Shown piece after piece: positions 1 to 64,000 of a stretch of DNA of 64,000 bases. How positions within the stretch are numbered: position 1 is the first letter of the stretch; every line of letters starts with the position of its first letter. The notes under the pieces were generated by a model. That model did no database searches, had not been told where the DNA came from, and was given only the letters and a program-made list of their open reading frames with translations. Location: the NCBI GenBank assembly GCA_964653575.1, contig CAZZFP010000001.1, positions 36,600 to 100,599 on the forward strand. The letters are read 5' to 3'. The position numbers and the translations under genes were made by a program. Source of the stretch: an uncultured Lachnospiraceae bacterium. GTDB lineage: Bacteria; Bacillota; Clostridia; Oscillospirales; CAG-272.

Positions 1-372
1 CTCGGCACAGAGTTCGTTCCGTTTGATTCACTTACCCGCGACAGTCTCATAGTTGACAAAAGTGTGCACGCTTTTCTTTCCCAGATGGACGAAGAAGAGA
101 GCAGAATATTTGTTGACGCGATGTTTGAGATACTCGGAGCCTCAAATGCCGAAACGCTTACCGATCTGATGAAAAACAAAAACGCATTTTTGAAAGCGCT
201 AAAGACCGTTCCGCCCGAAGCAAGAAGCACCGTAATCCGCACTATGATGAAGATAGCCGCGGAAAGCGGTCACGTATGGCTGTCAACGGTAAGATCCAAG
301 TCGGACAACGATAAAAGTGAACAGAAAAACAGACGTTCAAAAAATGCTAAAGAGCCACGAAAAGCAAAATAA
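1..372 (+). CDS. hypothetical protein, C-terminal fragment (ORF open at window start)
   Basis: Frame 1 has no stop codon from nt 1 to the TAA at 370-372, so the listed start at 64 is probably internal. The tail is Lys/Arg/Glu-rich. No family recognised. Confidence 0.4.
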   Translation, partial: LGTEFVPFDSLTRDSLIVDKSVHAFLSQMDEEESRIFVDAMFEILGASNAETLTDLMKNKNAFLKALKTVPPEARSTVIRTMMKIAAESGHVWLSTVRSKSDNDKSEQKNRRSKNAKEPRKAK

Positions 373-445
373 AAAAGAAAGTATTCCCTTTACAATTCAA
401 AACCCGATAAAAAATCTTTTTTCTTCAAAAGAAAAATAATATCAG

Positions 446-518
446 AAAAGACCGTCATCGGCTCGCTTTGCGAAATTGCTCGACAAAGCCAAACCGAAAA
501 ACGGTCTTTTTTTTATTT
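446..518. terminator. bidirectional stem-loop terminator between convergent genes
   Basis: Perfect 10-bp arms AAAAGACCGT (446-455) and ACGGTCTTTT (501-510) enclose a partly self-pairing 45-nt loop. A T8 run follows on the + strand and a T4 run on the - strand. Confidence 0.5.
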
Positions 519-543
519 AAGTGCCGGTATCATATGCACCAAT

Positions 544-1557
544 TCACGGCATAAGGCACACGTCCGTAAGACGCTTGACGATTTGAGCTAACGACGCATC
601 GTCATCGCAAGACACGAGCACGGGTAAAAGCGTGATCGAGCCGTCTGAGCCTTTTTTGACGCCCGAGCGTTCAAATATTCGCGCAAGCTCGCGCTTAAGT
701 GCATCGTTGCACAGCTCATCCAATGTCCTTTTCTCAAGCTCCGCTGTACGAGATATCAATTTTTCGTCAAAGCAAGAGCTCTTGTATGCCGCGCCATATG
801 CCGAAATCTCCGTCATAATAACGAGAACCTTCATATCACATTCAAAAGCCAAATATTCCGCGGCGGTCATAGCCATATGCGAAATCAAAAGCCTTTCGCC
901 TGCCGGATCGGAAGATCTGTTAATAAATGCGACCGTTCTGTCTGCCACCCCCATACGCTTCAGTTCCGAAAGGTAAATATTCTCCTCTTCGAGCGTAATG
1001 CCCATTGCCGCAAGCACTATGGCAAATTCCGAACCGCGACATTCTTTTGAGCATTTCTCCGCTATACTCAAAGCAAGCTCTACATATGATCCTTCGGGCT
1101 GAGATGTGATCGCTACGCTCTGTCCCACGGAGAATGAATATTGCTTGCCGGATACCGAAATCTCGACTTTGGCGGTCTTGTCGGGAAGCACTTTTGATGC
1201 AGATCCGTCAACCTTGCCGTAAATTTCCGACTTGTTCTCCGAAATGATCCTCACACCTCCATCTGCCGGCTTGCCCATACCGTCAAAAATTCTGCCGAGC
1301 ATATCGCGAGACAATGACATATCAAATTTTTTGCCTTTGAAGCGCACTTTGGTCCCGGATATATCCATCCCCTCCACGCCGTCAAACACCTGCACACGCG
1401 TGCCGTTGCCGTCTGCGGATATGACGCTGCCGTATCGTACCTCTCCGTTGGGCAATAATATCTCGGCTTGCTCCCCACAGGTAACACCGTAAACCTGTTG
1501 TACAAGTATCGAAGCATCGGAGATCTGTTTTATCGTTTTGTATTCTTTGATCATCAA
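544..1557 (-). CDS. V/A-type ATPase subunit B-like protein, short and degenerate
   Basis: The N-terminal barrel (KEYKTIKQISD...GE.AEILLPNGE.RYG.V...RIFDGMGKPADGG) and the core (FAIVLAAMGIT...RSSDPAGERL...MTAAEYLAFECDMKVLVIMTEIS) parallel canonical B subunits. It is only 337 aa against about 460. The PGRRGYPGY segment and the C-terminal domain are absent. Confidence 0.8.
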   Translation of the reverse strand: MMIKEYKTIKQISDASILVQQVYGVTCGEQAEILLPNGEVRYGSVISADGNGTRVQVFDGVEGMDISGTKVRFKGKKFDMSLSRDMLGRIFDGMGKPADGGVRIISENKSEIYGKVDGSASKVLPDKTAKVEISVSGKQYSFSVGQSVAITSQPEGSYVELALSIAEKCSKECRGSEFAIVLAAMGITLEEENIYLSELKRMGVADRTVAFINRSSDPAGERLLISHMAMTAAEYLAFECDMKVLVIMTEISAYGAAYKSSCFDEKLISRTAELEKRTLDELCNDALKRELARIFERSGVKKGSDGSITLLPVLVSCDDDASLAQIVKRLTDVCLMP

Positions 1558-1602
1558 AAATTCCCCTTCAAAATGATATTCTGAATATCGCTTTCAAAAA
1601 GC

Positions 1603-2901
1603 TCAAATACGCCGCGGCTTTTCCTTATATTTTGAATACGATCTGTCCTCGTCTATTGCAAAGGAATCGAGAGTGCAAAATGTTCCGACATATCTTTTAA
1701 CCGCTTGCAATACAGGATCACCAGCGTCATCTGCCGAAACGATAGTTGTAAGTACACCGCATCTATGATCGCTTCCGATGTCAGACACACTTCCGCAACG
1801 AGATAAAAGCTCCGAGATCTGCGCGTCTATATCGGCAGGATAGAGATCAAATTCGCGGTCAAGCTCAAACGCCTTTTCACGTACCGCCTTTGCCCACTCG
1901 GTTATCGAATCGATTATCAGCAGAACAGAATAGCCCATATCTCTGTAATATTCCCCAACGGTTGCGCCGAGATATACCGCCTTTTCCCTTGCCGCCGCGC
2001 TCGTGTTGGTCATACCGGATATAATAACCGTGCGCTCGGTCAGAGCTCTGCCAAATTTGACGTCCTTCTTATCGGACAGCTCGGCAAAAAGCTCGTATAT
2101 CTCCTTGGAACGCGACGATGCGGAAACATATACAACGATATCGACATCGGCATTTTTTGCCATATTGTGCAAAAGCGACGTCCTGCCGCTTGCTCCCCGA
2201 CCCGAAATACACGCGGCACTCCCCTTCGCTATCGGAAAGTGTTTGTCGATCTCGTCTATACCTGTAATGAGCTTTTCATACGACGGACGTTTCAAAGCCT
2301 CGGAGCCTTGAGGATGAACGCCGTATCCGATCGCAAGAGTAATATCCTCGATAGTTCCATCCAACCTTTTGATCTTGCCGATCCTGTCGGAAACGCTATA
2401 ATCACCCGAGCGAAGCTCAACTATACTTCCGCTTACGCCGTACGGCACCGTGATCTTATGTATGATCAGACCGTTTTCTCTTACCGTGCCGTAAGCGTCA
2501 CCGCCATTTATTCTGTCACCGAATTTAAGCGCCGCTTCAAAATGCCATAGCTTGCTTTGATCTAAAGAGCGCCTTGATATTGACGAATGAAAAATGTCGG
2601 TGCCTTTTTTGTTACCGCAAAAGATCGGTCCTTGCAAAGCATCAAATACGTGCCCCAAAAGCCCGGGGCCGAGCTCGGCGGTAAACGGTATGTCACACGA
2701 CACTACACCGTCTCCCACGCTTATTCCTTCCGCCTCTTCAAGAAAGCACAGCGTTATATCATCTCGGTCTATCTTAACGACTTCGGCGCGCACCTGTCTG
2801 TCCCCTACGAGAACGACTCCGTGCATTTTTGCTGTTCGCGGTCCCTCGGCAACCGCTACCGAGCACGATATTTTAGTTATTCTTCCGACAGTATCTGCCA
2901 T
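1603..2901 (-). CDS. V/A-type ATPase subunit A-like protein, degenerate P-loop, C-terminally short
   Basis: Recognisable A-subunit parts: N-terminal barrel (GRITKISCSVAVAEG...AELGPGLLGHVFDALQGP), the A-specific bulge region (KLWHFEA...GD.INGGD.YG.V.ENGLI.HKI.VP) and a Walker-B-like LLIIDSITEWAKAVRE. The P-loop reads GRGASGRT (nt 2179-2202) where GxxGxGKT is expected. The segment aligned to GCGERGNE reads SASSRSKE. It is 432 aa against about 590. Confidence 0.8.
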   Translation of the reverse strand: MADTVGRITKISCSVAVAEGPRTAKMHGVVLVGDRQVRAEVVKIDRDDITLCFLEEAEGISVGDGVVSCDIPFTAELGPGLLGHVFDALQGPIFCGNKKGTDIFHSSISRRSLDQSKLWHFEAALKFGDRINGGDAYGTVRENGLIIHKITVPYGVSGSIVELRSGDYSVSDRIGKIKRLDGTIEDITLAIGYGVHPQGSEALKRPSYEKLITGIDEIDKHFPIAKGSAACISGRGASGRTSLLHNMAKNADVDIVVYVSASSRSKEIYELFAELSDKKDVKFGRALTERTVIISGMTNTSAAAREKAVYLGATVGEYYRDMGYSVLLIIDSITEWAKAVREKAFELDREFDLYPADIDAQISELLSRCGSVSDIGSDHRCGVLTTIVSADDAGDPVLQAVKRYVGTFCTLDSFAIDEDRSYSKYKEKPRRI

Positions 2902-2929
2902 CTTTGTTGCCTTTCATTAAGCCTTTGAT

Positions 2930-3592
2930 TTAACGTTGTTCGTTTTCAAACAATATATTCGCTATCTGCCCTTCGAATTCAAAGCGTAGCTCCTCGATAA
3001 GAGCCGCCAGCGAGAAATTATAATCCACACATCCGCAGTTTAATATAAGTCCGCCGCTTATATCCGCAACCTCATCTGCTATCCTTACTTTATCTATCAG
3101 CTTGCTGTCAACTCGTCCGACGACTCTCCGGCGCAAACCGTCAATAAGAAGTCCTCCATATCGGTCTTTATCTGACTTATTAAGGTATACACGGTAAACG
3201 CCATGTTCGTCATCGTCGTCAATTATATTCAAGCGCTCTGTATGCTCTATCATCGCCTTTGATAACATCGAAACCAACATCTCAAGATATTTTTCGTGCG
3301 GAAACATCAATATATCTTTTTCGGCTCGCTCAAATGCTTCGTCAACAGCCGACACCCTCGCTTTTTGAATTATCAATGTCCTATTGATGCTCGCGGTTGA
3401 TTTTGCATATTCTATTATATTCGCACATTTTTCCGCACAAGCCGCGGCGATCTCCGAGGATTCCGTTGACACTCGATCGTTATATTCACCATAAATGCGC
3501 CCGCATTCGTTATCGGCAGCTTCGGATATCTGCTTTGCCTTTTCTTCGGCGGCTTCTATTATTTTAGATATTATCCTATCAAGTCCGGTCAT
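2930..3592 (-). CDS. V/A-type ATPase subunit E-like peripheral-stalk protein
   Basis: The N-terminal coiled coil MTGLDRIISKIIEAAEEKAKQISEAAD and the C-terminal globular part (ISGGLILNCG.VDYNFS...LIEELR.E...IANILF) match the subunit E pattern. 220 aa. Confidence 0.75.
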   Translation of the reverse strand: MTGLDRIISKIIEAAEEKAKQISEAADNECGRIYGEYNDRVSTESSEIAAACAEKCANIIEYAKSTASINRTLIIQKARVSAVDEAFERAEKDILMFPHEKYLEMLVSMLSKAMIEHTERLNIIDDDDEHGVYRVYLNKSDKDRYGGLLIDGLRRRVVGRVDSKLIDKVRIADEVADISGGLILNCGCVDYNFSLAALIEELRFEFEGQIANILFENEQR

Positions 3593-3609
3593 ATGTTACT
3601 CCTTATTTT

Positions 3610-4746
3610 TCATTCCTCGGTGTAGAGCTCCGATGGAGTCACGGGAATAAATTCTTTTCCGCTTTGAGAATACACCTCTTTTAGTGAATTTTGGGGCTGT
3701 GCCTTGATGTACTTCAGCAATTCATTATCGTGCTTTTTTGCAAATTTACTGTTCTTGACTATAGTATAGCTCTTATCGGGATTTGAAAATTCGTAAGCAC
3801 ATCCGTTACTGTCCAATATCTCGTTTATCTTATCGATACAAAATGCGGGAATGACAGCTTCGATATATGCGCTCGTCTCTCCGATCGGTACTCCTCGACT
3901 TATCTCAAGGCATATCTCAAGCGTCGCAATATGATCGTAAAAAAGCTTGATATTGTCCAAGTCTTTCGAAAGGTATGCAAGCCGCTCCTCTTTTCGTATA
4001 CGTTCACCTTCAATAGTTATAAGACGCTTGCGAGCGGCACTCAACGCCACGTTTGCCCTCAGATCAATATTGTCATAATCTTTTATCTTAAATTCATACT
4101 CGGATAGGAGATCAAGCACTTCATCGCAAGACTCCCTGTGTGCTATAAGGCGGACGTAATAAACGGATGTGTCCCAGCTTATGGGCTGAATACAAGCGCA
4201 TAAATCGTTTAGCTTCTGAATAATCTCCTCAATATCAAAAGCTACGGGGATGGATCCGAAGAAAAAGCAAGTGCTTTCCGTCCCCTTAAAAGAAAGCGGC
4301 TCACTGTAGCTTTCCCACGGCAAAAGACGCTCAATATCAGACTCGAGCCGAGAGGTCTCGGCTGTCAAATCCTCAAGTGCTTTAGAAAGCTTGAGGGTCT
4401 CGTTGATCGTGTTACACGTACGAAGGATCTGATCGTCAGATAAGAAAAGAACCGTTTGACGCTTTATCCTCGACGTTGCAACCTTTTTTGACGGTTGTAT
4501 CGAATTATCGGAATATTCCGAGAGTATCCGAATCGACGTCGTGATCTCGGATAAAGATATATTTGAATGATGTGTTGCCTCATAAAACTCTTTTAAGTAA
4601 TCATAAAGCACGGGGGGATTTCTATCCGTGATCGGATCGGATCGCTTAAATTCAACACAGCCGGAAGAAATCAGCGAAAAAATAACTCGTTCGGCGTTTT
4701 CAAGCTCGGTAACCGCGAAAAGCTTTTTAAAGATCTCTATTGACAT
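3610..4746 (-). CDS. V-type ATPase subunit I/a N-terminal-domain-like protein without membrane domain
   Basis: The start AKMSIEIFKKLFAVTELENAERVIFSLISSGCVEFKR resembles the characteristic opening of subunit I (..KM.K......E......L...G.VE). It has long coiled-coil segments and no hydrophobic transmembrane stretch in about 380 aa. The start is either 4764 or, more likely, Met at 4746, overlapping the upstream gene. Confidence 0.55.
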   Translation of the reverse strand: MSIEIFKKLFAVTELENAERVIFSLISSGCVEFKRSDPITDRNPPVLYDYLKEFYEATHHSNISLSEITTSIRILSEYSDNSIQPSKKVATSRIKRQTVLFLSDDQILRTCNTINETLKLSKALEDLTAETSRLESDIERLLPWESYSEPLSFKGTESTCFFFGSIPVAFDIEEIIQKLNDLCACIQPISWDTSVYYVRLIAHRESCDEVLDLLSEYEFKIKDYDNIDLRANVALSAARKRLITIEGERIRKEERLAYLSKDLDNIKLFYDHIATLEICLEISRGVPIGETSAYIEAVIPAFCIDKINEILDSNGCAYEFSNPDKSYTIVKNSKFAKKHDNELLKYIKAQPQNSLKEVYSQSGKEFIPVTPSELYTEE

Positions 4747-5066
4747 TTTTGCATAAGCTCCCATACGATTTCTTTAACCGCTGTACGCATATTGGCTTCT
4801 GCGGAATTGGTAATAGCTTCCGCTTCGGCACGTGCTTCACTATCACTTTTTCTGACGGTCTCCGCGGACCTGTCGGTTATATTTTCCGTCTCAATACGAT
4901 ATTTTTCACGGCACTCGGAAAGTGCTGTTTGATATTTATTGCAAGCGTCAATTCTCGCTTCTTCAACCGCTCTGTGCGCCCTGTCTTCCGCGCTATCAAT
5001 AATGCTATGAGCTCTCGCTTCCGCGTCCCGAATCTTTAAAAGTGCATTATCCGACAAATTATTCAC
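4737..5066 (-). CDS. V/A-type ATPase subunit G/H-like coiled-coil protein
   Basis: 109 aa. ALLKIRDAEARAHSIIDSAEDRAHRAVEEARIDA is a typical Glu/Ala/Arg-rich stalk coiled coil. It is the first gene of the operon. The start codon is GTG at 5066 or TTG three codons downstream. Confidence 0.6.
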   Translation of the reverse strand: MNNLSDNALLKIRDAEARAHSIIDSAEDRAHRAVEEARIDACNKYQTALSECREKYRIETENITDRSAETVRKSDSEARAEAEAITNSAEANMRTAVKEIVWELMQKCQ

Positions 5067-5112
5067 CGCCTTAGATTAACAATAAGCTTAAATCATATAC
5101 TTTCTTTTATTA

Positions 5113-5141
5113 ATTATATCATATACGCATCGACAATTCAA
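5113..5141 (-). promoter_or_regulatory. sigma-A-type promoter of the V1-like operon
   Basis: On the minus strand: TTGAAT (5141-5136), a 17-nt spacer, then TATAAT (5118-5113). It lies about 45 nt upstream of the first gene. Confidence 0.55.
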
Positions 5142-5219
5142 GAGCTCAAATGCGAAAAATAAGCGCATAACCTCATTTTGAGTTATATTCACAAGATTTT
5201 TTGCCACTGAAAAAGATCA

Positions 5220-5780
5220 TTAATCGATACACAGCTTTCCGAGAAGACGATTTTTACCGTTTTCATATGCGTATAGCTCGTCTCGCTTTATAAACCATTC
5301 TCCACGCCGCCTTAAATAGTTATATATTTCTCTTTTGCGCTTTTTATCAGCTTCACAAAGCATATCGATCAAATGATATTGCGGCAGTACGAAGCGTTTG
5401 TCTTTTATTGAATACAGATAGGTATGACGTATCTTTTGTGTGGACCAATCCTTACGGTTTGTTGCAAATTCGGTAAAAATATCAACATAAAATATCGATT
5501 CGGATACGCTCTTCTCTTTTATTGAAAAGCTGTATTTTGCGCGCAAGCCCGTACGATTATCGGGTAACGAGAGCAGCTGATCCTTGAGCTTGCTTTTTGC
5601 ATATTCGAGTACCTTATCTTTGATCAGCTCTGCGGTACCGCTTACACTGTTAAGCGGATACTCTATCCTGACTCTTATAAGATCACATCCATTATGCCTT
5701 ATACCAAAGGACTCAAGAATATTTTTTTCGTCACCGACATTTGCTTCACTCAGAACGGCGTTTTCGACTTTTTTTGCCAC
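5220..5780 (-). CDS. hypothetical protein
   Basis: Intact ORF. The best start is GTG at 5780, preceded by GGAGG with 8-nt spacing. The listed 5849 start is a TTG inside promoter-like sequence. No family recognised. Confidence 0.5.
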   Translation of the reverse strand: MAKKVENAVLSEANVGDEKNILESFGIRHNGCDLIRVRIEYPLNSVSGTAELIKDKVLEYAKSKLKDQLLSLPDNRTGLRAKYSFSIKEKSVSESIFYVDIFTEFATNRKDWSTQKIRHTYLYSIKDKRFVLPQYHLIDMLCEADKKRKREIYNYLRRRGEWFIKRDELYAYENGKNRLLGKLCID

Positions 5781-5865
5781 AGCATTATCCTCCGTTTTTA
5801 TTATCAATGTATGAGATATTACTTTGCAAAATAACAATTGTCGCGTCAAAATATTAAGTCAAAAA

Positions 5866-5897
5866 TAAGGACCCCCGCCGAGGCGGAAGCCCTTATC
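5866..5897 (-). terminator. rho-independent terminator of the lipoprotein gene
   Basis: On the minus strand: AAGGGCTTCCGCC-TCG-GCGGGGGTCCTT followed by ATTTTTG. Confidence 0.65.
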
Positions 5898-5951
5898 TTA
5901 TTTGATTAGCTTAGCTATAACTAAAACTACTTAGTTAGCAGAAAGTCAATT

Positions 5952-8141
5952 TTAATTGCCAGCTACGGTTGCTGCTTGTGCTACGTTTGCCTTAGCAACT
6001 GTAAGAGCATCGCTCATAACCTTAGCAATAGCCGTATCCTTAACAGTGTCGGTTTCGTACTCAGCTACGTCAGCCTCTGCTGTAGGAATATCTTTGAGGA
6101 TCTCTTCGAACTCAGCTACGAGAACAACGAAATGCTCCTTAGCCTGTGCATCAGCCTCAGTTGCCTTATCAGCGTACGTAAATGCTCCACCGCTAAACTT
6201 CATCTCTTTGATTGCGGAGATGTATGCAAGAACTATGTTCTTAGCAGCATCCTTTGCTCTCTGAGTTGCAGGAACTACAGTAAGTTTACCGTCGATGTAC
6301 TGAGCAGTGAGCTTAGCAATCGCATTGATAGCGTTCAACTTGTAAGTCTCATAATTGTCGTTCGTGTCAACAACAGCCTTAACTTCGTTGTAGCAATCAA
6401 GAATTACCTGCTTAGCAAAGTCTTCTGTAGCCTTCTCGTCTACATAAGCCTTGAGCAGTGCATTCAGTTCGCTCTGGATAGCTTCGGAGGTCTTATCCTT
6501 ACCGTTATCATCCTTAGTAGGTATCGTACTCTTGAGCTTAGCAACCTGCTGGAGGTAGTAAACGAAGCCGTTTACATCATAGTCAACATATGATGTAGCT
6601 GTCTTGTTTGCATTTACGACCAAGTCAAGATGCTTTATAGCATAATTCCACTTATCGTTGAGATTGTCACCGGCATACTCGTTGTTTGTATCTGCCTGAT
6701 AGAATGCGTTCTTCCAAGCAAGCTCTGCCTCCATTACATCAGCGAAGAGAGTACCGAGCTTTGTGATCTGTGCCTTGTAAGCTTCATTATCAGTAGCCAG
6801 GCTCTGCATTGCATTAAGAACAGACTTGATAGCCTCTGTCTTGAGCGTATTGTAGTTATCCTCATAAGCAACCTCAAGCCACTTTTCAAGGACGGGAGCG
6901 AAGTAAACAACATACTCATCATCAGCAGTCTTGGAAACGCCGTTGTTCTTATATTGCTTGTCAATAGCCTTAACGCCGTCCTTGTCAGCTGTCTTGACTT
7001 CCTTAAGCTCTACCTCAGTGGGTTCGTACTTTGTACCAACAAAAGTTACATAATCAGTGTAGAGATCCTTAAGTTCAGTAAGTCTGGAAGCATAAATCTT
7101 CTTAACAACATCATCGCTCAGAGCCTTTGCGAGGTTTATAGCGTCAGCCTGTGCCTGGGATACAGCAGCAGTTGTAACTTTTCCGTTAGCATCCTTCACT
7201 TCATCTACTTTTTTCTGGAATGTGATACCAAGAGCCGTAAAAGCAGTCTCTATATAGTCGCGGATATCATCATTGACATCTTTGCATTCAGCCTCAAGAG
7301 CTGCTTTCTTCTCGACTGCATACTCAAGTTTACCAACGGAAATACCCTTAGCGGTTGCCTGAGCCTGAACCGTTGCATATGTTGTGCACCACTCATCATA
7401 AGCCTTCTTTGCAGCTGTGATCGCATCTGCATCAAGTGTGGTAACAGGGAAGCTGATCGCATCAATAAGTGCTGCAACCTTCTTAGCCTCGGAATCAGCC
7501 GTAGCTATTCCGTTAAGTTCTGCCTCTATGTCAGCAACAATGCTGTCAAGATCATCATCACTTACAGCTCTGTAAAGTCTGATCTTTGCTGCGTAGCAGA
7601 GGTTAAGAGCTTTCTCGTAGTCCTCTTCAGTGTAGTACTCTTTCTCTCCGAGAATCTTCTTCTCAAGAGCATCGATATCTATGCACTTTGCAATGATCTT
7701 CTCGGTTGCGTTCTTCCAAGCTTCGATATCGATCTTGCTGTTAGCAAGGTCTTTGAGCTCTGTAGCCTGGCTTGTAAGTGTGGAGCTTACGTTGGCAATA
7801 GCTGTGTCAACGAGCTTCTTTGCAACTGCTTCAACATCAGATGTCTTTGCATAGTCTGCAAGAGCGGTCTGAATGTCAGTTGTCTTAGCGTAACCTGCAA
7901 GTGCAGCCTCTATCTTAGCCGCAACTGTTTCCTCGGACACGCCTGCCTCGAGATCTTTAAGCGCGTTTTCAACAGCTGTTGTGAGCTGCTGCTGTGTAAC
8001 AGCGGCATCTGCTGCCTTCTTAGCTGCTTCTGCAGCATCGCGTGCTTCCTGGTCTGTACAACCAACAAGGCACATAGCGAGAACTGTAACAAGAGCAAGA
8101 ATTAAAGCTATGTTTCTTTTTGTTTTGTTTAAGTTAAGCAT
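5952..8141 (-). CDS. large alpha-helical Ala/Lys/Glu-rich surface lipoprotein
   Basis: The signal peptide carries a lipobox (ALILALVTVLAMCLVGC). About 700 aa of low-complexity helical sequence follow, with a local tandem motif LAGYAKTTDIQTA/LADYAKTSDVEAV. GAGGAGG lies 5-6 nt before the ATG at 8141. Confidence 0.75.
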   Translation of the reverse strand: MLNLNKTKRNIALILALVTVLAMCLVGCTDQEARDAAEAAKKAADAAVTQQQLTTAVENALKDLEAGVSEETVAAKIEAALAGYAKTTDIQTALADYAKTSDVEAVAKKLVDTAIANVSSTLTSQATELKDLANSKIDIEAWKNATEKIIAKCIDIDALEKKILGEKEYYTEEDYEKALNLCYAAKIRLYRAVSDDDLDSIVADIEAELNGIATADSEAKKVAALIDAISFPVTTLDADAITAAKKAYDEWCTTYATVQAQATAKGISVGKLEYAVEKKAALEAECKDVNDDIRDYIETAFTALGITFQKKVDEVKDANGKVTTAAVSQAQADAINLAKALSDDVVKKIYASRLTELKDLYTDYVTFVGTKYEPTEVELKEVKTADKDGVKAIDKQYKNNGVSKTADDEYVVYFAPVLEKWLEVAYEDNYNTLKTEAIKSVLNAMQSLATDNEAYKAQITKLGTLFADVMEAELAWKNAFYQADTNNEYAGDNLNDKWNYAIKHLDLVVNANKTATSYVDYDVNGFVYYLQQVAKLKSTIPTKDDNGKDKTSEAIQSELNALLKAYVDEKATEDFAKQVILDCYNEVKAVVDTNDNYETYKLNAINAIAKLTAQYIDGKLTVVPATQRAKDAAKNIVLAYISAIKEMKFSGGAFTYADKATEADAQAKEHFVVLVAEFEEILKDIPTAEADVAEYETDTVKDTAIAKVMSDALTVAKANVAQAATVAGN

Positions 8142-8455
8142 TTTTTGCCTCCTCAATAAGATTTGTGTTACTATTGTACACTATTTTCTTTTGTTTTTCC
8201 ATACTTTTGTATGAACGGGTCATATTTGATACGAATGGGACGACTTTTCTCGATTATTTATGTAACAAGCGTCTCCGTACCGGACCGCAGTTCCTTTTGC
8301 TGTCCTTTTGGTGTCTTTTCGTCAGCAGAGAACGTTGTCGGTCTTAAAAATCAGCCCGCCAGACTTTAAGGCACCTATTATTGCCACCGCACTGTCTTAA
8401 GTTCCAAACAAGCCAATACCGTGGCAGGATATTGTCTGTCGGTCAAGCCCTCCTT

Positions 8456-9163
8456 TCAAACATTCCCCACAAATTCCTCGAATTTTGCCTTAGCCTCGGC
8501 ATATCGATTCTTTGCTATGATTACCTTGTCGCCGTTTTTCATGGTAAATGCGTATTTGTCCATCTTTGAAACAAACTCCATATTCACAATGAAGCTACGG
8601 TGCGAGCGATAGAAACGCACGTCCCCGAGCTGCTCGAACACGTCGGTCAATGATCCGACACAGGTCTTCACATCTCCCGCGCAATGCACATCGAGTTCCG
8701 TCCTGAACACCTCTATGTACCAAATCTGCGATATATTCACAGGAACCTTTTCGCCTTCTTTTGTTTTTAATACAATAGCCGGCTGTCTTTGGTACTTCTC
8801 GGTGATATGGCGGAATACGCCGCGCATCTTCTTCTTGGTTGGCGGTTTAAGAACATATCCCGCCGGGTAGGCACCGTAGGCTTCAAGTGCGTACTCCGCA
8901 GAGGATGTGTTAAAAACGATCTCTCCCGCATATCCTATCTGCCTTACCATACGAGCAAACTCCACACCGTTCACTCCCGCAACCGAGGTCTCGAGTATCA
9001 AAAGCTGATATTCTTCGCTCTGGATCGCTTTGTAAAGAGATTTGAAGCTGCGAAAGACGTCAACTGCTGTCTCAAGCGAGATCTCTTTGGCAAGCTCTTT
9101 TATGCAACCGGAAAGCTCCGCGGAGCCCGTCTCGGAATCGTCGCAAACAGCTATTCTGAACAT
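8456..9163 (-). CDS. LytTR-family response regulator, atypical receiver (Glu at acceptor position)
   Basis: The receiver domain has CDD, IVFNTSS and YVLKP motifs. The C-terminal LytTR-like domain reads (I.YIEV.....VH......C.GSL......L....F.R.HRSFIVN). The acceptor position reads LLILETS, with Glu58 at nt 8990-8992. Confidence 0.8.
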   Translation of the reverse strand: MFRIAVCDDSETGSAELSGCIKELAKEISLETAVDVFRSFKSLYKAIQSEEYQLLILETSVAGVNGVEFARMVRQIGYAGEIVFNTSSAEYALEAYGAYPAGYVLKPPTKKKMRGVFRHITEKYQRQPAIVLKTKEGEKVPVNISQIWYIEVFRTELDVHCAGDVKTCVGSLTDVFEQLGDVRFYRSHRSFIVNMEFVSKMDKYAFTMKNGDKVIIAKNRYAEAKAKFEEFVGNV

Positions 9164-9368
9164 TCTTACATCTCCGATACGTATTTCGTTCTATTCGCGC
9201 ATATTATATCACATAGCGAGCAATTATGCAATGTACAAAATGCACAAAATTGCATTTTTAGGCATACCATATAATCCCATATGCGGTTTTTTTAGGCTGA
9301 TTTTGTGTTTTTTTACAAAATTCTCGGTATTTTTATGCTTTATTGGCGATATTGCCAAGAGAAGCCGA

Positions 9369-11222
9369 TCAATATGCGCGAATCTCGTACACCGTAATCT
9401 TATCCGCTCCGTTGGTTGACAGGATATGTATCTCGGCGGTATCACACTCGGTAGGTTCGAAATCAAGGACGTTCTGCCTTTGATGATTGCCCTTTACCTC
9501 TATCTCGCGTACGATCTCGCCGTCTTTAACGAGCTTAACGGTATAGTCCTTTACGAGCTCTGCGGGAACGCCTATTCTCTGCTGACCCTGACGATTTGCC
9601 GACATCGTGACTCTGATAGGATATCTGAAGTCGGAATCAAACGTAAGTCTGAGCTGTTTGAGCGTTTTTGTTCCCTCAAGCTTCATTGTAATGGTCTCGC
9701 CGTTCTCGGAGATGCCGTCAGACACCCAAGCATTGAGATCTGCGCCGAGCTTTCTCGAAATTCCGTTTACGACGTTTGCGGGCTCTCCGCCCATGATATG
9801 CGAAGAAGCGGTAAACGATGCGCTCCTTGCCATATCCTTTTCATCCTCATTTTTAAAGCCGGGAAGGAAGCAGTCATCCTTCATAAGAATCTGCTGAAGT
9901 TCGCCGACGTGGGGCGCAAGCTCTCTCGGGTCGCAATCATACTTCTTGCAAAGTGCCGCCGCGGTACCTACTGCCTGACCGCCGATAGCGCAGCAGGCGA
10001 TTATTCTCGTGCTGGCAAGTCCGAGCTTTGTTGTGCTTATGTCTCTGCCCGCCATAAAGAGGTTATCTATATTTTTGGAGTAATATGAACGATAAGGGAT
10101 CGTATAAACGCCGAGGAAGTGATGACAATCGCTCGGAAGGACATCAAAATCAAGGAGTCCGTGAGGTGCGTGAAGGTCGATGCACCAACCGCCGTACGCC
10201 ACGGCATCATCAAATATCTTATGATCGAGAATATCGCTCTCACTGAGGACGTAATCACCCATAAGTCTGCGGCTCTCTCTCATACCCGGAAGTGCGCCGA
10301 CCCACTCGAGCGTATAGTTTTCCGCGCCGTGGTCTCCGCCGTTCTTAATATGATCCCAAATGCCGTATGCGTATGCCATAAGGTCGTCTCTTATGGTTTC
10401 AAAATCGGGGATGATATCGTCACCGTCTCCCATAAGCTCGAGCCACCAATAACCGTAATCGACTGCGGCACAGCTGAATGCGGAGAGTCTGAGCCATTCC
10501 TGCGGGTCGGGTGCCATACTTGAATCGACTTTCATAGTCTTTGAGTGCACTCTGTACCTGAGCTGTTCCTCGGTCAGATGCTTTGCGAAAGAAGGCGGAG
10601 TGAATTTAACGGGATGACCGACGTTTACGGCCTTCATAAGGATGGTGTTACCCATTCTCTCGTTATTGGGCTTTTCCGGAGCGTGCGGCTCGCCCGTCTG
10701 CGCCTGCGACTCGCTTCCCTGCCTGTACTCTGCGCCTGCGTAATATCCGAGCGTACCGTTACCCGTTGCATCGACAAAAATATCGGCATTGAATTTGTAA
10801 CGCATTTCCGTCGTTTCCTGGAAGCAGTTTATGGAGGTAATACGGTTTCCGTCCGTCTCGCAATCGTACATAGAGGTATTTAAATATAATGTAAGATTTT
10901 TTTCCTCCTTTGCCTTTTGATGGAGGACCATATCCCAGATCGAATAGTTAAAGAAATCGTTTTGACTTTTGTTTTCAAGCATAAGCTCATAGAGAAGTCC
11001 CGTTTCTTCATAATCGGGTTGTTTCAAGCTTTGGCAAGCTCCCGAGATATGTATTCTTATCTCACTCGACGCATTTCCGCCAAGGACAGGTCTTGCGTGA
11101 ACGAGCGCGGTCTTAGCTCCGTGTCTTGCCGCGGAGATTGCCGCACACAAGCCGGACATTCCGCCGCCGACTACCAAGACTTCATACGATTCTTCTCTGA
11201 ATCTTTCCTGAACTCTTTTCAT
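9369..11222 (-). CDS. FAD-dependent oxidoreductase (PF12831-like) with C-terminal beta-rich domain
   Basis: Dinucleotide-binding motif YEVLVVGGGMSGLCAAISAARHGAKTALV. The family is often linked to glycan use. The start is probably the ATG at 11222; the listed start at 11258 is TTG. Confidence 0.75.
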   Translation of the reverse strand: MKRVQERFREESYEVLVVGGGMSGLCAAISAARHGAKTALVHARPVLGGNASSEIRIHISGACQSLKQPDYEETGLLYELMLENKSQNDFFNYSIWDMVLHQKAKEEKNLTLYLNTSMYDCETDGNRITSINCFQETTEMRYKFNADIFVDATGNGTLGYYAGAEYRQGSESQAQTGEPHAPEKPNNERMGNTILMKAVNVGHPVKFTPPSFAKHLTEEQLRYRVHSKTMKVDSSMAPDPQEWLRLSAFSCAAVDYGYWWLELMGDGDDIIPDFETIRDDLMAYAYGIWDHIKNGGDHGAENYTLEWVGALPGMRESRRLMGDYVLSESDILDHKIFDDAVAYGGWCIDLHAPHGLLDFDVLPSDCHHFLGVYTIPYRSYYSKNIDNLFMAGRDISTTKLGLASTRIIACCAIGGQAVGTAAALCKKYDCDPRELAPHVGELQQILMKDDCFLPGFKNEDEKDMARSASFTASSHIMGGEPANVVNGISRKLGADLNAWVSDGISENGETITMKLEGTKTLKQLRLTFDSDFRYPIRVTMSANRQGQQRIGVPAELVKDYTVKLVKDGEIVREIEVKGNHQRQNVLDFEPTECDTAEIHILSTNGADKITVYEIRAY

Positions 11223-11343
11223 ATCTATCTTATTTCCTTTCACGGTTTTTGCACACAATTATGCGTTGTACTGATTATATCACAAATTCAATAATAAATC
11301 AACATTTTTTCGGTAAAAAAGAAAAAGCGGACAAATGCAAACA

Positions 11344-11373
11344 GCGGACGGCGCGCTAAAAGGCGCCGTCCGC
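11344..11373 (-). terminator. stem-loop downstream of the DAC-like gene
   Basis: Perfect 11-bp arms GCGGACGGCGC / GCGCCGTCCGC with an 8-nt loop. The U-run on the minus strand is only moderate (TGTTTGCATTT). Confidence 0.5.
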
Positions 11374-11396
11374 AAAAATACGTAAAATATGATCGA

Positions 11397-12917
11397 TCAA
11401 TTAATGGAAAAGGCAACGTAGGCTTCCTTATCCTTACATCTATATGCCGTAATATCGCCGTCGGCGGATATTTTGATCCCCATACCGAGCTTTGCTATGG
11501 AGCGCGCGGCAAGTGTTCTGCCGCCTGTTCCGCCGCCCTCGACCTTAACTATCGTTCCGACGGTTATAAATCTGCCGCTCGCGTCGATCAGCATAGCTCC
11601 ATCGAACGCGGCACATTCCATTCTCAGCTTACGGTTTGTCAATACAAAATCTCTCGGCTTCTTATCGTACCATATCAAGCTCGCAAGCGCAAGCTTACGC
11701 TCCGCATCGCTGTCCGTTACTCTGCCTATGTCATCCGTTTCGATCTCGTACTTACCTGCAAGATAATCCTCGTACACGATCTTATTTTTATCTATAAGGC
11801 GTGATACTGCCGACGTATTTTTTATGATACCGAGGCATCCGCCGGTGTAGGAAAATGAAACATCTATAAGGGTCTTATATATTTCTTTTGCAAGGCGGCT
11901 GTATTCCCACATTTTCGTTCTATCCGCATCCGGATCGTCCTCAGACAGAAAAGCCGTGATATCGTCAATAACGCTTACAGGATCAAAAAAGCTCCATTCA
12001 TCGTTACGCTTGCCGAATATCAGAGCCGAATCCTTTATGATGAGTATATCGCCGGACTCAAGTGAAATTATTCCGATCTTATTATCGCGGCATACAGAGG
12101 CGAAACCGGCGTATTTATAAGGCGCCAGCATTTTGTTTGCCATATTCGCGACGCTTTGCTCTGACCCGTCATCCGTGACCTCATCCGTCTTGAGATCCGG
12201 ATAATCGTAATCACTGCCGTCGTACATAGTGTAGAGGCTTTTTATCAGCTTCCCGTTTTTATCAAGATAGACCGACGAAAATACTCCGTCCGAAACGAGC
12301 GCGCTGTTTCGGTTGTTCAGAAAGCCGATATAATCCATCGATCCGCATTCCAGCTCTTTATCAATTATAACGCCGAATGAAAAGTGCTTCCCCTCGTAGG
12401 TCTTTCGCGTCCAATTGTCAAGCTTGTGCAGTAGCCTGAAAATGGTAAGTCCGCAAGCATCCGTCCCGCCGAGCCAGCTCGAGAGCCCCTTTTCAAAGGC
12501 AATATCCGTTATAGATTCAAGATAGATATAGTTATCGTCAAACAGTCTGTCAAGGAGCTGAGCGTATCCGCCCGAAGCGCTCTCCTCGTATTCGTATATA
12601 CTTTTAGGAGAGGTCACGGATACTATCTCGGCAAGGATCGCCTCGGTCGCTCGAAAAACGTAATTCTTGCCCGCCGGCAAAAGTATATCTACGGTAAATG
12701 CGGGATTTTTCTTCTGCGGTACTATCGTAAGCATTCCGCTCGCCTTATCATAGTTGACCAAACGATTATATTGAGACTCTTCCCTTTTTCTTGTAATATG
12801 ATCCGAAAGCGCCGAGCCCTTGATTCTTATCGGCAGCAAAGGGATTATATATTTTTTCATAATAAAGCTGAATTCGCGCACTATCGCTTTATATCCATCG
12901 TCCGAAATATATATCAT
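11397..12917 (-). CDS. uncharacterised protein with C-terminal DisA_N/diadenylate-cyclase-like fold (RHR motif lost)
   Basis: The C-terminal ~150 aa read YTGGCLGIIK...AAFDGAMLIDASGRFITVGTIV...GGGTGGRTLAARSIAKLGMGIKISADGDITAY. These align by eye to GALIVI...HDGAVII...GTRHRAA...IVVSEETG.IS of CdaA/DisA. DGA is kept, and RHR is replaced by RTL. No family recognised for the N-terminal ~330 aa. Confidence 0.5.
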   Translation of the reverse strand: MIYISDDGYKAIVREFSFIMKKYIIPLLPIRIKGSALSDHITRKREESQYNRLVNYDKASGMLTIVPQKKNPAFTVDILLPAGKNYVFRATEAILAEIVSVTSPKSIYEYEESASGGYAQLLDRLFDDNYIYLESITDIAFEKGLSSWLGGTDACGLTIFRLLHKLDNWTRKTYEGKHFSFGVIIDKELECGSMDYIGFLNNRNSALVSDGVFSSVYLDKNGKLIKSLYTMYDGSDYDYPDLKTDEVTDDGSEQSVANMANKMLAPYKYAGFASVCRDNKIGIISLESGDILIIKDSALIFGKRNDEWSFFDPVSVIDDITAFLSEDDPDADRTKMWEYSRLAKEIYKTLIDVSFSYTGGCLGIIKNTSAVSRLIDKNKIVYEDYLAGKYEIETDDIGRVTDSDAERKLALASLIWYDKKPRDFVLTNRKLRMECAAFDGAMLIDASGRFITVGTIVKVEGGGTGGRTLAARSIAKLGMGIKISADGDITAYRCKDKEAYVAFSIN

Positions 12918-12950
12918 CTACCGTTTTCCTTTGCGTGAAATTAACACTTT

Positions 12951-13889
12951 TTACTGACCCTGCGTCTTGTTTTTTACGAATATAACCGCAGATTTCGGGT
13001 TTTGAGGATCCTCAACAATCTTTTTACTGTCAAAGAGGTCGAGACTCGTAATAAAGGTTATCATCTTTGAAAATCCGTAGTTTCGCTGATCAAAATCCGG
13101 ATAACGCTTCCTGAGTACGTTTCCGACGTCGCTTAAAAGTATCCATCCGTCGTCATCATCCTCCGCAAGCTCATCGGCTATCATAACAATTGCGTTTTTG
13201 ATGGTATCGATATCGGTAACGGAGGTTTCGTCATCGTCCAGTGAAACACCGGCAATAAGATCGTTGACAGCGTCAGATACCGTAATATGTGCCTGAGCAT
13301 CCACCGCAGGCTTGGAGCCGGTTTTCTTTTCGGTCTTTTGACGAGCCTTCTCGCTTTTTTCCGCTTTTTCGTTCTTCGTATTTTTATCGTTTCTTTCGAC
13401 TTTACCCGATCTTTCGGAAGGCGAATTTTTCTCGGACGCTTTCAGTATCTTATCAATGTAGATAAAACGATCACACGCCGAAACGAACGGACGCGGAGTT
13501 TTTTGCTCACCCATACCTATGACAGTCATTCCCGACTCACGGAGTCTTGAAGAAAGCCTTGTAAAGTCACTGTCGGACGAGGCGATGCAAAAACCATCGA
13601 CCTTCCCCGAATAAAGTATATCCATCGCGTCTATTATCATTGCCGAATCCGTAGCGTTTTTTCCTACCGTATAGCTATATTGCTGCATAGGCGTTACGGA
13701 ATGTTCCAAAAGCACCTGTTTCCAAGGAGCGAGAGTCGGAGAGGTCCAATCGCCGTATATTCTTTTATATGTTGCGACACCCTCCTTAGATATCTCGTCA
13801 AGTATTATTTTTATATATTTTGAACCGATATTGTCGGCATCTATCAGTATTGCAAATTTGAGATCGTTACCGCTTTTTGACATACGCAT
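12951..13889 (-). CDS. NYN/LabA-like nuclease domain protein with C-terminal OST-HTH (LOTUS) domain
   Basis: The N-terminus reads FAILIDADN...YGDW....L..W........P.QQ.....GKNATDSAMIIDAMD....GKVDGFCIASSDSDFT.L..RLRE.G..V.G.G, the LabA/NYN signature. A Lys/Glu-rich linker follows. The C-terminus (GWILLSDVGN.LRKRYPDFDQRNYGF.KM..F) fits an OST-HTH domain. Confidence 0.8.
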   Translation of the reverse strand: MRMSKSGNDLKFAILIDADNIGSKYIKIILDEISKEGVATYKRIYGDWTSPTLAPWKQVLLEHSVTPMQQYSYTVGKNATDSAMIIDAMDILYSGKVDGFCIASSDSDFTRLSSRLRESGMTVIGMGEQKTPRPFVSACDRFIYIDKILKASEKNSPSERSGKVERNDKNTKNEKAEKSEKARQKTEKKTGSKPAVDAQAHITVSDAVNDLIAGVSLDDDETSVTDIDTIKNAIVMIADELAEDDDDGWILLSDVGNVLRKRYPDFDQRNYGFSKMITFITSLDLFDSKKIVEDPQNPKSAVIFVKNKTQGQ

Positions 13890-13932
13890 CTCCTTTCATT
13901 TTTAACCTTTAATGCTTCGCATATGCGACTAT

Positions 13933-14874
13933 TTAAAAATTACCGTAATCGCCAAGGAAGTTTTTCTTTGTCTCTTCATCGGCATTTATACCCGCATCAT
14001 AAAGTGCTTCAACCGCGCAACCGTAAACAGGCGGAACAGTGGACATAATCACGTTTATCTGCTCGGGGCACGCCGCTTTTACCGCCTCAACATATTCGGG
14101 AAAATGCGCGAATATACCGCCATTGAGCACCATATCAAACGGCTTTCCCATTTTTCTGTAAGCCGAAAATGCCACGTCTCCGAGCTCCTTTGCGCACAGG
14201 TTGAATATATTATTGGCAACCGTATCACCGAGCCTTCTTGCCTCGAATACACACTCGGCAAACGACGCGATATATGGTCTACCCTCGGAATATATATGTA
14301 CATAATCCTCCCAAACGGTCTTACCGATCTTTTTTTCGATAAGCTCGGTAAGCACGGTAGGCTGTTCCCTTCCGTCTTGCGCACGGCAAACGGCTCTCAG
14401 CGCCATACAGCCGAGAACATATCCGCTTCCGCAGCTGTCGATGAGCGGTCCCCAGCCTCCCGTATGACTGTATTCCTCGCCTTTTCTGAAGTACAGAGCC
14501 GAACCGGTACCGCATATCATTGACGCGCCATCGACGTGTCCGAGCATACCCGAAATAAGGCAGGGGCCGTCGCCCTCGACTCTGATCTTGCCGACGTTAA
14601 GATTATCCCTAAACCATTCCGCAAGAGCATCTCCGTAGTATTCAACCGCGGCTACGGAGCCGTAAAGAGTTTCGACCGTGCCGTCCTTTGCGCTTTCGAA
14701 GAGCTCATTCAGTACTCCGAGATAATGCACCTTGGCATTGTCAAATCCGCGATCGACGGGATTGCCCCCCTTAGCCAAAATTCTCGACACTATATGACCG
14801 TCCTCGGTGACAAGCACCGCGTCAAGCTTTGATCCGCCCACGTCAAATCCCGCGTAATATTTTTTTTGCGACAT
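13933..14874 (-). CDS. BadF/BadG/BcrA/BcrD-type ATPase (N-acetylglucosamine-kinase-like)
   Basis: YYAGFDVGGSKLDAVLV phosphate-1 motif, CGTGS and GGWGPLIDSCGSGY motifs of the ASKHA sugar-kinase family. Confidence 0.75.
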   Translation of the reverse strand: MSQKKYYAGFDVGGSKLDAVLVTEDGHIVSRILAKGGNPVDRGFDNAKVHYLGVLNELFESAKDGTVETLYGSVAAVEYYGDALAEWFRDNLNVGKIRVEGDGPCLISGMLGHVDGASMICGTGSALYFRKGEEYSHTGGWGPLIDSCGSGYVLGCMALRAVCRAQDGREQPTVLTELIEKKIGKTVWEDYVHIYSEGRPYIASFAECVFEARRLGDTVANNIFNLCAKELGDVAFSAYRKMGKPFDMVLNGGIFAHFPEYVEAVKAACPEQINVIMSTVPPVYGCAVEALYDAGINADEETKKNFLGDYGNF

Positions 14875-15035
14875 ATTATGAGTATTCCTTTCGATTTTAA
14901 TATTCGATTTGAATTTTATTTTATCTTGATTTTGTTTTTTCGAGCGATACGCACCCGACGTAAATAAGTATCAATAAAATTATACCACATATTGAAATTA
15001 TGTCAAGTAAAAAAGCCTCAAAAAGCAGATCTTGC

Positions 15036-15064
15036 TTGACTTTGACCCATCAATGATGTATAAT
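15036..15064 (+). promoter_or_regulatory. sigma-A-type promoter
   Basis: TTGACT (15036-15041), a 17-nt spacer, then TATAAT (15059-15064), upstream of the NUDIX gene. Confidence 0.55.
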
Positions 15065-15105
15065 ATGAGCGTAATACAAACACCGATGCGGAAGGAGAGC
15101 CATAT

Positions 15106-15573
15106 ATGAAGCAGACCACATTATGCTATATTGAAAAAGACGATAAGTATCTTATGCTTCATCGAATAAAGAAAGAAAATGACGAGAACCACGACAAATG
15201 GATAGGCGTCGGCGGAAAATTTGAGGACGGCGAAAGCCCCGAAGATTGTATGCTGCGCGAGGTTCTTGAAGAGACGGGGCTTACGGTGACCGATTGGAAA
15301 TATTGCGGCATCGTGACCTTTGTGTCGGATATATGCGAATGCCAGCATATGCACCTGTTTAAATGTACGGAGTTTTCGGGAGAAATACGCGAATGTGACG
15401 AGGGAGTGCTCGAGTGGATCAAAAAGAGCGAGCTGTTAAGGCTTCCTATGTGGGAGGGGGATGCTATATTTTTAAAGCTTCTCGATTCCGACCGTCCGTT
15501 CTTTTCATTGAAGCTCAGCTACCGCCGCGACACGTTAATCGGCGCCGTACTTGACGGCAAGGCGATAAAATAG
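15106..15573 (+). CDS. NUDIX hydrolase (MutT-like)
   Basis: Nudix box GVGGKFEDGESPEDCMLREVLEETGL. GGAGAG RBS upstream. Confidence 0.85.
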   Translation: MKQTTLCYIEKDDKYLMLHRIKKENDENHDKWIGVGGKFEDGESPEDCMLREVLEETGLTVTDWKYCGIVTFVSDICECQHMHLFKCTEFSGEIRECDEGVLEWIKKSELLRLPMWEGDAIFLKLLDSDRPFFSLKLSYRRDTLIGAVLDGKAIK

Positions 15574-15595
15574 GTCTATCAAAATATTTTCAAAA

Positions 15596-15632
15596 AGCGG
15601 GTGCGCGGTATGTATTTTCCGCGTCACCCGCT
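15596..15632 (-). terminator. rho-independent terminator of the DD-carboxypeptidase gene
   Basis: Arms AGCGGGTGCGCGG / CCGCGTCACCCGCT, followed by a T-run when read on the minus strand (TTTTTG). Confidence 0.6.
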
Positions 15633-15636
15633 ATGC

Positions 15637-16593
15637 TTATGCCGCAACGGCATATATTCTGTCTATCAAGGTCAGCATATCGTCAAACCTTGTATCCGTA
15701 CTCTTTGACGAGAATACTCCGACGATATAAGTTCTTTCTGATATCTCGACCGAGCATATAAGACTGTAATTTCCGCGTCCGAGGGAGCCGGTTTTCAGCC
15801 CCGTTACGTATGGACTGTAATACTTGCTGTCTTTGTCGAGCATAAGATTGGTATTTTTCCAATGATTGTTATGTCCGCTCGCATACACAACATCGTCCTC
15901 GGGCATTGCGGCATACTTACGGATAATATCGTTTTCATAGGCAAGACTTGATATTATGGCAATATCCTCCACGGTCGAATAATGTCCCTCATCCGAGTAT
16001 CCGTCGGGAGTCAGAAAGCGGCTTCCGCAAAGACCTATCTCCTTTGCGTAATCATTCATTCCTTCCATAAAAACATTAACCGCTTGCTCGCCGCTTATTT
16101 CTCCCTCTCCCGAATAAAGCTGTTTGCCTGCTGCCGCCGCAAGCGCATATGCGGCATCATTTCCCGACGGAATGAGCATCCCTTCGATAAGCATCTCGAC
16201 CGTCAGAGTATGTGATGAATTTACATATGCAACAGATGACCCATTCGGAACCAAAGATATCTCATCCCCGGGAGTTACAAGCTCATCCGGTTCAAGCAAG
16301 GTAAGCGCATATAGTATGGTCAAGAGCTTGGTCGTGCTTGCGGGGTAAAGCACTCTGTCGGCACCTTTAAGGTAGGTAAAACCGCCCGCGTTAAGATCGT
16401 AGACGAACGCCTGCTCCGAGGATATCTCGACATATTCGTCGTTGCTTATACAGGGAATATATCCCACGGAACCGACGTCGTGCAAAACAGCTTCGGGACG
16501 CTTTTGAGTACAAGAGACAAACAGAATCGCAAGGCAAAGCATCAAGACGCAAAACGACAGACCGCTCCTCAGAAAATTAGGCTTATATTTCAA
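15637..16593 (-). CDS. D-alanyl-D-alanine carboxypeptidase (peptidase S11)
   Basis: Signal/anchor sequence, then SxxK (PASTTKLLT), SxN (PSGNDAA) and KTG (LKTGS) motifs. Confidence 0.85.
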   Translation of the reverse strand: MKYKPNFLRSGLSFCVLMLCLAILFVSCTQKRPEAVLHDVGSVGYIPCISNDEYVEISSEQAFVYDLNAGGFTYLKGADRVLYPASTTKLLTILYALTLLEPDELVTPGDEISLVPNGSSVAYVNSSHTLTVEMLIEGMLIPSGNDAAYALAAAAGKQLYSGEGEISGEQAVNVFMEGMNDYAKEIGLCGSRFLTPDGYSDEGHYSTVEDIAIISSLAYENDIIRKYAAMPEDDVVYASGHNNHWKNTNLMLDKDSKYYSPYVTGLKTGSLGRGNYSLICSVEISERTYIVGVFSSKSTDTRFDDMLTLIDRIYAVAA

Positions 16594-16756
16594 TCAAAGC
16601 ACCTCCGTTCGAATATGTCAGGTAGTTCAAATAGTACAGATTTATTGTATCACACTCTCAGCAATATTGCAAGTACAAATATGAAATTTTTCAAAAAATA
16701 TATGAAGCCTCAGGCAATACACCGCCCATTATCCGACAAAGCTTTTGCCTCAAGTA

Positions 16757-16785
16757 TTGACTTTTATTACATATTGTATTATAAT
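16757..16785 (+). promoter_or_regulatory. sigma-A-type promoter of queT
   Basis: TTGACT (16757-16762), a 17-nt spacer, then TATAAT (16780-16785). Confidence 0.55.
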
Positions 16786-16857
16786 ATACGTCGGACTTTC
16801 GCCGTTTTATGCTCGCATACTTTGATATCGGGCTTTTTTGTGCGCCAAGTCTTTAAA

Positions 16858-16900
16858 ACAGTGAGTTCGTAACCATCCTCACTCGAAACAAAACTAAGGA
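16858..16900 (+). promoter_or_regulatory. preQ1-I riboswitch (translational type)
   Basis: P1 is GUGAG (16861-16865) / CUCAC (16878-16882). The loop is UUCGUAACCAUC and the A-rich tail is UCGAAACAAAACUAAGGAG, which ends in the Shine-Dalgarno sequence. Compare B. subtilis AGAGG-UUCUAGCUACA-CCUCU-AUAAAAAACUAAGG. The downstream gene is a QueT-type transporter. Confidence 0.8.
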
Positions 16901-16909
16901 GAACACAAA

Positions 16910-17419
16910 ATGAAAAGATCACACATCGCAGAAAAAACACAGTATCTGTGCCTTTGCGCGGTCATCGCCGCATTGTACGTCGTTTTGACATTGATAAGCT
17001 ACGCCCTGGGACTTGCAAATCTCGCAATACAGGTAAGAATATCCGAGGCGCTGTGCGTACTCGTATGCTTCACCCCGGCGGCAATACCCGGAGTAACACT
17101 CGGATGCCTTTTATCAAATTTCATTATGGGACTGCCGTTACCCGACATCGTATTCGGAACGCTTGCAAGCTTTATCGGAGTACTCATAGGCGCCCTGCTG
17201 AAAAAGCACGCATGGGCTGTACCGATACCGATCGTACTCGCCAACGCTTTGATAATTCCCTTTGTGCTTAAATACGCATACGGACTTGACGGCACGGTCA
17301 TATTTTTTATGATAACCGTCGGACTCGGAGAAATTGTGTCCGCGGGATTGTTTGGCACTGTACTTTTCAAGGCTCTCAAAAAAAGCCATATATTCGGACA
17401 TAGATTAACGAAAAAGTGA
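16910..17419 (+). CDS. queT: queuosine-precursor transporter QueT (ECF S-component type)
   Basis: 169-aa polytopic membrane protein of QueT size and character. It lies directly behind a preQ1-I riboswitch. Confidence 0.75.
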   Translation: MKRSHIAEKTQYLCLCAVIAALYVVLTLISYALGLANLAIQVRISEALCVLVCFTPAAIPGVTLGCLLSNFIMGLPLPDIVFGTLASFIGVLIGALLKKHAWAVPIPIVLANALIIPFVLKYAYGLDGTVIFFMITVGLGEIVSAGLFGTVLFKALKKSHIFGHRLTKK

Positions 17420-17432
17420 TACCAAAAGCACA

Positions 17433-17475
17433 AAAGATCGACAAGCAAATCAATGGCAAGTCGATCTTTTTTATT
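17433..17475. terminator. bidirectional terminator
   Basis: Arms AAAGATCGAC (17433-17442) / GTCGATCTTT (17460-17469), then TTTTTTATTTTTG. It lies between convergent queT and the kinase gene. Confidence 0.6.
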
Positions 17476-17479
17476 TTTG

Positions 17480-18388
17480 TCACGATTCAACGCCGCTATC
17501 CTCGGCGAAGTATACGGTTATCGAAAGCACGTAATTTTTATAATCGTAGGTGATCCTTCCGTTCATTCTGTCTGTCAGCAGCTTTGCGATCGACAGACCA
17601 AGCCCCGTGGATCTGCGCGCGGTATTAACGGTATAGAATCGGTCGAAGAGCTTTCCGACGTCAACCGACGAAAGCTCGCGCGCCGTGTTTGAGAACGTGA
17701 TCTCTCCCGCATCGCTCATTGTTACCGCAAAATCCCCGTCGCTGTACTTAACTGCATTACTGACGATGTTTCCGAAAATACGTGAAAGAGTAGATCTATC
17801 AAGAGTGCGAAAGATCACGCTATCGGGTAAAGAGATGCTCGGTGTGATGTTTTTCTGTTCAAAGGCTCCGTAAAAAGAGATGAGCGTATCCTCAAGCACT
17901 CTACCCAAATTGACCTTTTCGTAGCTCAGATCGGATACCGACGAGACAACCGAGTATCTGAACAATTCCTCGGTAAGTGCTTTGAGCACTTCGGTGCGGT
18001 TTGAAATCTGCTCTACGTACCGTTTTGTGTTATCCGTCATTTCCTCGGCATCAAGCAATTCAAGATAGCCGCAGATAGCCGTCAGAGGTGTGCGCAGATC
18101 GTGGGAGATATTCGTGACGGCTTCCTTAAGCTCCCTATCTCCGTTTATGTACTGCCTACGCTGACGGCGAAGCTCGGTAAGCTGCCTTGAGATCTCGCTT
18201 GCAAGGTGCCGCACGTGCCTGTCACTTGGAGAAACCGTAATAAGCTGGTTTGTGTCAGAGGAAAGATGCTCCGAAAGACAAGAGCATATCTCGTCCATAC
18301 TCTTTTGCATAACTCTTATTTTGATCAAAAGTATAAAAAGTATCACGGCAAGTATGCCGCAAAATATCCAGGGGAGCATCCCTCTCAC
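17480..18388 (-). CDS. sensor histidine kinase (single N-terminal TM helix, no extracytoplasmic domain)
   Basis: H-box ISHDLRTPLTAICGYLELL. The HATPase N, G1 and G2 regions include RSTGLGLSIAK. Confidence 0.85.
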   Translation of the reverse strand: MRGMLPWIFCGILAVILFILLIKIRVMQKSMDEICSCLSEHLSSDTNQLITVSPSDRHVRHLASEISRQLTELRRQRRQYINGDRELKEAVTNISHDLRTPLTAICGYLELLDAEEMTDNTKRYVEQISNRTEVLKALTEELFRYSVVSSVSDLSYEKVNLGRVLEDTLISFYGAFEQKNITPSISLPDSVIFRTLDRSTLSRIFGNIVSNAVKYSDGDFAVTMSDAGEITFSNTARELSSVDVGKLFDRFYTVNTARRSTGLGLSIAKLLTDRMNGRITYDYKNYVLSITVYFAEDSGVES

Positions 18389-18389
18389 C

Positions 18390-19319
18390 TCACTTCAATT
18401 CTTTTTTACGGAAGCAGAAGTATCCGAGTGCGCCGACTGCCGCCAGCACTGCTATTGTATAGATACTGTTGATTGCGGTATTGCGTATATCGTCCTCGGT
18501 AGGCATATCCGAAGACAGATGATACCTCCATTCATCGCTGTATTCGCTGAAATAACCGTACCCAAACCAACTGTACGCCATAGAATAGTATTCACAGATA
18601 TGGCAATACGGCGACAGATGCTCAACCGCGATAAGCACCTGCCGAGGCGCCCCGCCAACATAATAGGGGTTCTCGACCAGACGCCTTGAATCGGGAATGG
18701 CATCGAAAGAAATATATACATTCCCATCATCATCTGTGATTTCGACCTTCTCATAGTCATATTCCACATTATATTCCGGTTGGCGCAGCAAATTGATAAG
18801 TTGATTTGAGAAAAACGCCACAGCCACCACCAGGATCACACTGACCACCAAGGCTATAAATCTATTGTTAATAAGGCAGGCAACAACTGTCACCATTGCC
18901 GCAAAAAACATATTTACGAGCAACACATCGACAAACATCCAAACAAGGATGCTCGTCGGAAGAACACCGAAGGTATAGCTGTTAAACGCGGTAAAAATGA
19001 CGGCGTAGACCAAAAACATAGTGATCGCCGCGCCCTCGGCAAGTACCAGCTCGGAGAGGAACACCTCGCCCTTTGTATGTCCCACAATGATCTTATTGCG
19101 GAAGCTGCCCTCTGCGTGTTCTCTGCCGATAAGCCACGAGATGACCACGGCAAAGACAACAAATTCGATCATAATATAAAAGTCATCAAGATACCACATA
19201 TATGTGTTATATGAGCAAATAAGCGCAACTGTCGCCGTGGCAAGGATGCCGAGCCAAAAGATGACGCTGTGAAGATATCTGCGCACACCGGCGTGAAGTA
19301 ATTTAGTCATTGCCCTCAC
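18390..19319 (-). CDS. ABC-2-type transporter permease
   Basis: Polytopic membrane protein. It is translationally coupled to the upstream ATPase by a 17-nt overlap. Confidence 0.65.
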   Translation of the reverse strand: MRAMTKLLHAGVRRYLHSVIFWLGILATATVALICSYNTYMWYLDDFYIMIEFVVFAVVISWLIGREHAEGSFRNKIIVGHTKGEVFLSELVLAEGAAITMFLVYAVIFTAFNSYTFGVLPTSILVWMFVDVLLVNMFFAAMVTVVACLINNRFIALVVSVILVVAVAFFSNQLINLLRQPEYNVEYDYEKVEITDDDGNVYISFDAIPDSRRLVENPYYVGGAPRQVLIAVEHLSPYCHICEYYSMAYSWFGYGYFSEYSDEWRYHLSSDMPTEDDIRNTAINSIYTIAVLAAVGALGYFCFRKKELK

Positions 19320-20217
19320 CTCCGATCAAGTTGATGTAATATGTCTCAAGATCCTCATCCTGCTCGTGTGAGCTTATGAGAGTACAGCCCTCCTCGGCAA
19401 GTCCCATAACGAGCTCGGACAGAACTATGCTTCCGTAAATGTTGGCTTGAGTATCCGAAACCACCTCATATTCCTTTTCCATTCTGTCAAGCACGCGCAC
19501 AAGGGCCTTTATGTCACTGACCTCAACGCGAACGCATTTGCGGCAAGCCGCCTCAAGCTCCGCGGCACTGATCTCTTTTACTATATGTCCTTTTTCTATA
19601 AAGCCGTAGTGTGTAGCGAGCTTGGAAAGCTCTCCGAGAATATGGCTTGAGATCAACACGGTGATTCCGCGCTCGTGATTGAGCTTCAAGATCAGCTCTC
19701 TTATCTCGACGATACCCTGCGGGTCAAGTCCGTTGATGGGCTCATCAAGAACGATGAAGTCGGGGTTTCCGAGCAAAGCTACCGCGATGCCGAGTCTTTG
19801 CTTCATACCGAGCGAAAAATGACGGACTCTCTTTTTGCCCGCATCGCTAAGTCCCACGAGCTTCAAAAGCTCGGGAATGCTGTCATAGTTTGGCAAGCCG
19901 AGAATAAGCGCCTGCTGTTTTAGGTTGTTCTCTGCGCTCATATCAAGGTAGATCGACGGCGTTTCAACTACCGCGCCCACTCTGTGACGAGCTGTTGAAA
20001 TTTTCCTATCATTGTTTGATATGCCGTAAAGTGTATATTCGCCTCCCGTCGGCTCTTGCAAGCCGCAAATTACGCGAATAAGTGTTGTCTTACCTGCGCC
20101 GTTTCTTCCCACAAAGCCGTATATAGCTCCTTTGGGGATGTGAATGTTTAAGTCCTTCAACGCTTCAAATTTACGATAAGTCTTTGACAGCGCCGAGGTC
20201 GTAAGTACGTATTCCAT
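19303..20217 (-). CDS. ABC transporter ATP-binding protein
   Basis: Walker A GRNGAGKTT, signature FSLGMKQR, Walker B FIVLDEP. Confidence 0.9.
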   Translation of the reverse strand: MEYVLTTSALSKTYRKFEALKDLNIHIPKGAIYGFVGRNGAGKTTLIRVICGLQEPTGGEYTLYGISNNDRKISTARHRVGAVVETPSIYLDMSAENNLKQQALILGLPNYDSIPELLKLVGLSDAGKKRVRHFSLGMKQRLGIAVALLGNPDFIVLDEPINGLDPQGIVEIRELILKLNHERGITVLISSHILGELSKLATHYGFIEKGHIVKEISAAELEAACRKCVRVEVSDIKALVRVLDRMEKEYEVVSDTQANIYGSIVLSELVMGLAEEGCTLISSHEQDEDLETYYINLIGGEGND

Positions 20218-20311
20218 TTTGAATTTTAACCTCCCGAAAATTTTGATGCTGCCATTGTAATATAATACCGTAAAGATAACGGTAAAGAAAACAGTTAAGA
20301 TTTAGTAAAGT

Positions 20312-20971
20312 TCATTTGCAAAGTCTAAAGCCGATACCCCAAACCGCTTCGATGTAGTCCTTGCCCGAAGCATCACGGAGCTTTTTGCGGAGATTACTGA
20401 CGTGGATCTTCAGAGAGCTTTCCGTACAATCGGGAGTATCAAGACTGATATGGTCAAGCAGTTGCGATTTTGACACTGCTTGCGTGCTGTTGAGCATCAA
20501 GCATTTCAGTATGGCATATTCCGTTCTCGTCAGCTTCAGCTCCGCATCACCTACCGTCACGGCATAGTTCGACGTGTTCAAGGTGATCGTGTCGTAATGC
20601 AACAGCGTGGTCTGAAGATTTGTATTGCGCAGAGCCACCGCTATCCTCGCAAGAAGCTCTTTGGTATTGAATGGCTTTGTTATGTAATCCACCGCCCCGC
20701 CAAGCAACAGATCGACCTTATTATCCACGTCGATCTTGGCGCTTACGACGATTACGGGAATATTCTTTATCTTTGGCAAGAGCTCCTCACCCGACAGTCC
20801 CGGGAGCATAAGATCGAGCAATACAAGGTCGGGAGTTTTCTGCGAAAGCAGCATCAGAGCTTCCGTTCCCGAATAGGCGCGAAGTGTGCCATATCCCTCT
20901 TTTCCAAGTACTTCTTCGAGCATATTACCGATGTGTATATCGTCATCAATTATTGCGATCACTTTATTCAT
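20312..20971 (-). CDS. OmpR-family response regulator
   Basis: The receiver domain has DD..., LVLLDLMLPG and SAK motifs. The C-terminus is a winged helix (LTRTEYAILK...IEAVWGIGFRL). Confidence 0.9.
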   Translation of the reverse strand: MNKVIAIIDDDIHIGNMLEEVLGKEGYGTLRAYSGTEALMLLSQKTPDLVLLDLMLPGLSGEELLPKIKNIPVIVVSAKIDVDNKVDLLLGGAVDYITKPFNTKELLARIAVALRNTNLQTTLLHYDTITLNTSNYAVTVGDAELKLTRTEYAILKCLMLNSTQAVSKSQLLDHISLDTPDCTESSLKIHVSNLRKKLRDASGKDYIEAVWGIGFRLCK

Positions 20972-20977
20972 ATCGGT

Positions 20978-21190
20978 CTACACCTCTTTTTCAAAGATCA
21001 GATCAAGCTGTTGGATGTGACCCGTCCCGCGTTGCTTGGTGGGAATATAACCGACATAACGCCATCCATCTGCCGCGCGTTTACTTATGACGGCACGGTA
21101 ATCCTCTATCTCGTATATATTTCCCGAGCCAAATCCCCAACCGCAAATGTCACAATTTACGGTCTCGTATTCGTATTTATACATAATCAT
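20978..21190 (-). CDS. DUF4177-like small protein
   Basis: MIMYKYEYETV...ISKRAADGWRYVGYIP...LIFEKE fits the DUF4177 pattern. GGAAGGA RBS precedes the Met at 21190. The longer 113-aa version is probably an upstream over-extension. Confidence 0.5.
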   Translation of the reverse strand: MIMYKYEYETVNCDICGWGFGSGNIYEIEDYRAVISKRAADGWRYVGYIPTKQRGTGHIQQLDLIFEKEV

Positions 21191-21361
21191 TCTAATTCCT
21201 TCCCAAATAAGGTCCTTTATCCATACTCTTATTATATCATACCGCAAAGCTTTTTTCAACAGCCATTTTTCACTGTCACGGTACAGAAAAAAGTTACCGC
21301 AAAAGTCCTTTGACCGCACGGCAGCTTTTATTCGTTTGGATTTGAAATTTGATTTACGGTA

Positions 21362-22159
21362 TCACTTTGAAAGTATGGTCTTATCGTCGGTAAATGCGTT
21401 TCCGCTTGCTTTTTCGAAAAGTCCGAGCAACTGCTCGATAGTCAGATTCCGCTTTTCCTCGCCCGAAATATCTACAACAACGTGCCCCTCATCCATCATA
21501 ATGAGGCGGTTTCCGTATGCTATGGCATCGTGCATATTGTGTGTGATCATAAGTGTGGTAAGCGAATTTTCTTTGACCAATTTATCCGTGATCTCAAGAA
21601 CCTTTGCGGCGGTCTTGGGGTCAAGTGCCGCGGTGTGCTCGTCAAGCAAGAGTATCTTGGGCTTTTTAAGAGTCGCCATAAGAAGCGTAACAGCTTGGCG
21701 CTGACCGCCCGAGAGCAAGCCGACCTTGGTGGAAAGTCTGTCCTCAAGTCCGAGGTCAAGCTCCGCAAGAAGCTTTCTGTAACTTTCACGATCCTTTTTT
21801 GTGCATCCCTTTATAAGCTTGCGCTTGGTGCCTCTACGTGCGGCGATCGAAAGATTTTCGGCGATCTCCATATCTGGTGCCGTGCCCTTCATAGGATCCT
21901 GAAAGACTCTGCCGAGAAACTTTGCTCTCTTATGCTCCGGCATATTCGTAACATCGACGCCATCGATCTCTATCGTTCCGTAGTCGGGCTTCCATACTCC
22001 CGCGATAGCGTTAAGAAGTGTACTTTTCCCCGCTCCGTTTCCGCCTATTACCGTAACGAAATCTCCCTCGGCGATATGAAGATCGAATCCGCTGAGAGCA
22101 AGCTTTGAGTTTACGGTCCCGGGATTAAATGTCTTTTGAAGATCGGTTATATTAAGCAT
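21362..22159 (-). CDS. ABC importer ATP-binding protein (COG2984-associated system)
   Basis: Walker A GGNGAGKST, signature LSGGQRQ, Walker B LLLDEHTAALD. GGGAGG RBS lies 8 nt before the ATG at 22159. Confidence 0.9.
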   Translation of the reverse strand: MLNITDLQKTFNPGTVNSKLALSGFDLHIAEGDFVTVIGGNGAGKSTLLNAIAGVWKPDYGTIEIDGVDVTNMPEHKRAKFLGRVFQDPMKGTAPDMEIAENLSIAARRGTKRKLIKGCTKKDRESYRKLLAELDLGLEDRLSTKVGLLSGGQRQAVTLLMATLKKPKILLLDEHTAALDPKTAAKVLEITDKLVKENSLTTLMITHNMHDAIAYGNRLIMMDEGHVVVDISGEEKRNLTIEQLLGLFEKASGNAFTDDKTILSK

Positions 22160-23087
22160 TTTTGTTACCTCCCGAAGAGTTCGTAGAAGACGGCGCAAGC
22201 TCCTTGATAGATCTGTGCTTTGTAAAATACTCCTGTCTCAAATACGGAACCGCAAGGAAGATTATAACTATCAGCGAGGACAACATCTTCAGATAATCGG
22301 TCTTAAGCCCCAGCAATATGACAAAGTTATATATGATGTAGTATACGACCCCGCCGCAAATAACGCCGATAAGGCTGACGACGAAATTCGGCTTTATTTT
22401 GAGCGACACGGAAAGTCCGATAAATATCGCCGCAAGACCTATAACTATTGCGCCTCTTCCGTCGTTGATGTTCGCGGAACCCTTATACTGAGCGAGCAAA
22501 GCTCCCGCAAAAGCCACGATGCCGTTAGATATGGCAAGTCCGAGCACTTTGTTGAATTTTACGTCAACACCCTGTGCACGACTCATATCCGGATTATCAC
22601 CCGTAGACTTCAGTGTAAGTCCTATCTCGGTATAGAAGAAGAGCCAAAGAACCACTATCACAAATATTATTATGATCCCCATTGAAATTATGGCGCCGAT
22701 GTTATCACTCATATGAAGCAAAAGATCGTTCTTTCTCGGATCGATAGCCATAAGGGATTTACCCCCGAGTATCGTCAGGTTAACGGAATAAAGTATAAGC
22801 TGAGTCAATATTCCCGCCAGGATCGAAGGGATACCGAGTGCCGTATGAAGGACACCCGTAAGAGTCCCCGCCAATGCCCCGGCAAGGAATGCCACGATAA
22901 CGCTGAGCCACACCGGAGCACCGCCGCCTATCATAACAGCGCACACGCATCCGCCCGTGCATATCGAACCGTCAACGGTCATATCGGCGATATCAAGTAT
23001 TTTGTAGGATATATATATACCGATCGCCATAAGTCCCCATATAAGACCTTCTGCTATCGCGCCCGGTAAAGAATTCAAAAAAGCCAT
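22152..23087 (-). CDS. ABC importer permease
   Basis: Polytopic membrane protein. It overlaps the ATPase start by 8 nt. Confidence 0.8.
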   Translation of the reverse strand: MAFLNSLPGAIAEGLIWGLMAIGIYISYKILDIADMTVDGSICTGGCVCAVMIGGGAPVWLSVIVAFLAGALAGTLTGVLHTALGIPSILAGILTQLILYSVNLTILGGKSLMAIDPRKNDLLLHMSDNIGAIISMGIIIIFVIVVLWLFFYTEIGLTLKSTGDNPDMSRAQGVDVKFNKVLGLAISNGIVAFAGALLAQYKGSANINDGRGAIVIGLAAIFIGLSVSLKIKPNFVVSLIGVICGGVVYYIIYNFVILLGLKTDYLKMLSSLIVIIFLAVPYLRQEYFTKHRSIKELAPSSTNSSGGNKNA

Positions 23088-23132
23088 ATTTCCAAACTAC
23101 CTTTATAATATTTAGTAACGCTTCGGTACGCT

Positions 23133-24062
23133 TTAATCCTGCGGTATCGTTATACCGAGCTCCTCGCAAAGCTCTTTATTATATGTGACCGTGGGTGTGA
23201 GCGTCTTGATCTCGATGTCGGATACGGATCTTGTTCCGAGAAGTATCTCAGCCGCCATCTTACCCGTTTCTCTGCCAAGCTCATAATAATCGATAGCAAG
23301 GCTTGCAAAGCAGATGGATCCGCCGTAGCTTGTGTAAACCGGAATCTTTTTGTCGTTGCAGATAGTACCGACTACTGAATCATTATCTGCAACAGTGTTG
23401 TCCGACGGAACATAGATCGCCTTGCAATCGTTTGCGGCGGAAGTGACCACGGTCTGAAGCTCTGTTGTATCCGAGAATGTATACGCCTTAACTACGATTC
23501 CCTCAGCCTCAAAATACGTCTTGACTGCGTTGTATTGAATAAGCGAATTGGACTCATTTGAGCAATAGATAACGCCGACTTGATCTCCCGCGGTAAGTCC
23601 GAGAAGATCTATCATCATTTTCGCTTGATCGGCAAAAGGAACGGCATCCGACGTACCGGAAACGTTGGAAGGAATGCTTCCGGAGAATGTATCGGAATAG
23701 TCGGTAACGGATGTACCGAGCACGGGAATGGATGTCGTGGCGTTAGCCGCGGCAAGCAAAGACGGAGTTGCGTTACCCATAATAAGGTCAACCTTTTTTG
23801 CAGTGAAGGCGTTGACGACCGTGGCGCAAAGATTGGATTCGCCCGCCACCTGAACGTCGATATTAACGGTCTTACCCGCCTTTTCGAGCTCTTCTTTGAG
23901 CGCATCAATAAAGCCCTCGGTCGCTTGGTCAAGAGACTCGTGTGCCATAAGCTGACAAACGCCTACGGTGAAATCATATTCTTTTTTCTCGCAGGAAGCG
24001 AGGGAAAGGCACGTGCCTATACAAAGCACCGCGATAAGCATAATAGAAAGGATCTTTTTCAT
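23133..24062 (-). CDS. ABC importer substrate-binding lipoprotein (PF04392/COG2984 type)
   Basis: MKKILSIMLIAVLCIGTCLSLASC is a lipoprotein signal. An AGGAGA RBS is present. The listed N-terminal extension to 24167 runs through the T-box terminator and is not coding. Confidence 0.8.
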   Translation of the reverse strand: MKKILSIMLIAVLCIGTCLSLASCEKKEYDFTVGVCQLMAHESLDQATEGFIDALKEELEKAGKTVNIDVQVAGESNLCATVVNAFTAKKVDLIMGNATPSLLAAANATTSIPVLGTSVTDYSDTFSGSIPSNVSGTSDAVPFADQAKMMIDLLGLTAGDQVGVIYCSNESNSLIQYNAVKTYFEAEGIVVKAYTFSDTTELQTVVTSAANDCKAIYVPSDNTVADNDSVVGTICNDKKIPVYTSYGGSICFASLAIDYYELGRETGKMAAEILLGTRSVSDIEIKTLTPTVTYNKELCEELGITIPQD

Positions 24063-24110
24063 TGTTTTTGTCTCCTTGTTGTATTTTATAATAACGGTGA
24101 AATTACCGTA

Positions 24111-24396
24111 AAAAACAAAAAAGCCTGCTCCGTCTCGAAAAACGAGAAGGATACAGGGACAGCTCACGCCGCGTTACCACTCTGCTTTACCCTTTTTTCA
24201 CAAAAAGAGCCTCATTGGGTGTACCATCATACACCGTCACGATATAACGGTCGCACCCGGTAAGACCTACACAGCAAGAAGCCTTCAGCCCACAGCTAAC
24301 GGAAGGAATTCGCCAAGCTCAACGTTTACCGCATCACACCAAACAGCGGCTCTCTGAAAACGCCGAAAAACGGTTACTTATTTCCGTTCAAACGCC
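24111..24396 (-). promoter_or_regulatory. T-box leader (tRNA-sensing riboswitch)
   Basis: On the minus strand. Stem I base is AACGGAA/UUCCGUU with an AGUA element. The AG bay is AGAGA (24351-24355). The distal loop is UUUGGUGUGAU. The specifier-like sequence is GAA-UUC (24306-24311). The T-box sequence is AGAGUGGUAACGCGG (24169-24183). A terminator hairpin follows, with a U-run at 24111-24122. Confidence 0.75.
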
Positions 24397-24418
24397 TTTA
24401 TTCTTTAACGACGAGGGT

Positions 24419-24447
24419 ATTTTACCACAGAACAGGTAATTTGTCAA
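24419..24447 (-). promoter_or_regulatory. sigma-A-type promoter of the T-box/ABC operon
   Basis: On the minus strand: TTGACA (24447-24442), a 17-nt spacer, then TAAAAT (24424-24419). Confidence 0.6.
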
Positions 24448-24520
24448 GTATTTTTTTGAAGAATTATTTTGCATTTTATTCACTAACCACAAAAAAATGA
24501 TATTTTTTTGCCAATAAGTA

Positions 24521-24550
24521 TTGACAGACAGAGCCGTTTTATGGTATAAT
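24521..24550 (+). promoter_or_regulatory. strong sigma-A-type promoter with extended -10, pilus operon
   Basis: TTGACA (24521-24526), an 18-nt spacer, then TGgTATAAT (24542-24550). Confidence 0.65.
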
Positions 24551-24556
24551 GGCAAA

Positions 24557-24751
24557 GGGGCGGGAACCCGCCCCTTGCACCCGCCGCGTTTCACGCAGCG
24601 GGTGCCGGTTACCGCAAGCTTCACCGTGAATTTGTATCTGCCGACTGGTGTAGTTGACAGATTCAATATATAAAGCAACGCAAATTTTATGAATATGAGG
24701 CGCAAGGACTCTGTCTTTAATAAACGAAACTATCAAAGGAGATCAAATATC
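24557..24751 (+). promoter_or_regulatory. structured ~195-nt 5' leader of the pilin operon (class unknown)
   Basis: Hairpin 1 is GGGGCGG-GAAC-CCGCCCC (24557-24574). Hairpin 2 is GCACCCGC...GCGGGUGC (24577-24604) with an inner GCG/CGC extension. Further short palindromes are CGGUUACCG and UUCACCGUGAA. Confidence 0.45.
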
Positions 24752-25138
24752 GTGAAGAAAATGAACAAAAAAGGCTTCACCATCGTGGAACTGGTAATTG
24801 TCATAGCCGTTATCGGCATTCTGGCGTCTGTTTTGATTCCCACTTTCAGTGGTGTTGTCGAAAATGCAAAAGCGTCTGCTCGTTTACAGAAAGCAAGAAA
24901 CTCCTACACCGAGTATTTGGTCGCTCACCCCACAGCTGAAATTGACTATATCAAGGTTGTTGAGAATGACAAAGAGTACATTTATGACATTCATAACGAT
25001 TACAAGGTGGTTAATTCCGCCTCGGATGACAAGACCGTTTTGACTGTTGGTACCGGTTTGAAAGATATCTGTGCAGCTGCTAAAGATGGTGATACAGTTT
25101 GCGGCGACTGCGGTTGGCAATTGCCTAACAACGATTAA
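24752..25138 (+). CDS. type IV pilin / pseudopilin (probable major subunit)
   Basis: Class III signal (V/M)KKMNKKG|FTIVELVIVIAVIGILASVLIP, with Glu at +5. There are C-terminal Cys residues (C..AKDGDTVCGDC). An AGGAGA RBS lies 9 nt before the GTG at 24752. An ATG at 24761 is an alternative start. Confidence 0.85.
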   Translation: MKKMNKKGFTIVELVIVIAVIGILASVLIPTFSGVVENAKASARLQKARNSYTEYLVAHPTAEIDYIKVVENDKEYIYDIHNDYKVVNSASDDKTVLTVGTGLKDICAAAKDGDTVCGDCGWQLPNND

Positions 25139-25176
25139 TAGTTCTACATATTCAACCAAATATTGAATAAAATGCA

Positions 25177-25218
25177 GGCACTTTGCACTCCTTGCGGGTG
25201 CGAAGTGCCTTTATATAT
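25177..25218 (+). terminator. stem-loop (partial terminator / attenuator) after the major pilin gene
   Basis: Arms GGCACTTTGCAC (25177-25188) / GTGCGAAGTGCC (25198-25209), 12 bp with one G-U pair, followed by TTTATATATTTG. Confidence 0.5.
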
Positions 25219-25234
25219 TTGCAAAAAACAAGCT

Positions 25235-25675
25235 ATGTACGAAAAAAACATCTCAAAACAGGATCAAAAGAAGCACCGTCGGGGCGGTTTCACGTTGGTA
25301 GAATTGACCATCGTGCTACTGCTGGTGGCGATCCTTTCTACCATGACGGTCAGCTTCTCCACCCTCGTCAGCGGCTATGCAAAAAACAACAGTGCCGAGT
25401 ATGAATTTATGGAGCAGTGTGCCGAACTGAAAGAAGAACTGACCCTGTGGGTGTCTGAGCAAGACGGCAAAGGAGTTACCTTTACCGTTGGGAACGACAG
25501 TCTGAAAGTCGGCGGTGAAACATTCAACTATACAGATACTCAGATTGAAAGCATCGTATACACCGCTAACGGAAATCTGATCAAATGCACCGTCACCGGC
25601 ACAAACGGCGGCGAACAGGCATTTGTGCTGTATCCGCGCTGCGGCAGCGTTCAAGGAGGAACCGGCAATGAATAA
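25235..25675 (+). CDS. minor pilin / pseudopilin
   Basis: Prepilin motif HRRGG|FTLVELTIVLLLVAILSTMTV. The start at 25235 was chosen so that the upstream hairpin stays non-coding. There is no clear SD. Confidence 0.65.
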   Translation: MYEKNISKQDQKKHRRGGFTLVELTIVLLLVAILSTMTVSFSTLVSGYAKNNSAEYEFMEQCAELKEELTLWVSEQDGKGVTFTVGNDSLKVGGETFNYTDTQIESIVYTANGNLIKCTVTGTNGGEQAFVLYPRCGSVQGGTGNE

Positions 25676-26054
25676 GAAGAAAGGCTTTTCACTGATGGAA
25701 GCGGTCATTGCCCTGACGGTCGTCGTAATAGTCAGCTTTGCTGCCTTGTCTCTGGTGCTGTCCTCTGCAACAGCAAAAGTCAATGCGGTCAACAAATCCA
25801 AAGCGCAATATTTTGCCTATGACGCGTTGGAATGCTTTAAGGCTTCCGAAAGTATTTCTGATTTTGAAAGCAATATGCTATTTGCCGCGGACATTGAAAT
25901 AAAGTTGGACGAAAACGGGCAATTCACCTACCTGTCCGAAGAAAACAAATTTACGGCAGAAATTACAGTAATTGACAATACTTTCAAAATTGAAGTGTTG
26001 GATAAAAACAAAAAAGAGATCATTTCCTTTGATTACACCAAGGGAGGTAAATGA
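25668..26054 (+). CDS. minor pilin / pseudopilin
   Basis: MNKKKG|FSLMEAVIALTVVVIVSFAAL. AAGGAGGA RBS. It overlaps the previous gene by 8 nt. Confidence 0.75.
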   Translation: MNKKKGFSLMEAVIALTVVVIVSFAALSLVLSSATAKVNAVNKSKAQYFAYDALECFKASESISDFESNMLFAADIEIKLDENGQFTYLSEENKFTAEITVIDNTFKIEVLDKNKKEIISFDYTKGGK

Positions 26055-26425
26055 TGAAAATACTCAAAAATAAAAAAGGAATGGCACTGGAAAATGCCAT
26101 TTTGTTTATGTTGATCATTTTTACATTCTGTACCTTGCTGACCTCTCTGACCCTCTACGGTCACTATCAGACCGGACTTGAAAAAGTGATGATGACCAAT
26201 CGAGTGGAGCTGGATCAGATCGGCGAAGAATATTTGAACTATTTGAACAACGGAAGCAATGATAATTTTCAATTTGAAAACGCGAACTATGACATCAGTA
26301 CCGAAAATAACACGTTAACGGTTAAAAATAAAAACGACAAGATCATTCTGTATGTGCAAGCGAGCATCGACGGCGGTAACATCACCGTTGAAAAGTGGTG
26401 CTACGGTGAGCCGATACAGGATTGA
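26051..26425 (+). CDS. atypical pseudopilin-like protein
   Basis: MMKILKNKKG|MALENAILFMLIIFTFCTLL has a Gly then a hydrophobic helix, but the Glu is at +4 rather than +5. GGGAGG RBS. Start at 26051 or 26054. Confidence 0.5.
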   Translation: MMKILKNKKGMALENAILFMLIIFTFCTLLTSLTLYGHYQTGLEKVMMTNRVELDQIGEEYLNYLNNGSNDNFQFENANYDISTENNTLTVKNKNDKIILYVQASIDGGNITVEKWCYGEPIQD

Positions 26426-26452
26426 TTACATTTTGCGATACGGAGCGAAAAT

Positions 26453-27679
26453 ATGGCAAAATCAAACTATTTAACAACCATTGCAATCGATACAGAGCGT
26501 TCCACTTTCCACTTCTACTCCATGCCGGGCAGTGACAGCTCCACCATTATCCATAGTATTAAAAATTACGGCGGCGGTCATTTTGACGATGAATTTTTCG
26601 GCAAATTCAAAGACGCCGTCGCCGATTTCGTGGCAGAAAACCCTGCCGACGGTGTGCGGAAAGTGTCGGTCATTCTGCCGGATACCGCCGTGCTGACCGA
26701 TACGGTGAAAATCCCCACTATGCGTGGCTTCGGTCAGACAAAAAAGGCGCTGGATATCACCTTGGGCGGACTGTATCGCAATTATGCCGATTTGCAGATC
26801 GCTTCCCGTGTAGCGGCTCAAAACAAGCAATATGCCACCTATGCCATCACGGCGGTGCAAAAACGAATTGCAACGGCGATCTACGCCGCTTGTTCGGAAA
26901 ACAAACTGTTGGTAGACACCCTGACCTTTGCATCCAACGCTACCGTCGGCGGCGCGACGATCATCAATCCGAAGCTGAAAAACGCGTCCTATCTGCTGCT
27001 TGATCTGAAAGATACCTACGCACGCTTCACTTTCGTGGCTGACGGAAAAGCTGTCGGATATTATATTTTACCATTCGGGTTGGAATTTTTGCGCAAACCG
27101 AAAGTGACACGGGAAGATATGCTGTTCGACCATTCCTATGCTGAACTTTCGGTGCTGAACGCCAGAGAAAAAGCCAAATCCAAGCGGCTGACCGTCATGG
27201 CGATGGAATCCGTTTCCGAGGATGAACAGGATGCCGAGCCTGCGGAAGATGAACAGGTGGAAACCGACGAAACCGCACAAGAAGAAACTACGGAAGAAAC
27301 CGCGGAAAATACGATCATACAGTCCTCGCTGAAGATGTTTACACACAAAGCACGGCGTTTGCCGAAATTTATGCAGAGAGAAATCCCCGAAACCGATGAA
27401 GGCATCCTTTACGAGAATTTTCGTGTGTTCGTCAAGTGGGCGCTGACTTTGATCGCATCCAACGAAAAACTGACAGATATCGCCAAGCCGAAGTTTGTAT
27501 GCGTGAATATGCCGCAGGAGCTTGCCTCTGTTTTGGATGCCGTGAACGAAGAAAGCGAGGAAAACGGTATCTCCTTTACCGCATTGCCGATTTCAGATTA
27601 TGACAGCAATGTGACTGCCAATCTGGAACTGTACGGCGGTTTGTTCCCCAAGCAATTGGCGGCGAACGGAAAGTTCTGA
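26453..27679 (+). CDS. PilM-like (actin-fold) pilus assembly protein with acidic insertion
   Basis: IAIDTERSTF, VSVILPDTAVLTDTVKIPTM and LLLDLKDTYARFTFVADGK resemble the PilM phosphate-1, secretion-motif and phosphate-2 regions. An acidic low-complexity stretch is present (SEDEQDAEPAEDEQVETDETAQEETTEETAE). No TM helix. Confidence 0.45.
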   Translation: MAKSNYLTTIAIDTERSTFHFYSMPGSDSSTIIHSIKNYGGGHFDDEFFGKFKDAVADFVAENPADGVRKVSVILPDTAVLTDTVKIPTMRGFGQTKKALDITLGGLYRNYADLQIASRVAAQNKQYATYAITAVQKRIATAIYAACSENKLLVDTLTFASNATVGGATIINPKLKNASYLLLDLKDTYARFTFVADGKAVGYYILPFGLEFLRKPKVTREDMLFDHSYAELSVLNAREKAKSKRLTVMAMESVSEDEQDAEPAEDEQVETDETAQEETTEETAENTIIQSSLKMFTHKARRLPKFMQREIPETDEGILYENFRVFVKWALTLIASNEKLTDIAKPKFVCVNMPQELASVLDAVNEESEENGISFTALPISDYDSNVTANLELYGGLFPKQLAANGKF

Positions 27680-27689
27680 GGAAGTTCCG

Positions 27690-28478
27690 ATGGATCAATA
27701 TTACACGATTGTTTCGTATATCCTCATGGGAATCATTGGTCTGTGTGTGGGCAGTTTCTTGAATGTGGTCATCTACCGTCTTCCGGAGGGGATGAGCCTT
27801 ACAAAGCCCAATTCTCACTGCCCCAAGTGCAAGTATGAACTGCGTTGGTATGACAATATCCCCGTGCTTTCCTATCTGATGCTGGGGGGCAGATGCAGAA
27901 AATGCAAAAACCACATTTCTTTCCGCTACACAGCAGTGGAAATTGCCAATACGGTGCTGTGGCTGTTGTGCGGATTTCTCTTTCGGGAGAAAAGCATTCC
28001 GCTCGCCTGTATTTATATGGCGGTTTGCTCTGTTTTTATTTGCATATTTTTCATCGATCTGGAACATCAGATCATTTTTGACCGTTTTCAGATTATGCTA
28101 CTGTGCCTTGGCATTGCCAGCATCTTCTTTGACGACAGTTACGGTTGGCTGTCCCATGTGATCGGTGGCGTGGTCGGCTTCGGCGTGTTTTACCTCATCG
28201 GATGGAGTTTTGAAAAGCTCTGCAAAAAAGAGGGTTTGGGCGGCGGTGACATCAAATTGGCAGGTACCGTCGGACTTTTGCTCGGTTGGGAAAAACTGCT
28301 GCTGTCGCTGCTGGTTGCAACCATCCCTGCGGCGATCATCATGTTAATTGCCAAAAAGAGAAACGAAAATGAAAGCAAGCCCTATCCCTTTGCGCCGTTT
28401 TTGGTGTCGGGATTTACGGTAGCAATGTTTTTCGGCGAGCAGATCATTACATGGTATCTGGCTCTGCTTGGATTTTGA
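27690..28478 (+). CDS. pilD: prepilin peptidase (A24 family)
   Basis: Zinc-ribbon CPKCKYEL.WYDNIPV.SY....G.CR.CK..IS.RY, a polytopic membrane domain, and the GGGDIKL catalytic Asp motif. Confidence 0.9.
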   Translation: MDQYYTIVSYILMGIIGLCVGSFLNVVIYRLPEGMSLTKPNSHCPKCKYELRWYDNIPVLSYLMLGGRCRKCKNHISFRYTAVEIANTVLWLLCGFLFREKSIPLACIYMAVCSVFICIFFIDLEHQIIFDRFQIMLLCLGIASIFFDDSYGWLSHVIGGVVGFGVFYLIGWSFEKLCKKEGLGGGDIKLAGTVGLLLGWEKLLLSLLVATIPAAIIMLIAKKRNENESKPYPFAPFLVSGFTVAMFFGEQIITWYLALLGF

Positions 28479-28495
28479 GAAAGTGAGGTGGTTTT

Positions 28496-29707
28496 GTGCC
28501 TACATACAAATATGTTGCGGTTAATTTGGAAAAGAAAAAGCACAAAGGTATTTTCATTGCCGAGGACGAAAAAGATCTGGCAGTGCAACTGACCAAGCAG
28601 AATCTGTATTTGGTGTCCGCAAGGGAATACAAGGCAGGAACACCCTCGGCTTTCTTTACCCTCGGTACAGGTAAGGTGAATTTGTCGGAATTGACGACTT
28701 TTTGCCGTCAGTTTGCCATTATGATCTCTACGGGAGTTATATTGATCGATTGCATAGACTGCTTAAAACAACAACCGTATTCCGCTTATTTTAAATCCAT
28801 TTTGCGGGTTATCAGCGAGGATGTGAAAGGCGGTGCTATACTGTCCGAGGCGCTGGAAAAGCACAAGAAGGTCTTTCCCAATTTCTTTTGCAGTATGGTC
28901 AGAGTAGGTGAACTCAGCGGTAAGCTGGACAGTGTGTTTGTGTCCCTTGCCGACTACTATGAATCGGATGCGGCGATCAAGAGAAAAGTCAAGAGTGCCT
29001 TGGCGTATCCGATGATGCTGGCAGGCATGACCGTCGGCATCGTGATTCTGATGTTGGCGTTTATTGTTCCCACATTCCGAGATACGCTATCGACGTTGCA
29101 GGTAGAGCCTGAGGGTATTACTCTTGTCATATACAATATTTCGGATTTTATTTTGAACTACTGGTCGATTCTGGTATTAACGGTTATTTTCGTTGGCGGC
29201 GGACTGTTCCTATTTTTGAGAACGCGGACCGGCAAAAAGGTTTTTGATGTATTTAAAATCAAGTGTCCGCTCATCGGTCGTGTGCAGGTCAATCTCATAA
29301 CTGCTCGATTTGCCAGAGCGTTCAGCCTGCTTCTGTCCGGCGGTATGGATCTGGCTACGGCATTGGATAATGTTTTGATTATTTTGGACAACAGTTATGT
29401 GGAAGCGAAATTCAAAGAGGCGGCAGAGGATGTGCGGCATGGTGTAACGCTGACCAATGCCTTCCAAAAGCAAAATCTTTTTCCTCAAATGCTGTTACAG
29501 ATGCTCTCTATTGGCGAAAAAACGGCATCATTGGAAGAAGTACTGACCCGTTCGTGCAGATTTTTCGACGAACAGGTGGAATCTTCTCTGAATTCGGTAA
29601 CTTCAAAAATTCAGCCGATCATGCTACTGATCATGGGTGTGGTCGTGGGAACGCTGTTCATTGCGGTCTACTCGCCGATGCTTTCCATTATGAACAACCT
29701 TACATGA
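28496..29707 (+). CDS. pilC: type II secretion system F-family platform protein (PilC/ComGB)
   Basis: Two GspF repeats and three TM segments. 403 aa. GAGGTGG RBS before a GTG start. Confidence 0.85.
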   Translation: MPTYKYVAVNLEKKKHKGIFIAEDEKDLAVQLTKQNLYLVSAREYKAGTPSAFFTLGTGKVNLSELTTFCRQFAIMISTGVILIDCIDCLKQQPYSAYFKSILRVISEDVKGGAILSEALEKHKKVFPNFFCSMVRVGELSGKLDSVFVSLADYYESDAAIKRKVKSALAYPMMLAGMTVGIVILMLAFIVPTFRDTLSTLQVEPEGITLVIYNISDFILNYWSILVLTVIFVGGGLFLFLRTRTGKKVFDVFKIKCPLIGRVQVNLITARFARAFSLLLSGGMDLATALDNVLIILDNSYVEAKFKEAAEDVRHGVTLTNAFQKQNLFPQMLLQMLSIGEKTASLEEVLTRSCRFFDEQVESSLNSVTSKIQPIMLLIMGVVVGTLFIAVYSPMLSIMNNLT

Positions 29708-29722
29708 TCGGGGAGGTAGCGC

Positions 29723-31411
29723 ATGAATATCAATCGAGAACTGTTACAGTTTTACATCTACAAGAAAATAATCAAAAAGAAGCAGGCAGATAAGATTTTA
29801 GAGGATTGTGAACGCCTCGGCGTTCCTCTCCGTGATTATATGCTTGCAAAGGAATATACCACTGAGGCGCGGGAACTGCCCGTGTTGAGCGAATATTACT
29901 GTTTGCCTTATGCGGAGATCGACCTGCTGGACATTGATAAGACCCTGTTCGATCTGTTTACCTTTGAGTTTATGAAGCGGTACAAGGTTATTCCCGTTTC
30001 CATGAGCATCGAGGGCAAACTGCTGGTAGCTACGGCAAGACCCTTGGACTGCACTGCCCTGTCCGCTATTTCAACCCGGATCATTGCTCCTGTGGATTAT
30101 GTGCTTGTTTCGCCGGTGCAAATTGACCGTTATATCGACTCGGTGGCTGCCGTGATCTCTACCTCGGCGGCGTTGGACGATCTGAATACGGAGGGGGATG
30201 CGGCACTGTTCTCCGACAAAGGCGGCGAAAACTCCGATGAAATCGTGGAAAACGATGTAGTCAATAACCCTTCTGTTCGATTGGTGGACTCCATCATTAA
30301 AGAAGCCGTGCCGTATCGAGCCAGCGATATCCACATCGAGCCTTTTGAAAAGGTGGTCAAGGTGCGCTATCGTATCGACGGCGACCTACAGGAGCGTGCG
30401 GAATTCCCGATCAATTCGTATTCTGCCATCTGCGCCCGAATCAAGATCATGGCAGGCTTGGACATTGCGGAAAGAAGAATTCCGCAGGATGGTCGTATCA
30501 ATATGATCGTCGGCGGCAAGGAATTTGACTTCCGTGTGTCATCCCTGCCGACGGTGTTCGGTGAAAAGTTTGTTATCCGTGTGCTTGACAAGACTTCTTT
30601 CCGCTTCACTCGTGCAGATTTGGGCTTTACGGATGAAGAAAACCTTGTGCTGGACAAAATGCTTTCCAAGCCGCATGGTATTATCCTCTTGACCGGACCC
30701 ACAGGCTGCGGTAAGTCCACAACGCTGTACTCTTTTCTAAAAGAGGTCAACACATCGGCAGTGAATATCGTAACGGTCGAAGATCCCGTGGAATACATTA
30801 TGGCAGGTGTCAACCAGACACAGGTTAATACCAAGGCCAATATGACGTTCTCTACGGCTTTGCGTTCCATTCTTCGCCAAGACCCGGATATTATAATGAT
30901 CGGCGAGATGCGCGACGAAGAAACAGCAGAAATTGCCGTCCGAGCCGCCATAACGGGGCACTTGGTGTTTTCCACTTTGCATACCAACGATGCCACCGGT
31001 GCGATTACCCGTCTGGAAGATATGGGCGTGGCAGATTACCTTGTATCGGATGCGCTTGTGGGTGTTATCGCCCAGCGACTGGTCAAACGGCTTTGCCCCG
31101 AATGTAAAAAGCGTGGCAAGACCAATGCAAAGGAAATGGAAATTTTGGGCATTGACGAGCCGATTTCTATTTTCCGTCCACACGGTTGCCAATTCTGCAA
31201 CGGAACGGGCTATAAAGGCAGAATTGCCGTCCACGAGATCATGTATATGAACGAAAATATGCGTTCCGCCGTCGTTCGGGAGCGTAACTTGGAAGTTCTT
31301 CGTGAGCTTGCCAGAGAAAACGGCATGGTCACGCTGTGGAGCTCTTGCAAAAACCTCGTGGAAAAAGGTGTAACAAGCATTCAGGAACTGATGACCTTGA
31401 ATGTAGAATAA
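29723..31411 (+). CDS. pilB: GspE/PilB-family type IV pilus assembly ATPase
   Basis: Walker A LLTGPTGCGKSTTLYS, Asp box, Walker B IIMIGEMRD, His box VFSTLHTND, and a tetracysteine motif CPEC...CQFC. It has an N-terminal T2SSE_N-like domain. Confidence 0.9.
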   Translation: MNINRELLQFYIYKKIIKKKQADKILEDCERLGVPLRDYMLAKEYTTEARELPVLSEYYCLPYAEIDLLDIDKTLFDLFTFEFMKRYKVIPVSMSIEGKLLVATARPLDCTALSAISTRIIAPVDYVLVSPVQIDRYIDSVAAVISTSAALDDLNTEGDAALFSDKGGENSDEIVENDVVNNPSVRLVDSIIKEAVPYRASDIHIEPFEKVVKVRYRIDGDLQERAEFPINSYSAICARIKIMAGLDIAERRIPQDGRINMIVGGKEFDFRVSSLPTVFGEKFVIRVLDKTSFRFTRADLGFTDEENLVLDKMLSKPHGIILLTGPTGCGKSTTLYSFLKEVNTSAVNIVTVEDPVEYIMAGVNQTQVNTKANMTFSTALRSILRQDPDIIMIGEMRDEETAEIAVRAAITGHLVFSTLHTNDATGAITRLEDMGVADYLVSDALVGVIAQRLVKRLCPECKKRGKTNAKEMEILGIDEPISIFRPHGCQFCNGTGYKGRIAVHEIMYMNENMRSAVVRERNLEVLRELARENGMVTLWSSCKNLVEKGVTSIQELMTLNVE

Positions 31412-31476
31412 CAAATGTTTAAGCGGCGGAGATATTCTCTTGACGAGTCTTTTGAATTTTTCGCTTTTGTTACGAT

Positions 31477-31529
31477 GGCTCCGGCGTTGAAAAAGACCTT
31501 AAAAATGGTCTCTCGGATACGCCGGAGCC
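31477..31529. repeat. nested GC-rich inverted repeat
   Basis: Perfect 11-bp arms GGCTCCGGCGT (31477-31487) / ACGCCGGAGCC (31519-31529) enclose an inner hairpin AGACC-N8-GGTCT. No U-run follows on the + strand. Confidence 0.6.
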
Positions 31530-31896
31530 CTTCCGATCGCGGCCGACAGTGACGGATAATACTTAAAGTCACGGCATAATTGTTATGAAGAATGCAGAAA
31601 ACTCAAAATAATTCTTCAAAAATGTAGTGTTACAATAGATGTGAGACTGAAAAGCAAAAAAAGACAGACAAAGTGACCAAGTTCCGTTAAAATAGAATCA
31701 TAACAACTTTTCCAACTGAAAGAACTCGATCGCTTCATAAGTAATTATATACAAACAAACGCACTCTTTCAGTTCCGCACTCGCCTCGGGAAATATTCTG
31801 TTTCCGCTTGCGGAACGCGGTTGTTTAGACCGCGAGGAATATTTCGGAACGGCGTAATTTGATTTTCATTTTACCACTAACAGCGCACGCCGTTCA

Positions 31897-31938
31897 GTGG
31901 ACGTTATTTTGTACGGAGAAGGAGAGATTTAAGAACTC
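31897..31938 (-). repeat. partial second copy of the tRNA-Ser 3' end plus its downstream flank
   Basis: The 34 nt at 31897-31930 are identical to 32061-32094 (GTGGACGTTATTTTGTACGGAGAAGGAGAGATTT). A 2-nt insertion follows, then GAACTC is again shared. The copy covers the acceptor 3' strand and part of the T-arm. Confidence 0.7.
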
Positions 31939-32040
31939 AGCCAAGCAAGCTTGGCTCCAAGAATGTTTTTTGTATTTCAACTTTTTTACTCCCGCTTGCA
32001 TTCTTGCGGACAGTTCCGCTTGACCCACGCTTCTCCGCAC

Positions 32041-32068
32041 AAAAAAACGCCCACCTCTCGGTGGACGT
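32041..32068 (-). terminator. rho-independent terminator of tRNA-Ser
   Basis: On the minus strand: ACGTCCACC-GAGA-GGTGGGCGT followed by T7. Confidence 0.7.
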
Positions 32069-32077
32069 TATTTTGTA

Positions 32078-32166
32078 CGGAGAAGGAGAGATTTGAACTC
32101 TCGCGCCGGTTAGCCCGACCTACACCCTTAGCAGGGGCGCCTCTTCGGCCTCTTGAGTACTTCTCC
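32078..32166 (-). tRNA. tRNA-Ser (GCU)
   Basis: The minus strand reads GGAGAAG-TA-CTCAAGAGGCCGAAGAG-G-CGCCC-CTGCTAA-GGGTG, then a long variable arm, then GAGAG-TTCAAAT-CTCTC-CTTCTCC-G. The cloverleaf was folded by eye. CCA is not encoded. Confidence 0.9.
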
Positions 32167-32340
32167 AAAAATACTTGTAGGCGACCGTTGCATTGACCTA
32201 CAAGCGATATTATACCTCAAAACAAATGATTTGTCAATGCCTAAATCAAAGTTTGAAGAGCAAAGATGTAAAAAAAATATGAACTCGGCAACTTTCAAAA
32301 AGCGATCGTCGCCGAGTATACCAAATTAAAGGTCTGCAAT

Positions 32341-32796
32341 TCAAGAGATCTTACTCTCATCGTTTTTCAATGTATCGCCAAGACGCGGCGAGCTTTGAAT
32401 ATTCGGTCTTGTACAGTGCTTGATTATATCAGCCCTCGTTACTATACCAATAAACGCGCCTCTGTCATCGGTAACAGGTATAAAATTTTGATGGAGTGCC
32501 CTTTGCAGTAAAACATCCATACTTACATCGATCTTTACCGCCGGATTATAATCGTATCTGATGATATCCTTTATCTTATATTGTTCCTGAGATCTCATAC
32601 TGCCGTCGCCCGTTGCTATTATATGCCATAGAAAGTCACCCTCGCTCACGCATCCGACATAAATGCCTTCATCGGATATCACAGGAACTGCCGTGTATCC
32701 GTATATTCTCATTTTTTCAAGACCCTGACGCAAGGTATTGCTATCATAAATATAGCACACGCTGCTCTTACGCAAAAGAAGCTTTATCACGTTCAT
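32341..32796 (-). CDS. CBS-pair domain protein
   Basis: Two CBS motifs (GYTAVPVISDEGIYVGCVSEGD; NFIPVTDDRGAFIGIVTRADI). The probable start is Met at 32796. Confidence 0.75.
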   Translation of the reverse strand: MNVIKLLLRKSSVCYIYDSNTLRQGLEKMRIYGYTAVPVISDEGIYVGCVSEGDFLWHIIATGDGSMRSQEQYKIKDIIRYDYNPAVKIDVSMDVLLQRALHQNFIPVTDDRGAFIGIVTRADIIKHCTRPNIQSSPRLGDTLKNDESKIS

Positions 32797-32995
32797 ATCA
32801 ATCTCCCTTCCGCCGCCCACGGCGGCAAAATAATAGTTGGAAACACATATTGAGCGACATCCGCCGTCATATATATTCTAACATAAACCAAAGCTTTTTG
32901 CAACAGAAAAAGCGCGAAAATCGGCGTTCGCAAGTTAATTTACAATATGTAAATCAAAGCAAAATAAATTTAATTTCGCCTTTAATTTCATTAAA

Positions 32996-33028
32996 TTAAA
33001 AAACGGACTGCCGTAAAAAAGCAGTCCG
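32996..33028 (-). terminator. rho-independent terminator of the LRR lipoprotein gene
   Basis: On the minus strand: CGGACTGC-N9-GCAGTCCG followed by TTTTTT. Confidence 0.65.
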
Positions 33029-33047
33029 CAAATATAAAATCTCTTAA

Positions 33048-33842
33048 TTACTTTGTGGGATATCCGCTTGCCGTAACGTACCAGGCAGCATATGATCCCG
33101 TAGGAGCTTCAACAAGCGCAACAACGCTGTCCTCGCTCTCCTGTAAGCTTCCAAATGCAAACTCACCGATAGCTTCTATATTTTCGGTAAGCTTAACACT
33201 TGCGAGCTTACTGCAAGCCCAAAATACCTGCTTACCCAAAATCTTTACTTTTGAGGGGATCTCAACGGATGTAATACCTGTGCAGCCCCAGAAAGCATAA
33301 TCGCCGATGTTTTCGAGCGATTTGGGAAGTTCAAGAGTGCTTATCGACGTACAGCCATAGAAGGCGCCGTCACCGATCGAGGTAACGGTTGAAGGAAGCG
33401 GAAAGCTTGCAAGCTTTGCACAGTAAGCAAAAGCATATTTGCCTACTTCCGTAACTGTCTCCGGAACCTTTACCGATGTAAGAAGCTTGCAGCTTGCAAA
33501 GGCATAATCGCCTATTGACTTAACCGTATCGGGAAGTTCAACCGAAGTTATCGAATTGTTGCCGTAGAAAGCCTTTTCTCCGATAGCGACTACCTCTCTG
33601 TCGTCAATCATATCGGGTACCTTTACTTCGTGAAGGCCGTATGAGATATCATCTCCCGTATAACCTGTAATAATCGCCGTATCGCCTGCTCCGATCTCGT
33701 ACGTAAAATCGGTCATCTCGGCAACACTACCGGTCTCGTCTTCATTGCCCTGATCTGTGTCATCACCTTTATCGTCTTTGTTACAAGAAAGCAAAGTAAA
33801 AATCATCATAGCCGCAAGAATAAGGGCTAAAAACTTTTTCAT
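33048..33842 (-). CDS. BspA-type leucine-rich-repeat (LRR_5) lipoprotein
   Basis: MKKFLALILAAMMIFTLLSC is a lipobox signal. Repeated units of the form I.IG.YAF..C..LTSV.LP..V..IG..AF follow. Confidence 0.8.
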   Translation of the reverse strand: MKKFLALILAAMMIFTLLSCNKDDKGDDTDQGNEDETGSVAEMTDFTYEIGAGDTAIITGYTGDDISYGLHEVKVPDMIDDREVVAIGEKAFYGNNSITSVELPDTVKSIGDYAFASCKLLTSVKVPETVTEVGKYAFAYCAKLASFPLPSTVTSIGDGAFYGCTSISTLELPKSLENIGDYAFWGCTGITSVEIPSKVKILGKQVFWACSKLASVKLTENIEAIGEFAFGSLQESEDSVVALVEAPTGSYAAWYVTASGYPTK

Positions 33843-34023
33843 AATTAACCTCCGAAAAGTATTGATACTGCAAATTGATCGCAATAATTCATTGTTACCT
33901 ATATATTATACTTATTTATTGCTCGATTGTCAATAGGATACTTATCGTCTATTGTTAATAATTTGCAAAATAATCACAATTATGCCGAATTTATCAGTGC
34001 ACTTTGGATTTTGTTGCCGAATA

Positions 34024-34629
34024 TCAGCCGAGTATCGAATCGATCACCTCTGCCTCTGCCTCGGCAAGCTTTTCAAGGCACTCCGAGCTTTGGAGGAAAG
34101 CCGAATCCTCGGGATTGGTATGGAAGCCGTGCTCTACAAGGATCGAGCGCTTGCATCCGGACGCAACACTGTTTCTGATAACACTGTAGAAATCCACGCC
34201 GGGATTGTCGGGATATGCACGGGTCTTGATACCTCTGTTTTCCGTGTGCATAACCTCGGCGATCTTATTTACAAGTGCCTCGGCAAGCGGAACATTAAGC
34301 TCGGGCTGAGTAAGCGTATAGTACGCGCAAACGCCTCTTACAAGCGGATATCTTTCGGGCGGTGTTGCGGTTCCGGGGGCGTTGGAATGAAGGGAGAGGA
34401 AAAGCTCTGCACCGTTATTCCCCGCCATATATCCTCTATCCTCAAGGGACGGATCGTCGTCAAGCTCGGGTCTTGTCGTAAGCACCTGAAAGCCTCTTTT
34501 TTCGAGCGCTTTTTTCAGGAAGCAGGAAAGAATATAGTTCTGCGTCCCCTCATAAAAGCCTTCTTTTGTGGTATGTGGATTGTTGTATCTTCCGTGACCC
34601 GGATCGATAACTATGAGACATTTGGACAT
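34024..34629 (-). CDS. N-acetylmuramoyl-L-alanine amidase (Amidase_3)
   Basis: VIDPGHG, LFLSLHSNA and LVEHGFHTN zinc-ligand motifs. Confidence 0.85.
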   Translation of the reverse strand: MSKCLIVIDPGHGRYNNPHTTKEGFYEGTQNYILSCFLKKALEKRGFQVLTTRPELDDDPSLEDRGYMAGNNGAELFLSLHSNAPGTATPPERYPLVRGVCAYYTLTQPELNVPLAEALVNKIAEVMHTENRGIKTRAYPDNPGVDFYSVIRNSVASGCKRSILVEHGFHTNPEDSAFLQSSECLEKLAEAEAEVIDSILG

Positions 34630-34675
34630 TTTCGGTTCTCCTTTGTTTTAAGTTATATATTTATATTTGGACGGA

Positions 34676-36871
34676 TCAGCTTATGGAACGCGGATCTATC
34701 CTGAAAAGCTCTGTTATCTCGGCGTAAAGCTCGGGGTATTTTCCGAGCGAGGGATCTTCTTCTATGAGTTGCTTTGCGTCGTTTACGGCACTCTCAAAAA
34801 GTCCCGTATCGTCACACATATCGGCAAGTTTAAGTTTAATCCCGCCGCTCTGCCTTATTTCAGACCCGGAGGCATTTGCCAAGAAATCGCCGGGACCGCG
34901 AAGGCTGAGATCCTTTTCGGCTATAACGTAGCCGTCATAGATGTTTTTCATTGTGTTCAAGCGTTCGGAAGCCGTCGAAGGCGCCGCTCCGTTCGCCCGC
35001 TCTTCTCCGTTAACGAGAATGCAGTATGACTTACGCTTGCCGCGTCCGACTCTGCCTCTGAGCTGATGCAATTGCGAAAGTCCGAAGCGCTCGGCGTTTT
35101 CGACTATCATAAGGCAAGCGTTCGGAACATTGACTCCGACCTCGATCACAGTGGTCGAGACCAAAACTTGAATATCTCCGTTTGAAAACGACTTCATTAT
35201 CAAGTCCTTCTCCGTGCCCTTCATCTTTCCGTGAACGAACGCCACGGAAATTCCGCAAAGCTCCTCGGCAAGCTCGGAAGCAAATTGTACCGCCGACTTC
35301 ATTTTAGGCTTTTTGTGTCCATTTTGAAACACAGAAATATCCTCAAAAGAAATCTCATCATCCGCCGCCTCGTCCTCGCTGTCAACAGCGGGGCAAACGA
35401 CATAAGCCTGTCCGCCCTCGCCCACGAGCTTACGGATAAACGCGTTAAGGCGAGCTCTGTAACTTTCATCCACCACGAATGTATCGACCCGTTGCCTTCC
35501 GGGAGGCATATCTGATATCTTTGAGATATCGAGATCTCCGTACATAACAAGTGCCAACGACCGTGGAATGGGTGTCGCGCTCATAACCAAAAGATGCGCG
35601 CCGTCGTTTTTATCGGACAGCGCCGCCCTTTGTCGAACGCCAAATCTGTGCTGTTCGTCGGTGACGACTATCCCGGGACGGGCGAACTCCACGCCGTCCG
35701 AAAGAAGTGCCTGTGTTCCTATAACCACATCTATTCTTTCTTTTGAATCCGAGCAAGCGAGTCCTGCGTATATTCTTCTCTTGTTTGCAGGCGTCACCGC
35801 CCCCGTCAGAAGCTCACATCTTATTCCGAGCTTTGCAAAGAGGCAAGACAGATCGCTGTAATGTTGATTTGCGAGTATCTCGGTAGGCACCATAAGCGCC
35901 GCCTGTCTGCCGTTTTTAACGGCTATGTACATAGCCGCCGCGGCACAGACCGTCTTGCCGCATCCGACGTCTCCGACAACAATACGGCTCATTTTATAAG
36001 GAGAGGACATATCCTTTTTTATGGCTTCTATCGCAGACCGCTGACCGTTGGTAAGGCTAAATTCAAGTAAAGACTCAAGCTCCGACGTATCCGTATCCGC
36101 GCAAGCAAAGGCAGGCTCACGTTCGTGCTTTTCGTGCGTCATCCTCATACCGAGTGCGAAGGTCAACAGCTCGTCGTACATAAGACGTCGTTTCGCCTTG
36201 GCAAGCGACTCATAAGAATCGGGAGAATGTATGGTTTTTAACGCATACATAAGCGTCGGAAGACCGTTTTTTATCATCAATTCATCGGGAAGCGTATCCT
36301 TGAGAGAAAGCGACGCCATAGAAAGCGCACTCTTTATATCCTTTTGAATTTGAGTACCGCCAAGTCCCTCCGTAAGTCGATAAACGGGATAAAGCTCAGG
36401 CAGAGGAGTCATTTCATCATACGGCTCAGCCACGGGACTCGCCATAAAAAAAGCTCTTCCCTTTTTTTCTACCTTTCCCCAAAATCTGAAGGTCTCACCG
36501 GGGACAAATTTGTCTGCATAATACGGCTGATTGAAATATGTTATCTCGCAGCTGTCAGCCCCATCAAAAGCACGGAATTTGGTAAGATACATCCGTCCTC
36601 GAATTCTGGCTGTCCTCGGCACGGTCGCAACAGTCAATATGACCGAGCACCTGACGTCGGTGGGCGCCGTATTTAACGTGACTATATGCCCTCGATTTTC
36701 ATATGCCCTTGGAAAATGACGCAAAAGATCCCAGACCGTGTATATGCCAAGCTTTGCATACTGCGAGGCTCTGACTTTGCCGACACCGTGAAGCGTACTT
36801 ATCGACGCCGAATATATATCGGGCGAATATGTATCCTGCACGGTCCTCACCGCCTTTCCCCAAAATATCAA
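34676..36871 (-). CDS. recG: ATP-dependent DNA helicase RecG
   Basis: It has a wedge domain and helicase motifs: motif I GDVGCGKT, motif II VVTDEQHRFGV, MSATPIPR, motif VI QLHQLRGRVGRG. Confidence 0.92.
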   Translation of the reverse strand: MIFWGKAVRTVQDTYSPDIYSASISTLHGVGKVRASQYAKLGIYTVWDLLRHFPRAYENRGHIVTLNTAPTDVRCSVILTVATVPRTARIRGRMYLTKFRAFDGADSCEITYFNQPYYADKFVPGETFRFWGKVEKKGRAFFMASPVAEPYDEMTPLPELYPVYRLTEGLGGTQIQKDIKSALSMASLSLKDTLPDELMIKNGLPTLMYALKTIHSPDSYESLAKAKRRLMYDELLTFALGMRMTHEKHEREPAFACADTDTSELESLLEFSLTNGQRSAIEAIKKDMSSPYKMSRIVVGDVGCGKTVCAAAAMYIAVKNGRQAALMVPTEILANQHYSDLSCLFAKLGIRCELLTGAVTPANKRRIYAGLACSDSKERIDVVIGTQALLSDGVEFARPGIVVTDEQHRFGVRQRAALSDKNDGAHLLVMSATPIPRSLALVMYGDLDISKISDMPPGRQRVDTFVVDESYRARLNAFIRKLVGEGGQAYVVCPAVDSEDEAADDEISFEDISVFQNGHKKPKMKSAVQFASELAEELCGISVAFVHGKMKGTEKDLIMKSFSNGDIQVLVSTTVIEVGVNVPNACLMIVENAERFGLSQLHQLRGRVGRGKRKSYCILVNGEERANGAAPSTASERLNTMKNIYDGYVIAEKDLSLRGPGDFLANASGSEIRQSGGIKLKLADMCDDTGLFESAVNDAKQLIEEDPSLGKYPELYAEITELFRIDPRSIS

Positions 36872-36977
36872 CAGTAGGCAAGCTGAATTTCAAGACAAGT
36901 ATATCACAAATCCGCTTCTTTTGCAAGTGCCTAAAATGGGAATTTGCACGAATTTCGGCTATTTTTTAAGCTCTCTC

Positions 36978-37006
36978 TTGACATTGAGAAATAATCACAG
37001 TATAAT
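36978..37006 (+). promoter_or_regulatory. sigma-A-type promoter of pepF
   Basis: TTGACA (36978-36983), a 17-nt spacer, then TATAAT (37001-37006). Confidence 0.6.
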
Positions 37007-37073
37007 AATTACAATTAATTCGGGGTATCTTTAATTCCCCGCAATTCTTGAAAAACGCAAAGGAGACAAAAAT

Positions 37074-38861
37074 ATGGAACTCAAGAGCAGAAACGAGATG
37101 GATCCCAAATATATGTGGGACCTGTCACAGATGTACGCAAGCATTGAAGAATACGAAAAAGCATTTGATGAAGTTGAGAAAAATGTACCGCGCATTCAGT
37201 CGATTATGGGAACACTCGGCGCATCGGCAGAATCTCTCAAAAACGGTCTTGACACATTATACTCCGTGCTTGAAAAAGCCGAGCCTGTCTACATTTATAC
37301 TATGCTGAGAAAATCCGGAGACAGCAGCGATCCGGAAAACCTTGAACTCAACGGAAAGGCTATGAGACTTCTCGTAACTATCAGATCGATGACATCATTC
37401 ATCGAACCCGAAATACTTGCTATACCCGAGGATAAGATAGCTGAATACCTCAAGGATCCGTCACTTGAAAAGTATCGTTTTATGATCGAAAACATTCTCA
37501 GAGGTCGTACTCATATTCTCGACGCAGAAAAAGAGAAAATGCTCGCTATGCTTATGGACGTTTCGAACGCCCCGAGCGACGCTTTCGATATGCTTACGAA
37601 TGTTGATATGGAATTCCCCGTTATTGAGGACGAAAGCGGAAACGAAGTAAGACTCACAAACGGTAATTTTTCGGTATACAGAGCAAGTACCGATCGCAAA
37701 GTAAGAGAAGACGCATTTAACGGTTATTTCGGAACTCATAAGAAATATATCAACACGCTCGCAGAGCTTTATGCCGGCTCGGTAAAGTTTGATACTTATT
37801 TTGCCGACGTACACAATTTTGCTTCCGCACGCGAGCGCGCTCTCTTCGCAAGCAACGCTCCTCTCTCGGTCTACGATAGCCTCATCGAAGCAATACACTC
37901 GGCACTTCCCACTATGAGACGATATCTCGAGCTTCGCAAAAAGCTGCTCGGGCTTGAAAAGATAGATATGTTCGACCTTTATACACCTATTATAGATGAT
38001 GTCGATTATCCTATGCCCTACGAAGAGGGCAAAAAGCTCGTCAAGGAAGCGCTCAAACCGCTCGGAGAGGAATACGGCAAGCTGCTTGACAAGGCATATG
38101 AAAACGGCTGGATAGACGTTTACGAAAACAAAGGCAAACGTTCCGGCGCGTTCTCCTGCGGCGTATACGGTACGCACCCCTATGTAATGCTTAACTATAC
38201 CGACACTCTCGATGATGCCTTCACACTCGCTCACGAGCTCGGTCACGCTATGCACTCCTACAAGTCCTCACAAGCTCAGGAGTACGTAAACAGCGATTAT
38301 ACGATAATGGTCGCAGAGGTCGCATCAACCGTAAACGAAGTCTTTATGACAAAGCATCTGCTTAAGACCGAGACGGATAAAAAACGCCGCGCATTCATTC
38401 TCAACAACTTTCTTGAAGGCTTCCGCACGACGGTATTCAGACAAACACTGTTTGCGGAGTTTGAGAAGGAATCTCACGAAATGTACAAAAACGGCGTAAC
38501 ACTTACCGCAAAGTCTCTCAGCGATACTTATCACGCGCTTATAAGCAAATATTATGAGGGCGCGGAGATACCCGAGGTTATGTCGTATGAGTGGTCATAT
38601 ATTCCGCATTTCTACAACGCATTTTACGTATATCAGTACGCAACAGGCTTCTGCTCCGCAGTCGCCATCGCTTCAAAGATACTTGAAACGGGAGATACAT
38701 CGGGATATCTCAAGTTCTTGACCCTCGGAGGAAGCGATCATCCTATTGAGGAGCTTAAAGTCGCGGGAATTGATCTTACAAAGCCCGACGCCGTAGCAAA
38801 TGCGATGAAAGTGTTTGAAGATACGGTAACCGAGCTTGAAACGCTTGTCGCAGATATTTAA
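37074..38861 (+). CDS. pepF: oligoendopeptidase F (M3B)
   Basis: Zinc motif HELGHAMH. 595 aa, typical PepF length and N-terminal region. Confidence 0.9.
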   Translation: MELKSRNEMDPKYMWDLSQMYASIEEYEKAFDEVEKNVPRIQSIMGTLGASAESLKNGLDTLYSVLEKAEPVYIYTMLRKSGDSSDPENLELNGKAMRLLVTIRSMTSFIEPEILAIPEDKIAEYLKDPSLEKYRFMIENILRGRTHILDAEKEKMLAMLMDVSNAPSDAFDMLTNVDMEFPVIEDESGNEVRLTNGNFSVYRASTDRKVREDAFNGYFGTHKKYINTLAELYAGSVKFDTYFADVHNFASARERALFASNAPLSVYDSLIEAIHSALPTMRRYLELRKKLLGLEKIDMFDLYTPIIDDVDYPMPYEEGKKLVKEALKPLGEEYGKLLDKAYENGWIDVYENKGKRSGAFSCGVYGTHPYVMLNYTDTLDDAFTLAHELGHAMHSYKSSQAQEYVNSDYTIMVAEVASTVNEVFMTKHLLKTETDKKRRAFILNNFLEGFRTTVFRQTLFAEFEKESHEMYKNGVTLTAKSLSDTYHALISKYYEGAEIPEVMSYEWSYIPHFYNAFYVYQYATGFCSAVAIASKILETGDTSGYLKFLTLGGSDHPIEELKVAGIDLTKPDAVANAMKVFEDTVTELETLVADI

Positions 38862-38881
38862 GGAAAGATAAACAAACAGCA

Positions 38882-38953
38882 ACGGACTGCCATTGCACGA
38901 TGTGCCCCCTATCTACTCGAAAGGGGGCACATCGCTATGTTTTGACAGTCCGT
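38882..38953. terminator. nested double hairpin, bidirectional terminator
   Basis: The outer arms are ACGGACTG (38882-38889) / CAGTCCGT (38946-38953), followed by TTTT. The inner 13-bp arms are CGATGTGCCCCCT (38898-38910) / AGGGGGCACATCG (38922-38934). Confidence 0.6.
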
Positions 38954-38965
38954 TTTTGCTGTAAA

Positions 38966-40318
38966 TTATACTTTTTCCTGCTCTTCGACGGCGACCTTTT
39001 CGAGCACGGTCACCTCGTTTATCTCCGCGCGATGCTCGTTTATCTTAAGCACCTCTATATGCAGATCTTCGGTATCAACGCTTATCGTCGTGCCGTCATC
39101 GGGGACGGTTCCGTAAATGCCGAAGACATAACCGCCGAAGGTATCAAATTCATCGGCAGGAAGCTTGACTCCGATTGTCTCCGACACCTCGTCGAGCTCG
39201 GCGGAGCCGAGTATTCTGAAACGACGATCGCCGAGCTTTTTGATCTCTTCATCTTCAACGATCTCGCCGTCCTCTGTGTCATCGTCCGGGAAGTCGCCGA
39301 CGATCTGCTCTATAAGATTCGTAAGAGTGACGATACCGCTCATTCCGCCGTATTCATCAAGTGCCACAGCGAAATAGTTGCCCGTTTTCTTCATCTGTTC
39401 AAAAAGCACATCGGCACTCAATGTCTCCGGTACAAAGTAAGGGGATCTTACCGCGCCTTCGATAATGGCTTCCTTGGTCGAGCGATCCTTGAGTCTGAAA
39501 TAATCGTTAGCGTAAAGCACACCCGTAACATCATCCACCGTTTCACCGCATATGGGGTAGCAAGCATGAGGATTTTCACATATTGTTTCGTGCCATACAT
39601 CGACACCGTCCTCTTCATAGAGGTAAACGATATCCGTCCTGTGCGTCAAGAATTTATCTATCGTAAGATCATCAAATTCAAATACGTTCTGAATCATTTC
39701 CTTTTCGGAATCATCGATAACTCCCTTTTCGCTTCCGACATCTACCATCATACGAATATCCTGCTCGGTAACCTCCTCGTCATCCGCGTTGGGATCGATC
39801 CCCATAAGACGGAGCACACCGTTCGTCGAAACAGTAAGGAGCCAAACTATGGGAGCAAAGAGAACGGAAACAAATGAGATGAGTCCGGATACACCGAGCG
39901 CTATACTCTCTGCCTTTTTCATAGCCACACGCTTGGGAACAAGCTCGCCGAATACAAGCGTTATGTATGAAAGTATTATCGTGATTAGCACAACGCATAT
40001 AGTGTTGAGCACGGAGTCCGATATCGGAATGTTAAGCTTTTTGAGCGGGATCATAAGCAGATCCGCAAAGTTTTGTGACGCAAACGCACTTCCGAGAAAT
40101 CCCGAAAGAGTTATCGCCACTTGTATGGTTGAAAGAAAGCGCGCGGGCTTATTTTTAAGCTTTGCAAGTCTTATCGCCTTCTTGTTTCCCTCTGCCGCAA
40201 GCTTGGCAAGCTTTGCATCATTGACAGAAATGACTGCGATCTCTATACAAGCAAATATCGCATTTATCGCTATAAGTATAAGCTGAAGAAGTATTTGTCC
40301 TATAATATCTGTGTTCAT
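38966..40318 (-). CDS. CNNM/HlyC-CorC family protein (DUF21 + CBS pair + CorC_HlyC)
   Basis: The N-terminus is a four-TM DUF21 domain. A CBS pair follows. The C-terminal transporter-associated domain reads (FDTFGGYVFGIYG.VP.DG). Confidence 0.85.
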   Translation of the reverse strand: MNTDIIGQILLQLILIAINAIFACIEIAVISVNDAKLAKLAAEGNKKAIRLAKLKNKPARFLSTIQVAITLSGFLGSAFASQNFADLLMIPLKKLNIPISDSVLNTICVVLITIILSYITLVFGELVPKRVAMKKAESIALGVSGLISFVSVLFAPIVWLLTVSTNGVLRLMGIDPNADDEEVTEQDIRMMVDVGSEKGVIDDSEKEMIQNVFEFDDLTIDKFLTHRTDIVYLYEEDGVDVWHETICENPHACYPICGETVDDVTGVLYANDYFRLKDRSTKEAIIEGAVRSPYFVPETLSADVLFEQMKKTGNYFAVALDEYGGMSGIVTLTNLIEQIVGDFPDDDTEDGEIVEDEEIKKLGDRRFRILGSAELDEVSETIGVKLPADEFDTFGGYVFGIYGTVPDDGTTISVDTEDLHIEVLKINEHRAEINEVTVLEKVAVEEQEKV

Positions 40319-40591
40319 TTTACTGTTAAAAATTCCTTTCCCTATAATTCTTTAAAATCTCGATCAGCCGAGATCGGTCTGAAAATAAGTGCAAAAAAAC
40401 CGCTCTGTACGATATCGGCTCAAAAAGACAAGCTGAAAGCCGAGGACCGCAGAACGCGCAATGTCAGCATATTAAAATTTTGTACTTGCTCGATTTTAAA
40501 GAATCGCAGGTGACCATACTGCATCGATCAGTGTCACTTGTGTCTGATTCCATAATAGATATTTATCCACCTTTCTTGAATGATTGCCACG

Positions 40592-40620
40592 ATTATATCA
40601 TAACTTTTTGTTTTTGTCAA
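40592..40620 (-). promoter_or_regulatory. sigma-A-type promoter about 270 nt upstream of the CNNM gene
   Basis: On the minus strand: TTGACA (40620-40615), a 17-nt spacer, then TATAAT (40597-40592). Confidence 0.55.
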
Positions 40621-40763
40621 TAGAAAATAGCAAAATATCGATATTTCACAAAAAATTTCGTTGTCAGATTGTCGCGCGACACTTAAATATATGCCGCAAC
40701 GCATATTTTATTACCTTGACGTTATCACCGACGGATCAATTTCAACATTTTTATATTTACCTG

Positions 40764-40792
40764 TTGAAAAAAGTCTCGGCTGATGTTATAAT
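40764..40792 (+). promoter_or_regulatory. sigma-A-type promoter of hprK
   Basis: TTGAAA (40764-40769), a 17-nt spacer, then TATAAT (40787-40792). Confidence 0.55.
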
Positions 40793-40854
40793 AGGATAGG
40801 TAGATGTTTATATGGGTAAAAACCCCACCAAAAAGCAGAAAGGAACGTGCGTTT

Positions 40855-41790
40855 ATGGAACTTAATTACAGTATTCCTCTTTCAAAAGTGGCGGATCATT
40901 TCAATCTTGAAAAAATATGTATTCCCGACAATTATGCCGAAATAATGGTAAACACCCCAGAGGTAAACCGTCCGGGGTTGGCGCTTACGGGCTATTACGA
41001 ACTCTTTGATCCGTCGCGCATACAGATGATAGGCAAAGCCGAGCACAGATATCTTAAGGAATGTGACACCGAAACACGCACAAAAAGAATACGTACCTTC
41101 ATAGACTACCGTCCCGTTGCCGTTATCGTAACGACAGGTCTTGACATTTTTGATGAGCTTTCCGCAGAAGCAAAAAAGGTAGGTGTTCCTTTGTTCAGAA
41201 CAGCACAGACTACAAGCCCTATGATGGCTGCACTCATCGCATTTTTAAATGTTGAGCTCGCACCCCGGGTCACGCGCCACGGTGTGCTTGTTGAGGTCTA
41301 CGGTGAGGGATTGCTCTTGCTCGGAGACAGCGGAGTCGGAAAGAGCGAGACGGCTATCGAGCTTGTCAAGCGCGGACATAGGCTTATCGCTGATGACGCG
41401 GTTGAGATCAAAAAGGTCTCCGCCATCACCTTAGTCGGAAGTGCGCCCGAGATTATCCGTCACTATATCGAGCTTCGCGGCATCGGAATAATAGATGTGC
41501 GTCGTCTTTTCGGTATGGGCGCAGTAAAAGACACTCAAAGCATCGATCTTGTTATAAATTTAGAGAATTGGATACAAGGAAAGATGTATGACAGACTCGG
41601 AATAGACGAGGAGACGATAAGTATTTTGGATATCGACGTTCCCGCTATAACTATCCCCGTCAAGCCGGGACGAAATCTTGCGATAATAATTGAGATTGCG
41701 GCAATGAACAACCGTCTGAAAAAGACAGGCTACAACACCGCCGAGGAGTTCAACCGCAAATTGATGGCACAAATGGGACTTGACGTCTGA
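40855..41790 (+). CDS. hprK: HPr kinase/phosphorylase
   Basis: P-loop GDSGVGKSETAIELVKRGHRLIADD and the signature IELRGIGIIDV. The start Met at 40855 has an AGGAA RBS upstream. Confidence 0.92.
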   Translation: MELNYSIPLSKVADHFNLEKICIPDNYAEIMVNTPEVNRPGLALTGYYELFDPSRIQMIGKAEHRYLKECDTETRTKRIRTFIDYRPVAVIVTTGLDIFDELSAEAKKVGVPLFRTAQTTSPMMAALIAFLNVELAPRVTRHGVLVEVYGEGLLLLGDSGVGKSETAIELVKRGHRLIADDAVEIKKVSAITLVGSAPEIIRHYIELRGIGIIDVRRLFGMGAVKDTQSIDLVINLENWIQGKMYDRLGIDEETISILDIDVPAITIPVKPGRNLAIIIEIAAMNNRLKKTGYNTAEEFNRKLMAQMGLDV

Positions 41791-41799
41791 GGTTCGCTT

Positions 41800-42492
41800 A
41801 TGGGTATCCGTTTCAAGCTCCTTCCGTTTGTCCCGAGAGAATGTGTCCTCTTTATAGCGTCGGCAGATAATATTTACGATGAAAGGCTTTGCGACGATAT
41901 ACCGCCTTTAAAAATAGTCGGCGCCGACGATCACATAAAAAGATACAAAAAGATCGCCGACCGAAACCGCTCGGCACTCGGCTTTGCGGCACTTCAAAAG
42001 TGTCTCGAATATTTTGATATCACCCCAAGCACCGCAAGTCTTTTCGTGCTTGACGGCGGCAAGCCCGTGCTGAATGTCGGAATAGAGTTCAACATATCAC
42101 ATTCCGACAATGTTGCCGTGTGCGTCGCGCACCGCAAATTGGCGGTCGGCGTTGACATCGAACGGATAGAATATAAAGATCCCGGTATGGAAACGCGCCG
42201 CAGGATCGCAAAACGATTTTTTTCGGACAATGAGCAACGAAGGATAGCGGAATGTGACTCTCCCGAGGTGGAATTTACACGTATATGGACTCTGCGCGAG
42301 GCGGTGGGCAAATATTTCGGCGTCGGATTTTTTCAGGGAGATATCGAAAAATACACATTCGAAAATCGATTTATGCTGAGGCATCTCTATCTGTCGTCGG
42401 ACTCGGAAGCAATATGCGAAAATTTATTTGACGGCGCGTCATATGTATTGACGCTGTGCGTCGGAACGGAGAACGGAGATCGTGACAAATAG
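41800..42492 (+). CDS. 4'-phosphopantetheinyl transferase (Sfp type)
   Basis: FNISHSDN.VAV, VGVDIE and W(T)LREAVGK motifs. Confidence 0.8.
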   Translation: MGIRFKLLPFVPRECVLFIASADNIYDERLCDDIPPLKIVGADDHIKRYKKIADRNRSALGFAALQKCLEYFDITPSTASLFVLDGGKPVLNVGIEFNISHSDNVAVCVAHRKLAVGVDIERIEYKDPGMETRRRIAKRFFSDNEQRRIAECDSPEVEFTRIWTLREAVGKYFGVGFFQGDIEKYTFENRFMLRHLYLSSDSEAICENLFDGASYVLTLCVGTENGDRDK

Positions 42493-43180
42493 CAAAACTC
42501 TTTTCAAAAGCAAAAAAGCACTTTACATCGTAACCTCGGTCGTGTGCGCCTGCATACTTATGGCACTGGTCGATGGTCTGTGGCAACCCGGCTATCTCAT
42601 AAAATCCATATGTAAGGTTATGCTGTTCCTCGGCGTAATGCTAATCTTCGCACTGATCCACAAAAATGAGCTGAATGGTATAAAGAAAATATTCATTCCC
42701 TCAAAAAAAGGCGTGCTCGTTTCCCTTTTACTCGGAGTCGGAGTTTTTACCGTTATTCTCGGTGCATATTTTACATTGCGTGGCTTTTACGATTTTTCCT
42801 CGATCGCGGGACTTATTGAGGACATAGGGGTCAACGGCAACAACTTCGTTTATGTTGCGATATACATTTCCTTTATGAATTCTTTTCTTGAAGAAGTATT
42901 CTTCCGCGGATTTGCTTTTCTAATTCTGAAAAAACATTCAAGCCGTGCTTTCGCATACATTTTCAGCGCTCTTTCATTTGCCGCGTATCACGTCGCGATA
43001 ATGAACGGGTGGTTCAATATTCCCCTGTTTTTGCTCGCTATGCTCGGACTTTTCGCGGGTGGAATAATATTTAATTTTCTCAACGAAAAGTTCAACTGTA
43101 TCTACCTTTCCTGGACGGTACATATGTTCGCGAATTTCGGGATAAACACGATAGGCTTTATAATTCTGGGGATCATCTGA
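42482..43180 (+). CDS. CPBP-family intramembrane glutamic endopeptidase
   Basis: EEVFFRGF motif 1 and FAAYH motif 2. Polytopic membrane protein. GTG start overlaps the PPTase gene by 11 nt. Confidence 0.8.
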   Translation: MTNSKTLFKSKKALYIVTSVVCACILMALVDGLWQPGYLIKSICKVMLFLGVMLIFALIHKNELNGIKKIFIPSKKGVLVSLLLGVGVFTVILGAYFTLRGFYDFSSIAGLIEDIGVNGNNFVYVAIYISFMNSFLEEVFFRGFAFLILKKHSSRAFAYIFSALSFAAYHVAIMNGWFNIPLFLLAMLGLFAGGIIFNFLNEKFNCIYLSWTVHMFANFGINTIGFIILGII

Positions 43181-43331
43181 TCTTTTTGATAATATCTCCC
43201 GTGCGTTTGGCGTGTTATCCTTGACGGAGAACACGCCGGTTCTATTCGCCTTTGGCGAGTTATATTGCTTCGCAGTGATATTCGCTACGCGAGTTTTAGC
43301 GGCTAATACATAACACTTTTGCATATCAACA

Positions 43332-43361
43332 AAATCACCTGTTTTTTACGGGTGATTTTTT
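43332..43361 (+). terminator. rho-independent terminator
   Basis: AAATCACC-N11-GGTGATTT, running into a T-run. Confidence 0.6.
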
Positions 43362-43400
43362 GATCTTTCGGATTTTTTTCAAAAAGATGTGTTTTCCCTA

Positions 43401-43429
43401 TTGACAGATACGCAGTGCTGTGTTATAAT
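43401..43429 (+). promoter_or_regulatory. sigma-A-type promoter of the GntR/ABC operon
   Basis: TTGACA (43401-43406), a 17-nt spacer, then TATAAT (43424-43429). Confidence 0.6.
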
Positions 43430-43460
43430 ACAAATAGTACAGATGATACAAATATTACAG
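43428..43460 (+). promoter_or_regulatory. tandem 15-nt direct repeat, probable operator
   Basis: ATACAAATAGTACAG (43428-43442) and ATACAAATATTACAG (43446-43460) match at 14 of 15 positions with an 18-nt period. They overlap the -10 and the transcription start region of the YtrA-type repressor operon. Confidence 0.5.
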
Positions 43461-43477
43461 TCAAGGAGGGGTAGCGG

Positions 43478-43867
43478 ATGCGATATAATTTTTCGGGAAA
43501 GCGCGAGCTCTATCTTGAAATCGCCGACAAGTACGAGAGCTACATCACGCTCGGCGTCTTAAAGGTCGGCGACAAGCTGCCGTCAATAAGATCCGCGGCG
43601 ACGGAATTCGGAGTAAACCCGAACACGATGGCGCACGCCTATTCGGCACTTGAAGAACGCGGACTGATACAAAGCATTCCAAAGAAAGGCATTTATGTCA
43701 CCGCAAAAGGCTCGAAAGACGTAAAGGCGGATCCGATCTCGGAGGAATGTATGCGGCTGCTTGCGGCTAACAAAGAACTGCTTTTCACACTCAAGGAAAA
43801 AGGAATAAAAAAGCAGGTCTTATCGGCACAGTTAGAGGAGGTGTTTTCGGAAAATGATCAAAATTAA
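43478..43867 (+). CDS. GntR-family transcriptional regulator (YtrA subfamily, short)
   Basis: The winged HTH reads LPSIRSAATEFGVNPNTMAHAYSALEERGLIQSIPKKGIYV. The short C-terminus (129 aa total) is typical of YtrA. Confidence 0.85.
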   Translation: MRYNFSGKRELYLEIADKYESYITLGVLKVGDKLPSIRSAATEFGVNPNTMAHAYSALEERGLIQSIPKKGIYVTAKGSKDVKADPISEECMRLLAANKELLFTLKEKGIKKQVLSAQLEEVFSENDQN

Positions 43868-44732
43868 CATCAATTATCACACGCTCGGACAGACAACGAT
43901 ACTTACGAACGTCGATCTCGAAATCCCGAGCGGAAAGATCGTCGGACTCGTGGGCACGAACGGCGCAGGCAAAAGCACCCTGCTCCGAATTATGTCGGGC
44001 GTTTATAAAGCCGACGACGGCACGGTAGAATACGACGGAGAGTCGATACTCAAAGAGGAAACAAGGAAAAGAGTCTTCTTCCTGCCCGATGACCCGTATT
44101 TCAATATGCAGACCACAGCGATGAGTATGGTAAAAATGTACCGAGTATTTTATCCGGATTTCGATATGTCGGCATATAAAACACTCGTGGAAAAGTTCGG
44201 CATAAACGAAAAAAAGCCGCTCCGCAACTGTTCAAAAGGAATGCGCAGGCAGATATATATCGCCGTAGCGCTTGCGGTCAAGCCGCAATACCTTTTGCTC
44301 GACGAGGCATTCGACGGACTCGACCCGCTCTCAAGAAAGATCTTTAAGGAAAGCATAATCTCTCTTGTTGAGGAAAACGGAACCACCGTTGTCATCTCAA
44401 GCCACGCGCTCCGCGAAATAGAGGACTTCTGCGACACATACGTATTTATAGATAACAAGACCGTATCAAGCTACGGAGATATGGATCAAAAGATAGCCAA
44501 ATATTCAAAATTTCAGCTCGCCTTCAAGGATGAGATATCCGAGGAGCGTTTTGCGTACCTTCCCGTCGTAAAGCTATCGATCAGCGGAAGATTTGTTACG
44601 CTCGTGCTCGAGGGAGACTCCGAGGAGCTGTTCGCAAGGCTCGGCGAGCTTGAGCCCGCCGTTATAGAGCAGCTTCCAATAGATTTTGAAGAGGTATTCG
44701 TCAACGAAGCGCAGAAAGGAGGCAAACAATGA
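43854..44732 (+). CDS. ABC transporter ATP-binding protein
   Basis: Walker A GTNGAGKST, signature CSKGMRRQ (degenerate), Walker B LLLDEAFDGLD. Confidence 0.88.
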   Translation: MIKININYHTLGQTTILTNVDLEIPSGKIVGLVGTNGAGKSTLLRIMSGVYKADDGTVEYDGESILKEETRKRVFFLPDDPYFNMQTTAMSMVKMYRVFYPDFDMSAYKTLVEKFGINEKKPLRNCSKGMRRQIYIAVALAVKPQYLLLDEAFDGLDPLSRKIFKESIISLVEENGTTVVISSHALREIEDFCDTYVFIDNKTVSSYGDMDQKIAKYSKFQLAFKDEISEERFAYLPVVKLSISGRFVTLVLEGDSEELFARLGELEPAVIEQLPIDFEEVFVNEAQKGGKQ

Positions 44733-45814
44733 AAAAACTTTCCGTATCTTCCGAACTTTTCAAAAACTTTTTCAGATATTTCTCCTATCGCTTTCGCGAT
44801 ACTTGGATTAGAATACCCGTGATAACCGTTATAGCCATACTTTTCGTCCCGTCGATAATAAACACCGGAATAGAGAGTTATGTGGATCTTTACCTTGTTG
44901 ACGGCAAATATGCCGTGGAGGGCTTTTCAAGCGCTTGCCCGAGCAACTTGTTTATCCTTCTCGTGCTCGTTTCGGTGCTCGGATTTATTATGCCTATCAT
45001 GGAGCTCTCGCCGCTCAACAACAGAAAAAACCTCGATACTCTCTACTCTCTCCCCGTCAGCAAAGTCTCGATCGCGCTGGCGCATTACTTAAACGGACTC
45101 ATACACATCGTTATCCCCTACACCGCAAGCTTTTTGTCCGCCTTGGCTATATGGGGCAAATACGCATCGCTGTTCAGAATGAAGTATTTTATCGGCTTCT
45201 ATTTTGCGGCGCTTGCCGTCGGTGTCCTGACGTATACTTTTTTCTCGTTTACATTTTCAGTGGCAAATACGACCGTAGACGGCACGGTAATAAGTCTGCT
45301 TTGGATATTTGCTATGTGCGTCCCGTTCCTTTGGCTGGCAAGGGAGTATAACGCGGAATATATTTATACGCTCGCGGCAAACCTTATTGCATTTTCTCCC
45401 GCGTTTTTCGTCGGATATTATTTTGACGATGCCACGAGCAGATTCCCGTCACCGTCATTTAACGATTATGAGCTGTTGGGCGAACTCCGTGTGAGACTCG
45501 TCAGATCGATGATAATTTGGTCCGTCATCGCGATCTTGTGTCTTATAGGCTTTTACCTCCGGTACAGATCGAGGCGCACCGAAACGGCAGGTGAGGTGTC
45601 CACGTCCCCGTTCGGATATTCGACGCTTATCCCTCTGTACGGCGTTGGGATCCAGTTGTGGATCGGCATACATTCGGCTATAATTAACGCATTTATGATC
45701 GCCCTTATGATAATAGGATATGTGGTCTTCCGCCGCGGCTTTAAATTCAAAAAGTCGGATCTCATAGTCCTCGGAGTCTGCTCTGCCTTCCTCATATTCG
45801 GCGGGATCTTTTAA
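44729..45814 (+). CDS. polytopic membrane protein (probable permease partner)
   Basis: It has multiple hydrophobic helices. It is translationally coupled to the ATPase by an ATGA overlap. Confidence 0.6.
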   Translation: MKKLSVSSELFKNFFRYFSYRFRDTWIRIPVITVIAILFVPSIINTGIESYVDLYLVDGKYAVEGFSSACPSNLFILLVLVSVLGFIMPIMELSPLNNRKNLDTLYSLPVSKVSIALAHYLNGLIHIVIPYTASFLSALAIWGKYASLFRMKYFIGFYFAALAVGVLTYTFFSFTFSVANTTVDGTVISLLWIFAMCVPFLWLAREYNAEYIYTLAANLIAFSPAFFVGYYFDDATSRFPSPSFNDYELLGELRVRLVRSMIIWSVIAILCLIGFYLRYRSRRTETAGEVSTSPFGYSTLIPLYGVGIQLWIGIHSAIINAFMIALMIIGYVVFRRGFKFKKSDLIVLGVCSAFLIFGGIF

Positions 45815-45834
45815 AAAACAATATAAAAACAAAC

Positions 45835-45878
45835 ACCGAGCCAATTGCTTTTTTAAGCGCTTGACTCGGTATTTTTTT
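45835..45878 (+). terminator. rho-independent terminator
   Basis: ACCGAGCCAA (45835-45844) / TTGACTCGGT (45861-45870) with one mismatch, followed by T7. Confidence 0.6.
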
Positions 45879-45902
45879 GCGGAACTAAAACTTCGCTGTT
45901 TT

Positions 45903-46085
45903 TTATTTGCTTATGTCACCGTCGGTACAGTGAATGGTGTATGAGCCGGTGTAGTCGTTCCAATTATAACCCTTGGTTATTGTTTCCCACTGTTCTTTAG
46001 TTCCCTTGAACGTGATGCTCGTAAGGCTTGTGCATTTGCCGAACGCATAATTACCTATGTATAAAAGAAACAAAAGCGCAGCTGT
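45903..46085 (-). pseudogene. 3' remnant of a BspA-type LRR protein gene
   Basis: Minus-strand frame with no start codon: ...LLYIGNYAFGKCTSLTSITFKGTKEQWETITKGYNWNDYTGSYTIHCTDGDISK*. This is the last LRR_5 unit and the typical C-terminal tail. The frame opens immediately after the EF-G terminator. Confidence 0.55.
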
Positions 46086-46095
46086 TTATGAAAAT

Positions 46096-46125
46096 CGCCG
46101 CCGCGTTCCGAAAAACGCGGCGGCG
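46096..46125 (-). terminator. rho-independent terminator of the EF-G-like gene
   Basis: Perfect 12-bp arms CGCCGCCGCGTT / AACGCGGCGGCG, followed by ATTTTCAT on the minus strand. Confidence 0.65.
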
Positions 46126-46149
46126 GGATATTATGTTTGATTTAATACA

Positions 46150-48207
46150 TTATTCCTGGGATTTTTTATACTCTTCGACGATCTTTGCCGAGATGTTACC
46201 GGGAACTACGTCGTAACCCGTTACCTTGTAGTCGAAGAACGCGCGTCCCTGCGACATAGCACGGAGAGCTATCGGGTAGTCGGCAAGCTCGGACTTCGGA
46301 GCCGTTGCGTGAACGACGGTATAGCCCTTCTTTGTCTCACTGGGATCCATACCCATAACAGCACCGCGTCTCTTGTTGAGATCGCCCATTACGTCACCGA
46401 CAAGATCCGAGGGGACTGTAACGTCAAGGTCGCCCACAGGCTCAAGAAGAACGGGAGCCGCAAGCTCAAGGCACTTCTTGTATGCGATGCTTGCCGCGGT
46501 TCTGAAGGAAACCTCGTCGGAGTCAACTGCGTGGTATGAGCCGTCATAAAGGTCGGCTTTGAGCTGAACGAGCGGGAAGCCCGCAACGCCCTTCTGCATA
46601 GCGTCAAGAAGTCCTTTTTCTACTGCGGGGTTAAAGTTCTTCGGAACCGTACCGCCGACAACGGATACGATGAAGGTAAGTCCTTCCTCCTCGCCGGGAG
46701 CAAATCTGATCTTAACGTGACCGTACTGACCCGAGCCGCCGTTCTGCTTCTTATGTTTACCCTCAACGTCAACGCTCTTTGTAATTCTTTCACGATAAGG
46801 GATCTTGACCTTGTCGTACTTTACGTTTACGCCAAAGCGAGCCTTGAGTTTAGCGGCGAGAACTGCGAGGTGCATATCTCCGAGACCGTAAACGACCATC
46901 TGCTTTGTTTCGGAATCATTGTCGTATTTGATCGTAAGATCCTCTTCAAGCATCTTTGCGATAGCCTGCGAGATCTTGCTCTCGTCCACTGCCGAAACAG
47001 GTACCATAGCCTGAGCCATATAAGGCGTAGGATAGGTAATATGTGCGTACGATACCGTGCTCGACTCGGCAAGTGTATCGTTTGTATTTGTATTTGTAAG
47101 CTTTGCTATCATACCGATATCGCCGCAGGCAAGCTCTTCGACTTCGTTCTGCTTCTTGCCCTTAACGGTATAGATATGAGCCATCTTCTCGGCTGTACCT
47201 GTGGTAAGGTTCTTGAGCGTCATATCGCGCTTTACCGTACCGTTCATTACCTTGAAGAAGGACATTTTTCCGACAAACGGGTCGGCGACGGTCTTGAATA
47301 CGAATATAGCGGGAGAGCCCTCGATCTCGATAGCGACGTCTTTTCCGTAAACATCCTTCTCGACCTTCTTAGCCGTGTGTCTCGGGAAGGACTCTGCGAT
47401 AGCGTCAAGCACTGCGATAACGCCCCACATATTGACAGCGGATCCGCAGTATACGGGAGTGATGGTTCCCTCAAAGATACCCTGGTGAAGTGCCTCGGCA
47501 GCCTCTTCCTTTGTGATCTCCTCGCCGTCGAAGTATTTCATCATAAGCTCGTCGCTCGTTCCCGCAACAGCCTCGTTAAATGCTTCCTTGTAATCGGCCG
47601 CGACCGCCTCAAGCTCGGGAGTCATGGGTGTTTCGGATCTCTTGCCCTTGGAATCATAGATGAACGCCTTCATCTCGATGAGGTCTATCATCGTTACGTT
47701 CTTGCCGTCCTTGATCGGTACGAATACGGGGCACACGGATGTTCCGAAGGTGCTGTGAAGCTGATTGAATACGGTATCAAAATGAGCGTCAACGTCGTCG
47801 CACTTGTTTATGAAGAACGCCTTGGGGAGACCAGCCGATGTAGCGTTATCCCATGCAAGCTCCGTACCTACCTCAACGCCCGCCTTGGCGTCAACGCAGA
47901 TAAGCGCGCTGTCCGCAACACGGAGGGATTGATTTACCTCGCCCACAAAATCAAGATAACCGGGAGTATCGAATATATTTACTTTAATATTTTTCCACAT
48001 AACGGGAGCAAAAGAAGCGGATATTGAGAAGCCTCTCTTGATCTCTTCGGGATCGTAGTCACAGGTAGTATTTCCGTCGGGAGTCTTACCCATACGGTCT
48101 ATGCTTCCGGTCAAATAGAGCATAGCCTCCGCTAAAGATGTTTTTCCGCACCCACCGTGTCCGAGAAGGGCTACGTTTCTGATCGATTTGGTGTCAACTG
48201 TTGCCAT
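46150..48207 (-). CDS. elongation factor G family GTPase (EF-G2-like paralog)
   Basis: G1 is GHGGCGKTS, G3 is DTPGYLDF, G4 is NKCD. The five-domain EF-G length is present (685 aa). The sequence differs from the canonical fusA AHIDAGKTT type. Confidence 0.85.
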   Translation of the reverse strand: MATVDTKSIRNVALLGHGGCGKTSLAEAMLYLTGSIDRMGKTPDGNTTCDYDPEEIKRGFSISASFAPVMWKNIKVNIFDTPGYLDFVGEVNQSLRVADSALICVDAKAGVEVGTELAWDNATSAGLPKAFFINKCDDVDAHFDTVFNQLHSTFGTSVCPVFVPIKDGKNVTMIDLIEMKAFIYDSKGKRSETPMTPELEAVAADYKEAFNEAVAGTSDELMMKYFDGEEITKEEAAEALHQGIFEGTITPVYCGSAVNMWGVIAVLDAIAESFPRHTAKKVEKDVYGKDVAIEIEGSPAIFVFKTVADPFVGKMSFFKVMNGTVKRDMTLKNLTTGTAEKMAHIYTVKGKKQNEVEELACGDIGMIAKLTNTNTNDTLAESSTVSYAHITYPTPYMAQAMVPVSAVDESKISQAIAKMLEEDLTIKYDNDSETKQMVVYGLGDMHLAVLAAKLKARFGVNVKYDKVKIPYRERITKSVDVEGKHKKQNGGSGQYGHVKIRFAPGEEEGLTFIVSVVGGTVPKNFNPAVEKGLLDAMQKGVAGFPLVQLKADLYDGSYHAVDSDEVSFRTAASIAYKKCLELAAPVLLEPVGDLDVTVPSDLVGDVMGDLNKRRGAVMGMDPSETKKGYTVVHATAPKSELADYPIALRAMSQGRAFFDYKVTGYDVVPGNISAKIVEEYKKSQE

Positions 48208-48473
48208 TGGTTTTCCTCCATCCTACGCCCGCAGATCTTGATCACGGGCATACATTTATTTAAAAATAAGATTCAACAAATATATGTACGGTCGCACATC
48301 CGAAAATTCATCCCGATGCACAATCACATCTGTTATTATACTATAAAATTCAGCATAATGCAATACCTATATCTAAAAAAAATCGATTTTCATATACAGA
48401 TTGTCAGTAATGCACATTTTTAAAAAATGTTTTTTGGCGAAAATTCACAACAATATTGTGCTATTGAAAAGGA

Positions 48474-49295
48474 TCAGACTTCCGACGTTATGCCGAAAAG
48501 CTCGCAAGCGTTGCGATAAGTCGTTTTTATCAGCTCGCAAGCATCCACACCCTTGATCTCGGCGAGCATTTTTGCCGTTTCCACAGCGAGCCCGGAGTGG
48601 TTCAGTTTTCCTCTGTACGGAGTCGGTGCAAGGTACGGGCAGTCCGTTTCAAGCAACATCCGTTCGAGAGGGACTGCGGAGGCTGATTCGACCGTTTTTC
48701 TTGCGTTTTTGAAGGTGACCGTTCCGCCGAAGGAAATATAAAATCCCTTTTTGACCAGCTCTTTTGCCATCTCGGCACTTCCGCTGTAACAATGATAGAC
48801 GCCTCGGAGTGCGGGATAATGACGCGAGGTCATTTCAAAGCAGTCTCCGTGCGCTTCCCTGTCGTGAATGATGACGGGCAGGTCGTGTTTTATCGCAAGC
48901 TCAAGCTGTGCCTCAAAAAAGGCTTTTTGATCGGGCTTCTTTACGGGTTCCCAATAATAATCAAGTCCGATCTCACCGACGGCGCGTATCTTGTTCGCAT
49001 CCTTTTGAAGCAGCATACTTTCGAGCAGCTGCATTTGCTCATCGAGCGGCAAAGGCAGATCATCGATGTCCGACGGATGTATGCCGACCGCGGCGTACAT
49101 ATTCGGATATTTTTTAGCCATTTTTATCACCTCGACAGAATTTGCCGTACAGGTCGATACGTTTAATATGCCCCCAACTCTCCCACTCGAAAAAAGCTCC
49201 GAAAGCAATGCGTCGGCACCGCCCTCGTATTCGGAGTCAAATCTTTCGTCCGTATAATGCGCATGCGAGTCAAAAAGCGGCGGAAGCTTTGACAT
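48474..49295 (-). CDS. tatD: TatD-family metal-dependent hydrolase
   Basis: FDSHAHY, GEIGLDY, IHDREAH and LLETDCPYL motifs. Confidence 0.88.
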   Translation of the reverse strand: MSKLPPLFDSHAHYTDERFDSEYEGGADALLSELFSSGRVGGILNVSTCTANSVEVIKMAKKYPNMYAAVGIHPSDIDDLPLPLDEQMQLLESMLLQKDANKIRAVGEIGLDYYWEPVKKPDQKAFFEAQLELAIKHDLPVIIHDREAHGDCFEMTSRHYPALRGVYHCYSGSAEMAKELVKKGFYISFGGTVTFKNARKTVESASAVPLERMLLETDCPYLAPTPYRGKLNHSGLAVETAKMLAEIKGVDACELIKTTYRNACELFGITSEV

Positions 49296-49334
49296 AGTGT
49301 TTCCCATTTTTATATTATCCTCTCTCGAAAGCCC

Positions 49335-49928
49335 TCAGCCCCCGTAAATGTTTTTAAATTCCGTTGTTTCTTTCAATTTTTCATAATCGGAATAATATAT
49401 ACCGTATACAGCCGTGTCGCAAAGCCCCGAATTATTGACGGATGAAGCTCTGCGAGTTCGCTCGAGCTCCATTCCGCATTTTTGCATTACCTTGCCGGAG
49501 GCAACGTTTTTGACGTCGTGCTCACATTCGATATACAGAAGTCCGACATTCTCAAAAAGGAACCTTATTACCCGTGAAAGTGCTTCCGTCATATACCCGT
49601 TTCCCCAAAATCGGCTTCCTATGTAATATCCGACGCGTGCCTTTTCGCTTTTGGAGTCAAGCTTTGTGACAAGTATGCTTCCTATCGCCTCGCCTAACGT
49701 TCTGAGCTCGATACACCAAATATACGACTCGGGATATACGCTGTCGGCAATCGCCCGTTCGATCGTATTTTTAGTTATATACGTATTCTTATGCGCACCC
49801 CAATTTAAAAATTTCACGGCATCCGGGTCGCTCGCCATATTACGGTAGAACGGCTCGATATCGCTTATTTTGAATTTTCTCAATATAAGATGCTCTGTTT
49901 CGAGCGTCACGGTTCCGAGATGCTTCAT
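49335..49928 (-). CDS. GNAT-family N-acetyltransferase (RimJ/RimL-like)
   Basis: LRKF...D, W.I........IG.I and GNGYMTEAL.....F motifs. Confidence 0.75.
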   Translation of the reverse strand: MKHLGTVTLETEHLILRKFKISDIEPFYRNMASDPDAVKFLNWGAHKNTYITKNTIERAIADSVYPESYIWCIELRTLGEAIGSILVTKLDSKSEKARVGYYIGSRFWGNGYMTEALSRVIRFLFENVGLLYIECEHDVKNVASGKVMQKCGMELERTRRASSVNNSGLCDTAVYGIYYSDYEKLKETTEFKNIYGG

Positions 49929-50047
49929 CGTTCTGAATGTTCCTTTCCTCTGAATTATGTCAGCTTATTTCAAATTCTTTTACTTATTTTTAAGAGCCGA
50001 GACCGCAAGATCCCGACTCTTACTTGTAAATATTATAGTGCGTCTTT

Positions 50048-52084
50048 TTATCTTACTCTTTCGCCGAGAGGCGTTTCGGGATCAAGGAATACTACTCTTA
50101 CCTTGTCCTCACCGGATGCCAATATCATACCGTTGGACTCAATGCCGCAAAGCGTTGCGGGCTTCAAGTTTGCCACCACTATGATCTTTTTGCCTACAAG
50201 ATATTCGGGAGCATAAAATTTTGCAATTCCCGAAACGACCTGTCTTTGCTCATATCCGAGGTCTATCTGAAGTTTGAGCAGTTTCTTAGCTTTCGGAACC
50301 TTTTCGCAAGCCGTTATCTCGGCGGTCCTCAGCTCGACGTTCATAAAGTCCTCGATGCCTATGAGGGCACATCCCTCGGGCTTTTCGGGAGCCTGCGTCG
50401 CCTTTGCCTTTTCTTCGGCTTCTTTGATAAGCTTCTGTCGCTCGGCTTCAAACTCTGCAAGCTTTTTTGCCTCGTCAACGCGTGCAAAGAGCACCTTGGA
50501 GTCTCCGACCTCGGAGCCCGGGGTAAGTCTTACCGTTTCATCGTCAGCCAAGAATTTTTCAAAAGAAAGATATCTTTTTCCCTCCGATTTTTCCGCGGAG
50601 TCAAGTGCTTCGATCGCATTCACGGCATTGAGCTCGCGGAACACTTCTTCCGACGTCGAGGGGATAAACGGCATAAGCATAACAGCGGCACGTCTTATCA
50701 CTTCGAGAAGATTATAAAGTACCGTTCCGAGACGCTCCTTTTTGCTCTCGTCCTTAGCGAGCACCCACGGAGCCGTTTCGTCAATATATTTATTTGCGCG
50801 GCTAAGCATATCGAAAACGCTTTCAAGCGCATCCGAAACGTGATAGCTGTCCATATTCTTCACAAGCTCACGATATGCCTTGTCGCAAGCACCGAAAAGC
50901 TCTGCGTCAAGCTCCTCGATAGCGGTAGGCGCCTGTACTATCTTATCAAAATATTTTTTCTGCATATCGAGAGTGCGCTTTACGAGATTGCCGAAATTGT
51001 TTACAAGATCGGTGTTATAACGCTTTATAACATTCTCGTACGTGATGCTTCCGTCCGAAGCGTAGGGCATTTCGGAAAGTGCATAATAACGCACGCCGTC
51101 GATGCCGAAATGCTCGGCAAGCTTGTCGGCATATATAACGTTGCCCTTAGACTTTGACATCTTATCCTCTCCGAAATTAAACCACGGATGAGCAAAGACC
51201 TTTTTGGGCAGCTCGATGCCGAGTGCCATAAGGAATATAGGCCAATATATCGTATGGAATCTTATGATATCCTTACCGATTATATGGACATCGGCAGGCC
51301 AATTCTTTTTAAATCTCTCGGGCTGTTCTTCAAGATCGGGGTCGTAGCCGAGTGCGGTAATATAGTTGGTAAGCGCGTCAAGCCAAACGTAGATCACGTG
51401 TTTTTCGTCTACTCCCGTGGGAATACCCCATTTAAATGAGGTTCTTGATACGCAAAGATCCTGAAGTCCGGGCTTCAAAAAGTTATTTATTATCTCTCTT
51501 TTGCGAGACTCGGGTTCGATAAATTCGGGATGCTCGTCAATATACTTCATAAGTTTGTCGGCATATGCGCTCATTTTAAAGAAATAAGCCTCTTCCTTTG
51601 CCTCGTGAACGGGTCTGCCGCAATCGGGACATTTGCCGTCAACTACTTGAGTATCCGTAAAGAATGATTCGCATGGAGTACAATACCAGCCTTCATAGTG
51701 TCCTTTGTATATATCCCCTTGCTCATAGAATTTCTTGAATATCTTCTGCACGGTCGCTTCGTGATTTTCGTCCGTTGTTCTTACGAAATAATCGTAGCTT
51801 GCGCCCATAAGATCCCACATTTTTTTGATCTCTCCCGCAACGCCGTCAACGTACTGCTTGGGTGTAATACCTTTTTGATTTGCAAGGTTCTCGATCTTTT
51901 GTCCGTGCTCATCGGTTCCCGTGCAGAAATATACGTCATAGCCCATAGCTCTCTTGTAACGCGCAAAAGCGTCCGAGAAGATAACCTCATAGGTGTTGCC
52001 GAAATGCGGCTTACTAGATGCGTAAGCAATAGCGGTAGTCATATAAAATTTGGGTTTATTGTTATTTTCCATTTTAAAGTCCAT
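50048..52084 (-). CDS. metG: methionine--tRNA ligase with C-terminal tRNA-binding domain
   Basis: The HIGH-class motif is KPHFGN and the KMSKS motif is present. A zinc knuckle reads CTPCE...CPDCG. The C-terminal EMAP/Trbp111-like domain reads (KLLKLQIDLG...RQVVSGIA). The start may instead be Met at 52072. Confidence 0.92.
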   Translation of the reverse strand: MDFKMENNNKPKFYMTTAIAYASSKPHFGNTYEVIFSDAFARYKRAMGYDVYFCTGTDEHGQKIENLANQKGITPKQYVDGVAGEIKKMWDLMGASYDYFVRTTDENHEATVQKIFKKFYEQGDIYKGHYEGWYCTPCESFFTDTQVVDGKCPDCGRPVHEAKEEAYFFKMSAYADKLMKYIDEHPEFIEPESRKREIINNFLKPGLQDLCVSRTSFKWGIPTGVDEKHVIYVWLDALTNYITALGYDPDLEEQPERFKKNWPADVHIIGKDIIRFHTIYWPIFLMALGIELPKKVFAHPWFNFGEDKMSKSKGNVIYADKLAEHFGIDGVRYYALSEMPYASDGSITYENVIKRYNTDLVNNFGNLVKRTLDMQKKYFDKIVQAPTAIEELDAELFGACDKAYRELVKNMDSYHVSDALESVFDMLSRANKYIDETAPWVLAKDESKKERLGTVLYNLLEVIRRAAVMLMPFIPSTSEEVFRELNAVNAIEALDSAEKSEGKRYLSFEKFLADDETVRLTPGSEVGDSKVLFARVDEAKKLAEFEAERQKLIKEAEEKAKATQAPEKPEGCALIGIEDFMNVELRTAEITACEKVPKAKKLLKLQIDLGYEQRQVVSGIAKFYAPEYLVGKKIIVVANLKPATLCGIESNGMILASGEDKVRVVFLDPETPLGERVR

Positions 52085-52129
52085 TCCTTTTCATTTTGAT
52101 ATATGTTAGATTTTATTTATAACTTACAA

Positions 52130-53110
52130 TTAATGTTCAACGTCCGACGCTTGGCTTTGGTAATCACCGTGATCTGCGATCAGAATATCCGCGCTTACAG
52201 CGTAAGCTACGCAAATTCCCGGCATAAAGAATATGGGAATAAGCACTCCCACGCTGAGAACCGAGATCAGCGCGCAGGCAAGCCACCTGAGAAAAAGTCT
52301 GCCGAGATCCTTTTCCCTTCCCTTTGAGATCAATGCCGAAGCGATAAAGATATCGGATATTTTGTCATCCGGGCATCGGCGAATAAGTTCAAACACGCAG
52401 AAAACCTTAATAAGCAGATATATCGAAAATACGATCAAGGTTAAGATCAACGGGAAGGATGACACAATTACGCTTATATTGCCGAACTCGCCGTAATACC
52501 CCGATACAAGCACGGAAAGCATACCCGTACCGTAAAGAAGCATCACAAAACACATAACTACGGCACTCAGCAAAACCGATAATATCAATGCCGCCTTGAA
52601 ATATTTTCCACGTCTCGCATCCGTGAAGGAAAAGAAAATGTCATAAACGTGCACCGACTGCCCGTTCTTCATTTTTCGTGCGGTGTCAAGCATACCGAAC
52701 CAAAGCATCACACCGACCACGACGACCGCAAACATAAGGATTGAGAGCAACACGGCACTCACGGTTCTTGATACGTTATCCCCGACTGCGAAAAACCAAT
52801 CGGAAGCAAAATACAAAAGATATAGTGCGTATGCCGTTCCCGCGGTAAAAAGTATAAATATAACAGATTGAAAGACAAGACACATTCGGTCAGATGATCT
52901 TTTGATCAGACCGGAAGAAAGCTCCGCTGTTTGACGACAAAGAGTCTTCTTTCCCTCAAAATATTCGCCTTTGATCCTTTGCACAAGCGACGGCTCGTGC
53001 GCGTCCGGTTCCGACAGCACCGGAGGTTTATAGAGTGAACTCTGTTCCTCTTTTGACACATTTGACACGTCAGAACCGAGTTCGTTTTCATTAATGCCGT
53101 TTTCGTTCAT
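52130..53110 (-). CDS. hypothetical polytopic membrane protein
   Basis: A soluble acidic N-terminus is followed by about six hydrophobic helices. AAGGAAGG RBS lies before the ATG at 53110. Confidence 0.55.
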   Translation of the reverse strand: MNENGINENELGSDVSNVSKEEQSSLYKPPVLSEPDAHEPSLVQRIKGEYFEGKKTLCRQTAELSSGLIKRSSDRMCLVFQSVIFILFTAGTAYALYLLYFASDWFFAVGDNVSRTVSAVLLSILMFAVVVVGVMLWFGMLDTARKMKNGQSVHVYDIFFSFTDARRGKYFKAALILSVLLSAVVMCFVMLLYGTGMLSVLVSGYYGEFGNISVIVSSFPLILTLIVFSIYLLIKVFCVFELIRRCPDDKISDIFIASALISKGREKDLGRLFLRWLACALISVLSVGVLIPIFFMPGICVAYAVSADILIADHGDYQSQASDVEH

Positions 53111-53151
53111 AGTACCTTCCTTATGATATTTCCGAGCCGAATACTCTCGCG

Positions 53152-54294
53152 TCACAGCTCGACGAATTTTCCTTTATGTATTATGGCGTCAATGCAATAA
53201 TCTTCGCCGAGCACGACGGCATCGGCATTCTTGCCGACCTCCAGCGAGCCTATATCTCCGTACATACCGATAGCCTTTGAAGGCATCGCCGTAGCGCAAA
53301 GCACGGCTTTTTCAAACGGTATCTCGCAGAAGCGAGATAGATTTTTTACGGCATCAAGCAACGACAGTGTGCTTCCCGCAAGTGCGCCTTCCGACGTGAG
53401 AGCCCGCCCGTTTTTGACTATTACGGGCATACCTGCTATCGTGTAGTTCCCGTCGGGACATCCCGTAGCCTCCATTGAGTCGGTGACAAGCACAAGGCGG
53501 TCGATACCCGTACATCTGTATATAAGCCTTATAACCTCGGGATTTACGTGAACGCCGTCACATATGAGCTCGCAAAATTTGTCTCCCGTAAGTGCGGCGC
53601 AGACCGCTCCGCCGTCCCTATGATGCAGAGGCGGCATAGCATTCATAAGATGCGAATAAACACCGACTCCGTTTCTTTCCGCCGTACGCGCCTCATCATA
53701 GGTAGCGCAGGTATGCGCAAGCGCAAGCGTTGCCCCCATAGACAAGGCTTTTTGGGCAAAGCTTCCGTCCGAATCAAGCTCAAATGCCGCGCTGATATGA
53801 GGATGTCCGTACATATGCGAAATGATCTCTTCTATCTCTTCGGCGTTCGGCGGTGCCAAAAGTGAAATATTATGTGCGCCTCTCTTCTGAGGATTAAGAT
53901 AACGTCCCTCAAGATGCGTCCCGACAAACGACGCACCGCATCCTTTTGAAGCCGCGGCTCCGATCCTGTCGCAAGCCGTCAAAAGAGCACTGTACTCGGC
54001 GGATGCAAGCGTGGGCATAAGAGAAGTCACACCCGATCTCAAGTACGAATCCGCCATTATACACATTCCGTCAATATCCGCATAATTGAAATCATACCCG
54101 GCTCTGCCGTGTGTATGGATATCAACAAGTCCGGGGATCAGCAATCTACCGTTCATATCAAAGGTACCATCTGCCGAGGCACGAGAGGTTCCGACCGAGA
54201 TGATCCGTCCGCTCTCGGTGTCGCAACAAAGGCTGCCGAAAACGGTATCTCCCGTAGAAGTCAGTATGTTGGCGTTTTTCAATTCCAATATCAC
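53152..54294 (-). CDS. nagA: N-acetylglucosamine-6-phosphate deacetylase
   Basis: IPGLVDIHTHG metal motif, HLEGRYLN, HLMNAM. 380 aa. Confidence 0.88.
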   Translation of the reverse strand: MILELKNANILTSTGDTVFGSLCCDTESGRIISVGTSRASADGTFDMNGRLLIPGLVDIHTHGRAGYDFNYADIDGMCIMADSYLRSGVTSLMPTLASAEYSALLTACDRIGAAASKGCGASFVGTHLEGRYLNPQKRGAHNISLLAPPNAEEIEEIISHMYGHPHISAAFELDSDGSFAQKALSMGATLALAHTCATYDEARTAERNGVGVYSHLMNAMPPLHHRDGGAVCAALTGDKFCELICDGVHVNPEVIRLIYRCTGIDRLVLVTDSMEATGCPDGNYTIAGMPVIVKNGRALTSEGALAGSTLSLLDAVKNLSRFCEIPFEKAVLCATAMPSKAIGMYGDIGSLEVGKNADAVVLGEDYCIDAIIHKGKFVEL

Positions 54295-54340
54295 GTTAAT
54301 ACCCCCTTATATTTGACCTTTATCTTGCCGATAATGCTCA

Positions 54341-55657
54341 TTAATTTCCTTCGAGCACGGGATCGCGTGGCACAGACACCGACGGTCTTGCCCGCTTTGC
54401 ACGCTTTTCCAATCGTTTTTCATTCGCAAAAAAGTATATCTCCTCCGTAGCAAAGCTGAGCTTTGTTATGGCATCTCTCTTTGAAAGATAGCACCAGAAG
54501 CTGTCATCGGGAACAGATATATCCACGCAATCTCCGCCGCCGAGATAATCGTACTCTATATGAACGCTATCCAGCGTAAGCGGCGGCTTTTCAAGGACGA
54601 AATCCTCGCCGTAATAATTGCACTCGATACGTGTCCCGTCCGCGGTTTGGATAAGCCTTCCTTCTCCTTGATCATAGAACCTGCGTGCATTTGGCAATGT
54701 CCTAACCTTTACCGTATCTTCAAAGTGATATGTGCCGTTCCGTATCTCCTCGCGTACGCAGGCTCTCTCCCAATCCGACCAATCGGGAATATGCGGAAAC
54801 TCGGTCTCGCCCTCTTCGGCGCTGAGTCTGCCGTATTCGTCCATCTGCCATACCTTACCGCACTCATTGCACCAAAGGCGTGTCCCCTTGCTGTCCGTCT
54901 TACCCTCCGCTCCGCAGTGCGGACATTTGTAGAGAAGGCAGTGCAGCCCGTCAGCTCTGTCGGGATCGTCAATTTTTATCTTATTTTCGTATTGCCAGCT
55001 AAAATCATCGTACTCAAATCCGTCTTTGATCCTTTGATTTATCTCGGATGCCGAAAGTGCTCCGATCTCGGAAGGCTTCAGCACGGGAAAAAGCTCGGCT
55101 TCGACATAGGTACCTTTGTTTTTCTTGTTCCATTGAGGACAGGTAACAAAGTTTCCGTGTATACGAAGCACCGCGACGGGTACTTTCAGCATTCTAACAA
55201 GAGAACCGAGAGACTCGGGCAGATATGAGGTCTTTCCGTCAAGTGAATATCTCGCCTCGGGAAAAAGGACAAATACAGTCTTAAGTGTCTCAAGACAGTA
55301 CCGCATATTCCGAATAAGATAAAGATCGCTTATAAATTTTCTTTTTCCGAGCACCCCGAGCGCACGCATAAGCGGCTCGGTATAGGTCTTAAAGCCTTCA
55401 AGAGTCATTACATTGTTTACGGGATAAGGATGCGTCGCTTTGAGCATAAGGTTGAAATCGACCATAGAGGAATGAGTCACCAAAAGAAGGTACGGCTTGC
55501 CCTCAAGCTCGTCCATATCCGTCTTTTTTATGACCGCGCCTCTTTTCTTAAGATCCGGCCAACTGATGATCCCCTTGGCAAGCGACATAAGAAATGTCGG
55601 CTTGTGCGGCTTTTTTGCAAAGTCAAAGCGTTTGATCCTTTTGTTTTGTTCTGTCAT
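54341..55657 (-). CDS. lysophospholipid (PlsC-type) acyltransferase family protein with zinc-ribbon insertion
   Basis: HX4D motif THSSMVD and FPEARYS motif. Cys4 ribbon CPHCG...CNECG. Confidence 0.65.
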   Translation of the reverse strand: MTEQNKRIKRFDFAKKPHKPTFLMSLAKGIISWPDLKKRGAVIKKTDMDELEGKPYLLLVTHSSMVDFNLMLKATHPYPVNNVMTLEGFKTYTEPLMRALGVLGKRKFISDLYLIRNMRYCLETLKTVFVLFPEARYSLDGKTSYLPESLGSLVRMLKVPVAVLRIHGNFVTCPQWNKKNKGTYVEAELFPVLKPSEIGALSASEINQRIKDGFEYDDFSWQYENKIKIDDPDRADGLHCLLYKCPHCGAEGKTDSKGTRLWCNECGKVWQMDEYGRLSAEEGETEFPHIPDWSDWERACVREEIRNGTYHFEDTVKVRTLPNARRFYDQGEGRLIQTADGTRIECNYYGEDFVLEKPPLTLDSVHIEYDYLGGGDCVDISVPDDSFWCYLSKRDAITKLSFATEEIYFFANEKRLEKRAKRARPSVSVPRDPVLEGN

Positions 55658-55715
55658 TTCAGTGCTCCGCAGTTTTGATATTTGGCTATACTATCCTTTT
55701 GGTATTTGAACTCAT

Positions 55716-57038
55716 TCAATCGAACAGCTTAACACCTCTACCCGTAAGGACACTTTGTATTTCGGATGCTCCGACCTCTCTTACTGTCCTGTCGCTCTTG
55801 GCAGCAAGAGTTGCGGCAACGCCCGCCGCTTCTCCCGTCGCCATACATATCGCCATTACACGGTAAGACGCATGTGCGCGATGTGTGCCGGAAATACATC
55901 TTCCCGATGTAAGCAGGTTATCAACTCCCAAAGGAAGCAAACACCTGTACGGAATATCGTAAGGCTGCGCCATTTTGGAGTGTCCCTCCGCTTGACCGCC
56001 TCCCGCGGGATTATGTATATCAATGAGGAACCACGCCTTATGCACGACAACGTCGTCAAATCGCGCGCCGTCCTCGACATCCCTGTCGCAAAGGACGTAC
56101 TCACCCATAATTCGCCTTGTTTCTCTTACTCCGAGAACCGAAGCGGATGATTTTATACGACAGTTTTCATATCCGGGAACATACTTTCGCAAGAATTTGA
56201 CAACAGAATCGATCTGTGCGCGAAGTTCGACCTCGGAATCCGCAAGTACCTTTCCGTCGAGTGGATCTATGCCGTTCAGCTGTGTTGCGTTTACGGAGCG
56301 CTCGCCGTCGTAAAACGTGCGATGAAGTCTTACGATAGTTACGTTTTTGGGGAGCTCCCCTTCGGCATTTTTCTGCTTACAAAGCTCGCGATATTCCTGT
56401 CCCGACGGAAGCTTTACAAGATCGGAACCGCCCCACGCCGAGATAGCCACAGACTCATCAACACCGTCAACAAGAAATTCAAGAGTACAGGGCTGCGTTT
56501 TTCCGTCATCGTCTCTCCCGACTTTATATTCGGCACCCGCAAGGAAAGCCGCGTGACCGTCGCCGGATGCGTCTATGACGACCTTTGCGGAAACTGCGCA
56601 AAGTCCCGACGGCGTATTGAGCACAAGTCCCGTTACTTTGGTACCATCCTTTATTACATCGACCACGGATGTGCAGAGCATAAACTCAGCTCCGCTTTCT
56701 TTCACGAACGAGGCAAGTATTCCCTTCGCCTCTTCAAAATCGATATGTATCTCGCGTCCGTTACGCGTCATTACCTGCTTGGCATCCTTGTGATCCTTCT
56801 CAAGCATATGCTCGATCTCCGAGTACATAGTTCCCTCGGATACCGCGCCTAATATGGGGCTTACGTGACCGAGCGTCAAATTTCCGCCAAGTATTCCGTG
56901 ACGCTCTATAAGAAGCACGCGAGCTCCCATCCTTGCCGCGGAAACAGCCGCGCATATACCGGCAGGACCGCCTCCGACCACCGCCACATCATATTTCCCG
57001 ACGACCTCGATCGTCTTTGTGTAATTATAGTTGCTCAT
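55716..57038 (-). CDS. FAD-dependent oxidoreductase (PF12831-like)
   Basis: YDVAVVGGGPAGICAAVSAARMGARVLLIE. GGAGGAG RBS lies before the ATG at 57038. The listed 490-aa version overlaps the upstream gene and is an over-extension. Confidence 0.8.
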   Translation of the reverse strand: MSNYNYTKTIEVVGKYDVAVVGGGPAGICAAVSAARMGARVLLIERHGILGGNLTLGHVSPILGAVSEGTMYSEIEHMLEKDHKDAKQVMTRNGREIHIDFEEAKGILASFVKESGAEFMLCTSVVDVIKDGTKVTGLVLNTPSGLCAVSAKVVIDASGDGHAAFLAGAEYKVGRDDDGKTQPCTLEFLVDGVDESVAISAWGGSDLVKLPSGQEYRELCKQKNAEGELPKNVTIVRLHRTFYDGERSVNATQLNGIDPLDGKVLADSEVELRAQIDSVVKFLRKYVPGYENCRIKSSASVLGVRETRRIMGEYVLCDRDVEDGARFDDVVVHKAWFLIDIHNPAGGGQAEGHSKMAQPYDIPYRCLLPLGVDNLLTSGRCISGTHRAHASYRVMAICMATGEAAGVAATLAAKSDRTVREVGASEIQSVLTGRGVKLFD

Positions 57039-57054
57039 AATTCTCCTCCGAACA

Positions 57055-57942
57055 TCACTGCTTATTCTCACACAAAAGCTCGGCTTTTCTCGCGTCGTAT
57101 ATTGACACGAGGTATCTTCCGATAGACAAAACATATCTCGCGTGCTCTTTTCGGCACGCCTCGGGAACATTCGCTGTATTGATCTCAAAATTCAAGTCTC
57201 CGCAATATCCCACATCAGCCAAGGATGTCATAAGCTCCTTCCAATTGATGTTTCCCGAAAACGGAGGCTGATGAGCGTCTCTGTCGCCGTAGTTATCGTG
57301 GATATGCAGCATTTTTATGCGTTTTCCCATCATACGAACCGCTTCCGCGGGAACACAGCCTGCGTAATTGGCGTGACCGACGTCAAGGCAAATACCGACT
57401 CGGTACCCCTCAGAGCTCAAAATATCCACCGCTTCGCAAAGCGCCTCTATCGTCGCCCTCGGAGTATTTTCGACGGCTATTCCTATATTTCGTTCGGTTG
57501 CATATTTGCAAATGGGTCTCAGATATTCGAGTGCGGCATCCATATCCGCCATAAAATGCGCAACCGTCCACTTTGTTCCGAGAATGACGTTTGCGTCAAG
57601 GCAACGGTAGGACATATCCATATTATAGTCAAGATCCACGGTATTTTTACCGTCATACTTAAAGAACGGCAAATGAGAGAGCTCCGTGGGAAGCCCATAT
57701 TGCTCCGCGCGCTTTTTCACCTCGGCAATATTAGCTTGCCAATCTCCGTCCAAAATGGGCTCTCTGACCTTGTTCTTCAATTTACCGGACGTTCTCGAAT
57801 CTCCGTATATGGTCGCGCAAAGATTTATGTCAACCGCATCAAAGCCGACCTCGTAAAAAAAGTCAACAGCCTCAAGCATACTGTATCTCGTTTTATTATC
57901 GGGTCTTGCACTGTAAAGTCCCGAATTCACTGAAACACGCAT
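57055..57942 (-). CDS. sugar phosphate isomerase/epimerase (xylose-isomerase-like TIM barrel)
   Basis: LHIHDN and LDVGHAN metal-ligand motifs typical of the AP_endonuc_2 fold. Confidence 0.75.
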   Translation of the reverse strand: MRVSVNSGLYSARPDNKTRYSMLEAVDFFYEVGFDAVDINLCATIYGDSRTSGKLKNKVREPILDGDWQANIAEVKKRAEQYGLPTELSHLPFFKYDGKNTVDLDYNMDMSYRCLDANVILGTKWTVAHFMADMDAALEYLRPICKYATERNIGIAVENTPRATIEALCEAVDILSSEGYRVGICLDVGHANYAGCVPAEAVRMMGKRIKMLHIHDNYGDRDAHQPPFSGNINWKELMTSLADVGYCGDLNFEINTANVPEACRKEHARYVLSIGRYLVSIYDARKAELLCENKQ

Positions 57943-58129
57943 TTTTTACCTCGCATTCGTCATTTTGACAACACAGGCGCAAACACCCTATATTATCTCA
58001 AGGTATATTTTATCACATATGTCGGTTTAATTCAAGTGCTTTTTTCAGTTTTTAATTAAAGAAGTGCAGTGGTCAGATTAAAATTTCAACCGCTCAGCAA
58101 AAAAATATTTGTTTTTTTAAAAAAAGGTA

Positions 58130-58158
58130 TTGACAAGACAAATCTGTTGTGGTATAAT
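58130..58158 (+). promoter_or_regulatory. sigma-A-type promoter with extended -10, tRNA operon
   Basis: TTGACA (58130-58135), a 17-nt spacer including TG, then TATAAT (58153-58158). Confidence 0.65.
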
Positions 58159-58202
58159 TCTATACGTTGTCAAGGATACGGTCTCGGAGACGACAAAAAT
58201 GT

Positions 58203-58277
58203 GCTGGTGTGGCTCAATGGCAGAGCAGCTGATTTGTAATCAGCAGGTTGATGGTTCGACTCCGTTCACCAGCTCCA
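58203..58277 (+). tRNA. tRNA-Thr (UGU)
   Basis: GCTGGTG-TG-GCTCAATGGCAGAGC-A-GCTGA-TTTGTAA-TCAGC-AGGTT-GATGG-TTCGACT-CCGTT-CACCAGC-T-CCA. Folded by eye. CCA is encoded. Confidence 0.9.
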
Positions 58278-58280
58278 TAT

Positions 58281-58362
58281 GGGGGAATTCCCGAGCGGCC
58301 AAAGGGGGCAGACTGTAAATCTGTTGTCACTGACTTCGGTGGTCCGAATCCACCTTCCCCCA
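58281..58362 (+). tRNA. tRNA-Tyr (GUA)
   Basis: GGGGGAA...GCAGA-CTGTAAA-TCTGT, then a long variable arm, then GGTGG-TCCGAAT-CCACC-TTCCCCC-A. Folded by eye. Confidence 0.9.
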
Positions 58363-58370
58363 TTTAAAAA

Positions 58371-58403
58371 GAACGTTTACCGTTAAGGTAAGCGTTCTTT
58401 TTT
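58371..58403 (+). terminator. rho-independent terminator of the tRNA operon
   Basis: GAACGTTTACC-GTTAA-GGTAAGCGTTC followed by T6. Confidence 0.75.
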
Positions 58404-58497
58404 GCTTTCAAATTTTAACTATACCATAATGACAACACGGAGCCGTCACTCATAAGATCCGGCTCCGTGTACGTTTATCAAGATTATCAAAATAATA

Positions 58498-59547
58498 TCA
58501 GAAAGCTGTCGTCTCACACGCGATCTCTTTTCCTCCGAGATCCGCGCTCACACGAAGCTTCTCGACAAGTGCGACGGTAGCCGCAGCGCTTTCGGGCGTA
58601 TTGGTCTCATTTACAAACGAAGCGTCCTCAATACTGCGGGCAAGATATCTTATCTCTTCTGCCATCCTGTTCTTTTTCGGAAGCTCGAGAACATACGGCG
58701 CTCCGTCATTGAGTGTCTTATCCATCGGATACACGGTAACGACTCCTCCGTCAAGAACGACCTCAGCCTTTTCAAATCCGACTCTGTAAGTCATCTCAAA
58801 GCGCTTCTTGTAGCCCTCGAACCAGCTTCCCGTAGCGACAACAACGGGAACATCCTTGTACTTAAAAGTACTGTGTATAAGCTGCTTCGGCGTAACTCCG
58901 GATTGCGTAACGGCGCTAACCGATTCGGGCTCACCCAACAGAAACCTGATCATATCGACATCGTGTATATGCAGGTCGAGCGGGCAATCGCCGCTTCTCT
59001 TTTCGTCTCTGTACCAGCCTTCAAATCCCCACCCGGGAAGTCCGCTGAGGCGGTCAAAGAACATATACTTTACCGCTCCGAGCTCTCCGCTGTCTATGTA
59101 ATCCTTAAGGCAAGTATAAAGCGGCTCGAACCTCAAGCATTGACCGATCATAAGCTTTTTACCCGTCTCCTTTGAAGTGGCTATCATTTTCCGACAGTCT
59201 TCGGACGAAAGTGACATAGGCTTTTCGCACAGAACGTGCTTTCCCGCCTTCATCATTTTCACGGCATACTCGGCGTGAAGATACGTCGGCAAACAAATAT
59301 CTATCATATCAAGCTCTTCGTTTGCGAGCATATCGTCAACGTTCGTATAAAGCTTTTGGCGGCTGAGGTCATACTTTCCCTTCCCCGTATCGAGGTTGAT
59401 AGCCTCTGCCTTTTTGAATTGCTCCGGATCTATATCACAGATAGCAACAAGCTCTATACTTTCATTTTCCCTTGCAAGTTGCTCATATCCTCTGAAATGT
59501 GATTTCGATATTCCTCCAAATCCGAGAAGTCCGACTTTTACGCTCAT
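58498..59547 (-). CDS. Gfo/Idh/MocA-family oxidoreductase
   Basis: The N-terminal Rossmann region reads VGLLGFGGISKSH. The EKP motif reads VLCEKPMSL. Confidence 0.85.
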   Translation of the reverse strand: MSVKVGLLGFGGISKSHFRGYEQLARENESIELVAICDIDPEQFKKAEAINLDTGKGKYDLSRQKLYTNVDDMLANEELDMIDICLPTYLHAEYAVKMMKAGKHVLCEKPMSLSSEDCRKMIATSKETGKKLMIGQCLRFEPLYTCLKDYIDSGELGAVKYMFFDRLSGLPGWGFEGWYRDEKRSGDCPLDLHIHDVDMIRFLLGEPESVSAVTQSGVTPKQLIHSTFKYKDVPVVVATGSWFEGYKKRFEMTYRVGFEKAEVVLDGGVVTVYPMDKTLNDGAPYVLELPKKNRMAEEIRYLARSIEDASFVNETNTPESAAATVALVEKLRVSADLGGKEIACETTAF

Positions 59548-59675
59548 ATGATCTTACCATCCTTTATTTTAGATATGTTTCAAATCTTTTACAGAAGCTC
59601 GCGCTTCAATATGAATATATCACAAAGCCTCAAAAAAGTCAATAGTAAATCCAAATTTCTTTAACTGCTTTATAT

Positions 59676-60161
59676 TCAATTTCCCTCGAATCCGACTACA
59701 AATCCGTCGCGATCCGCCGAGCAGATATCTCCGCCGATCACGCGGTTGCGGTAAACGAGTATATTGGCATAAACGGTGCCGTCGTAGCCCTTATAATTCG
59801 TTACCTCGTATGTATATCTTTTGACGGTCTTCTTCTTATATTTTGCCAGATCAAGCCCCTGAGCGCGTTGTATCTCGTTATAACCGCCGAAGATCTTGTC
59901 GAACTGTTCGGGAATGGTCACATCACGCACCTCGCACGGCTCATCGCTCGTTTCCCAGCCGAACTGCTTTAAAAAATCGCGTCTGTCATCGTTATCCTTG
60001 ATCTTGTCATAATTGATAGAGACCTCCGTGCCGCCCGCATTGGTGGTTATGGAATCATCATATTCGGGAACGAAGGCTATCAAGGTTATCAGCGCTACAA
60101 GCGCCACGCACAAAACGCCGAAAAATTTCACCGTGCTCGCACGAAGAGAGTAAACAAACAT
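59676..60161 (-). CDS. DUF4830-like membrane-anchored protein
   Basis: An N-terminal TM helix is followed by FLKQFGWE...EP.EV..V.IP..F...F..YN.IQ...GLDL..YK.K.V.RYTY.V.NY, which fits my recollection of DUF4830. Confidence 0.5.
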   Translation of the reverse strand: MFVYSLRASTVKFFGVLCVALVALITLIAFVPEYDDSITTNAGGTEVSINYDKIKDNDDRRDFLKQFGWETSDEPCEVRDVTIPEQFDKIFGGYNEIQRAQGLDLAKYKKKTVKRYTYEVTNYKGYDGTVYANILVYRNRVIGGDICSADRDGFVVGFEGN

Positions 60162-60283
60162 AAAAAAATACCTCCGCTGTTTTATAATGCAATTAAATTA
60201 TACGAGTATCTACTGCATTATATTACGTTTGGAGGTATTTTATTACATATCGATCTCTACATTCGAGCGTTGTTTGAAACACG

Positions 60284-61414
60284 TCACTTCGGAAGTGCAA
60301 GATCGTAATTTTTCTTGTTTCTGTGCGAATATACGCTGTGCGCCATCGCCATAATGATATTTATCGCAAGTATCGACGATCCCCCCGCGCTCAAAAACGG
60401 CAAGGTTATTCCTATAACGGGAAGCATAGCAAGGCACATTCCTATATTTTCGGTCGCCTGCACTATTACCATTGCCGCGATACCGATACAAATATAAGTT
60501 CCGTAATCCTTTGACGCCATATGAGCTATCATAATGAGTCGGATGACCATTATCACCAGAAGAGAGATTAAAACGAATGCGCCGACAAAGCCGAATTTTT
60601 CGCAAAAAGTAGCGAAAAAGAAATCGGATTCGGAAACGGGAAGCTCGCGATATATGCTTCCGCCGTTGAGCCCTGCGCCGAAAAATCCGCCGCTTTGGAT
60701 CGCTTTTTTGCTGAGAAGCGGCTGAAAACCCTTATCGAGCGGATCAAGCTCGGGTCTGAAGCCGACTATGATCCTGTCCTGCTGATACGGCTTGAGCAGT
60801 GGCCATATGTACGGCACCGCTATTCCTATTACCAACAGTCCTCCCGCAAAGTACAATGGCGACAGACCTGCACAAAAAAGCATAACGAGCATAATTCCGG
60901 CGTAAACGAGAGCCACGCCAAGGTCGCCCGAAAGCACGATGAGTCCTATTACCGACATAGCGTGAAGTCCGAGCAAAAGCAGAGTCAGCGGATGATTTAT
61001 CTTGCTCTTGACTCGGTGCAAATGATATGAAAATGTCACGATAAACGAAGCCTTAACAAATTCCGAGGGCTGAACGGTAAGTCCGCCGAGAAATTTGAAT
61101 TCTATCCAACTTTTGTTGCTTCCGACCTCGGAGCCGAACAGCAAAACGGCGGCAAGAAGACCGTATGAAAGCAGCAAAAACATAGGCCAGAGCTTTTCCA
61201 CAAGAAATTGATACTCGAGATTGGCGATGATAAGCGTAGCAACAAGACCCGCAACCGTCATAGCCGCCTGCATCACAAACGCTCTCGAACCAAAATCATC
61301 CCTACCGCCGTAAAGCGTAAGAACACTGATAGCAGAGAGCGAGAGCGTGCAACCGAGCAATATGGGGTCAAGATGCTTGAACATATTAAAAACAAACTCT
61401 GTTAGTTTCTTCAT
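60284..61414 (-). CDS. FtsW/RodA/SpoVE (SEDS) family peptidoglycan polymerase
   Basis: About ten TM helices with SEDS motifs (QPSEF.K, GDLG.A, SDF.FA, LP..G..LPF.S.GGSS). The start is uncertain (61414 or 61480). Confidence 0.85.
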   Translation of the reverse strand: MKKLTEFVFNMFKHLDPILLGCTLSLSAISVLTLYGGRDDFGSRAFVMQAAMTVAGLVATLIIANLEYQFLVEKLWPMFLLLSYGLLAAVLLFGSEVGSNKSWIEFKFLGGLTVQPSEFVKASFIVTFSYHLHRVKSKINHPLTLLLLGLHAMSVIGLIVLSGDLGVALVYAGIMLVMLFCAGLSPLYFAGGLLVIGIAVPYIWPLLKPYQQDRIIVGFRPELDPLDKGFQPLLSKKAIQSGGFFGAGLNGGSIYRELPVSESDFFFATFCEKFGFVGAFVLISLLVIMVIRLIMIAHMASKDYGTYICIGIAAMVIVQATENIGMCLAMLPVIGITLPFLSAGGSSILAINIIMAMAHSVYSHRNKKNYDLALPK

Positions 61415-61852
61415 CCTTCGCTCTTTCTTCCTTTTATACCCTATACTTACCGTCAAAGCGTCGCGAACCGTATAGTTCAATCAAAAAGCATCGACACTTA
61501 CTACAATATGATTATATCACTCAAGGTAATGTTTGTCAAGATAGCTTATTGGCAATACAATGATATTTTCTTCTGTGCCCCATCGGAAAGATAAATAAAA
61601 GATTACGTGGAGAATACACGCCGTAGCGAGCACAAGCCTTTTGTGAAAAATGCACATTTTCAACAATCCAAGGCAGGCTTTTGACGACATTATTACAGAA
61701 AATGATAAAATTTAATCAAAGTACTTGTTTTTTCTCGGAAAATAAGGTAAAATATATCGTGGAGATGAATGGGCTTACCATACACTCCCGCTTTTTTGAC
61801 CAAAAAATAAAAGAAAATCAAAAAATAATTAAATAAACGGAGGATTTTTACT

Positions 61853-62869
61853 ATGTCAGTAAAAGTTGCTATTAACGGCTTTGGCCGTATCGGCCGTCTT
61901 GCATTCAGACAGATGTTTGGTGCAGAGGGCTACGAAATCGTTGCTATCAACGACCTTACAAGCCCTGCTATGCTTGCTCACCTTCTCAAGTACGACTCTG
62001 CACAGGGCAGATACGCTCTCGCAGATACAGTAGTTGCAGGCGAGGACAGCATCACGGTAAACGGCAAGACCATCAAGATCTATGCTGAAAAAGACGCTAA
62101 CAACTGCCCTTGGGCTGCTCTCGATGTTGACGTTGTTCTCGAGTGCACAGGCTTCTATACTTCCAAAGAGAAGGCTCAGGCTCACATCAATGCAGGCGCA
62201 AAGAAGGTAGTTATCTCCGCTCCCGCAGGCAAAGACCTTCCCACTATCGTTTACAGCGTAAACGAGAAGACACTTACAGCTGAGGACACTATCATCTCCG
62301 CTGCTTCCTGCACAACAAACTGCCTCGCTCCTATGGCAAAGGCTCTCAACGATTACGCTCCCATTCAGAGCGGTATCATGACAACAGTTCACGCTTACAC
62401 AGGCGACCAGATGGTTCTTGACGGTCCTCACAGAAAGGGTGACCTCCGCCGTGCACGTGCTGCTGCCGCTAACATCGTTCCTAACTCCACAGGCGCTGCT
62501 AAGGCTATCGGTCTCGTTATTCCCGAGCTCAACGGTAAGCTTATCGGTTCCGCTCAGAGAGTTCCCGTTCCGACAGGCTCCACAACTATCCTTGTAGCTG
62601 TTGTTAAGGGTAACGACGTTTCCGTTGAAGGCATCAACGCCGCTATGAAGGCTGCATCCTCCGCTTCCTTCGGTTACACAGAAGAGCCCCTCGTTTCCAG
62701 CGATATCATCGGTATCACATACGGCTCGCTCTTCGATGCTACACAGACCATGGTAACAAAGATCTCCGACGACACATATCAGGTACAGGTAGTTTCGTGG
62801 TACGACAACGAGAACAGCTACACAAGCCAGATGGTTCGTACGATCAAGTACTTTGCAGAGCTTAACTAA
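61853..62869 (+). CDS. gap: type I glyceraldehyde-3-phosphate dehydrogenase
   Basis: INGFGRIGR and the active site SCTTNCLAP, plus WYDNE near the C-terminus. GGAGGA RBS. Confidence 0.95.
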
Positions 62870-62905
62870 TCACAAATAACGCTCGAAGCTTTATAAATTG
62901 ATATA

Positions 62906-62945
62906 AGCCGCCTTGAATGCTTTTTAGTTTGCATTCAAGGCGGCT
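62906..62945 (+). terminator. terminator hairpin after gap
   Basis: Perfect 15-bp arms AGCCGCCTTGAATGC / GCATTCAAGGCGGCT. The trailing U-run is weak (CTTTAAAG). Confidence 0.55.
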
Positions 62946-62964
62946 CTTTAAAGTTCTTGGAGTT

Positions 62965-62994
62965 CTCAGAACCTTCTTTCAAGAAGGTTCTGAG
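62965..62994. repeat. perfect 14-bp palindrome
   Basis: CTCAGAACCTTCTT (62965-62978), a TC spacer, then AAGAAGGTTCTGAG (62981-62994). A small CGGGC/GCCCG hairpin follows. No U-run on either strand. Confidence 0.6.
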
Positions 62995-63037
62995 CGGGCA
63001 CGGGCAGAGCCCGAATATCTTCAAAAGATCTAATATC

Positions 63038-64000
63038 CTAACCTTTCTTTATCCTGTCGCCATTGGAGCCGTACGGTCCCCAGAAGTAATCCGAGATAAA
63101 GGATTCATATCCCGACTGAGTCATAATGTAAAGCTTTGCGGAATCGGGCGCACCGCCGAAAAGATCGTCGCCGACCGAAACTCCCTCAGCCGATGTATAA
63201 TTCATATTTATGCGTTCGAGTGCCGAGCAACCGTCAAAAATCCGATCGTAATACTGAATGATATTCGGATTTATCGTCACAGTCTTAAGCAATGCACAAC
63301 CCGAAAATGCCCCCTCGCCTATTGCGATAACAGGCTTATCTTCATACTTTGTCGGAACTGTAATGTTTTTAAGAAGCTTCCCTTCATCGGTTACACCCGT
63401 GATTTTCCATCCCGAGCCAAAATCCTCATATGTAAAATATTCGGCATAGGAATTATCTCCCCCTTCGATATCGATCTCGGTGTTGCTTCTCTGCGGAGGC
63501 TCCGGAAGTTCAATATCGACGCTCTGAAGATATCCGAGCGCTTTGTACAGGTCGGTAATGAGCGTGGCGGTACGTACGGTAACGCCGCTGTCATTTAAGT
63601 GGAAATTGCTGTCGTAAAAATAATTTTCATCTATAATGTAATCGTTTATGTTGCTTATAACATCACAGTTTAGGTTACGACAAATAAAATCGTAGTATTC
63701 AAAAAGAGTATCTTCGGTCACGTCGCCCGCAACGCAAGACTCATTTATCGGTGGGAAGCTGTAATAAACGTCAGCACCCTTCTTTTCCGCCTTTTCGATA
63801 AAGACGTTAAGATAGTCTATAAATTCCTCGTCGAACATTTCGGTCGAAAAATCGACCGTCATATTCGGATCGTATCCGAGAGGCATAATGTTGGAAGGTC
63901 TTTCGTAGACGATGTCTCCGTATTCGTTAAAAGATGCGTGATTGTAGACCCCGTCCGGATTCGGCGCACCGCTGAAAAGATATCCGAGCTTTTTTGAGGC
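63038..64000 (-). CDS. secreted-type protein with C-terminal BspA-type LRR units, N-terminus outside window
   Basis: The frame stays open from the listed Met (63886) to nt 64000 (...KKLGYLFSGAPNPDGVYNHASFNEYGDIVYERPSNIMPLGYDP...). The C-terminus contains an LRR_5 unit (VIAIGEGAFSGCALLKTVTINPNI). Confidence 0.6.
   Translation of the reverse strand, partial: ASKKLGYLFSGAPNPDGVYNHASFNEYGDIVYERPSNIMPLGYDPNMTVDFSTEMFDEEFIDYLNVFIEKAEKKGADVYYSFPPINESCVAGDVTEDTLFEYYDFICRNLNCDVISNINDYIIDENYFYDSNFHLNDSGVTVRTATLITDLYKALGYLQSVDIELPEPPQRSNTEIDIEGGDNSYAEYFTYEDFGSGWKITGVTDEGKLLKNITVPTKYEDKPVIAIGEGAFSGCALLKTVTINPNIIQYYDRIFDGCSALERINMNYTSAEGVSVGDDLFGGAPDSAKLYIMTQSGYESFISDYFWGPYGSNGDRIKKG

Follow-up and report, generated by a model that had tools for sequence, protein, structure and literature searches.

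The 64-kb window, i.e., the whole stretch of DNA that was analyzed, belongs to an uncultured gut-type Clostridia bacterium and harbors five minus-strand genes (544-5057) which encode homologs of V/A-type ATPase subunits and are kept intact under purifying selection. Together they make up precisely the linked series of stator parts found in the parent enzyme: the I arm, the E/G stalks, B, and A with its bulge. The K ring, C(d), F, and D have been lost through at least five deletions, as have the membrane domain of subunit I and the C-terminal domains by which A and B grip the rotor. Taken together, the probable reading is that of a canonical clostridial V/A-type operon (G-I-K-E-C-F-A-B-D) reduced at its own site, whose likeliest product would be a stator complex, I'-EG-B'-A', that is static and non-catalytic; the retained stator genes point to a non-pumping job.

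The five genes are bracketed by a TTGAAT-17-TATAAT promoter and a strong hairpin (Table 1), and they are predicted to be co-transcribed from this conserved promoter. A promoter scan placed it at the top of 14 promoter-like sites in the region, and in the alignment both hexamers are kept in six of six reduced lineages, while the surrounding intergenic DNA has diverged. On RNA folding, the hairpin after B' reached -39.5 kcal/mol (z = -5.09), with an equally good fold in 0 of 200 shuffles. The co-directional arrangement behind the promoter and the tight packing, both proposed earlier from the letters of the DNA (below, the sequence-only reading), were reproduced: the spacing between genes amounts to 45, 28, and 17 nt, and the G and I ORFs overlap. 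Start codons were refined by comparison with relatives. For G', the alternative GTG start at 5066 given by the ORF lister (109 aa) falls within the RBS; the start adopted and the RBS AAGGCGG are conserved among relatives.

Table 1. Features of the reduced V/A-type ATPase locus in the 64-kb window (positions of the window).
Feature	Position	Strand	Details
Terminator-like long hairpin + U-rich tract	446..510, tract 445-425	-	3' of B'
B'	544..1554	-	336 aa, ATG start 1554; without C-terminal domain
A'	1603..2901	-	432 aa; A-subunit homolog
E-like peripheral-stalk subunit E'	2930..3592	-	220 aa, full length
I' (subunit I/a arm, membrane-less)	3610..4746	-	378 aa; alternative start 4764 gives 384 aa
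G/H-like peripheral-stalk subunit G'	4737..5057	-	106 aa, TTG start 5057
Sigma-70-type promoter	5113..5141	-	-35 TTGAAT 5141-5136, 17-nt spacer, TG-extended -10 TATAAT 5118-5113

The E/G stalk and the soluble arm of I are recognizable by the PF01991 score of E' (31.8 bits, above the cut-off of 24.2), the colinearity of E' and G' with canonical E and G along their full length, and the fold of the I' model. E' is 41% identical end to end to the canonical E of a relative (E 2e-55). The profile matches of G' are weak (AhaH TIGR02926, E 5.6e-6; PF03179, E 5.7e-4), and it shares 34% identity (E 4e-12) with the product (109 aa) of the gene that opens the canonical L011 operon (see below). Profile matches of I' are also weak; its AlphaFold (AF2) single-chain model (pLDDT 91.9, pTM 0.86), searched against the PDB with Foldseek, matched a/I subunits of V-ATPases and the related subunit C of the eukaryotic enzyme but nothing else, the best being T. 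thermophilus subunit a (6r0z_N, 6qum_N) and the I N-terminal domain 3rrk. Alignment with the canonical I of a relative reveals the soluble N-terminal arm (residues 1-343, 32% identity, E 1e-49) joined in frame to the last ~20 residues of the subunit (624-643), with canonical residues ~344-620 missing and all eight transmembrane helices excised. The earlier description of I' as an a/I N-terminal-like protein without the membrane half thus stands as to the lack of a membrane domain, but I' is not a simple N-terminal fragment, since the in-frame internal deletion retains the C-terminal tail.

The homology of A' and B' to V-type A and B is evident from NCBIfam profiles and PDB matches. A' comprises the beta-barrel, the non-homologous “bulge”, and the nucleotide-binding domain, the C-terminal helical domain being missing; it aligns with model positions 3-439 of 588 in NF003220 (V-type A, E 8e-98) and with residues 5-419 of 588 in PDB 3qia_A (E 1.5e-82). 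B' covers model positions 1-312 of 462 in NF003235 (V-type B, E 1e-70) and residues 8-318 of 465 in PDB 3vr2_D (E 3.3e-57). Both profile matches lie under the curated cut-offs because A' and B' are truncated. Their identity to the canonical A and B of a relative is 45% and 40%, respectively. The proteins of the locus evolve rapidly, as the 45% of A' compares with 81-89% between canonical A subunits of related MAGs. Overall, the profiles, the identities to the canonical operon, and Foldseek for I' bear out the assignment of the five proteins as A, B, E, G, and a homologs.

The residues expected at the catalytic site (the Walker A Lys, the Glu of GERGNEM, and the Arg finger of B) are gone from the window. 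Walker A reads GRGASGRT, with Lys replaced by Arg; the segment GCGERG with the catalytic Glu has become SASSRS; and the Arg-finger motif region of B' (..RKEVPGRRGYPGY..) is replaced by an unrelated, family-specific conserved insert. None of the seven lineages retains the catalytic Glu or the Arg-finger motif. Walker A is intact (GxxxxGK[TS]) in L001, L010, and L017 and destroyed in L002, L006, and L007 (GKKAGDSS, EKNTGDLS), and the Walker B Asp is conserved throughout the family; hence, nucleotide binding may persist in part of it. Within A', identity to canonical A reaches 78-79% in the exterior bulge (residues 121-180), versus 21-28% in the catalytic segments.

Homologs of K, C, F, and D were not found in the 64-kb window by tblastn with the canonical sequences, and Pfam annotation of 40 other ORFs revealed no ATP-synthase genes. 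The rotor (D, F, C(d)) and the K/c proteolipid ring are accordingly missing, and the intergenic gaps measure 17-45 nt; none of the related reduced loci contains K, C, D, or F either. The eight-helix membrane domain of subunit I/a is likewise lacking, as I' aligns only to the two segments given above. The composition claimed by the sequence-only reading was confirmed: G, an I devoid of its membrane part, E, and degenerate A and B shortened at the C-terminus; the window has neither rotor nor membrane-sector genes.

As to the origin of the locus, a related Clostridia MAG (L011) possesses a complete operon, G-I-K-E-C-F-A-B-D, with the flanking genes of the locus; the closest full-length A (P0017) sits in a complete operon with these flanks. 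They include a ~730-aa lipoprotein homolog upstream and Mbeg1-like, HAMP-HisKA, and response-regulator genes downstream, and the same flanks border the reduced loci L001, L002, L006, L007, L008, and L012. Since the complete operon of a relative lies between the same flanking genes, the locus is that canonical operon reduced in place; its five genes keep the canonical ntp/atpV order. A paralogous second V-ATPase operon was rejected, the flanking genes being those of the complete operon in L011. It had been argued from the sequence that K, D, F, and C adjacent in relatives would signify a recent local deletion. Such neighbors do exist, but the deletion is old, not recent: it is common to all reduced lineages, with dS up to about 2.

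The two lobes of the soluble arm of subunit I are binding sites for the pair of EG stalks, whose heads attach to the top of A3B3, at B (PMC7367684, PMC3293630, PMC6131620). Likely, I', the EG stalks, and the A'B' head would assemble into a static complex displaying no rotation, no ion translocation, and no ATP hydrolysis by the rotary mechanism. Such a complex would be retained as a structural element or scaffold, outside bioenergetics, either in the cytoplasm or on the surface of the membrane. With the rotor, the I membrane domain, the C-terminal domains of A and B, and the catalytic motifs lost, rotation, ion transport, and rotary catalysis are impossible.

Over a dS range of 0.04 to 1.06, the five genes have a dN/dS of 0.20-0.23, with 95% bootstrap intervals that stay inside 0.12-0.31. 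The values for A, B, and I span 0.17-0.35 (0.20-0.26 for I'), with E and G more constrained (E' 0.09-0.15 in closer pairs, the lowest among the five genes; G' 0.06-0.16); this agrees with the earlier remark that the stalk proteins are the best conserved. It is very unlikely that the operon is a non-functional relic, i.e., a dead pump whose soluble genes have not yet decayed and which shed its membrane parts owing to the harm an uncoupled channel does. True, its constraint is relaxed 3-5 times relative to neighboring genes (dN/dS 0.02-0.09), the catalytic motifs are eroded with Walker A drifting, the I' of the distant locus L017 contains an internal stop, and a few I-like proteins are merely truncated without the tail (P0158, P0212, P0223). 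Still, the intervals lie far below 1 at shallow and deep divergence alike, and no stops or frameshifts were seen in the five genes across seven lineages, where ~198 stop codons would be expected for each neutral substitution per site. The promoter, RBS, and start codons are kept while the flanking intergenic DNA diverges, and the tail of I is repeatedly retained in frame, which needs two separate deletions. Decay into pseudogenes was rejected on these grounds, as the sequence-only reading had anticipated.

A non-rotary, nucleotide-dependent machine or sensor, in which the A'B' ring held by the EG/I' frame binds or slowly hydrolyzes ATP, would fit the intact Walker A of some lineages and the universal Walker B Asp, and isolated canonical A3B3 rings are stable entities according to the PDB matches and one report (PMC2775895). 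This explanation is nevertheless unlikely, with the catalytic Glu replaced in every member, the Arg finger of B swapped for the conserved insert, and dN/dS unchanged where Walker A is destroyed (L002, L006, L007) or has its Lys turned into Arg, as in the window. In its variants, A'B' acts on another substrate or reports the energy state. Many Clostridia harbor more than one rotary ATPase, and all the stalk-binding surfaces (both ends of E and G, the N-terminal part of B, the lobes of I) are retained, as would suit a complex that regulates a second complete V-/F-type ATPase, assists its assembly, or serves as its decoy, e.g., by titrating stalk or head subunits. Such a role is rather unlikely: the operon lies at the locus orthologous to that of the canonical one and is no duplicate, no ATP-synthase gene lies elsewhere in the 64-kb window, and 32-45% identity to canonical subunits makes mixed assemblies less likely. 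That the locus still encodes a pump supplied in trans with rotor and membrane subunits from another locus is extremely improbable and already contradicted by the sequences: A' and B' have no C-terminal domains, the catalytic residues are gone, and I' possesses no transmembrane helix (the maximum 19-residue hydropathy of its close relative P0136 is 1.65, and the helical region of canonical I is missing).

The reduction to a stator is not confined to the clade of the window. Membrane-less I proteins from other metagenomic lineages have differing deletion junctions, and each is nearest to another full-length I (P0179 to P0182 and P0274 to P0207, both at 47%). Their loci follow the order G-I'-E(-A) with no K, C, or F; four are without K, and two have the G-I'-E-A order. 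Because of the differing junctions, the different nearest full-length I, and the K-less loci, the reduction looks recurrent. It is conceivable, if somewhat short of probable, that V/A-ATPase operons of uncultured Clostridia were repeatedly and independently turned into selected rotor-less, membrane-less, catalytically silent stator assemblies.

Rotary ATPases are the textbook case of a machine in which no part makes sense without the others. In these loci, the stator long outlives the rotor, the membrane sector, and catalysis, apparently more than once. If the conversion is recurrent, the V-ATPase stator would have a selectable function without rotation, ion transport, or ATP turnover, and a new class of rotary-ATPase-derived pseudo-enzyme complex would emerge. 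If the complex is functional, the E/G stalks, the soluble arm of I/a, and the exterior of the A3B3 head would have an unrecognized moonlighting role in bacteria, and the operon would be a naturally minimal system in which to study how a stator assembles. Annotation (“V-type ATP synthase subunit A/B/E”), like metabolic reconstruction, would then wrongly ascribe an ion pump to these organisms.

The sequence-only reading knew of no described system with this composition, and the literature search found no published description of such a stator-only operon; PADLOC anti-phage defense models gave no match except one at chance level (E 0.009). The canonical V/A-ATPase (ntp/atpV; Enterococcus hirae, Thermus thermophilus) shares the G/H, I(a), E, A, and B homologs in the same order, but the locus differs from it by the absence of K, C(d), D, F, the I membrane domain, and the A/B C-terminal domains, as well as of the catalytic Glu and the Arg-finger motif. 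Nanoarchaeum equitans keeps A, B, D, a, and c and has no stalk subunits, a set roughly complementary to that in the window. Its A-type ATP synthase (PDB 5BN3-5BN5) shows a reduced subunit set and an A3B3 core thought to be non-functional as a synthase (PMC6349945). Chains 5bn3_A and 5bn3_B are sequence matches of A' and B', but the N. equitans subunits retain the C-terminal domains (solved chains of 570 and 416 residues), whereas A' and B' do not.

In the gliding F1-like ATPase of Mycoplasma mobile, a rotary-ATPase head was repurposed for a non-bioenergetic role (10.1101/2024.06.11.597861); its origin is F1 alpha/beta, and it is an active catalyst and a proposed force generator, whereas the locus of the window has kept a V-type stator and lost catalysis. 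In FliH-FliI-FliJ, a stalk-like relative of the peripheral-stalk proteins holds a ring ATPase of the same superfamily (PMC3665681), but this ATPase is active and homo-hexameric with a D-like central FliJ, and the window's locus has no FliJ/D-like gene. Affiliation with Mycoplasma F1-like or T3SS/flagellar ATPases was rejected, as the MMOB1660/1670, MSC_0618, and FliI/SctN models scored 45-118 bits against cut-offs of 380-850, in every case far short of the V-type A/B matches. A' itself reached 79 bits with the MMOB1660 model (cut-off 600) and 1e-34 with the FliI/SctN models, far under their cut-offs, versus about 1e-98 with V-type A.

The five genes lie tightly packed on the minus strand, window 544-5141, with spacers of 45, 28 and 17 nt and overlapping G and I frames, behind a TTGAAT-17-TATAAT promoter with a TG-extended -10 (5141..5113), the top promoter-like site of the region; the ORF listing, spacing and promoter scan agree with the sequence-only reading, which had described just such a packed co-directional set and its promoter. 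On the 3' side of B', a hairpin (-39.5 kcal/mol, z = -5.1) is followed by a U-rich tract. The promoter hexamers, RBS and TTG start of G are kept in 6/6 lineages, while the intergenic DNA around them has diverged.

Layout of the V-type-ATPase-like operon
Feature	Position	Strand	Remarks
G/H-like ORF	4737-5057	minus	TTG start, 106 aa; start refined by alignment with relatives
I-like ORF (I')	3610-4746	minus	378 aa; start refined by alignment with relatives
E-like ORF (E')	2930-3592	minus	220 aa
A-like ORF (A')	1603-2901	minus	432 aa
B-like ORF (B')	544-1554	minus	336 aa

The assignment of the products as G, I, E, A and B homologues, also proposed earlier, held in the profile, PDB and operon comparisons and, for I', in the Foldseek comparison. 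A' was aligned to positions 3-439 of 588 of the NCBIfam V-type A model (E 8e-98) and B' to positions 1-312 of 462 of the V-type B model (E 1e-70), both scores staying under the curated cut-offs because one third of each protein is absent; in the PDB, the alignments covered residues 5-419 of the Pyrococcus A subunit (588 residues) and 8-318 of the Enterococcus hirae B subunit (465 residues). E' was above the Pfam cut-off for PF01991, and G' and I' gave weak profile matches only. Compared with the complete operon of L011, a locus from a related MAG, identity was 34% for G' (E 4e-12), 32% for I' over residues 1-343 (E 1e-49), 41% for E' (E 2e-55), 45% for A' (E 2e-118) and 40% for B' (E 3e-74); judged against this operon, the five assignments are unambiguous. 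The AlphaFold model of I' (alignment of 96 sequences; pLDDT 91.9, pTM 0.86) consists of long helices joining two alpha/beta lobes, and Foldseek matched it only to subunit a/I chains of V-ATPases (e.g., T. thermophilus 6r0z_N and 6qum_N as well as 3rrk, a crystal structure of the N-terminal domain of I) and to the eukaryotic subunit C, which is related to them.

The canonical membrane-ring and rotor subunits K, C, F and D, taken as tblastn queries, had no match in the whole 64 kb, and the PADLOC models yielded no match; the other annotated window genes are ordinary chromosomal ones (MetRS, HPr kinase, RecG, GAPDH, ABC transporters, type IV pilus genes and two-component systems). A' stops where the nucleotide-binding domain would give way to the C-terminal helical domain, and B' stops after the final strand of the nucleotide-binding domain. 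I' matches residues 1-343 of canonical I and then its last 20 residues (YSQSGKEFIPVTPSELYTEE vs. YEDGGREFKPSMPSEKYTME); therefore, the eight-helix membrane domain was excised in frame, and a simple truncation, with these C-terminal residues still matched, was rejected. The catalytic residues are lost: the A' Walker A motif reads GRGASGRT (Lys to Arg), the catalytic GCGERG became SASSRS, and the Arg-finger segment of B' (RKEVPGRRGYPGY) is swapped for a longer, family-specific insert. Among the relatives, the A' P-loop is intact in L001 (GSSASGKT) and destroyed in L002. The lost set comprises all rotating parts, all membrane parts and the rotor-gripping domains. A Lys-rich helix of I', KNSKFAKKHDNELLKYIKAQ (window 3610-3700, residues ~337-356), nearly invariant in the family, stands in place of the canonical I pre-TM1 interfacial segment; it is moderately amphipathic only (muH 0.41-0.48, net charge +2 to +4) and may or may not attach I' peripherally to the membrane.

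The short A' belongs to seven 90%-identity clusters, whose identity to the window A' is 100, 91, 71, 67, 55, 51 and 51%; next come full-length A subunits of 589 aa, with 45% identity. The order G-I'-E-A'-B' recurs in every retrievable relative, and so do the flanks: on the upstream side, a LytTR regulator with a ~730-aa lipoprotein and a ~186-aa gene; on the downstream side, genes for a Mbeg1-like protein, a HAMP-HisKA protein and a response regulator. P0017, the nearest full-length A, sits in the complete G-I-K-E-C-F-A-B-D operon of L011, flanked by a homologue of the ~730-aa lipoprotein and, downstream, by Mbeg1-like, HAMP-HisKA and response-regulator genes. In view of the common flanks, the reduced operon is a positional orthologue of a normal ntp operon, from which it was made by deletions that took out the I membrane domain, K, C together with F, the C-terminal domain of A, and that of B together with D. 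The sequence-only reading had named relatives carrying adjacent K, D, F and C genes as a refuting case, one of recent local deletion; L011 is literally such a relative, but the event is old, because every reduced lineage shares it.

As for wider ancestry, the window MetRS is ~75% identical to Clostridia / Ruminococcaceae-Oscillospiraceae MAG proteins. The stretch 382-9200 is of mosaic ancestry: compared with other reduced loci, 9200-5120 is 86-100% identical to L001, 5119-1576 (promoter through A') is 89-95% identical to L008, and the B' stretch 1575-976 is like neither. Judging from these alignments, homologous recombination seems to swap the V-like operon as one cassette, one of the breakpoints falling at its promoter.

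G gave a pairwise dN/dS (Nei-Gojobori) of 0.06-0.16, E one of 0.09-0.27, I' of 0.20-0.26, A' of 0.18-0.24 and B' of 0.17-0.35; for the concatenated genes it was 0.20-0.23 (bootstrap 95% intervals within 0.12-0.31), being equal at dS = 0.04 and dS = 1.06. Since ~4.4% of single-base changes create stops, ~198 stops are expected in the five genes per neutral substitution per site, and 0 were observed across the seven lineages. In matching genome pairs, the flanking genes had dN/dS of 0.02-0.09 and protein identity of 81-97% vs. 40-55% for the V-like proteins; canonical A subunits from related MAGs are 81-89% identical among themselves. The low dN/dS and the lack of stops, along with the far tighter flanking genes, thus indicate that the five genes are clearly maintained by purifying selection, yet under a constraint that is 3-5 times weaker than before, with the flanking dN/dS as the reference.

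The exterior non-homologous "bulge" of A' (residues 121-180) has 78-79% identity to canonical A. Identity is 21-28% both around the lost catalytic Glu and in the region after Walker B, but this second region is well conserved inside the family, likewise the new B' insert at the homologous place. The best conserved parts of E and G are both ends. In the parent enzyme, two EG stalks are attached by their N-terminal ends to the two lobes of the soluble arm of I, while their globular heads contact B at the top of A3B3 (PMC7367684, PMC3293630, PMC6131620). Given these contacts and the conserved parts, the retained set therefore represents one connected chain of stator contacts.

We infer that the five proteins would form a static I'-(EG)-B'-A' assembly incapable of rotation, pumping or ATP hydrolysis by the canonical route, and that it may be kept for a structural or scaffolding role. 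An action of the set as a regulator of another ATPase is unlikely, and a residual nucleotide-binding device is slightly more doubtful still. A slowly decaying relic is contradicted by the data and highly improbable, and trans-complementation, i.e., the supply of the missing subunits from elsewhere, is likewise contradicted and barely credible.

Similar membrane-less I proteins occur elsewhere. A search of 1.84 billion representative proteins with the I' profile returned a single close representative, followed by canonical I subunits of ~650 aa, the membrane-less arm-plus-tail proteins among the top 150 matches being P0137, P0179, P0180, P0198, P0215, P0242, P0243 and P0274. Their tail is F-x-P...K/E-Y, their junctions differ, and by pairwise identity each is nearer a full-length I than the other short ones (to the nearest full-length I: P0179 47% to P0182, P0274 47% to P0207, P0243 38% to P0266, P0215 36% to P0157), with about 23-28% identity to the window family. 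In the metagenomic loci of P0179 (L014), P0137 (L016) and P0180 (L015) and in a P0198-like locus (L017), G and I' are followed directly by E, without K. In L015 and L017, tblastn and translation revealed an A-like gene directly after E, so C and F are absent there too; the reading of these loci as G-I'-E modules without A/B was rejected, one called minus-strand gene being spurious. The L017 A-like gene has an intact P-loop (GAPGSGKS).

The reduction thus looks recurrent across metagenomic lineages, documented by contigs of 1.6-4.6 kb only; the claim of independent origins leans mainly on pairwise identities and differing junctions, the neighbour-joining tree of I proteins being unsupported by resampling. 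Since the tail has the membrane domain on one side and K on the other, keeping it takes two separate deletions, which argues that the tail is selected; in the AlphaFold model, the I' tail is placed with confidence (pLDDT 82-94) and makes short beta bridges. No relative came up when 185,579 species genomes were scanned with the I' alignment (A1) and the P0180/P0198-family alignment (A3). The membrane-less I gene of L017 (2051-3183 of a JGI contig) is split by an internal stop into 64 + 306 aa, which reflects either an error in sequencing or the decay of this copy; the cluster representative P0198 is intact.

The locus is of V/A-ATPase descent but lacks four of the functional features that define this family, and none of the closest precedents is a stator-only, catalytically silent derivative. 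The Nanoarchaeum equitans A-ATPase keeps a subunit subset roughly opposite to that of the window locus. Its reduced core, probably inactive (PMC6349945), is represented among the PDB matches of A' and B' by 5BN3. The F1-like ATPase of Mycoplasma gliding is active, whereas the window complex is predicted to be catalytically silent; the FliH/FliI/FliJ complex (PMC3665681) is a near precedent, but not a derivative of this kind. In the full-text literature searched, no description of such a stator-only V-ATPase operon was found.

Upstream of the operon lies the gene of a 734-aa alpha-helical lipoprotein (5952-8156, minus strand; lipobox LVGC), hypervariable between strains (58-72% nucleotide identity vs. 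93-98% in the flanks) and without a family match; a 33%-identical homologue is also found upstream of the complete ntp operon in L011. The 186-aa gene X (5220-5780, minus strand), conserved directly upstream of every reduced operon, had no Pfam, NCBIfam or PADLOC match and was rejected as a system part, being dissimilar to the 215-aa gene that takes this place beside the canonical operon. Elsewhere in the window, a type IV pilus / T2SS-like set (26453-31411, plus strand, and 33048-33884, minus strand), with an A24 prepilin peptidase, a T2SSF platform protein and a T2SSE ATPase, is found close to the gene of a BspA-type leucine-rich-repeat protein. On the minus strand, 12951-13889, 9369-11258 and 55716-57188 encode an NYN nuclease + OST-HTH/LOTUS protein and two PF12831 FAD-dependent oxidoreductases; L012, a related reduced locus, shows synteny for the NYN gene and the first of the two oxidoreductases.

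Follow-up and report, generated by a model that had tools for sequence, protein, structure and literature searches.

A NYN-LOTUS gene and a gene with a predicted divergent diadenylate-cyclase fold are paired in a clade of Clostridia and may form a nucleotide-controlled RNase module

The window, i.e., the whole 64-kb stretch of DNA that we analyzed, contains two genes on the minus strand that are separated by 33 nt (12951-13889 for gene A and 11397-12917 for gene B). Gene A encodes a NYN-LOTUS protein and gene B encodes a larger protein whose C-terminus is predicted to adopt the fold of diadenylate cyclases (DAC). From the upstream to the downstream end, the features of this locus are the following:

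14979..15006, minus strand: sigma-70-type promoter-like site, TTGACA-16-TATAAT with TG (12/12 match), 5' of the BcrAD_BadFG gene
13933..14874, minus strand: BcrAD_BadFG-type ATPase gene, ORF of 313 aa (L052/L053 orthologs annotated PF01869)
12951..13889, minus strand: gene A, ORF of 312 aa with NYN (LabA/LK-nuclease), Lys/Glu-rich linker and OST-HTH/LOTUS
13452..13859, minus strand: NYN ribonuclease domain, residues 11-146 (Pfam PF01936, E=1.6e-35)
13275..13451, minus strand: Lys/Glu-rich low-complexity linker, residues 147-205 (K/E/R/D = 42%)
13020..13184, minus strand: OST-HTH/LOTUS domain, residues 236-290 (Pfam PF12872, E=1.4e-14)
12918..12950, minus strand: intergenic spacer of 33 nt between genes A and B, with an AAGGA ribosome-binding site for gene B
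11397..12917, minus strand: gene B, 506 aa, with a variable N-terminus, a conserved N-module and a divergent, predicted DAC domain
12543..12917, minus strand: variable N-terminal region, residues 1-125, missing or different in many family members
11982..12530, minus strand: conserved alpha/beta N-module of ~190 aa (residues 130-312), with invariant columns
11400..11921, minus strand: predicted divergent DAC (DisA_N) fold domain, residues ~333-506 (Foldseek and HHalign)
11595..11603, minus strand: DGA motif, D439-G440-A441 (79/79, 79/79 and 78/79), aligned to CdaA D171-G172-A173
11517..11525, minus strand: GGR motif, G465-G466-R467 (79/79, 75/79 and 79/79), followed by T-L-A-A and aligned to CdaA T202-R203
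11457..11474, minus strand: KISADG strand (K482, S484, D486 and G487; 78-79/79), equivalent of the DAC VVSEETG strand
11344..11373, minus strand: intrinsic-terminator-like hairpin 3' of gene B, 11-bp stem with 10 GC pairs and an imperfect T-tail

An earlier, sequence-only reading of this DNA had described a two-gene operon of co-directional genes 33 nt apart, with a lone terminator-like hairpin after the second gene. The ORF coordinates agree with this layout and the hairpin is indeed the only strong terminator-like site within 11100-15200. We found neither a terminator nor a promoter-like site on the coding strand of the spacer between the two genes. The only consensus-grade promoter-like site found by our scan around the gene pair is the one located upstream of the BcrAD_BadFG gene. 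Because no terminator separates this gene from the pair, a three-gene transcript is possible: BcrAD_BadFG, gene A and gene B may be transcribed together from this putative promoter. The BcrAD_BadFG gene is absent beside the pair in two related loci (L012 and L013) and does not count among the conserved parts of the module.

Profile searches recovered the NYN/LabA domain and the OST-HTH/LOTUS domain that had been recognized by eye in gene A, and the composition of the region between them agrees with the Lys/Glu-rich linker. The true start of this gene is probably the second ATG (13883), yielding a protein of 310 aa, because of the spacing to an AGGAG sequence and of the database cluster P0160. 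Its acidic NYN positions (D17, D19, N20, D81, D87, D106 and D108) are invariant among homologs, and both the sequence and the length of the linker differ between them. A search of PHROGs returned a single match (phrog_37744), which is annotated as unknown function. MARF1, the eukaryotic relative of the bacterial NYN-LOTUS nucleases, acts in RNA surveillance; to our knowledge, the function of the bacterial proteins has been an open question since 2010. Gene A presents exactly the architecture of the bacterial LK-nuclease (NYN/LabA) proteins with OST-HTH and of the eukaryotic MARF1/Limkain-b1, with all the acidic NYN residues kept. NYN-LOTUS homologs are very numerous (at least 8,000 at E<=1e-20). 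The original survey of the bacterial genes found that they stand alone without conserved neighborhoods, whereas one clade here possesses a conserved downstream partner.

Orthologs of the pair, i.e., a NYN-LOTUS protein with 69-73% identity followed by a DAC-like protein with 51-58% identity, were found in three contexts: the window with L011 and L052, L004 with L012, and L001 with L013. Where they adjoin, the two genes are spaced by 31-37 nt, with a ribosome-binding site and no internal terminator, which points to co-transcription of the pair. The sequence-only reading had proposed to check whether the pair co-occurs across genomes and lies in defense islands. The pair is syntenic in all three contexts, but these belong to one narrow gut/rumen clade of Clostridia, and NYN-LOTUS genes mostly stand alone: homologs at ~54% identity have no DAC-like partner, and a NYN neighbor was found for no member of the gene B family outside this clade. 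In L012, an unrelated lipoprotein gene stands between the two genes. The window, L011, L052 and L012 have flanking genes in common and therefore do not represent independent observations. In L001/L013, the pair adjoins ArdA-type genes, a MTES_1575-type giant SF-I helicase and a Ser/Thr kinase. This helicase class was tied to restriction-modification (R-M) systems in the 2013 HEPN survey, and the context is mobile-element-like and quite different from that of the window. The window locus is flanked by a NUDIX hydrolase, a S11 peptidase, a FAD oxidoreductase and a LytTR regulator; it lies among housekeeping-type genes and not in a defense island.

Gene B was not matched by any Pfam, NCBIfam, PADLOC or PHROG model at E<=1, including the curated DAC family models of NCBIfam. 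Sequence searches of the PDB with phmmer/hmmsearch, using the protein, an 11-sequence profile or a 79-sequence profile, were likewise empty. The AF2 model of the protein has a pLDDT of 78 and a pTM of 0.81. When it was compared to the PDB with Foldseek, the matches ranked 1-46 were all CdaA or DisA (probability ~1.0, TM to target 0.5-0.59, E from 2e-3 to 6e-2) and the next match was at noise level (E>2). HHalign aligned the C-module over 121 columns to a 10-sequence DAC profile built using CdaA, CdaS and DacZ sequences from a plasmid search (Prob 78%, P=1.7e-5); a two-sequence CdaA profile, which is too thin, gave P=0.048. Among 79 relatives of gene B, 13 matched PF02457 and two passed its 27-bit cut-off (P0045 with 27.8 bits and P0051 with 27.3 bits). 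By its model, gene B has a genuine DAC fold at its C-terminus. The by-eye reading had proposed this fold and the same register as HHalign (DGA to DGA, GGR-TL to GTR-HR and KISADG to VVSEETG), a call worth noting, since none of the sequence libraries picks up a DAC in gene B itself. It had also left the ~330-aa N-terminal region unrecognized, in agreement with our profile searches and with a separate N-terminal model for which Foldseek returned no structural match (best E=0.23). Many relatives align to the family profile only from position ~110-150 onward. The N-module that follows presents a KTYEG motif (with E175 invariant), P266 and W308.

Compared to canonical DACs (DisA_N, PF02457; CdaA, DisA and CdaS), gene B shares the alpha/beta fold, the DGA motif, the first Arg of the RHR motif, of which R467 is the counterpart, and the Ser-containing strand. 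However, it lacks the His and the second Arg of RHR and contains ~30 extra residues between beta1 and DGA. It also lacks the membrane anchor, the DisA linker/HhH and the CdaS helices, and remains below every Pfam and NCBIfam threshold. The replacement of RHR by RTL (R467-T468-L469) had been noticed correctly and proved to be a trait of the whole family: position 468 is T, L, G or S and position 469 is mostly A, and neither H nor R is among the five commonest residues at these positions across the 79 sequences. In the KISADG strand, D486 is found in 79/79 sequences and K482 and S484 in 78/79 each, fusion proteins included; the HHalign alignment does not firmly place D486 opposite the DAC Glu.

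The loss of RHR had been taken to make cyclase activity doubtful. This loss does not imply inactivity, because PanS, an experimentally active defense DAC described in 2026 preprints, uses the catalytic motifs DGF and GGR. Mutants of these motifs (EcPanS D68A/R105A and VcPanS DGF/GGR) are inactive, and D439-G440 and R467 are invariant in the gene B family. In addition, G104 and A108 of EcPanS stand where TmDisA has T107 and T111, and G466 and A470 of gene B match them by the described residues. Such tight conservation of the motifs argues for a working DAC pocket in this family, one that we infer to be functional or catalytic.

Neither gene product was matched in PADLOC-DB v2 at E<=1, consistent with the earlier failure to assign the pair to a named system, but several known systems present partial similarities. 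PanS (Panoptoo/PanDA) is a defense-linked minimal DAC whose DG(F) and GGR resemble the DGA and GGR of gene B; the parallel between G104-R105...A108 of EcPanS and G466-R467...A470 comes from the described motifs rather than from an aligned PanS sequence. A plasmid search with the CdaA domain for a PanS sequence yielded only canonical CdaA, CdaS and DacZ. PanS is ~150 aa long, DAC-only and constitutively active, and represses a paired 2TM-beta-barrel (S2TM-beta) effector, whereas gene B is 506 aa long with its ~330-aa N-terminal region, is partnered with NYN-LOTUS and has no TM/beta-barrel neighbor. The CdaG/DS-2C protein (DACNG-DACNH-DAC) of CBASS-DAC (Liu-DS2) resembles gene B in layout: it is ~550 aa long and, like gene B, combines a N-terminal 'sensor' region with a C-terminal DAC. 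CdaG is associated with defense islands and CBASS, and one distant member of the gene B family adjoins a type II CBASS. Its DACNH is reported as a degenerate DAC-like module, and its DAC is described as a canonical DisA_N with DGA/RHR residues that makes c-di-AMP. However, the DACN-type families that had been suggested for the N-terminus did not turn up: Pfam detected DACNG and DACNH neither in gene B (E<=1) nor in its 79 relatives (E<=0.01), and no CBASS genes are found near the window pair. Finally, the Abi_2 (AbiD/AbiF) HEPN domain is an RNase effector that is found fused to the N-module and DAC-like unit, which parallels the RNase encoded in trans here. Neither an Abi_2 nor a HEPN domain occurs in the window, and NYN belongs to the PIN-like nuclease superfamily and not to HEPN. 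Abi2-type HEPN genes are reported with R-M, ParB and HNH neighbors, and neighbors of these types are also seen around the gene B family.

The gene B family spans many phyla and comprises 1,246 clusters at 50% identity. Its members are named 'hypothetical protein' in RefSeq/NCBI and annotation misses nearly all of them. A word-indexed search of the protein database reached 10 clusters (90% identity), and the same ten were returned with the 79-sequence alignment. Four sampled relatives carry an N-terminal Abi_2 (HEPN) fusion (E down to 7e-43), and N-terminal Schlafen AlbA_2 and radical SAM fusions were also found. A copy on an A. vitis plasmid lies 118 nt from the type II CBASS; BLAST did not reveal a second locus adjoining CBASS. 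Further plasmid copies are surrounded by conjugation or IS genes. In L029, genes for a DarG-like macro domain, a type III MTase and a UvrD helicase are tightly clustered on one strand with the family gene, and in L034 the family gene shares a 4-nt overlap with a type IIG R-M gene. PADLOC matches over 113 pooled family neighbors include ThsB (1e-106), AriAB (5e-164), PDC-M41B and PDC-M30B; these are raw matches, and tracing them to individual loci succeeded for L029 only. Independent loci have no neighbor family in common. In Christensenellales, the synteny around the family gene is stable and core-like, with a sigma-70 gene before it and Spo0A, LeuRS and MgsA nearby, which is unlike a typical defense gene. 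No relative was found in IMG/VR contigs and no structural relative in BFVD. Phage carriage was considered and rejected, the sole GenBank 'phage' match being an unverified, unannotated 6.6-kb fecal contig. The conflict or signaling character proposed for the pair draws support from the wider family, with its Abi_2/HEPN, Schlafen-AlbA_2 and radical-SAM fusions and its CBASS, R-M and other PADLOC-listed neighbors; the window context itself is of the housekeeping type.

We tentatively propose as the likeliest reading, with somewhat less than even confidence, that gene B is a nucleotide-dependent sensor or switch of a conflict (anti-phage or anti-mobile-element) module that controls an RNase. Its N-terminal region would perceive a trigger, and the DAC pocket would bind NTP and probably perform nucleotidyl transfer. 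The output would be control of the RNase: in the window clade, this would be NYN-LOTUS, the product of the operon gene that precedes gene B by 33 nt, and in other clades an effector fused in cis (Abi_2/HEPN, Schlafen-AlbA_2 or radical SAM). In this reading, the products of genes A and B would act together and the role of the module would be defense. NYN-LOTUS has no known nucleotide-sensor domain, which leaves unexplained how it would read the product of the DAC. A further reading, which we consider unlikely, is that the N-module and the GGR-type DAC represent an unrecognized, phylum-spanning branch of DACs forming the sensor/signal core of RNase-based abortive infection, with the RNase in trans or in cis (Abi_2/HEPN, Schlafen). 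With the triphosphate-binding His/Arg pair replaced, its product would be a nucleotide other than c-di-AMP. If true, this would be the first tie of bacterial NYN-LOTUS (MARF1-like) RNases to nucleotide second-messenger immunity.

Alternatively, following the sequence-only reading, the DAC-like domain might be catalytically dead and serve as a nucleotide-binding sensor (e.g., of ATP, c-di-AMP or a phage-derived nucleotide) that allosterically gates the partner or fused RNase, which we regard as rather unlikely. The family-wide loss of the RHR His and second Arg in 79 members is in line with this view. In M. tuberculosis DisA, changing RHR to AAA abolished ATP binding and activity, so that catalysis could suffer when two of these residues are lost; however, all three were changed at once in this mutant, which does not show an individual need for the His or the second Arg. 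In the HHalign register, no residue unambiguously takes the place of the metal-binding Glu of the VSEE strand, effectors fused in cis suit allosteric sensing better than a diffusible signal, and CdaG already shows, with its DACNH, that a DAC-like module can be degenerate and non-catalytic. On the other hand, the two residues on which PanS catalysis depends, the DG(F/A) Asp and the GGR Arg, are invariant here with the flanking G and A as in EcPanS, and decayed active sites usually show less invariance than is seen here across phyla for D, G, GG-R, S and D.

It is also conceivable, though somewhat improbable, that the two genes are unrelated neighbors: NYN-LOTUS would be a common, stand-alone RNA-degradation enzyme among Clostridia, beside which a solo DAC-like gene was inserted in one lineage, their adjacency being mainly due to vertical inheritance. 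The abundance of NYN-LOTUS without a DAC-like partner, the surveyed lack of conserved neighborhoods, the variable or missing partners of gene B elsewhere, the gene tolerated between the pair in L012 and the flanks shared by the window, L011, L052 and L012 would all fit. This view is countered by the persistence of the pair in the differing, mobile-element-like L001/L013, by the 31-37-nt spacing with its ribosome-binding site and uninterrupted by a terminator, and by the Abi_2/HEPN RNase-type fusions that mirror an RNase partner in trans. Finally, we see it as very unlikely that gene B is a housekeeping signaling enzyme, i.e., an atypical c-di-AMP or related cyclase in osmotic, cell-wall or developmental control. 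The DAC fold with its DGA and first-Arg core, the housekeeping context of the window and the Christensenellales synteny are compatible with such a role; the lack of a canonical DAC within the 64-kb window also is, but says little because the rest of the genome is unseen. However, the family has a patchy distribution and is rare among database proteins (the 10 clusters reached by word search), and it includes plasmid copies, CBASS, R-M and other PADLOC-listed neighbors and abortive-infection-type fusions. Gene B moreover lacks membrane, DisA-linker or CdaS-type regulatory parts and matches no NCBIfam DAC model.

DAC domains were tied to anti-phage defense only in 2026, with PanS/Panoptoo-PanDA and CdaG/CBASS-DAC. 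The gene B family points to a third and much larger group, which unites a PanS-like GGR-type divergent DAC with a conserved N-module of its own and whose members recur beside or fused to RNase-type and other conflict effectors. A catalytic DAC pocket could allow the family to make a new nucleotide signal, and a sensing domain would constitute a new type of input to Abi-type RNases. In both cases, gene B offers a concrete, testable partner for bacterial NYN-LOTUS nucleases, and the pair may represent a new nucleotide-controlled RNase module.

We also considered that the N-module could be a second DAC-like domain derived from an internal duplication. This was unsupported by the HHalign comparison of the N- and C-modules (25 columns, P=0.027). 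The N-module displays a weak local, colinear similarity to the DAC profile (P=0.087). The order of secondary-structure elements is alike in the N-module and the DAC module, which we keep as a hint of duplication.

The DAC-like gene of the window (gene B) represents an unannotated, widespread family of GGR-type DAC-like proteins, coupled in one clade of Clostridia to an NYN-LOTUS RNase. The two-ORF layout described in the sequence-only reading was recovered as claimed, with the NYN-LOTUS gene (gene A) and gene B separated by 33 nt. This spacer is free of terminators and provides a ribosome-binding site (AAGGA), and the hairpin following gene B was confirmed as the sole strong terminator-like site of the region.

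Features of the pair in the window
12951-13889, minus strand: gene A, 312 aa
13875-13889, minus strand: two in-frame ATGs of the NYN-LOTUS ORF; AGGAG abuts the first and lies 6 nt from the second
11397-12917, minus strand: gene B, 506 aa
11373-11344, minus strand: terminator-like hairpin, 11-bp stem with 10 GC pairs
15006-14979, minus strand: sole consensus-grade promoter-like site, TTGACA-16-TATAAT, 12/12, extended -10 TG

The true start of gene A is probably the second ATG (13883), giving 310 aa, because AGGAG abuts the first ATG and because the database cluster P0160, identical to the gene A product, is 310 aa long. The promoter-like site is located 5' of the gene preceding gene A, together with which it spans 13933-15006; this gene encodes a BcrAD_BadFG ATPase of 313 aa and ends ~49 nt before the NYN start. 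Since no terminator lies between them, the three genes may form a single transcript. At other loci the BcrAD_BadFG gene is no conserved companion of the pair. A near-consensus divergent promoter (15036-15064, plus strand) points to a NUDIX gene.

We found no match to gene B at E ≤ 1 among the Pfam, NCBIfam, PADLOC and PHROG models, and sequence searches of the PDB were empty. The AlphaFold2 model built from 11 homologs was reasonably confident (pLDDT 78; pTM 0.81). Compared with the PDB using Foldseek, this model matched DAC domains (CdaA, DisA) at ranks 1-46 (E = 2e-3 to 6e-2; probability ~1.0; TM-score to target 0.5-0.59), and the next match had E > 2. The C-module of the family (79 sequences) was also aligned by HHalign to a DAC profile that included a CdaA reference, checked against 6hvl/4rv7, and eight DAC genes annotated in plasmid records. 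The match (Prob 78%; P = 1.7e-5) extends over 121 columns, nearly the entire DAC domain, and bears out the motif register proposed by eye: LDGA with HDGA, GGR with GTR(HR) and KIS with VVS. Separately from HHalign, 13 of the 79 family members match Pfam DAC at E ≤ 0.01; the matches in the protein clusters P0045 (27.8 bits) and P0051 (27.3 bits) barely exceed the gathering cut-off of 27 bits and always fall in the C-terminal region. Since significant fold matches were found, the DisA_N-fold call for residues ~350-506 stands. We classify the C-terminal domain, from its predicted structure and profile, as a divergent member of the DAC superfamily rather than of the DisA_N family, because RHR is missing and gene B falls below the Pfam threshold.

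The N-terminal region is less readily placed. The model of residues 1-325 alone (pLDDT 74) had no significant match in the PDB (best E = 0.23). Residues 130-312 (the N-module; window 11982-12530) present a DAC-module-like order of secondary-structure elements, and HHalign gave weak and colinear matches to the C-module (P = 0.027) and to DAC (P = 0.087). The N-module may be a DACNH-like degenerate DAC.

The residues equivalent to the DAC site are highly conserved across the family: D439, G440, G465, R467 and D486 are invariant in 79/79 sequences, and A441, K482 and S484 are conserved in 78/79. The two positions after R467 are occupied by T/L/G/S and then mostly A; neither H nor R ranks in the top five residues there in these 79 sequences. 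Because this pattern is common to all family sequences aligned, the absence of RHR reads as an ancestral signature (DGA...GGRxAAA...KISxDG) and not as recent decay. Changing RHR to AAA in Mycobacterium tuberculosis DisA abolished ATP binding and activity, although the mutant had all three positions altered at once (PMC3328451). PanS, the minimal defence DAC of Panoptoo/PanDA, is active and produces c-di-AMP or 3'3'-cUA; its conserved catalytic sites are "DGF and GGR", and their mutation abolishes product formation (August 2026 preprint, 10.64898/2026.08.10.743927). EcPanS is inactivated by D68A or R105A, and presents G104 and A108 in place of T107 and T111 of TmDisA (PMC13640721, also an August 2026 preprint). 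Compared with PanS, for which published residues only were used, G466-R467-T-L-A470 of gene B matches at the flanking positions, and the catalytic Asp and Arg are kept. The loss of RHR noted from the sequence was correct, but it does not imply inactivity, since PanS is active with DGF and GGR. The comparison with PanS leaves room for activity of gene B, and the conservation of the DAC-site residues suggests that its pocket is functional.

A word-indexed search returned only ten clusters, all unnamed. In the exhaustive profile search, E ≤ 1e-3 was reached by 1,246 representatives clustered at 50% identity, and E ≤ 1e-30 by 423; most are 400-500 aa long. Genome matches were found in Clostridia, Christensenellales, Planctomycetota, Verrucomicrobiota, Alpha- and Gammaproteobacteria, Myxococcota, Bacteroidota and Acidobacteriota. 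The first ~125 residues vary. The conserved core begins near residue 130, extends to the C-terminus and consists of the N-module, marked by KTYEG (E175 invariant), P266 and W308, followed by the DAC-like module. This unit is also found fused to N-terminal domains: Abi_2 (AbiD/AbiF-type HEPN; in four proteins, with E as low as 7e-43), a radical-SAM domain or Schlafen AlbA_2. The DAC-site residues remain invariant in these fusions.

Family genes at other loci
L042 6617-12417, A. vitis plasmid pRvVAT039d: WP_235678681.1 (annotated hypothetical); a convergent type II CBASS operon lies 118 nt from its end
L029 1399-10756, Phycisphaeraceae MAG: tight same-strand cluster
L034 4359-7882, Bacteroidota MAG: 4-nt overlap between the family gene and an Eco57I/type IIG R-M gene, at the 3' end of the latter
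L014-L028 (e.g. L014 1012-3153) and L005-L007: sigma-70 gene (r2/r4 + HTH_3), 232 aa, always ~75 nt 5' of a 452-aa family gene
L057 (MT837587.1) 5205-6536: family member with 27% identity, on a 6.6-kb faecal contig, "UNVERIFIED Bacteriophage sp."

The CBASS operon of pRvVAT039d comprises patatin, DncV-like CD-NTase, ThiF and MPN genes, and the family gene also adjoins the TraA relaxase region. On further plasmids, family genes are surrounded by conjugation genes (Vescimonas) or IS elements (Paracoccus). The Phycisphaeraceae cluster encodes a DarG-like macro domain, a 447-aa protein, a type III methyltransferase (PADLOC E = 0), a 130-aa protein, the family member, a UvrD-type helicase and a 214-aa protein. 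The 4-nt overlap in the Bacteroidota MAG suggests translational coupling to the R-M gene. Further neighbours include ParB_N and HNH proteins, and PADLOC matched ThsB (1e-106), AriAB (5e-164), PDC-M41B and PDC-M30B among 113 neighbours of 16 diverse loci, as raw matches mostly pooled over the loci. The viral origin of L057 is doubtful, because the record is unannotated and its long ORFs overlap on opposite strands.

Housekeeping genes are also common among the neighbours. The loci of Christensenellales and related Clostridia with the sigma-70 gene present a stable, core-like synteny, with a 485-aa gene and MgsA downstream and Spo0A and LeuRS nearby. The conflict-system flavour attributed to the pair is found in fusions and neighbours of the wider family, but the window locus is housekeeping-like, and no PADLOC model matches the product of gene A or gene B. 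A housekeeping role as a cyclase is the least likely explanation and appears improbable to us.

Gene A falls squarely within the NYN + OST-HTH family and has the classic bacterial "LK-nuclease + OST-HTH" architecture: NYN (PF01936; E = 1.6e-35; residues 11-146), a linker (residues 147-205) containing 42% K/E/R/D, and OST-HTH/LOTUS (PF12872; E = 1.4e-14; residues 236-290). Its product is expected to be an active RNase, because the NYN acidic residues (D17, D19, N20, D81, D87, D106, D108) do not vary among homologs as distant as 52% identity. When this architecture was described in 2010, its neighbourhoods were reported as not conserved and a stand-alone RNA-degradation enzyme was proposed (PMC2848206). 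At E ≤ 1e-20 the homologs number at least 8,000, and their identity drops sharply from ≥67% to ≤56%.

Every close relative, 49-99% identical to gene B, has an NYN-LOTUS gene upstream, in three contexts. The order BcrAD_BadFG, NYN-LOTUS, DAC-like gene is shared by the window, L011 and L052. L004 and L012 have the same downstream chromosomal neighbours (FAD oxidoreductase, LytTR regulator), and an unrelated lipoprotein/beta-helix gene separates the pair. The setting of L001 and L013 is quite different: small ArdA, DUF6809 and DUF7659 genes lie upstream, and a 1,758-aa DUF4011/AAA_11/AAA_12/MTES_1575 SF-I helicase-REase gene, then a Ser/Thr kinase gene, downstream.

Features of loci carrying the pair
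L012 4835-6928: gene for a predicted 697-aa lipoprotein, inserted in one MAG; beta-helix-like repeats, lipobox LLCAC, no Pfam match
L001 5007-13485 and L013 6007-13813: pair-bearing cluster, sheep-colon Clostridia MAG

Together with the helicase-REase and kinase, this last pair has the look of a conflict cluster of four genes carried by a mobile element; the MTES_1575-type helicase class was linked to R-M systems in a 2013 HEPN survey. Identity between orthologs is 69-73% for NYN-LOTUS and 51-58% for the DAC-like protein. The ~54%-identity NYN-LOTUS homologs of Anaerovorax, Anaerotruncus and Sinanaerobacter stand beside other genes; scanned with the family HMM, these three loci showed no family member. 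Around distant family members the neighbours differ as well, and NYN-LOTUS is the only neighbour family to recur in independent loci. Co-occurrence across genomes therefore holds in three contexts, but in only one Clostridia clade: the pairing is real and clade-limited, with only about two independent observations. Adjacency by chance or vertical inheritance is a serious rival, even if we consider it rather unlikely.

Tentatively, and with somewhat less than even confidence, we propose that gene B is a nucleotide-dependent switch controlling an RNase. Its N-terminal region would be the sensing part, and the GGR-type DAC pocket would bind NTP and probably catalyze nucleotidyl transfer. The output would be RNase activation, in trans through NYN-LOTUS in the clade of the window and in cis through the Abi_2/HEPN or Schlafen fusions in other members. 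Because of these cis fusions and because NYN-LOTUS carries no nucleotide-sensor domain, we consider direct allosteric coupling more likely than a diffusible messenger. The same observations keep alive the alternative that the DAC-like domain is a pure sensor, to which we give a minor but appreciable chance. Overall, the observation made in the sequence-only reading was confirmed and its interpretation was retained in part.

As had been stated, no named system matches the pair. Gene B shares with DAC proteins the fold of its C-terminal domain but lacks RHR, a defining sequence feature. CdaG/DS-2C, the DACNG-DACNH-DAC protein of CBASS-DAC, resembles the family in its large N-terminal region, C-terminal DAC and defence association, but its DACNG and DACNH domains were not found in gene B. 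PanS has the DG + GGR core in common with gene B and differs in size, partner and operon. The only Rfam matches of the window are two adjacent tRNA genes (58203-58362), which have no relation to the pair.
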